Below the pieces are notes generated by a model. That model had not been told where the DNA came from. It did not search any database and saw nothing but the letters and a program-made list of their open reading frames with translations. This document shows positions 1 to 64,000 of a DNA stretch of 64,000 bases, piece after piece. Source of the stretch: Selaginella moellendorffii (lineage: Eukaryota > Plantae > Lycopodiophyta). The stretch covers positions 1 to 64,000 of the forward strand of contig NW_003314364.1 of NCBI RefSeq assembly GCF_000143415.4, written 5' to 3'. The position numbers and the translations under genes were made by a program. The first letter of the stretch is position 1; each line of letters begins with the position of its first letter.

Positions 1-38903: not shown

Positions 38904-39415
38904 ATCAGTCACACAGCAGCGAGGAGAGGACTCCCAGGCAGCAGCAGCATCACCATTACCGGAGACGGCACACTCCTCCTCAGTTCACCGCACTGTGGGA
39001 TCCAGGACAGTACATCTCCAGGGGCTTCTTATATCTCTGGAAAACTGTAGGCGTCATACAGATGGAGATCAAGCAAGGGCGGTGTACCTTCACTGATCTC
39101 ACGATCGACTCAAGTCCTTCACATCTGTAGATGCAACCACATGGGAGAGATGAGGTTGGGGACCATGGATAAGGCGCGAAGTTCACCACCAGTACGGATA
39201 GGGAGCACGCGTTTGCGGAGTGAGTGGCATGGCTTTGGGCAGCACAGAACCGGACACTAGTTCCTTGATCTGATCTGCACAGAACCGAACCGCACTCTAG
39301 TTCTAGGGATCCTCCCCTCTTCTCAACCCCCCCATATGCTCTTTGCCAGTTTCGAGCATGTCGAAACTGGACCTCTATGGTTTTTCAAGAGGATAAATAT
39401 GAAAAGCCCCCATTG
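38904..39415. other. 512-bp foreign insertion flanked by a 16-bp direct repeat (ACACATGAACTGTAAT at 38888-38903 and 39416-39431)
   Basis: Absent from the two sister copies (near 41460-41476 and 51157-51172), which have the motif once. Confidence 0.88.
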
Positions 39416-39549
39416 ACACATGAACTGTAATGGAGAGCCATGTCTTCCCGACTTGCTACTCCTCAAGGATAGGCCCACTCCTCGGACCTTCCGATGCCAA
39501 CACTAGTGGTGATATACTTGAGCACCAATAAAAGTCGGACTAAGGAACA

Positions 39550-39561
39550 GCTCCGATACCA
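39550..39561 (-). promoter_or_regulatory. Primer-binding site, initiator tRNA-Met type (TGGTATCGGAGC)
   Basis: 3 bp from the LTR end; one mismatch to TGGTATCAGAGC. Confidence 0.88.
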
Positions 39562-40489
39562 AATTGTAAGCGACTAAATTTTCCATTCTACTTTAGTCAC
39601 TTAACCACACCTCTGACCACTTGGAGGAGTCTCATTCACAACCTCCATAAGTCCAATCCAGGACTTGGGACTTGCTAGCCCCGAGAATGGCATCCATGCC
39701 ACTTAACATTTGCACTTGGTCCAAGTGCTCCACGTGTCCGATCCCATGACCGACACTCAGAGGTACCACCGACATAGCAGCCCGTTACACTAAGGCCATG
39801 CCCAATCACCTTTGCCACACTGGTAGTCCAATACCACTCGCATCACCGTCTTGGCTCTCCAAGACTAGGCAAACCATCCGTGAGTGGTCATCTCAGATCC
39901 ACTCCTTAGCATCCTTAGGATGCCCACCGACAAGGGGAATAGCCTTCCTCAATATCCCTCTGTCAGTTCCCACTATGTCCCTTTCTGCCCCTGGTCGTGT
40001 TTGCCAACACTGCCACTGGATCGAGACCCACAGGCCCGACCACTAAGTCCCACGGTCCTCTGGGACTTCCTCACCACACGACTGTGTCCTTGGTCACTAC
40101 CCCAGAGGACTGTTCCTCTTCCTTTCCACAGGCTGGGCCTTCGGGACAACATTTCAGAACACCGTGGCCTTACGCGAGCCACCTGGGTACTCTCCTCGCC
40201 TTTCGCCTTTAGGTGCTCTAGCCATGGGCTTAGAGCGAGGTTCCGTTGAGCCACACCAGGTATCCAAGTAGGTAGTGCCACCCACACTTGGACTGGGAGC
40301 ATCGGCCAGTCGATCTCCCGGGGGAACTAGAGCCGGCTCTTGAACACTTCACCAAGCTACCCCGCTTGTCGGTCTGTGTTCACTCTAGTCTTGGACTTCC
40401 CAGTGGGCAGCTCATCACCCAACACTGGGTCCGGCCTTCCTGGGCCAAACTGGCCTTTCCTGGCCAAACTGGCTCCACTGCAGTCCTCC

Positions 40490-40558
40490 CCCTACTATAC
40501 TTTTGGAGCTCACCAAACCCCCCAGGGTCTGGGAGACGAACGCTTTGGGCTTTCACCC
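40490..40558 (-). promoter_or_regulatory. Pol I core-promoter copy inside LTR A (nested copy 1)
   Basis: Same as 34735-34803; points toward the PBS. Confidence 0.8.
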
Positions 40559-43500
40559 TCTCAGGCTCCGGACTCGGACTCGGACTCGGACTCGGACTCG
40601 GACTCGGACTCGGACTCGGACTCGGACTCGGACTTGGGCTCGGGCTCGGTCTCAGCCTCGGCCTCGGTCTCGGTCTCGGTCCCGATCTCAGTCTCGGTCT
40701 CGATCTCGGTCTCGGTCCCGGTCTCGGTCTCGACTTCGGACTCCATCTCAAACTCCATCTCGGACTCCATCTCGGACTCCATCTCGGGTCCATCTCAGGT
40801 CCATCTCGGACTCCATCTCGGACTCCATCTCGGACTCCATCTCGGGTCCATCTCAGGTCCATCTCGGACTCCATCTCGGACTCCATCTCGGGTCCATCTC
40901 GGACTCCATCTCGGACTCCATTTCGGGTCCATCTCGAGTCCACCTCGGACTCCATCTCGGACTCCATCTCGGACTCCATCTCGGGTCCATCTCGGACTCC
41001 ACTTCGGACTCCAACTCGGGTCCATCTCGGGTCCATCTCGGACTCCACTTCGGACTCCACCTCGGGTCCATCTCGGACTCCACTTCGGACTCCAACTCGG
41101 GTCCATCTCGGACTCCATCTCGGACTCCATTTCGGGTCCATCTCGGGTCCACCTCGGACTCCATCTCGGACTCCATCTCGGACTCCATCTCGGACACTCC
41201 CACGTGTCATGTGTTGGTCCTTTTGGGTCCCTTTTTGGAGCCTCGCCTTTTTCTCGCTTCGTGCTCGTTCCTCGAGCACTTCGTTGGGAGTTCCACTCCC
41301 GCTCTTGACTTTTCAAGTCGGAGCTTTTGGTCCAAACGTGTTACGCTCGTTTGGCTCTCGCTTCGGCCCCTACCATGTGGCGCCCTTCCGGCTCCACTTT
41401 GGGGCCTAGGGATTTTGTGTCTCACAGAGGAGTAGCAAGTCGGGAAGACATGGCTCTCCATTACAGTTCATGTATGAACTTGTAGACGAGGTGGTGGATA
41501 GAAAAGGGCCAATAATGGAACGACTTTGGGATCTTGGGAACAGTGCAAGGTTTTCCTCATTGAGTTGAGGATGTGATCCGGATGAGCATTTGTCTCAGCA
41601 AATTGGCTAAGGTTGTTGTGGTAAACAACTAAAGTTGGGATCACGGGAAAGATAGAGACTCCAAAACAATAAAGGAGTCACAAAATTATCCTCATATAGT
41701 TGAGGTTGGTGCTCATGAATGTGAGACCAGAGGTAATGACCGTGGGAGGTCAAATACGGAAGAGGACTCAAGTCCTTGAAATGGTAGCCAGGGCTACCTT
41801 TAATAAATGCTGGAACAACCCAAGGAGTTCGGGGGTGTACGTAGTGGATGAGTTGGTATTCTCATCACATGGACAAGTAGTCCTAAGGGGCAAAGGTTGC
41901 CCCCAGAGAACAAAATCAAGTGTCGGAGTAACACTTGTGAAAATAATCCTTTTGAGTAGGACAGGAATGCAAGAAGTGTATTCCAGTGAGCTAGTGCCTC
42001 ACAAGTAGGACCCTATGAGTCTGTGGATTAACCAAGTCCAAAACTGCTGGATGACTCAAGTAGAGTCAAGGGATGGTCCTAAAAGGACTGATGGAAGCAT
42101 TTGGACTGAGGTGTGTTGTACCCCACAAAGGATGGGGGGGGGATCATAGGATCCAAGGATGAGAACAGAGGGTATCTCATCGATGGCAAAATGTGCCATG
42201 TTAAAGTCGTGGGAAAGGTGTTCCCAAAAAGAAAACAACTTTGACACAAAGTTATGTGTGACCTCTATGGTGTAGTGCTAACGGATGGTTGGCATGAGAA
42301 AGAGTGGCATTGGTCTTGGCAAAGACTTAGACACAAAGAAGAAGTGTCATAGAGGTAGGCTCGTGGAGCCGATGGTGTGGAGACACCAAATGTGCCAAGG
42401 TGTGATACCTTGAGGCTATGTTTGTGGGTTCATGAGAACCCCTTGCCAAAGGAATCCTAATGGAAATGGGAATGGCATAGCCTAAGCTGCAGAGCATGCA
42501 GTTGGAGTGCGGTGACCCAGATAATGATGGAGGTGTGAAAGCACCAAGCAATGAGTTGTAGGACTTGACAACTATGAGGCAACTAAGCAAGAGGTGCAAA
42601 ATAACTGGTTAAACGGGTAGAAGGTAGCTACCCAAGACTTCTAGCATAGGGAAGTCGGATATACCCTTGCGGGGGATAAGTTGCTTATGTTGCGATATAG
42701 TAAGTCAATGTCATAAAAGGAAATACTCATTGTCAAGAAAGCCATCATTGGGACACCTGAACACTCTAGAACACCATAAGGTGGTGTTTGATGTCGCGAG
42801 GGCAATGGATAAAGCCCAAGGGACTAAGTCCCTAGCGAATGATGGATAGAAGGTGCTGTCCAAATGTCCAAGGTTGCGGAGACAGGAGAGGACTGTCTAC
42901 CCGAATTGGACAAAGCCAAAAATGGAATTTTGGCAAGGCTAGTGATGGGCATGTAAAGGCCCATAAGCAACAATGTAATCCCAGTGTGTGGGATTATAAG
43001 GTGAGCATACCCGGATTGAGGAACCACTCCCTAGGCTATTGGGTAGGTTCATCCCTAAGAATACTTGCTAAAGCATGATAGAAAGTGCAAAGCTATCCTC
43101 CTGGTCTGGAGGAGAATGACTAAAGGAAAGGTGTGAAGCCCAAAAGCAAGAAGTAAGGGGATAGAAGCGAACCGTAGGAATCAAAGGGCATAACCAAGGT
43201 TGGTTATGCCAGCTGGGAGTGGAGAATCAAGTGGGGGCTCGAGGGTGTTGCCACTAGCAACCGTGATGCCATGGAGAGTCTAAGTTATGGAATTGTCCAT
43301 GTTAGACTATGTGGCATTTGGAAGGCTTGCAAAAGGGAGGCCTTAGCAAGCTGAGGGACAGAGTTCCTTCAAGGTTCCCAAAGACGATTCTAGGTAGCTT
43401 AGTACCTAGAAAGGCCAAGTGTAAATGGTTCATGGAACGCGCGAAATTAGAGTGGCGCAGCAAAAGCGTGGTCTTGAAGCTTGCCATGAGGCAAGGCTAT

Positions 43501-43872
43501 CAAGGTTAGGGAAGTAGTTCCCGAGTGTTCAAAGAGAGGGCTTTGAACGAAAGTCGATGGTCAAGGACTTTCACGCTTATGCAGGAACCATGTTACAGTG
43601 GTCGGAGAACTTGCCAAGCGAGATTGGCACGTCGGGGGAACAAATACCCTAGTTGAAGGTGATAACTTCAAAAAGGGTGGGCCATGGGGCCGAGCATGGA
43701 GGAGTCCATGCATGATCACAGACATGTCAAGTGAGAGGACTTGGCAGTGTGGAGGAACTAGGTTCCTAAGCTGTGATCTGTAGCGCGCTTTAAAAATAGG
43801 TTGGTGCACCGGCGTGGGGAGTCACGCCAGGCATCTTGTGTGATGCCGTCCGTAGATGCATATACGGAGGTT

Positions 43873-43913
43873 GGGTTCGAGTCCCGACCCTCTAGTGCTT
43901 GGGTTCGAGTCCC
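43873..43913 (+). other. Tandem tRNA B-box/T-arm-like motifs (GGGTTCGAGTCCC x2) in the family A internal region
   Basis: Exact 13-mers at 43873-43885 and 43901-43913; conserved at 36448-36488 and 48714-48754 on the minus strand. Confidence 0.6.
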
Positions 43914-45421
43914 AAATCACTAGGGCGTGGTGATGGTTTGGAATATGAGGACACTCATATTTCGGTGGTCATGGACTCTCAGTGGGGAGACTGGTTTGGG
44001 CACACCGCCAAGCGAGGGATGCCTCGGAGTCGTGATGCACGGTTAGATTGCTTAGAGTGAAAGCTCGGCATATCTAACTTGAACGCTTTGGTGCAAGTGG
44101 CACCAAGGTCGTGGTGAGTGAGATGGGGACACCTAATCTCAGTTGCTATGAACCCTTGGCCGTAAGGGCTGGCTTGGGTGCACCGCCAAGTGTGGGGGAT
44201 GCCCCCGGGGTTATAGTCAACAACTTGGAGGTCTAGAAGACCAAGTACCTCTTGGCAACTTTGTTAAGGTGCCAAAGTGAGATCACTAGATGATCTTATG
44301 GCCAGATAAGGACAAGGTCCTTGGTTGGCTAAGGAATGAAGTTCCTGGTTCAAAATGTTGAAATTGAACTGTTTAAGATGGTGTGGCTTGGTCGTGATGA
44401 CCAAGTGGGAAGAGCACCTAAGGGAAATAAACTATGTCCGTGCGATGGCATAGCGAGTCCGAGGAAAGTAGTCTCTATAAAAGACCCATGGGAGGGTCAC
44501 GAAGTTGGGCCGTGGATAGAGCCCATAGCAGAAGATGCTAAAGAGACGTACTAGGGGTGAACATCCTCCGGACTTGGCAAAGAAGAGTCTTTGCTATGGA
44601 ACCGAAACAATACCTCAAGAAGGGAGGTAGAGATTCGATGTTGCTTGGTGCAACAATCAACGGATAGGAGCAAAAGATGAGTGGCCAAGATAGGGCCGTG
44701 GAATCCCTTGGAAGGAATCCAAGTGACAAAGTTAGGCGAGGAACACTAATGTGTTGGACGCTAACAAGTTGCGGGAAAGGAAGTGTGTTTCCAAGGAGGG
44801 ATTCCGAAATGCTCTAATTTGGCGAAAGTGGAAGCTCCAAAGAAGGGAGCGGTAAGGTAGCCAAATGATAGGGCCATGAACAGCCCTAGCACAAAGTATG
44901 ATAAATGGAACTTAGTGCCCAAGGTGGCACGAAATAGAAGAGAGGATGATGGTGCCCTCGAGTAGAGAACTTCCTAGGATGGGAAGTGGAGTTGCACAAA
45001 AGGTGCAAGGCAAGGTGTCGGAGACACCTAGGAAACTGACTCCAAGAAGTCAAAATTCAAAGTTCCAAGGTGCAAAGGTTATATCGATGGAAATTGAGAC
45101 TACTCGAGAAGGACTAGTGGGATTGACTTAGAGAAGGGTCTCTAAGAGGTTTAGCGAGAACTAAACCAATAAAAGGAGAGAACCACTATATGTGGTCCAA
45201 TCGGTCTCTAAGTTGGAGAGACTACCCTCCTTAGAGGATATGCAAAAGGCATGGTGAGCCTTCAATGTCCAACCATTGACGAATATGGAGAAGGCATGGT
45301 GAGCCTTCAATGTCACACCATTGACAAATATTGGCTACGCGCCAAGGATGGAAATGGTAACACATGCGGGTGTTATTTTATAAAATGGTTCACCGTTCGA
45401 TGAGGACATCGAACTTCGTCT

Positions 45422-45435
45422 ATGGGTGGTGGAGT
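45422..45435 (+). other. Polypurine-tract-like site of the outer copy
   Basis: ATGGGTGGTGGAGT directly before the 3' LTR TG. Confidence 0.7.
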
Positions 45436-46454
45436 TGTGAGACACAAAATCCCTAGGCCCCAAAGTGGAGCCAGAAGGGCGCCACATGGTAGTGGCCGAA
45501 GCGAGAGCCAAACGAGCGTAACACGTTTGTGTAAGCGACTAAATTTTCCATTCTACTTTAGTCACTTAACCACACCTCTGACCACTTGGAGGAGTCTCAT
45601 TCACAACCTCCATAAGTCCAATCCAGGACTTGGGGCTTGCTAGCCCCGAGAATGGCATCCATGCCACTCAACATTTGCACTTGGTCCAAGTGCTCCACGT
45701 GTCCGATCCCATGACCGACACTCAAAGGTACCACCGACATAGCAGCCCGTTACGCTAAGGCCATGCCCAATCACCTTTGCCACACTGGTAGTCCAATACC
45801 ACTTGCATCACCGTCTTGGCTCTCCAAGACTAGGCAAACCATCCGTGAGTGGTCATCTCAGATCCACTCCTTAGCATCCTTAGGATGCCCACCGACAAGG
45901 GGAATAGCCTTCCCCAATATCCCTCTGTCAGTCCCCACTAAGTCCCTTTCTGCCCCTGGCTGTGTTTGCCAACACTGCCATTGGATCGAGACCCACAGGC
46001 TCGACCACTAAGTCCCACGGTCCTCTGGGACTTTCTCACCACACGACTGTGTCCTTGGTCACTACCCCAGAGGACTGCTCCTCTTCCTTTCCACAGTCTG
46101 GGCCTTTGGGACAACATTTCGGAACACCGTGGCCTTACGCAAGCCACCTGGGTACTCTCCTCGCCTTTCGCCTTTAGGTGCTCTAGCCATGGGCTTAGAG
46201 CGAGGTTCCGTTGAGCCACGACAGGTATCCAAGTAGGTAGTGCCACCCACACTTGGACTGGGAGCATCGGCCAGTCGATCTCCCGGGGGAACTAGAGCCG
46301 GCTCTTGAACACTTCACCAAGCTACCCCGCTTGTCGGTCCGTGTTCACTCTAGTCTTGGACTTCCCAGTGGGCAGCTCATCACCCAACACTGGGTCCGGC
46401 CTTCCTGGGCCAAACTGGCCTTTCCTGGCCAAACTGGCTCCACTGCAGTCCTCC

Positions 46455-46523
46455 CCCTACTATACTTTTGGAGCTCACCAAACCCCCCAGGGTCTGGGAG
46501 ACGAACGCTTTGGGCTTTCACCC
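46455..46523 (-). promoter_or_regulatory. Pol I core-promoter copy in the 3' LTR of nested copy 2
   Basis: Same as 34735-34803. Confidence 0.8.
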
Positions 46524-49500
46524 TCTCAGGCTCCGGACTCGGACTCGGACTCGGACTCGGACTCGGACTCGGACTCGGGCTCGGGCTCGGTCTCAGCCTC
46601 GGCCTCGGTCTCGGTCTCGGTCTCGGTCCCGATCTCGGTCTCGGTCTCGGTCTCGGTCCCGGTCTCGGTCTCGACTTCGGACTCCATCTCGGACTCCATC
46701 TCGGGTCCATCTCGGGTCCATCTCGGACTCCATCTCGGACTCCATCTCGGGTCCCTCTCGGGTCCATCTCGGACTCCACTTCGGACTCCAACTCGGGTCC
46801 ATCTCGGGTCCACCTCGGACTCCACTTCGGACTCCATCTCGGACTCCATCTCGGGTCCATCTCGGACTCCATCTCGGACTCCAATTCGGGTCCATCTCGG
46901 ACTCCACTTCGGACTCCAACTCGGGTCCATCTCGGACTCCACTTCGGACTCCAACTTGAGTCCATCTCGGACACTCCCACGTGTCATGTGTTGGTCCTTT
47001 TGGGTCCCTTTTTGGAGCCTTGCCTATTGCTCGCTTCGTACTCGTTCCTCGAGCACTTCGTTGGGAGTTCCACTCCCGCTCTTGACTTTTCAAGTCGGAG
47101 CTTTTGGTCCAAACGTGTTACGCTCGTTTGGCTCTCGCTTCGGCCACTACCATGTGGCGCCCTTCCGGCTCCACTTTGGGGCCTAGGGATTTTGTGTCTC
47201 ACAACTCCACCACCCATAGACGAAGTTCGATGTCCTCATCAAACGGTAAACCATTTTATAAAGTAACACCCGCACGTGTTACCATTTACATCCTTGGCAC
47301 CTAGCCAATATTTGTCAAGGGTTTGACATTGAAGGCTCACCATGCCTTTTGCATATTCTTTAATGGTTTGACACCAAAGGCTCACCATGCCTTGCCTATC
47401 CTCTAAGGAGGGTAGTCTCTCCAACTTAGAGACTGATTGGACCACATGTAGTGGTTCTCTCCTTTTAGTGGTTTAGTTCCCGCTAAACCTCTTAGAGACC
47501 CTTCTCTAAGTCAATCCCACTACTCCTTCTTGAGTAGTCTCGATTTCCATCGATATAACCTTTGCACTTTGGAACTTTGAATTTTGATTTCTTGGAGTCA
47601 ATTTCCTAGGTGTCTCCGACACCTTGCCTTGCACCTTTTTGTGCAACTCCACTTCCCATCCTAGGAAGTTCTCTACTCGAGGGCACCATCATCCTCTCTT
47701 CTATTTTGTGCCAAAGTTCCAGTTATCATACTTTGTGCTAGGGCTGTTCATGGCCCTATCATTTGGCTACCTTACCGCTCCCTTCTTTGGAGCTTCCACT
47801 TTCGCCAAATTGGAGCATTTCGGAATCCCTCCTTGGAAACACACTTCCTTTCCCGCAACTTGTTAGCGTCCAACACATTAGTGTTCCTCGCCTAACTTTG
47901 TCACTTGGATTCCTTCCAAGGGATTCCATGGCCCTATCTTGGCCACTCATCTTTTGCTCCTATCCGTTGATTGTTGCACCAAGCAACATCGAATCTCTAC
48001 CTCCCTCCTTGAGGTATTGTTTCGGTTCCATAGCAAAGACTCTTCTTTGCCAAGTCCGGAGGATGTTCACCCCTAGTACGTCTCTTTAGCATCTTCTGCT
48101 ATGGGCTCTATCCACGGCCCAACTTCGTGACCCTCCCATGGGTCTTTTATAGAGACTACTTTCCTCGGACTCACTATGCCATCGCACGGACATAGTTTAT
48201 TTCCCTTAGGTGCTCTTCCCACTTGGTCATCACGACCAAGTCACACCACCTTAAATAGTTCAATTTCAACATTTTGAACTAGGAACTTCATTCCTTAGCC
48301 AACCAAGGACCTTGTCCTTATCTGGCCATAAGATCACCTAGTGATCTCACCTTGGCACCTTAACAGAGCTGCCAAGAGGTACTTGGTCTTCTAGACCTCC
48401 AAGTTGTTGACTATAACCCCAGGGGCATCCCCCACACTTGGCGGTGCACCCAAGCCAGCCCTTACGGCCAAGGGTTCATAGCAACTGAGATTAGGTGTCC
48501 CCATCTCACTCACCACGACCTTGGTGCCACTTGCACCAAAGCGTTCAAGTTAGATATGCTGAGCTTTCACACTAAGCAATCTAACCGTGCATCACGACTC
48601 CGAGGCATCCCTCGCTTGGCGGTGTGCCCAAACCAGTCTCCCCACTGAGAGTCCATGACCACCGAAATATGAGTGTCCTCATATTCCAAACCATCACCAC
48701 GCCCTAGTGATTTGGGACTCGAACCCAAGCACTAGAGGGTCGGGACTCGAACCCAACCTCCGTATATGCATCTACGGACGGCATCACACAAGATGCCTGG
48801 CGTGACTCCCCACGCCGGTGCACCAACTTATTTTTAAAGCGCGCTACAGATCACAGTTTAGGAACCTAGTTCCTCCACACTGCCAAGTCCTCTCACTTGA
48901 CATGTCTGTGATCATGCATGGACTCCTCCATGCTCGGCCCCATGGCCCACCCTTTTTGAAGTTATCACCTTCAACTAGGGTATTTGTTCCCCCGACGTGC
49001 CAATCTCGCTTGGCAAGTCCTCCGACCACTGTAACATGGTTCCTGCATAAGCGTGAAAGTCCTTGACCATCGACTTTCGTTCAAAGCCCTCTCTTTGAAC
49101 ACTCGGGAACTACTTCCCTAACCTTGATAGCCTTGCCTCATGGCAAGCTTCAAGACCACGCTTCTGCTGCGCCACTCTGATTTCGCGCGTTCCATGAACC
49201 ATTTACACTTGGCCTTTCTAGGTACTAAGCTACCTAGAATCGTCTTTGGGAACTTTGAAGGAACTCTGTCCCTCAGCTTGCTAAGGCCTCCCTTTTTGCA
49301 AGCCTTCCAAATGCCACATAGTCTAACATGGACAATTCCATATTTTAGACTCTCCATGGCATCACGATTGCTAGCGGCAACACCCTCGAGCCCCCCACTT
49401 GATTCTCCACTCCCAGCTGGCATAACCAACCTTGGTTATCCCCTTTGATTCCTACAGTTCGGTTCTATCCCCTTACTTCTTGCTTTTTGGCTTTACACCT

Positions 49501-52229
49501 TTCCTTTGGTCATTCTCCTCCAGACTAGGAGGATAGCTTTGCACTTTCTATCATGCTTTAGCAAGTATTCTTAGGGATGAACCTACCCAATAGCCTAGGG
49601 AGGGGTTCCTCAATCCGGGTATGCTCACCTTATAATCCCACACACTGGGATTACATTGTTGCTTATGGGCCTTTGCATGCCCATCACTAGCCTTGCCAAA
49701 ATTCCATTTTTGGCTTTGTCCAACTCGGGTAGACAGTCCTCTTCTGTCTCCGTAACCTTGGACATTTGGATAGCACCTTCTATCCATCATTCGCTAGGGA
49801 CTTAGTCCCTTGGGCTTTATCCATTGCCCTCGCGACATCAAACACCACCTTCTGGTGTTCTAGAGTGTTTGGGTGTCCCAATGATGGCTTTTTTTTGACA
49901 ATGAGTATTTCCTTTTATGACATTGACTTACTATATCGCAACACAGGCAACTTATCCCCCGTAAGGGTGTATCCGACTTCCCTATGCTATTAAGAAGTCT
50001 TGGGTAGCTACCTTCTACCCGTTCAACCAGTTATTTTGCACCTCTTGCTTAGTTGCCTCATAGTTGTCAAGTCCTACAACTCATTGTTTGGTGCTTTCAC
50101 ACCTCCATCATTATCTGGGTCACCACACTCCAACTGCATGCTCTGCAGCTTAGGCTATGCCATTCCCATTTCCATTGGGATTCCTTTGGCAAGGGGTTCT
50201 CATGAACCCACCAACATAGCCTCAAGGTATCACACCTTGGCACATTTGGTGTCTCCACACCATCGGCTCCACGAGCCTACCTCTATGACACTTCCCCTTC
50301 GTGTTTATGTCTTTGCCAAGACCAACACCGCTCTTTCTCATGCCAACCATCCGTTAGCACTGCACCATAGAGGTCACACACAACTTTGCGTCAAAGTTGT
50401 TTTCTTTTTGGGAACACCTTTCCCACGACTTTAGCATGGCACATTTTGCCATCGATGAGATACCCTCTGTTCTCATCCTTGGATCCTATGATCCCCCCCC
50501 ATCCTTTGTGGGGTACAACACACCACAGTCCAAATGCTTCCATCAGTCCTTTTAGGACCATCCGTTGACTGTACTTGAGTCATCTAGCAGTTTTGGACTT
50601 GGTTAATCCACAGACCCGTAAGGTCCTACTTGTGAGGCACTAGCTCACTGGAATACACTTCTTGCATTCCTGTCCTACTCAAAAGGACTATTTTCACAAG
50701 TGTTACTCCGACACTTGATTTTGTTCTCTGGGGGCAACTTTTGCCCCTTAGGACTACTTGTCCATGCGATGAGAATACCACTCATCTCTAAGTACACCCC
50801 CCAACTCCTTGGGTTGTTCTAGCATTTATTAAAGGTAGCCCCGACTACCATTTCAAGGACTTGAGTCCTCTTCCGCATTTGACCTCCCACGGTCATTACT
50901 TCTGGTCTCACATTCATGAGCACCAACCTCAACTATATGAGGATAATCTTGTGACTCCTTTATTGCTTTGGAGTCTTTATCTTTCCCGTGATCCCAACTG
51001 TAGTTGTTTACCACAACTACATTAGCCAGTTTGCTAAGTCAAACGCTCCTCTGGATCACATCCTCAACTCTCTGAGGAAAACCATATACTGTTCCCAAGA
51101 TCCCAAAGTCGTTCCATTATTGGCCCTTTTCTATCCACCACCTCGTCTACAAGTTCATACATGAACTGTAATGGAGAGCCATGTCTTCCCGACTTGCTAC
51201 TCCTCAAGGATAGGCCCACTCCTCGGACCTTTCGATGCCAACACTAGTGGTGATATACTTGAGCACCAATAAAAGTCGGACTAAGGAACAGCTCCGATAC
51301 CAAATTGTAAGCGACTAAATTTTCCATTCTACTTTAGTCACTTAACCACACCTCTGACCACTTGGAGGAGTCTCATTCACAACCTCCATAAGTCCAATCC
51401 AGGACTTGGGGCTTGCTAGCCCCGAGAATGGCATCCATGCCACTCAACATTTGCACTTGGTCCAAGTGCTCCACGTGTCCGATCCCATGACCGACACTCA
51501 AAGGTACCACCGACATAGCAGCCCGTTACGCTAAGGCCATGCCCAATCACCTTTGCCACACTGGTAGTCCAATACCACTTGCATCACCGTCTTGGCTCTC
51601 CAAGACTAGGCAAACCATCCGTGAGTGGTCATCTCAGATCCACTCCTTAGCATCCTTAGGATGCCCACCGACAAGGGGAATAGCCTTCCCCAATATCCCT
51701 CTGTCAGTCCCCACTAAGTCCCTTTCTGCCCCTGGCTGTGTTTGCCAACACTGCCATTGGATCGAGACCCACAGGCTCGACCACTAAGTCCCACGGTCCT
51801 CTGGGACTTCCTCACCACACGACTGTGTCCTTGGTCACTACCCCAGAGGACTGCTCCTCTTCCTTTCCACAGTCTGGGCCTTTGGGACAACATTTCGGAA
51901 CACCGTGGCCTTACGCGAGCCACCTGGGTACTCTCCTCGCCTTCTGCCCTTGGGTGCTCTAGCCATGGGCTTAGAGCGGGTTCCGTTGAGCCACACCAGG
52001 TATCCAAGTAGGTAGTGCCACCCACACTTGGACTGGGAGCATCGGCCAGTCGATCTCCCGGGGGAACTAGAGCCGGCTCTTGAACACTTCACCAAGCTAC
52101 CCCACTTGTCGGTCCGTGTTCACTCTAGTCTTGGACTTCCCAGTGGGCAGCTCATCACCCAACACTGGGTCCGGCCTTCCTGGGCCAAACTGGCCTTTCC
52201 TGGCCAAACTGGCTCCACTACAGTCCTCC

Positions 52230-52298
52230 CCCTACTATACTTTTGGAGCTCACCAAACCCCCCAGGGTCTGGGAGACGAACGCTTTGGGCTTTCACCC
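52230..52298 (-). promoter_or_regulatory. Pol I core-promoter copy in the 5' LTR of nested copy 2
   Basis: Same as 34735-34803. Confidence 0.8.
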
Positions 52299-52424
52299 TC
52301 TCAGGCTCCGGACTCGGACTCGGACTCGGACTCGGACTCGGACTCGGATTCGGACTTGGACTCGGGCTCGGGCTCGGTCTCGGCCTCGGTCTCGGTCTCG
52401 GCCGATTGTCCCGATCTCGGTCTC

Positions 52425-52457
<33 letters not shown>

Positions 52458-52977
52458 CCGGTCTCGGTCTCGACTTCGGACTCCATCTCGGACTCCATCT
52501 TGGACTCCATCTCGGACTCCATCTTGGACTCCATCTCGGACTCCATCTCGGGTCCATCTCGGGTCCATCTCGGACTCCATCTCGGACTCCATCTCGGGTC
52601 CCTCTCGGGTCCATCTCGGACTCCACTTCGGACTCCAACTCGGGTCCATCTCGGGTCCACCTCGGACTCCACTTCGGACTCCATCTCGGACTCCATTTCG
52701 GGTCCATCTCGGACTCCACTTCGGACTCCAATTCGGGTCCATCTCGGACTCCACTTCGGACTCCAACTCGGGTCCATCTCGGACTCCACTTCGGACTCCA
52801 ACTTGAGTCCATCTCGGACACTCCCACGTGTCATGTGTTGGTCCTTTTGGGTCCCTTTTTGGAGCCTTGCCTATTGCTCGCTTCGTACTCGTTCCTCGAG
52901 CACTTCGTTGGGAGTTCCACTCCCGCTCTTGACTTTTCAAGTCGGAGCTTTTGGTCCAAACGTGTTACGCTCGTTTG

Positions 52978-53077
52978 NNNNNNNNNNNNNNNNNNNNNNN
53001 NNNNNNNNNNNNNNNNNNNNNNNNNNNNNNNNNNNNNNNNNNNNNNNNNNNNNNNNNNNNNNNNNNNNNNNNNNNNN
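52978..53077. other. Assembly gap (100 N)
   Basis: Run of N. Confidence 1.
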
Positions 53078-53642
53078 TCCGAGATGGACCCGAGTTGGAG
53101 TCCGAAGTGGAGTCCGAGATGGACCCGAGTTGGAGTCCGAAGTGGAGTCCGAGATAGACCCGAGATGGAGTCCGAAGAAGGAGTCCGAAGATGGAGTCCG
53201 AGATGGAGTCCGAGATGGAGTCCGAAGTTGGAGTCCGAGGTGGACCTGAGATGGACCCGAGATGGAGTCCGAGATGGAGCCCGAGATGGAGTCCGAGATG
53301 GAGTCCGAGGTGGACCCGAGATGGACCTGAAATGGAGTCCGAGATGGAGTCCGAGATGGACCCGAGATGGAGTCCGAGATGGAGTCCGAGATGGACCCGA
53401 GATGGACCCGAGATGGAGTCCGAGATGGAGTCCGAGATGGAGTCCGAGATGGAGTCCGCAGTCGAGACCGAGACCGAGACCGGGACCGAGACCAAGACCG
53501 AGACCGAGACCGAGATCGGGACCGAGACCGAGACCGAGGCCGAGGCTGAGACCGAGCCCGAGCCCGAGTCCGAGTCCGAATCCGAGTCCGAGTCCGAGTC
53601 CGAGTCCGAGTCCGAGTCCGAGTCCGAGTCCGGAGCCTGAGA

Positions 53643-53711
53643 GGGTGAAAGCCCAAAGCGTTCGTCTCCCAGACCCTGGGGGGTTTGGTGAGCTCCAAAA
53701 GTATAGTAGGG
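53643..53711 (+). promoter_or_regulatory. Pol I core-promoter copy in the outer copy's 3' LTR
   Basis: Same as 34735-34803. Confidence 0.8.
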
Positions 53712-54928
53712 GGAGGACTGCAGTGGAGCCAGTTTGGCCAGGAAAGGCCAGTTTGGCCCAGGAAGGCCGGACCCAGTGTTGGGTGATGAGCTGCCCACTG
53801 GGAAGTCCAAGACTAGAGTGAACACAGACCGACAAGCGGGGTAGCTTGGTGAAGTGTTCAAGAGCCGGCTCTAGTTCCCCCGGGAGATCGACTGGCCGAT
53901 GCTCCCAGTCCAAGTGTGGGTGGCACTACCTACTTGGATACCAGGCGTGGCTCAACGGAACCTCGCTCTAAGCCCATGGCTAGAGCACCCAAGGGCAGAA
54001 GGCGAGGAGAGTACCCAAGTGGCTCGCGTAAGGCCACGGTGTTCCGAAATGTTGTCCCAAAGGCCCAGACTGTGGAAAGGAAGAGGAGCAGTCCTCTGGG
54101 GTAGTGACCAAGGACACAGTCGTGTGGTGAGGAAGTCCCAGAGGACCGTGGGACTTAGTGGTCGGGCCTGTGGGTCTCGATCCAGTGGCAGTGTTGGCGA
54201 ACACGGCCAGGGGCAGAAAGGGACTTAGTGGGGACTGACAGAGGGATATTGGGGAAGGCTATTCCCCTTGTCGGTGGGCATCCTAAGGATGCTAAGGAGT
54301 GGATCTGAGATGACCACTCACGGATGGTTTGCCTAGTCTTGGAGAGCCAAGACGGTGATGCAAGTGGTATTGGACTACCAGTGTGGCAAAGGTGATTGGG
54401 CATGGCCTTAGCGTAACGGGCTGCTATGTCGGTGGTACCTTTGAGTGTCGGTCATGGGATCGGACACGTGGAGCACTTGGACCAAGTGCAAATGTTGAGT
54501 GGCATGGATGCCATTCTCGGGGCTAGCAAGTCCCAAGTCCTGGATTGGACTTATGGAGTTTGTGCCCGTCACAAGCACATGTGTTGCACCACAGCAATAG
54601 GTGTGCAGCCCTCTACCAAAGGCACACACCACCCCACATCAGGAGGATTAACTGCCAGCCAGCCCACCACCACCGCATGCAAAGATCCGAGTCTCCCGGC
54701 TTTCACCAGGACCCGTCCCAATGCGCATTGTGGTGGCGAGCAGGGAGTGTGATGTTGCAGGTAGCAAAAGCAGAGCCACGAGCCAAAGCCAGAAGCCAAA
54801 GCCCACTTTGAGCTCGCCCCGCACGCAGTATACCACGTGAAGAGCACTCGCTCGCCCGGATTCGGACCCGGACTCGGACTCCGAGTTCAACTCGGACTCC
54901 ACCTCGGCTACCCGACCTCCAACACCCA

Positions 54929-55005
54929 CACTATCCCTACTATACTTTTGGAACCCCCCACAGCCCCCCCCCCCTGGGAGACACACGCTTTGGGCTTTCA
55001 CCCCA
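54929..55005 (-). promoter_or_regulatory. Pol I core promoter / TIS of the truncated unit (TATAGTAGGG at 54935-54944)
   Basis: Same as 8177-8253. Confidence 0.8.
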
Positions 55006-56860
55006 CAGCATGTATTAGTGTTCGGGCTTAGAATCTGGAAGTGCTGCGACTTCTGCAACATCAACAATGAAAAAGTGGTCATTTTTTCTTACTTTTTTTT
55101 TCCGAGTGTCACGAGACGACTCCTAGGAGCGGATGACACGTGGCACACTGTTCATGCCATGTAACATGTGCCGTTTTTAGTGGTTTTTCAACGTAAGAGT
55201 CACGTGACATATTTCGAGCTTGGTGTCATGGTAGTAAATGTAGTGTTGCCAACTCATATTTCGGCTAAAGTTGGATGTTTTTGAGTTGTTTTTTTTCGTA
55301 GTAACTTATATCGCCACGTGTTATTCCACGTGCTCTAAAGATGGCACACTGGCTCAATGTATGGAACGCAACACTATGCCATGTGCAAGCGTAGGGTTTA
55401 GGGTTTAGGGTAGGGTAGGGTTTGCCACGTGGCATACATTTTGAGCAATTTATATGCCATGAGCTATACCTTTTAGAAGGTGGCATTCAGACGGATGGTT
55501 TGGATGAGGTGGCATGCCACGTGGCATACTTTTATGTACTTATAGCATGCCACGTGCCAAACCCTTGGAGAGGTGGCATCTTGGAGGTTGCATGCCACGT
55601 GGTAAACCCTTGGAGAGGTGGTACCTATGGATGCCACATGGCAAACCCTTGGAAAGATGGCATCTTCGAGGTTGCATGCCACGTGACAAACCCTTGGAGA
55701 GGTGGTACCTATGGATGCCACGTGGCAAACCCTTGGAAAGGTGCATCTTGGAGGTTGCATGCCACGTGGCAAACCCTTGGAAAGGTGCATCTTGGAGGTT
55801 GCATGCCACGTGATAAACCCTTGGAGAGGTGGTACTTATGGATGCCACGTGGCAAACCCTTGGAAAGGTGGCATCTTGGAGGTTGCATGCCACGTGACAT
55901 AACATTGGAAAATACCTCTTTTGCACTTGTATGCCACGTGGCATACCTTAGGCCCCGGACATGTCCGGGCCCAGATATGTGGGTCCCCAGACATGTCGGG
56001 CCCCAGATATATCCGGGCCCCGGACATGTCGGGCACCCGTTATGTCGGGCCCCGGACATGTCGGGCACCCAGAGATATCGGGCCCCGGACATGTCGGGCC
56101 CTGGATATATCCGGGCCCGGACATGTCTGGCCCCGGACATGTCGGGCACCCGATATGTCGGGCCCCGGACATGTCGGGCCCCGGATATATCCGGGCCCGG
56201 ACATGTCCGGCCCCGGACATGTCGGGCACCCGGACATGTCAGGCCCCGGATATATCCGGGCCCGGACATGTCTGGCCCCGGACATGTCGGGCACCCGATA
56301 TGTCGGGCCCCCGACATGTCCAGCCCTGGATGTGTCTAGCCCTGGATATATCCGAGTTTTATTTTGACACGTGGCATGGTCTTTGGTTTGATCTCATAGA
56401 GTTTTATGGTTTTCAATGTGTGCCACATTGACACGTGGCATGCCCTTTGGTTTGTTCTCATAGAGTTTTATGGTTTTCAATGTGTGCCACATTGACACGT
56501 GGCATGTGCTTTGGTTTGTTCTGAGTTTTATGGTTTTCAATGTGTCACATTGACACGTGGCATGCCCTTTGGCTTGTTCTCATAGTTAGAGTTTAGTGTC
56601 CTTGACCTTGTATGCCACGTGACACACATATGTTTGGACTTGCTTGCCATGCCACGTGGTGACAATCACCAACACATTATTTCTAACTTATATCCTAGTT
56701 AATAACTAGCTAACGACACAATTTGGCAAATACACCTTACATTCACAATTGTAAGTAGTATTTAAAGACCATACACTTATATGCTATGGAAAAATACTCA
56801 AAGTTTATATATTAAAACAGTGATCTTACAAAAATAAATGACTTGTAAGGAAAAAAAAAA

Positions 56861-56978
56861 GAGGGGGTCACTTGGACTTCCCGGGTGGTCACCCAGCCCA
56901 GTACTATTCAAGCCCAGGGACGCTTAACTTTGGAGGTCTGATGGGATCCAGTGCCATAGTCACAGTTTGAACCCACTC
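56861..56978 (-). rRNA. 5S: 5S rRNA gene in IGS, copy 3
   Basis: As copy 1 except one C>T at 56964; T10 terminator at 56851-56860. Confidence 0.9.
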
Positions 56979-57227
56979 TGAAATATTTCACACTCCCCCT
57001 ACTCTTATAGTGTGGGGCAGCTGATCCAAAGCTGCAGTGTACCTCCACAATCCAGTGTTCTTTTTGGGTGCCAAAAAACCTGCGGGACGTGTGGTACCTC
57101 CCCAACAATTCACGAAGACCGTGTTTTGGGCCCCAAAATGCACGCTGCGAAATGCGGGGTACCTCCCCAACTTTTCGTGAAAATCACGCGTTTTGGGCCC
57201 AAAAAAGCCCGCGGAACACATGGTACC

Positions 57228-58143
57228 TGTAGCGCACCTGAATTTGGAGCCGAACTCCAAGCCCGTTGCGCTACGAAACGAGGGTCCGGTGCAATCCCAT
57301 GAGCACCAGCTCCCCGTATCCAGCACCTGCACGCAAAATGGTGTCAGACGGAGTCTGGCACAATTTTGGCATACCGGTGGCCTAACGCAAGGAGGAGGGT
57401 ACTCCACTGACTAGAGCGGCGTGGAGCTTGGGCTTAGACCCAAGCCGGACGCAGAACAAGGAGCGACACAGCCCAGCGGGAGCCAAACTAATGTCTCAGG
57501 TGGTCGGACATGCATTCCAACCACTATCCCTACTATACATTTGGAACCCCCCACAGCCCCCCCCCCTTGAGGGACACACGCTTTGGGCTTTCACCCCAAG
57601 CCTCCCTTAGTACCAGGAGTTAGTCTCTGGGACAAGTCCGAAACTTACTAAATATGGAATGTCCTTAGATTGCGAATTTGGACACAGGACGAACACCATT
57701 GTGTTCAGGCCGATCTCTACACTCCGTAGATATGCCAAATGAGCTAATCTAGACACTTTCCATAAATAGTATTTGGGACCAAAATGAGACCAACACAAAG
57801 GGCGTGATAGCGAGAGTGTTTGGCAGACACGGTAAGCTATCATCCAGCGATATTGAGGGACTAGTCTCAATATGCGAGGGTTCTTGCCAAGCCAGTGCAA
57901 GACAGAGCAAAAGAGAACTAAGAGCCAGGCCGAGAATGCTCAGCTAGAAACACATAGGAGTTCCTACCTTATGTCCATCTGGCTAAGTACAGATGCTAAG
58001 CCCAGTAAACTAACACTTGGACAAGAGGGGCCAATAAAGGGAACCAGCAGTACCGACCTCCTGCCGTCATGGCAGTAAGGAGAGAGTGTCCGTAAGGACC
58101 GGTCGACAAGTATCTTTCGATACCTGAAGTCACATTCGCGACA
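57228..58143 (-). repeat. 3' LTR of element B (916 bp)
   Basis: TG…CA ends with imperfect inverted termini; bounded by the PPT and the IGS junction. Confidence 0.93.
57522..57598 (-). promoter_or_regulatory. Pol I core-promoter copy inside LTR B
   Basis: 73/77 identity to 8177-8253, TATAGTAGGG intact; flanks unrelated to the IGS. Confidence 0.85.
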
Positions 58144-58156
58144 CTCTCCCCCCCTT
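58144..58156 (-). other. Polypurine tract of element B (AAGGGGGGGAGAG)
   Basis: Directly precedes the 3' LTR TG on the minus strand. Confidence 0.9.
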
Positions 58157-58750
58157 GGGGAAGATCGACGTCCTCGTCGATGCATACCCGAGTCTAGCAA
58201 ACCGTCAAGGAAACAACTCCGAAAGTTAACGGAAAGCACACTATGTGGGAAACACACCGACTTAAATGAGTTATGGAACTACCTCTCCTCTACGTCCAAA
58301 GACGTTAAGACTCAGACACCCTCCGGCCGTCACCGACAAGGAAATGACTAGCAAATTTAGCCACCCTTGCTGCTCCGAGGACCACTCGGCTTACAAAGGA
58401 ATGATACATCCCTGCCTGCAGGGACATAGGGAGAAGGCCAGAGGCCCAACTTCCCCTGAGCAAGAAATCAACCCCGTCGGGAAGATTTAGATAACTACTA
58501 TAAACTGGCAGATTAAGTTGTTTACACGACCACGCCCCTTTTCGAAAATGAGTCATCGAGAGAGAGGCGGGGACTTGTGATCAGTCTATAATAGTTATCC
58601 CCATGGTTATGGATTGAACCCATGCACCGAAGTGCCGAAGTCAGGCTGCCAAAACTGACCCAAGTACTAATGAACGAGAGAAACGACACTTTGATTATAG
58701 AAATATAGTATTTTATTAATTTGCAAGATTTATTACAAGATTTACAAAAG

Positions 58751-61700
58751 CTAGTTTTTATTACGTTTCTCATACTCCGTGACAAGCTCACGAGCATGTG
58801 TAAGATTCCTAAGAGGTTCCCAAGTTGATTCACAAGTCGGGTAACCTTTCCACTTAACGAGATATTCCTTCGCATGAGCCCGTCTTCGAAATCGAGAATC
58901 TAAGATAGATTCAGCTTCATACTCTGGTTCACCATCCACGATTACTGGCGGAGGACGCAAATCCGTAGAGCGTTCGACAGCAGCATGATATGGTGCCAGT
59001 AAACTGACATGAAACACATCATGTAGCTGAGATAACTCATCCGGAAGATCCAACTTATAGGATACATCACCAATGCGTTTCAACACCCGATAAGGTCCAA
59101 CATATCGCGGTAACAGCTTCCGAGACAAAGATCCCTTAATGTTCAAGTTTCGGGAAGATAGCCACACCCGATCTCCCACTTGATAGGATACATCCCGACG
59201 ATGCTGATCCTTATCACGTCGATACCTATTTTGAGCTTTGCCCATCGCCTCAGTTGCTCTAGACCAACCTTGATGTAGCTGCTCCGCATAAGTCTCAACG
59301 GCTGGAACCAACACTTCGGACATTGGTTTCGGTACAACAATCTGTTGAGGAACCCCACGAGCATTTCCTTGCAGCATCTCCCATGGAGAACAGCCGATAG
59401 CGCTGTGAAATGTGTTGTTATAACATATTTCTGCTGTATCCAAATGCTCAACCCAGTCGCGTTGGTCCGCCGCGACATAGTACCGTAGATAATCCTCAAC
59501 TTGAGCATTCACACGTTCGGTTTGCCCATCAGTTTGAGGATGATAAGCCGTACTAAACTTCAACTTGGTACCAAACAACTGGAACAGTGTGCCCCAAAAC
59601 TTCCCCGTAAACCTTGAATCTCTATCTGAGATCATCTCTTCAGGAAGACCACGAACTCGCACTACTTCATGGAAAAAGAGCTTTGCTGCTTGTTTCGCAT
59701 TCACTGTTCCCACAGTTGGAATGAAGTGTGCAATCTTCGACAACCGATCCACAACCACCATCAAAGTATCATAACCTTTAGACTTCGGCAAACAAGTGAC
59801 GAAATCAAGTGTCACACTTTGAAATGGCCATGCCAGTGCTGGAATGCACTGCAACTTTCCAGCCTGCTTCTCAGCTTTGCGCTTACATTGCTGGCATATA
59901 GGGCAGGAACGGACATAGTCCGCTACATCACCTTCCATACCAGACCAGAAAAATCCCTTTTTCAACGAAGCTAGAGTCTTTCGCTGTCCACCATGTCCCG
60001 CTGCCGGAACATCATGATGTTCCCGCAGAAATAACTGCTGAAGATCCTTAGAGGGAAGATACAATCTTTCTTGCTTATAGAATATAAGCCCATCCCGAAC
60101 TGAGAAGTGAAGTTTCGCATTAGTGCGACTAGCAACTTTTGCTGCCTCGCTACCAGGGCTCTGCTTCAACAACCCCGCACGGCATAAGATTGCCTTCGCC
60201 AATGGATCACTTCCATATGAAGCCCGAACGTCTTCCAACCAGTCCGAACTGATTGCCGATATTGCCCGGAATTGAGCTTGACGACTCAACGCATCCGGAA
60301 CAATATTGTCTTTACCAGGTTTATATATGATTTCAATATCATATCTAGCAAGCTTCTCTTGCCAACGAGCCTGCTTCGGCGTAAGCTTAGGCTGCGTAGC
60401 AAAGTAGCTTAGTGTGTTACTATCTGTATAAACCTTGGTGTGTCCACCCAAGTAGTGTCTCCAGTGTTCCAAGGCCGACACTATAGCAAACATTTCTTTC
60501 TCATGCGTTGGCCATCTTCGTTGGGTTTCATCCAATTTCTTGGAATAGAACGCAACGGGACAACCATGTCGCCTTAGCGTAACACCAACCGCTTTGTCAC
60601 AATCTTGCTGTAACACGGCACCAATAGCATATCCAGACGCATCACAATGCACCTCGAAGGGTTTATCAAGATCTGGGATCCTGAGAACAGGAACCGTAGT
60701 CAAGATCTCCTTCAATCGTACAAAAGCACGCTGGCAAGCTGGTGTCCAATGAAACGGAATACTACTCTTCGTCAACTCAGTCAACGGAAGAGCAATTCTT
60801 GCAAAATTGCGGACAAACTTGCGATAGTATCCCGCCAAACCGAGAAAGGAACGAACATCTGATACAGTGGTCAGAATTTCCCAGGACTTCACCGCTTCCA
60901 CTTTCTTTGGATCGACTTCAATCACGCCACCACTAACTATATGTCCGAGAAAGTTTACGCGCAATTGACCAAAAGCGCATTTGCTTTCCTTAGCATATAG
61001 TTTGTGTTCGCGCAACTTCTGAAACACCAGCTCCAAGTGTTTCAAATGATCCTCCAACGTCTCGCTGAAGACTAGAACATCGTCAATATATAGGACAACA
61101 AATGCGTCCAAATAATCTCCGAATATTCTATCCATCATAGTGCTGAACGTTGCTGGAGCATTGCATAACCCGAATGGCATGACAAGGAACTCGTAAGATC
61201 CGTACCGAGTCTTAAAGGCTGTCTTCTCCACATCCTGATCCGCCACCCGTATCTGATGATACCCGGACCGCAAATCAAGTCGCGTAAAATACTTAGCCTT
61301 TAAGAGTTGGTCAAACAAGTCATCAATGCGAGGCAAAGGATAACTGTTCTTGACCGTGATCTTATTGAGTGCCCGATAGTCAATACACATCCTCATGGTT
61401 CCATCCTTTTTCATAACAAAAAGGATTGGTGCTCCATAAGGTGACTTGCTGGGTCGGATATGACCTTTGTCAAGAAGCTCTGTGAGTTGCTTCTTGAGTT
61501 CAGCCATTTCCTTGATGTTCAACCGATATGGAGCTTTCGTAGGCGGTTTAGAACCCGGAATAACCTCAATCCGATGATCAACCTCACGGCTAGGGGGTAG
61601 CCCTGGTGGAGAATCCTTCGGGAAGATATCCTGATTCTGCGCCAACAACTCCAATATCTTCTTTGGTACAGGATCAACCCCGTCGCCAATTCGAACAGAG

Positions 61701-63484
61701 TCACCCACACTTTCCGCTTCCATCACTTGAACCCAAAAGGTCCGACATCCCCTCTTATTTGCTTTTTGAGCGGCCCTCGCAGTCAGGAACTTTCCATCCC
61801 AATCCTTTGAGGAACACTTTTGCAACTGGAAGGACACATCGGGTTGTCCTTCGGACTTCAATGTAATACGACTTTGTCCAGCACCATAAATCCCTTTTAT
61901 ATACTTGTTGAAGAAATCCATACCAAACACCATCTGAAAATCTGGTATCTTCAACACTACCAAGTCCACTCTTTCTTTCCACTTGGATATCTTTATTGGA
62001 ACATCACTCACAAACTTTCTGGCTACTTGCCCACCTTCCGCAAACCGGAAGTGCATAGGCGACATTTGCTCAGCATTTAATCCTAACAACTTAACTAAGT
62101 CTTCGGATATCACGCTGTGCGTAGCTCCCGTGTCAATCATCACTCGGATTCGGTGTCCACGGACAAAGCCTACCAGATACATCAACGGATCAGTGTTTGC
62201 ATTGACTGCAAGAAAAGCTTGAGGAAAGCAACGAAAGTTACTCACCTCTTCTTCCTCATAGTCTGCATTGACCAACTCGTCAACTCCTTCAGCTTCACCA
62301 CCACCGTCTTCCCTCATGACATTAACCCGAGACCTTGTCTTATGCTTGTTGGGACAATCCGAAGACCTATGTCCCGACTCTCCACAATGGAAGCAATGAC
62401 CCACACTACCCGTTCCGCTAGGAGCAGGTTTTGCAAGTTGCTGCTGCTTGTACCCACCAGGAGGAGGAACAGAGGGCCTAGGACCAGAAGAAGCTGCTGG
62501 TGGTCTCCAACCACCACCACCTTTGTTAACCGTTGCTTGTGAGCCTCCAGGGCAGAACCTACTTTCCACCCTCTGTTTCCGATCACCTTGTTTATTCCCA
62601 GAATTCCTATTCTTGTCCGAGTTACCAGCATACGGTTGCTGATATTGTTCTATGAGTGAGTGACTAAAGGCAACTTGCTGTGCTGCCTCCTTACACTCCA
62701 GATACGTCTTTGGCTTAAACTTCAAAATCTCATTGCGAGAAAGTGAACTTAAACCCTCCAGAAAATAACTTCGAGCATCTTCGTCACTCATATTTGCAAT
62801 CATAATGCGCTTCTGAGCAAACGCATTAACGTAATGCATGAGATCACCTCGCTGCTTTAACCGCCGCAGCTCCGCGCGAAGTCTCAGACCAAGATCATCC
62901 GGCAAGTATTCCTTACGGATACGAGACCGCATCTTGGTCCAACTTCTAGTCTGCCCTTTTTCAACACACACTTGGCGCCACCAAGTTTTGGCATGATCGG
63001 TGAGAAAGGATTGCGCGCACGCAACTTTCGTACGATCATCTACGTCTGCCGCTATGAAGTAGTTCTCCATATCGTAGACCCAGTCTTCCAAAACCTGATA
63101 GTCCCGCATGCCTCTGAAGTTGGGTGGTTTTGGGGGCTTGAACTTTGAAACTCGTGCAACCGGGGGCGGCTGCAGAACTTCATCATCCTCAGAACTCGAA
63201 GAGGAGTCCGGTTGCTTAGGCTTAGCTGGTTTAGCTGCCTCAGCCTCTTTCTTCCTCTTCTTGTTCTCCTTCTTCAATTTGCGAATCTCCTTTCGCAAAT
63301 TCTCGATCTCGACTTCCTGAGCCGTTCGCTGCAGCGCCGCAGCAACCGGCTCTTCCTCTTCTGACTCAGCCTCAGCCTCTTCCGCAGCATCTCTATTAGG
63401 AGTTTCCTCCTCTCGATTCGCCCGTCTAGAGGTTTCAGCGTCATCAGCACGGTTCCGTTTCACCATCCCGCTAGCTGCATGCAT
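58751..63484 (-). CDS. gag-pol: Gag-Pol polyprotein (gag, CCHC knuckle, aspartic protease, RT, RNase H, integrase, chromodomain), ~1577 aa from the first ATG
   Basis: AKTWW gag; [14 protein letters not shown]; IDTGATHS; YIDD; [12 protein letters not shown]; HHDVPAAGH…CPIC; DFV/SDRDSRF/ERVN; GPY; YEAESILD…YLVKWKGY…TWEP; gypsy domain order; start at ATG 63484 or 63466. Confidence 0.96.
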
Positions 63485-63644
63485 GTCTCTATCAGTAACT
63501 GAACATGCATACAACGTTCTTACCGAATGGTGTAATCCAACTAATCCTACACAGGTCGCTTTGGATCTACTAGAAAAGTCTCTGCGTATGCAACTTGAGT
63601 CAGAAAATCCGACAAAAGTTGGATAGGAATCGCTGAGACAATCC

Positions 63645-63655
63645 CTCTGATACCA
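63645..63655 (-). promoter_or_regulatory. Primer-binding site, initiator tRNA-Met (TGGTATCAGAG)
   Basis: 2 bp from the 5' LTR end. Confidence 0.92.
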
Positions 63656-63657
63656 AA

Positions 63658-64000
63658 TGTAGCGCACCTGAATTTGGAGCCGAACTCCAAGCCCGTTGCG
63701 CTACGAAACGAGGGTCCGGTGCAATCCCATGAGCACCAGCTCCCCGTATCCAGCACCTGCACGCAAAATGGTGTCAGACGGAGTCTGGCACAATTTTGGC
63801 ATACCGGTGGCCTAACGCAAGGAGGAGGGTACTCCATTGACTAGAGCGGCATGGAGCTTGGGCTTAGACCCAAGCCGGACGCAGAACAAGGAGCGACACA
63901 GCCCAGCGGGAGCCAAACTAATGTCTCAGGTGGTCGGACATGCATTCCAACCACTATCCCTACTATACATTTGGAACCCCCCACAGCCCCCCCCCCTTGA
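63658..64000 (-). repeat. 5' LTR of element B (partial), containing the Pol I TIS motif at 63958-63967
   Basis: Direct repeat of 57228-57570. Confidence 0.93.

Follow-up and report, generated by a model that had tools for sequence, protein, structure and literature searches.

RNA polymerase I normally makes only ribosomal RNA; LTR elements use Pol II, and Cassandra-like TRIMs use Pol III. In a 64,000-nucleotide stretch of Selaginella moellendorffii DNA (here the window), an LTR retrotransposon, element B, carries in its LTR a copy of the host rRNA gene promoter. This raises the question of whether a retroelement could be transcribed by Pol I from a promoter of its own.

Element B lies on the minus strand. 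Its 3' LTR (57228..58143, minus strand) spans 916 bp with TG..CA ends, and the stretch ends inside the 5' LTR, leaving its 3' part (63658..64000, minus strand) identical to the 3' LTR at 341 of 343 positions, the two mismatches being at 57407 and 57421. A single gag-pol ORF (58751..63484, minus strand; 1577 aa) runs without internal stops through gag, a zinc knuckle, PR, RT, RH, integrase parts and a group I chromodomain. With so few LTR mismatches and an uninterrupted ORF, the element is young and intact, as an earlier note on this DNA had claimed. The primer binding site (63640..63655, minus strand) contains the 11-nt TGGTATCAGAG, which we take to be of the initiator tRNA-Met type, and the polypurine tract (58144..58156, minus strand) consists of 13 purines. 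The length of B calculates to 7346, assuming that the 5' LTR, which is partly in the window, also has 916 bp.

In its measurements, this intact chromovirus agrees with SM2-Galahad. In the published description (Novikov et al. 2012, PMC3350952), SM2-Galahad has an ORF of 4731 nt/1577 aa, exactly equal to that of B, an LTR of 919 bp and a total of 7353 (916 bp and a calculated 7346 in B), an 11-bp Met PBS and a 13-bp PPT as in B, and the same domain order, CCHC-PR-RT-RH-INT-CHD_I. B is likened to SM2-Galahad by these published measurements, the family criterion being also >80% nucleotide identity to the exemplar. The Galadriel-clade label for the family comes from the same paper (PMC3350952), and B shows the Galadriel features given in PMC6317226, with a C-terminal chromodomain and a tRNA-Met PBS and not self-priming as in Tcn1. 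In an RT-RH tree of 33 rows, of which 32 were hand-picked from 168 proteins (P0118 was dropped for short cover) and none bears a clade name, B falls into a group (99/96) with six chromodomain elements, and 13 angiosperm rows lie outside it. The sole match to B gag at E<=1e-10 was a gene model of S. moellendorffii, at 63%. The main text of the SM2-Galahad paper (PMC3350952) contains no promoter, ribosomal, rRNA or nucleol- terms; it describes SM1-Galahad LTRs with poly-G tracts of 11-25 bp, perhaps corresponding to the G11 run of the promoter block.

The host rRNA gene promoter of unit 1 lies at 8177..8253 (minus strand), followed by a 5' ETS of 1999 nt. Copies identical to it are present at 20947-21023, 33059-33135 and 54929-55005 (all minus strand), the last within the truncated rDNA spacer fragment (54565-57227) that hosts B. 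The start-site motif lies some 2 kb before the 18S gene and is a core of the TATA..(+1)A-GGG type, TATAGTAGGG, which has one additional G relative to the published plant Pol I consensus, given as TATATA(A/G)GGG (PMC7928365) and as TATATTAGGGG (PMC5560572). Read evidence came from two of three raw-read RNA runs (X22, X23) and 2 of 20 DNA runs. In the two RNA runs, the bin that contains the core has a pre-rRNA-sense depth of 0.35/0.17, down from 14.1/8.5, and depth is zero over the next 1.4 kb upstream; about 123 and 60 RNA read-bases fall in 54904-55254 and none in 55255-56658. The pre-rRNA 5' edge is bracketed to ~54904-55026, within ~100 nt of the core and not base-resolved, this edge and the depth over the block being known at a resolution of 351-nt bins. 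The drop of the pre-rRNA-sense reads in the bin of the core, and their absence upstream, identify the block with the promoter region of the host rRNA genes, whose transcription may start at this motif. The span of the block in B also matches the size of working plant core promoters, -55/-33..+6 being enough in Arabidopsis and -77 constructs being active in Nicotiana, according to the promoter data excerpted from PMC7928365.

The promoter has a second part. The window has 17 copies of an 18-nt box against 0.02 expected; four of these belong to gene promoters, seven to spacer repeats and six to LTRs, with none elsewhere in the window. The spacer repeats, ~240 bp each, follow the 26S gene (11740..12830, also 24548-24806, minus strand) and are spacer-promoter-like, with the box 64 nt before a degenerate core in 6 of 7. 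Comparison of the spacer, B, A and the spacer repeats points to a two-box lycophyte Pol I promoter, in which the 18-nt upstream box stands 65 nt before +1 and is joined by the core.

The copy of this promoter in B covers -67..+10 and is found in the 3' LTR at 57522..57598 (minus strand; putative +1 at 57531) and, cut by the window end, in the 5' LTR at 63952..64000 (minus strand; putative +1 at 63961). Within the window, the 3' LTR block matches all four spacer copies at 73 of 77 positions, ungapped, with E 7.5e-29 and mismatches at 57539, 57567, 57570 and 57572, and the partial block is identical to the spacer at 46 of 48 positions (63952-63999). The match scores 122 bits, whereas 200 shuffled LTRs (2-mer shuffle) peak at 31.9 bits against the spacer. 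Its edges are sharp, identity directly upstream being 3/14. Outside the block and its echoes in the spacer repeats, the B LTR matches the spacer at no E value below 0.22. The block is sense-oriented, with the putative +1 at 304 nt before the LTR 3' end. On re-measurement, the earlier description thus stood in its extent, in its restriction to -67..+10 of the IGS, and in its sense placement ~300 nt before the PBS. Furthermore, a one-off local conversion does not account for the block, because both B LTRs share its deviations, five family A LTRs carry it, and a sister LTR, seen in 11 contigs of run X1, has the block in common with B and diverges from +11 on. By eye, this sister LTR has a 7-bp hairpin where B has one at +8..+32.

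Family A is a separate, non-coding LTR family of ~7.5 kb. A full LTR of 1861 bp (39566..41426, minus strand) holds the block at 40490-40558, with +1 at 40493 and 12-bp repeats upstream. A near-complete element (45531..52977, minus strand) consists of a 3' LTR (45531-47203, block at 46455-46523, minus strand), a non-coding internal part (47204-51306) and a 5' LTR that runs from 51307 into an N gap (minus strand, block at 52230-52298). A truncated LTR (33885..35652, block at 34735-34803) and an LTR piece past the N gap (53078..54564, block at 53643-53711) lie on the plus strand. Family A gave no tblastn match to the B polyprotein, no Pfam match in any of six sense frames read through stops, and no blastx match of its internal parts to 168 proteins. 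The earlier note had ascribed to A the same promoter in the same position; the block is indeed in all five LTR copies of the window (57/69 to the spacer, ungapped) and in the same sense orientation, but in the 1861-bp LTR a distance of 928 nt, not ~300 nt, separates its +1 from the LTR 3' end.

The block in A retains the upstream 18-nt box and the core at a 65-nt spacing exactly as in the host promoter, and the core (-16..+4) is kept at 19 of 20 positions in both families. Among the mismatches at -66..+3, 9 of 13 fall within one 20-nt stretch between the boxes (P 0.018, from a post hoc scan). This divergence, with end boxes and spacing kept and the middle drifted, resembles selection on two boxes as far as sequence can tell. 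The absence of variable columns in the A block, against 32/853 downstream, was not significant (P 0.07). We give about an even chance that the block serves as the U3 promoter from which Pol I makes the genomic RNA of A and B when silencing lapses.

Families A and B are nearly silent in the two RNA-seq runs. Just past the putative +1 of B, the bins 57361-57711 and 63679-64000 have zero RNA depth in both runs, and 16 of 19 (X22) and 18 of 19 (X23) B bins are without RNA; the R-U5 bins of A reach 0-0.5, compared with a depth of 14.1/8.5 in the ETS. In X23, nine reads match B over its PBS and LTR end alone and then differ, too short a match to assign. The lack of RNA from +1 in these runs would suit a passenger, that is, spacer DNA caught by chance in rDNA-sited progenitors and amplified along, with Pol II transcription from ordinary U3 signals. 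The U3 of B does hold a TATA-like motif, TATTTAT, which precedes +1 by 237 nt. From the 1861-bp A LTR, TATA[AT]A, TATTTAT and AATAAA motifs are all absent. The B block diverges 5% from the spacer, not less than family copies diverge from one another (7-11 differences per 110-170 nt in the family contigs among the rows listed), so that capture may be recent; nor does this figure speak for the tracking of the host promoter that the earlier note proposed. A review speculates that most rDNA modules in TEs bring no benefit (PMC10946416). Against chance, two unrelated LTRs hold the same ~70 bp of a 6.9-kb spacer, in sense and with a nearly equal upstream edge, and A retains both boxes and their spacing although the middle has drifted. 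We regard a mere passenger as unlikely.

Translation poses a further problem for a Pol I transcript of B. The predicted leader from +1 (63485..63961, minus strand; 477 nt) has a folding z of -4.9, a hairpin at +8..+32 and 8 upstream AUGs. No Pol I terminator, ribozyme or IRES was found in B (Rfam at E<=1 gave one chance match), and +1 is no folding boundary in 100-nt windows, z being -0.8 for +1..+100 in B and A. The block might instead be a Pol II promoter whose TATA-like core directs starts ~30 nt downstream and so yields capped, translatable RNA. The core, TATAGTA, departs from the TATA-box consensus at position 5 and would by that consensus be a poor TATA box. Uncapped Pol I RNA is poorly translated, and Pol II is able to transcribe from rRNA promoters of plants, inefficiently and with an altered start, as stated in the text excerpted from PMC7928365 (citing Doelling and Pikaard 1996); with Pol II, the cap problem for B Gag-Pol disappears. 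Yet the box at -66..-49 and its fixed spacing are not needed by a TATA box alone, and 6 of the 8 upstream AUGs lie past +32, so cap-scanning would still be hindered. A Pol II promoter is therefore distinctly unlikely in our judgement.

Conserved boxes combined with no RNA in two runs could also mean that the block binds Pol I factors for nucleolar tethering, as a silencing shield or as an enhancer, the transposing RNA not coming from Pol I. For the spacer-derived repeats of Pokey, an enhancer, terminator or binding-site role was suggested (PMC3849761, in part), and Galadriel-clade elements accumulate at rDNA according to the relevant part of PMC10946416. A role of this kind seems improbable, since the start-site core itself is kept in both families, oriented and placed in the LTR so as to yield genomic RNA.

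The setting of B was said in the earlier note to be rDNA-resident. B lies 249 bp upstream of a linked 5S rRNA gene (56860..56978, minus strand), in the same orientation as the rDNA, inserted after GGTACC in a spacer subrepeat; 5S-linked rDNA fits a seed-free plant. The spacer beside B is transcribed on the rRNA-sense strand, with RNA depth of 57.7/41.1 in 57010-57360. B could accordingly be read through by Pol I as R1/R2 are, its block kept alike by conversion with neighbouring units, an exchange shown by Pokey (PMC3849761, as excerpted). However, summed DNA depth of the A and B LTR bins is above that of the rDNA spacer bins in both DNA runs (a rough measure, not a true copy number), which suggests that the LTRs are more numerous than rDNA units. 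Of the three homologous sites that the window has upstream of 5S genes, the two others besides that of B are empty, and among the loose-end RNA reads listed at 57228, 10 + 10 run on into uninserted spacer. The host unit of B is a truncated fragment, with an N gap and a 20-kb cluster of A next to it. On scaffold_24, the SM2-Galahad copy that was published has a different TSD, CCTAT, and family copies run to hundreds (PMC3350952, from the portion available). The claim of rDNA residence is consequently not supported, and read-through of a resident B is very improbable. By the specificity known from R1/R2 and Pokey, namely insertion mainly at the rDNA target, A and B are not rDNA-specific, as judged from rough depth ratios and empty sites.

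In the literature searched, no Pol I core promoter inside an LTR was found. Cassandra, Ajax and Helenus carry a host rRNA- or tRNA-gene promoter in the LTR, as A and B carry one, and Cassandra mirrors host promoter changes; theirs is an internal Pol III promoter in small, non-autonomous elements, whereas A and B have the Pol I promoter that lies upstream of the 35S gene, B being autonomous at 7.3 kb and A non-coding but large at ~7.5 kb (PMC10946416, PMC10886601 and PMC10853983, each in part). Rfam found no 5S or tRNA in B, the block being 35S spacer. Two divergent lineages of Pokey in Daphnia keep the same sequence from the rDNA spacer ahead of the coding region, with a proposed role in transcription; unlike B and A, Pokey is a DNA transposon targeting the 28S gene, and in the portion of PMC3849761 seen its 200-bp repeats are not identified as a core promoter, the start site being stated as unknown. 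Monkey, Beon1 and TRRT are of the Galadriel clade, to which B belongs by its Galahad assignment, and have copies in rDNA; they sit in the 18S gene or at the NOR, B in spacer upstream of 5S, and the retrieved portions of PMC10946416, PMC3605345 and PMC2679016 report no promoter capture for them, the word promoter being absent from PMC2679016 and used once, in a generic sense, in PMC3605345. For the non-LTR elements R1/R2, reliance on Pol I was proposed, but they are thought promoterless and confined to 28S genes, whereas A and B carry a promoter and appear dispersed (PMC10946416, in part).

A wider search covered 45 metagenome loci with related pol (318 kb). The block gave one weak 21-nt match (E 0.016, L014), and 24 TATA+G-run matches in the 318 kb included none in the LTR segments of 7 loci aligned by eye. 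These loci have no bearing on promoter tracking. A recurrent TATA+G-run repeat (five sites aligned, in L018, L019, L039, L040 and L045) belongs to another dispersed repeat, which shows that the core motif cannot by itself be diagnostic. The 18-nt box is also present in two viral contigs, which have nothing further in common and were set aside as chance.

The preferred reading has the following course of events. The block, which is spacer sequence around the pre-rRNA 5' edge, would have been taken from rDNA through recombination or template switching in a progenitor and spread by retrotransposition. Transcription by Pol I would begin at +1 of the 5' LTR (63961), run past the block of the 3' LTR and finish in R. 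By LTR biology, a promoter upstream of its own start would be heritable because U3 is recopied at the element's 3' end. Since A encodes nothing, an RNA template would suffice for it, as for Cassandra with Pol III. B needs Gag-Pol, which would be made either through the structured leader, by translation independent of a cap, or off a second transcript produced by Pol II. Both families would be dispersed and mostly silenced, as rough depth also indicates, the rDNA edge being one home among many. Taken as a whole, the autonomous Galahad chromovirus B and the non-coding, very abundant LTR family A would be the first LTR system of this kind, both having captured the rRNA core promoter into U3 and being transcribed by Pol I outside the rDNA array, with B Gag-Pol made without a cap; this full picture is plausible, at slightly less than an even chance.

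If true, Pol I, with its core promoter in U3, would join Pol II and Pol III to complete the polymerase set for LTR elements, and it would be able to make the protein-coding RNA of a plant retroelement. Nearest among known cases are the capture of Pol III promoters by Cassandra, Ajax and Helenus and that of spacer sequence by Pokey. Pol I start on dispersed promoter copies, translation and ending of uncapped RNA, and the gathering of Galadriel-clade elements at nucleolar organisers are now testable. Speculatively, even without transcription, dispersed copies outnumbering rDNA units could titrate Pol I factors, and they could also feed small RNAs against the rRNA promoter.

Three 35S rDNA units (Rfam) lie on the minus strand of the window, with a 5S gene within the spacer. 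Beyond them follow a rearranged 20.7-kb cluster of family A, a non-coding LTR family (33885-54564, interrupted by 100 Ns at 52978-53077), a piece of truncated spacer at 54565-57227 and the chromovirus B. The A cluster contains inverted and nested copies and joins the equivalent of spacer position 9003 to that of position 7813 in the external transcribed spacer (ETS) without a clean TSD. Two stranded RNA-seq runs (X22 and X23) were mapped to 53500-64000 with 9.2 million records each, ~12% of each run. On the pre-rRNA strand, the ETS bin 54553-54903 reached depths of 14.1 and 8.5, bin 54904-55254 had 0.35 and 0.17, and bins 55255-56658 were at zero; ~123 and ~60 read-bases lay beyond 54904. The 5' edge of the pre-rRNA is bracketed, at bin rather than base level, to within ~100 nt around the predicted Pol I start (+1) at 54938, which is consistent with a host start at the motif, a point on which the earlier note had said its reading could fail. 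A few TTTAGGG units of telomeric type occur in the spacer (8645-8670 and 33522-33550), ~470 bp ahead of the promoter core.

The 77-bp block in the LTR of B (57522-57598) was confirmed as a copy of the rRNA gene promoter region: it aligns at 73/77, ungapped, with each of four copies in the spacer (122 bits, E 7.5e-29), against a best score of 31.9 bits in 200 shuffles. It spans -67 to +10 about TATAGTAGGG, 2.0 kb upstream of 18S, and directly upstream of it identity to the spacer is only 3/14. Plant start-site motifs are TATATA(A/G)GGG or TATATTAGGGG, and in Arabidopsis -55/-33 to +6 is enough for the rRNA promoter (PMC7928365, PMC5560572). Because the deviations of the 3' LTR from the spacer recur in as much of the 5' LTR as the window contains, the block was already in B's progenitor. 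A sister LTR has it too, since 11 contigs of the DNA run X1 match the block and diverge from B from +11 on; by eye, a hairpin is retained there at the place of B's +8 to +32 hairpin. The promoter block is a real, family-wide feature.

B was described as intact and young, and its structure bears this out: a stop-free minus-strand ORF (58751-63484; 4731 nt, 1577 aa) encodes gag, CCHC, PR, RT, RH, parts of integrase and a chromodomain, and the two minus-strand LTRs (3' LTR 57228-58143, 916 bp, TG..CA; 5' LTR from 63658 to beyond the window end) differ at 2 sites over the 343 nt in common. The ORF, the LTR, the 11-nt initiator-Met type PBS and the PPT of 13 purines agree with SM2-Galahad of S. moellendorffii; PMC3350952 gives that element 7353 bp, an LTR of 919 bp, an ORF of 4731 bp/1577 aa, an 11-bp Met PBS, a 13-bp PPT, a group I chromodomain and "hundreds of copies", and groups it with Galadriel. 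As these measurements agree and an S. moellendorffii model is, out of 7995 candidates, the sole protein that B gag matches at E<=1e-10, B very likely belongs to this known family. B joined six unnamed chromodomain elements (support 99/96) in a 33-row RT-RH tree that carried no clade labels, and 13 angiosperm rows stood apart. The main text of PMC3350952 mentions neither promoters nor rDNA; the poly-G tracts it notes for the LTR of the sister SM1-Galahad may correspond to the block's G11 run.

The earlier note had also given the unrelated family A the same promoter in the same position; the promoter held, but the position did not, the distance between +1 and the 3' end of the LTR being 928 nt in A and 304 nt in B. 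In each of the window's five A LTR copies the block lies in LTR sense, 57/69 identical to the spacer without gaps, with a core of 19/20 at -16 to +4. The 18-nt upstream box and this core retain the 65-nt spacing found in the spacer and in B. Nine of the 13 mismatches at -66 to +3 are clustered within 20 nt (post hoc P 0.018), and lower variation in A's block (0 variable columns vs 32/853 downstream, five copies) was not significant (P 0.07). Away from the block, the LTRs of A and B show no relationship (next match E 0.06), and no coding capacity was detectable in A. Against an expectation of 0.02, the window has 17 copies of the 18-nt box, distributed over 4 gene promoters, 7 spacer repeats and 6 LTRs. 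The ~240-bp spacer repeats (11740-12830, 24548-24806) are candidate spacer promoters; in the six measured, a degenerate core follows the box at 64 nt. A's U3 has 12-bp GTCCGA-type repeats resembling those of the ETS and spacer.

The proposed rDNA residence of the elements is unlikely. Summed contig depth in the DNA run X4, which is inflated by overlapping contigs and is not a copy number, was 166-388 in spacer and ETS bins, 874 in B's U3 bin, 33-175 in B internal bins and 2251-4479 in A LTR bins, and X1 gave the same order; the excess of A is several-fold despite that inflation. B's homologous site is empty in both other 5S-upstream regions of the window and also in the listed RNA loose ends at 57228 (10 and 10 reads), and the published SM2-Galahad copy has a different TSD. 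A and B look dispersed, this B copy lying in a broken unit at the edge of the rDNA array; that the elements reside in rDNA and are transcribed by read-through is highly improbable.

Pol I use by the LTRs is plausible, and the block has an even chance of serving as a U3 promoter for Pol I. U3 is copied from the RNA 3' end in the LTR life cycle, so an LTR element can hand on a promoter upstream of its own start, and a SINE or LINE cannot. For A, template RNA alone would suffice; B would require protein besides. Its predicted leader (477 nt, structured, z -4.9, 8 upstream AUGs) would fit cap-independent translation, while a second, Pol II transcript could arise from a TATA-like motif that precedes +1 by 237 nt. 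Neither terminator nor ribozyme was found in B. Pol II might instead use the block itself, since plant rRNA promoters are usable by Pol II (PMC7928365), though this is rather improbable.

RNA reads, required to be 92% alike and drawn from runs of unspecified tissue and RNA selection in which ETS depth is itself low, left 16/19 (X22) and 18/19 (X23) of B bins empty, both bins directly downstream of +1 included, and A's R-U5 bins had depths of 0-0.5. Because LTR promoters outnumber rDNA promoters yet their RNA bins are near-empty, a single LTR copy must be far less active than an rDNA copy in these samples. Such near-silence argues against constitutive Pol I use and is compatible with germ-line or stress use. 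That the block is a passenger is unlikely, and that it binds factors without initiation is quite doubtful. Nine X23 reads match B over no more than the PBS and the end of the LTR (63643-63660) and then run into another leader; they may come from some other Met-primed element, transcribed across its PBS.

Upstream of the linked 5S (56659-57360, equivalent to 10000-10700), rRNA-sense RNA depth is 41-58, above the 5' ETS, from 26S read-through or spacer-promoter transcripts. TATAAGAGTAGGGGG, a TATA element resembling the Pol I start-site motif, lies on the minus strand (10335-10350, 57004-57020) and precedes the 5S gene by ~30-45 nt. The internal spacer ITS1 of unit 1 (4057-4377), which recurs in units 2 and 3, includes a 55-nt segment that matches the central portion of the linked 5S gene, where the Pol III boxes lie, at 51/55. 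The segment was confirmed by RNA reads and an X4 contig (loose ends 56872/56926).

A 2024 review (PMC10946416) gives 5S promoters, a 28S fragment and Pokey spacer repeats as rDNA pieces in TEs in its Table 2 and section 11, which lack the Pol I core promoter. Pokey is the closest case of spacer capture, retained by two lineages (PMC3849761). "Polymerase I" and "Pol I" occur nowhere in the available text of PMC10886601, and that of PMC8724763 and PMC6562748 adds nothing further. Open full-text literature, covered mostly by title and abstract start, yielded no Pol I promoter in an LTR, in line with the earlier note, which knew of no such description for plant chromoviruses. At 45 metagenome loci with related pol, the aligned LTRs showed no core like this one, although the promoters of their hosts may differ from it; a dispersed metagenome repeat has a conserved TATA and G-run motif (L018:12244, L019:10126, L039:3304, L040:266, L045:723). 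The element family itself is very likely a known one and the Pol I promoter block in its LTR apparently unreported, a new variation on rRNA-promoter capture by LTR elements.
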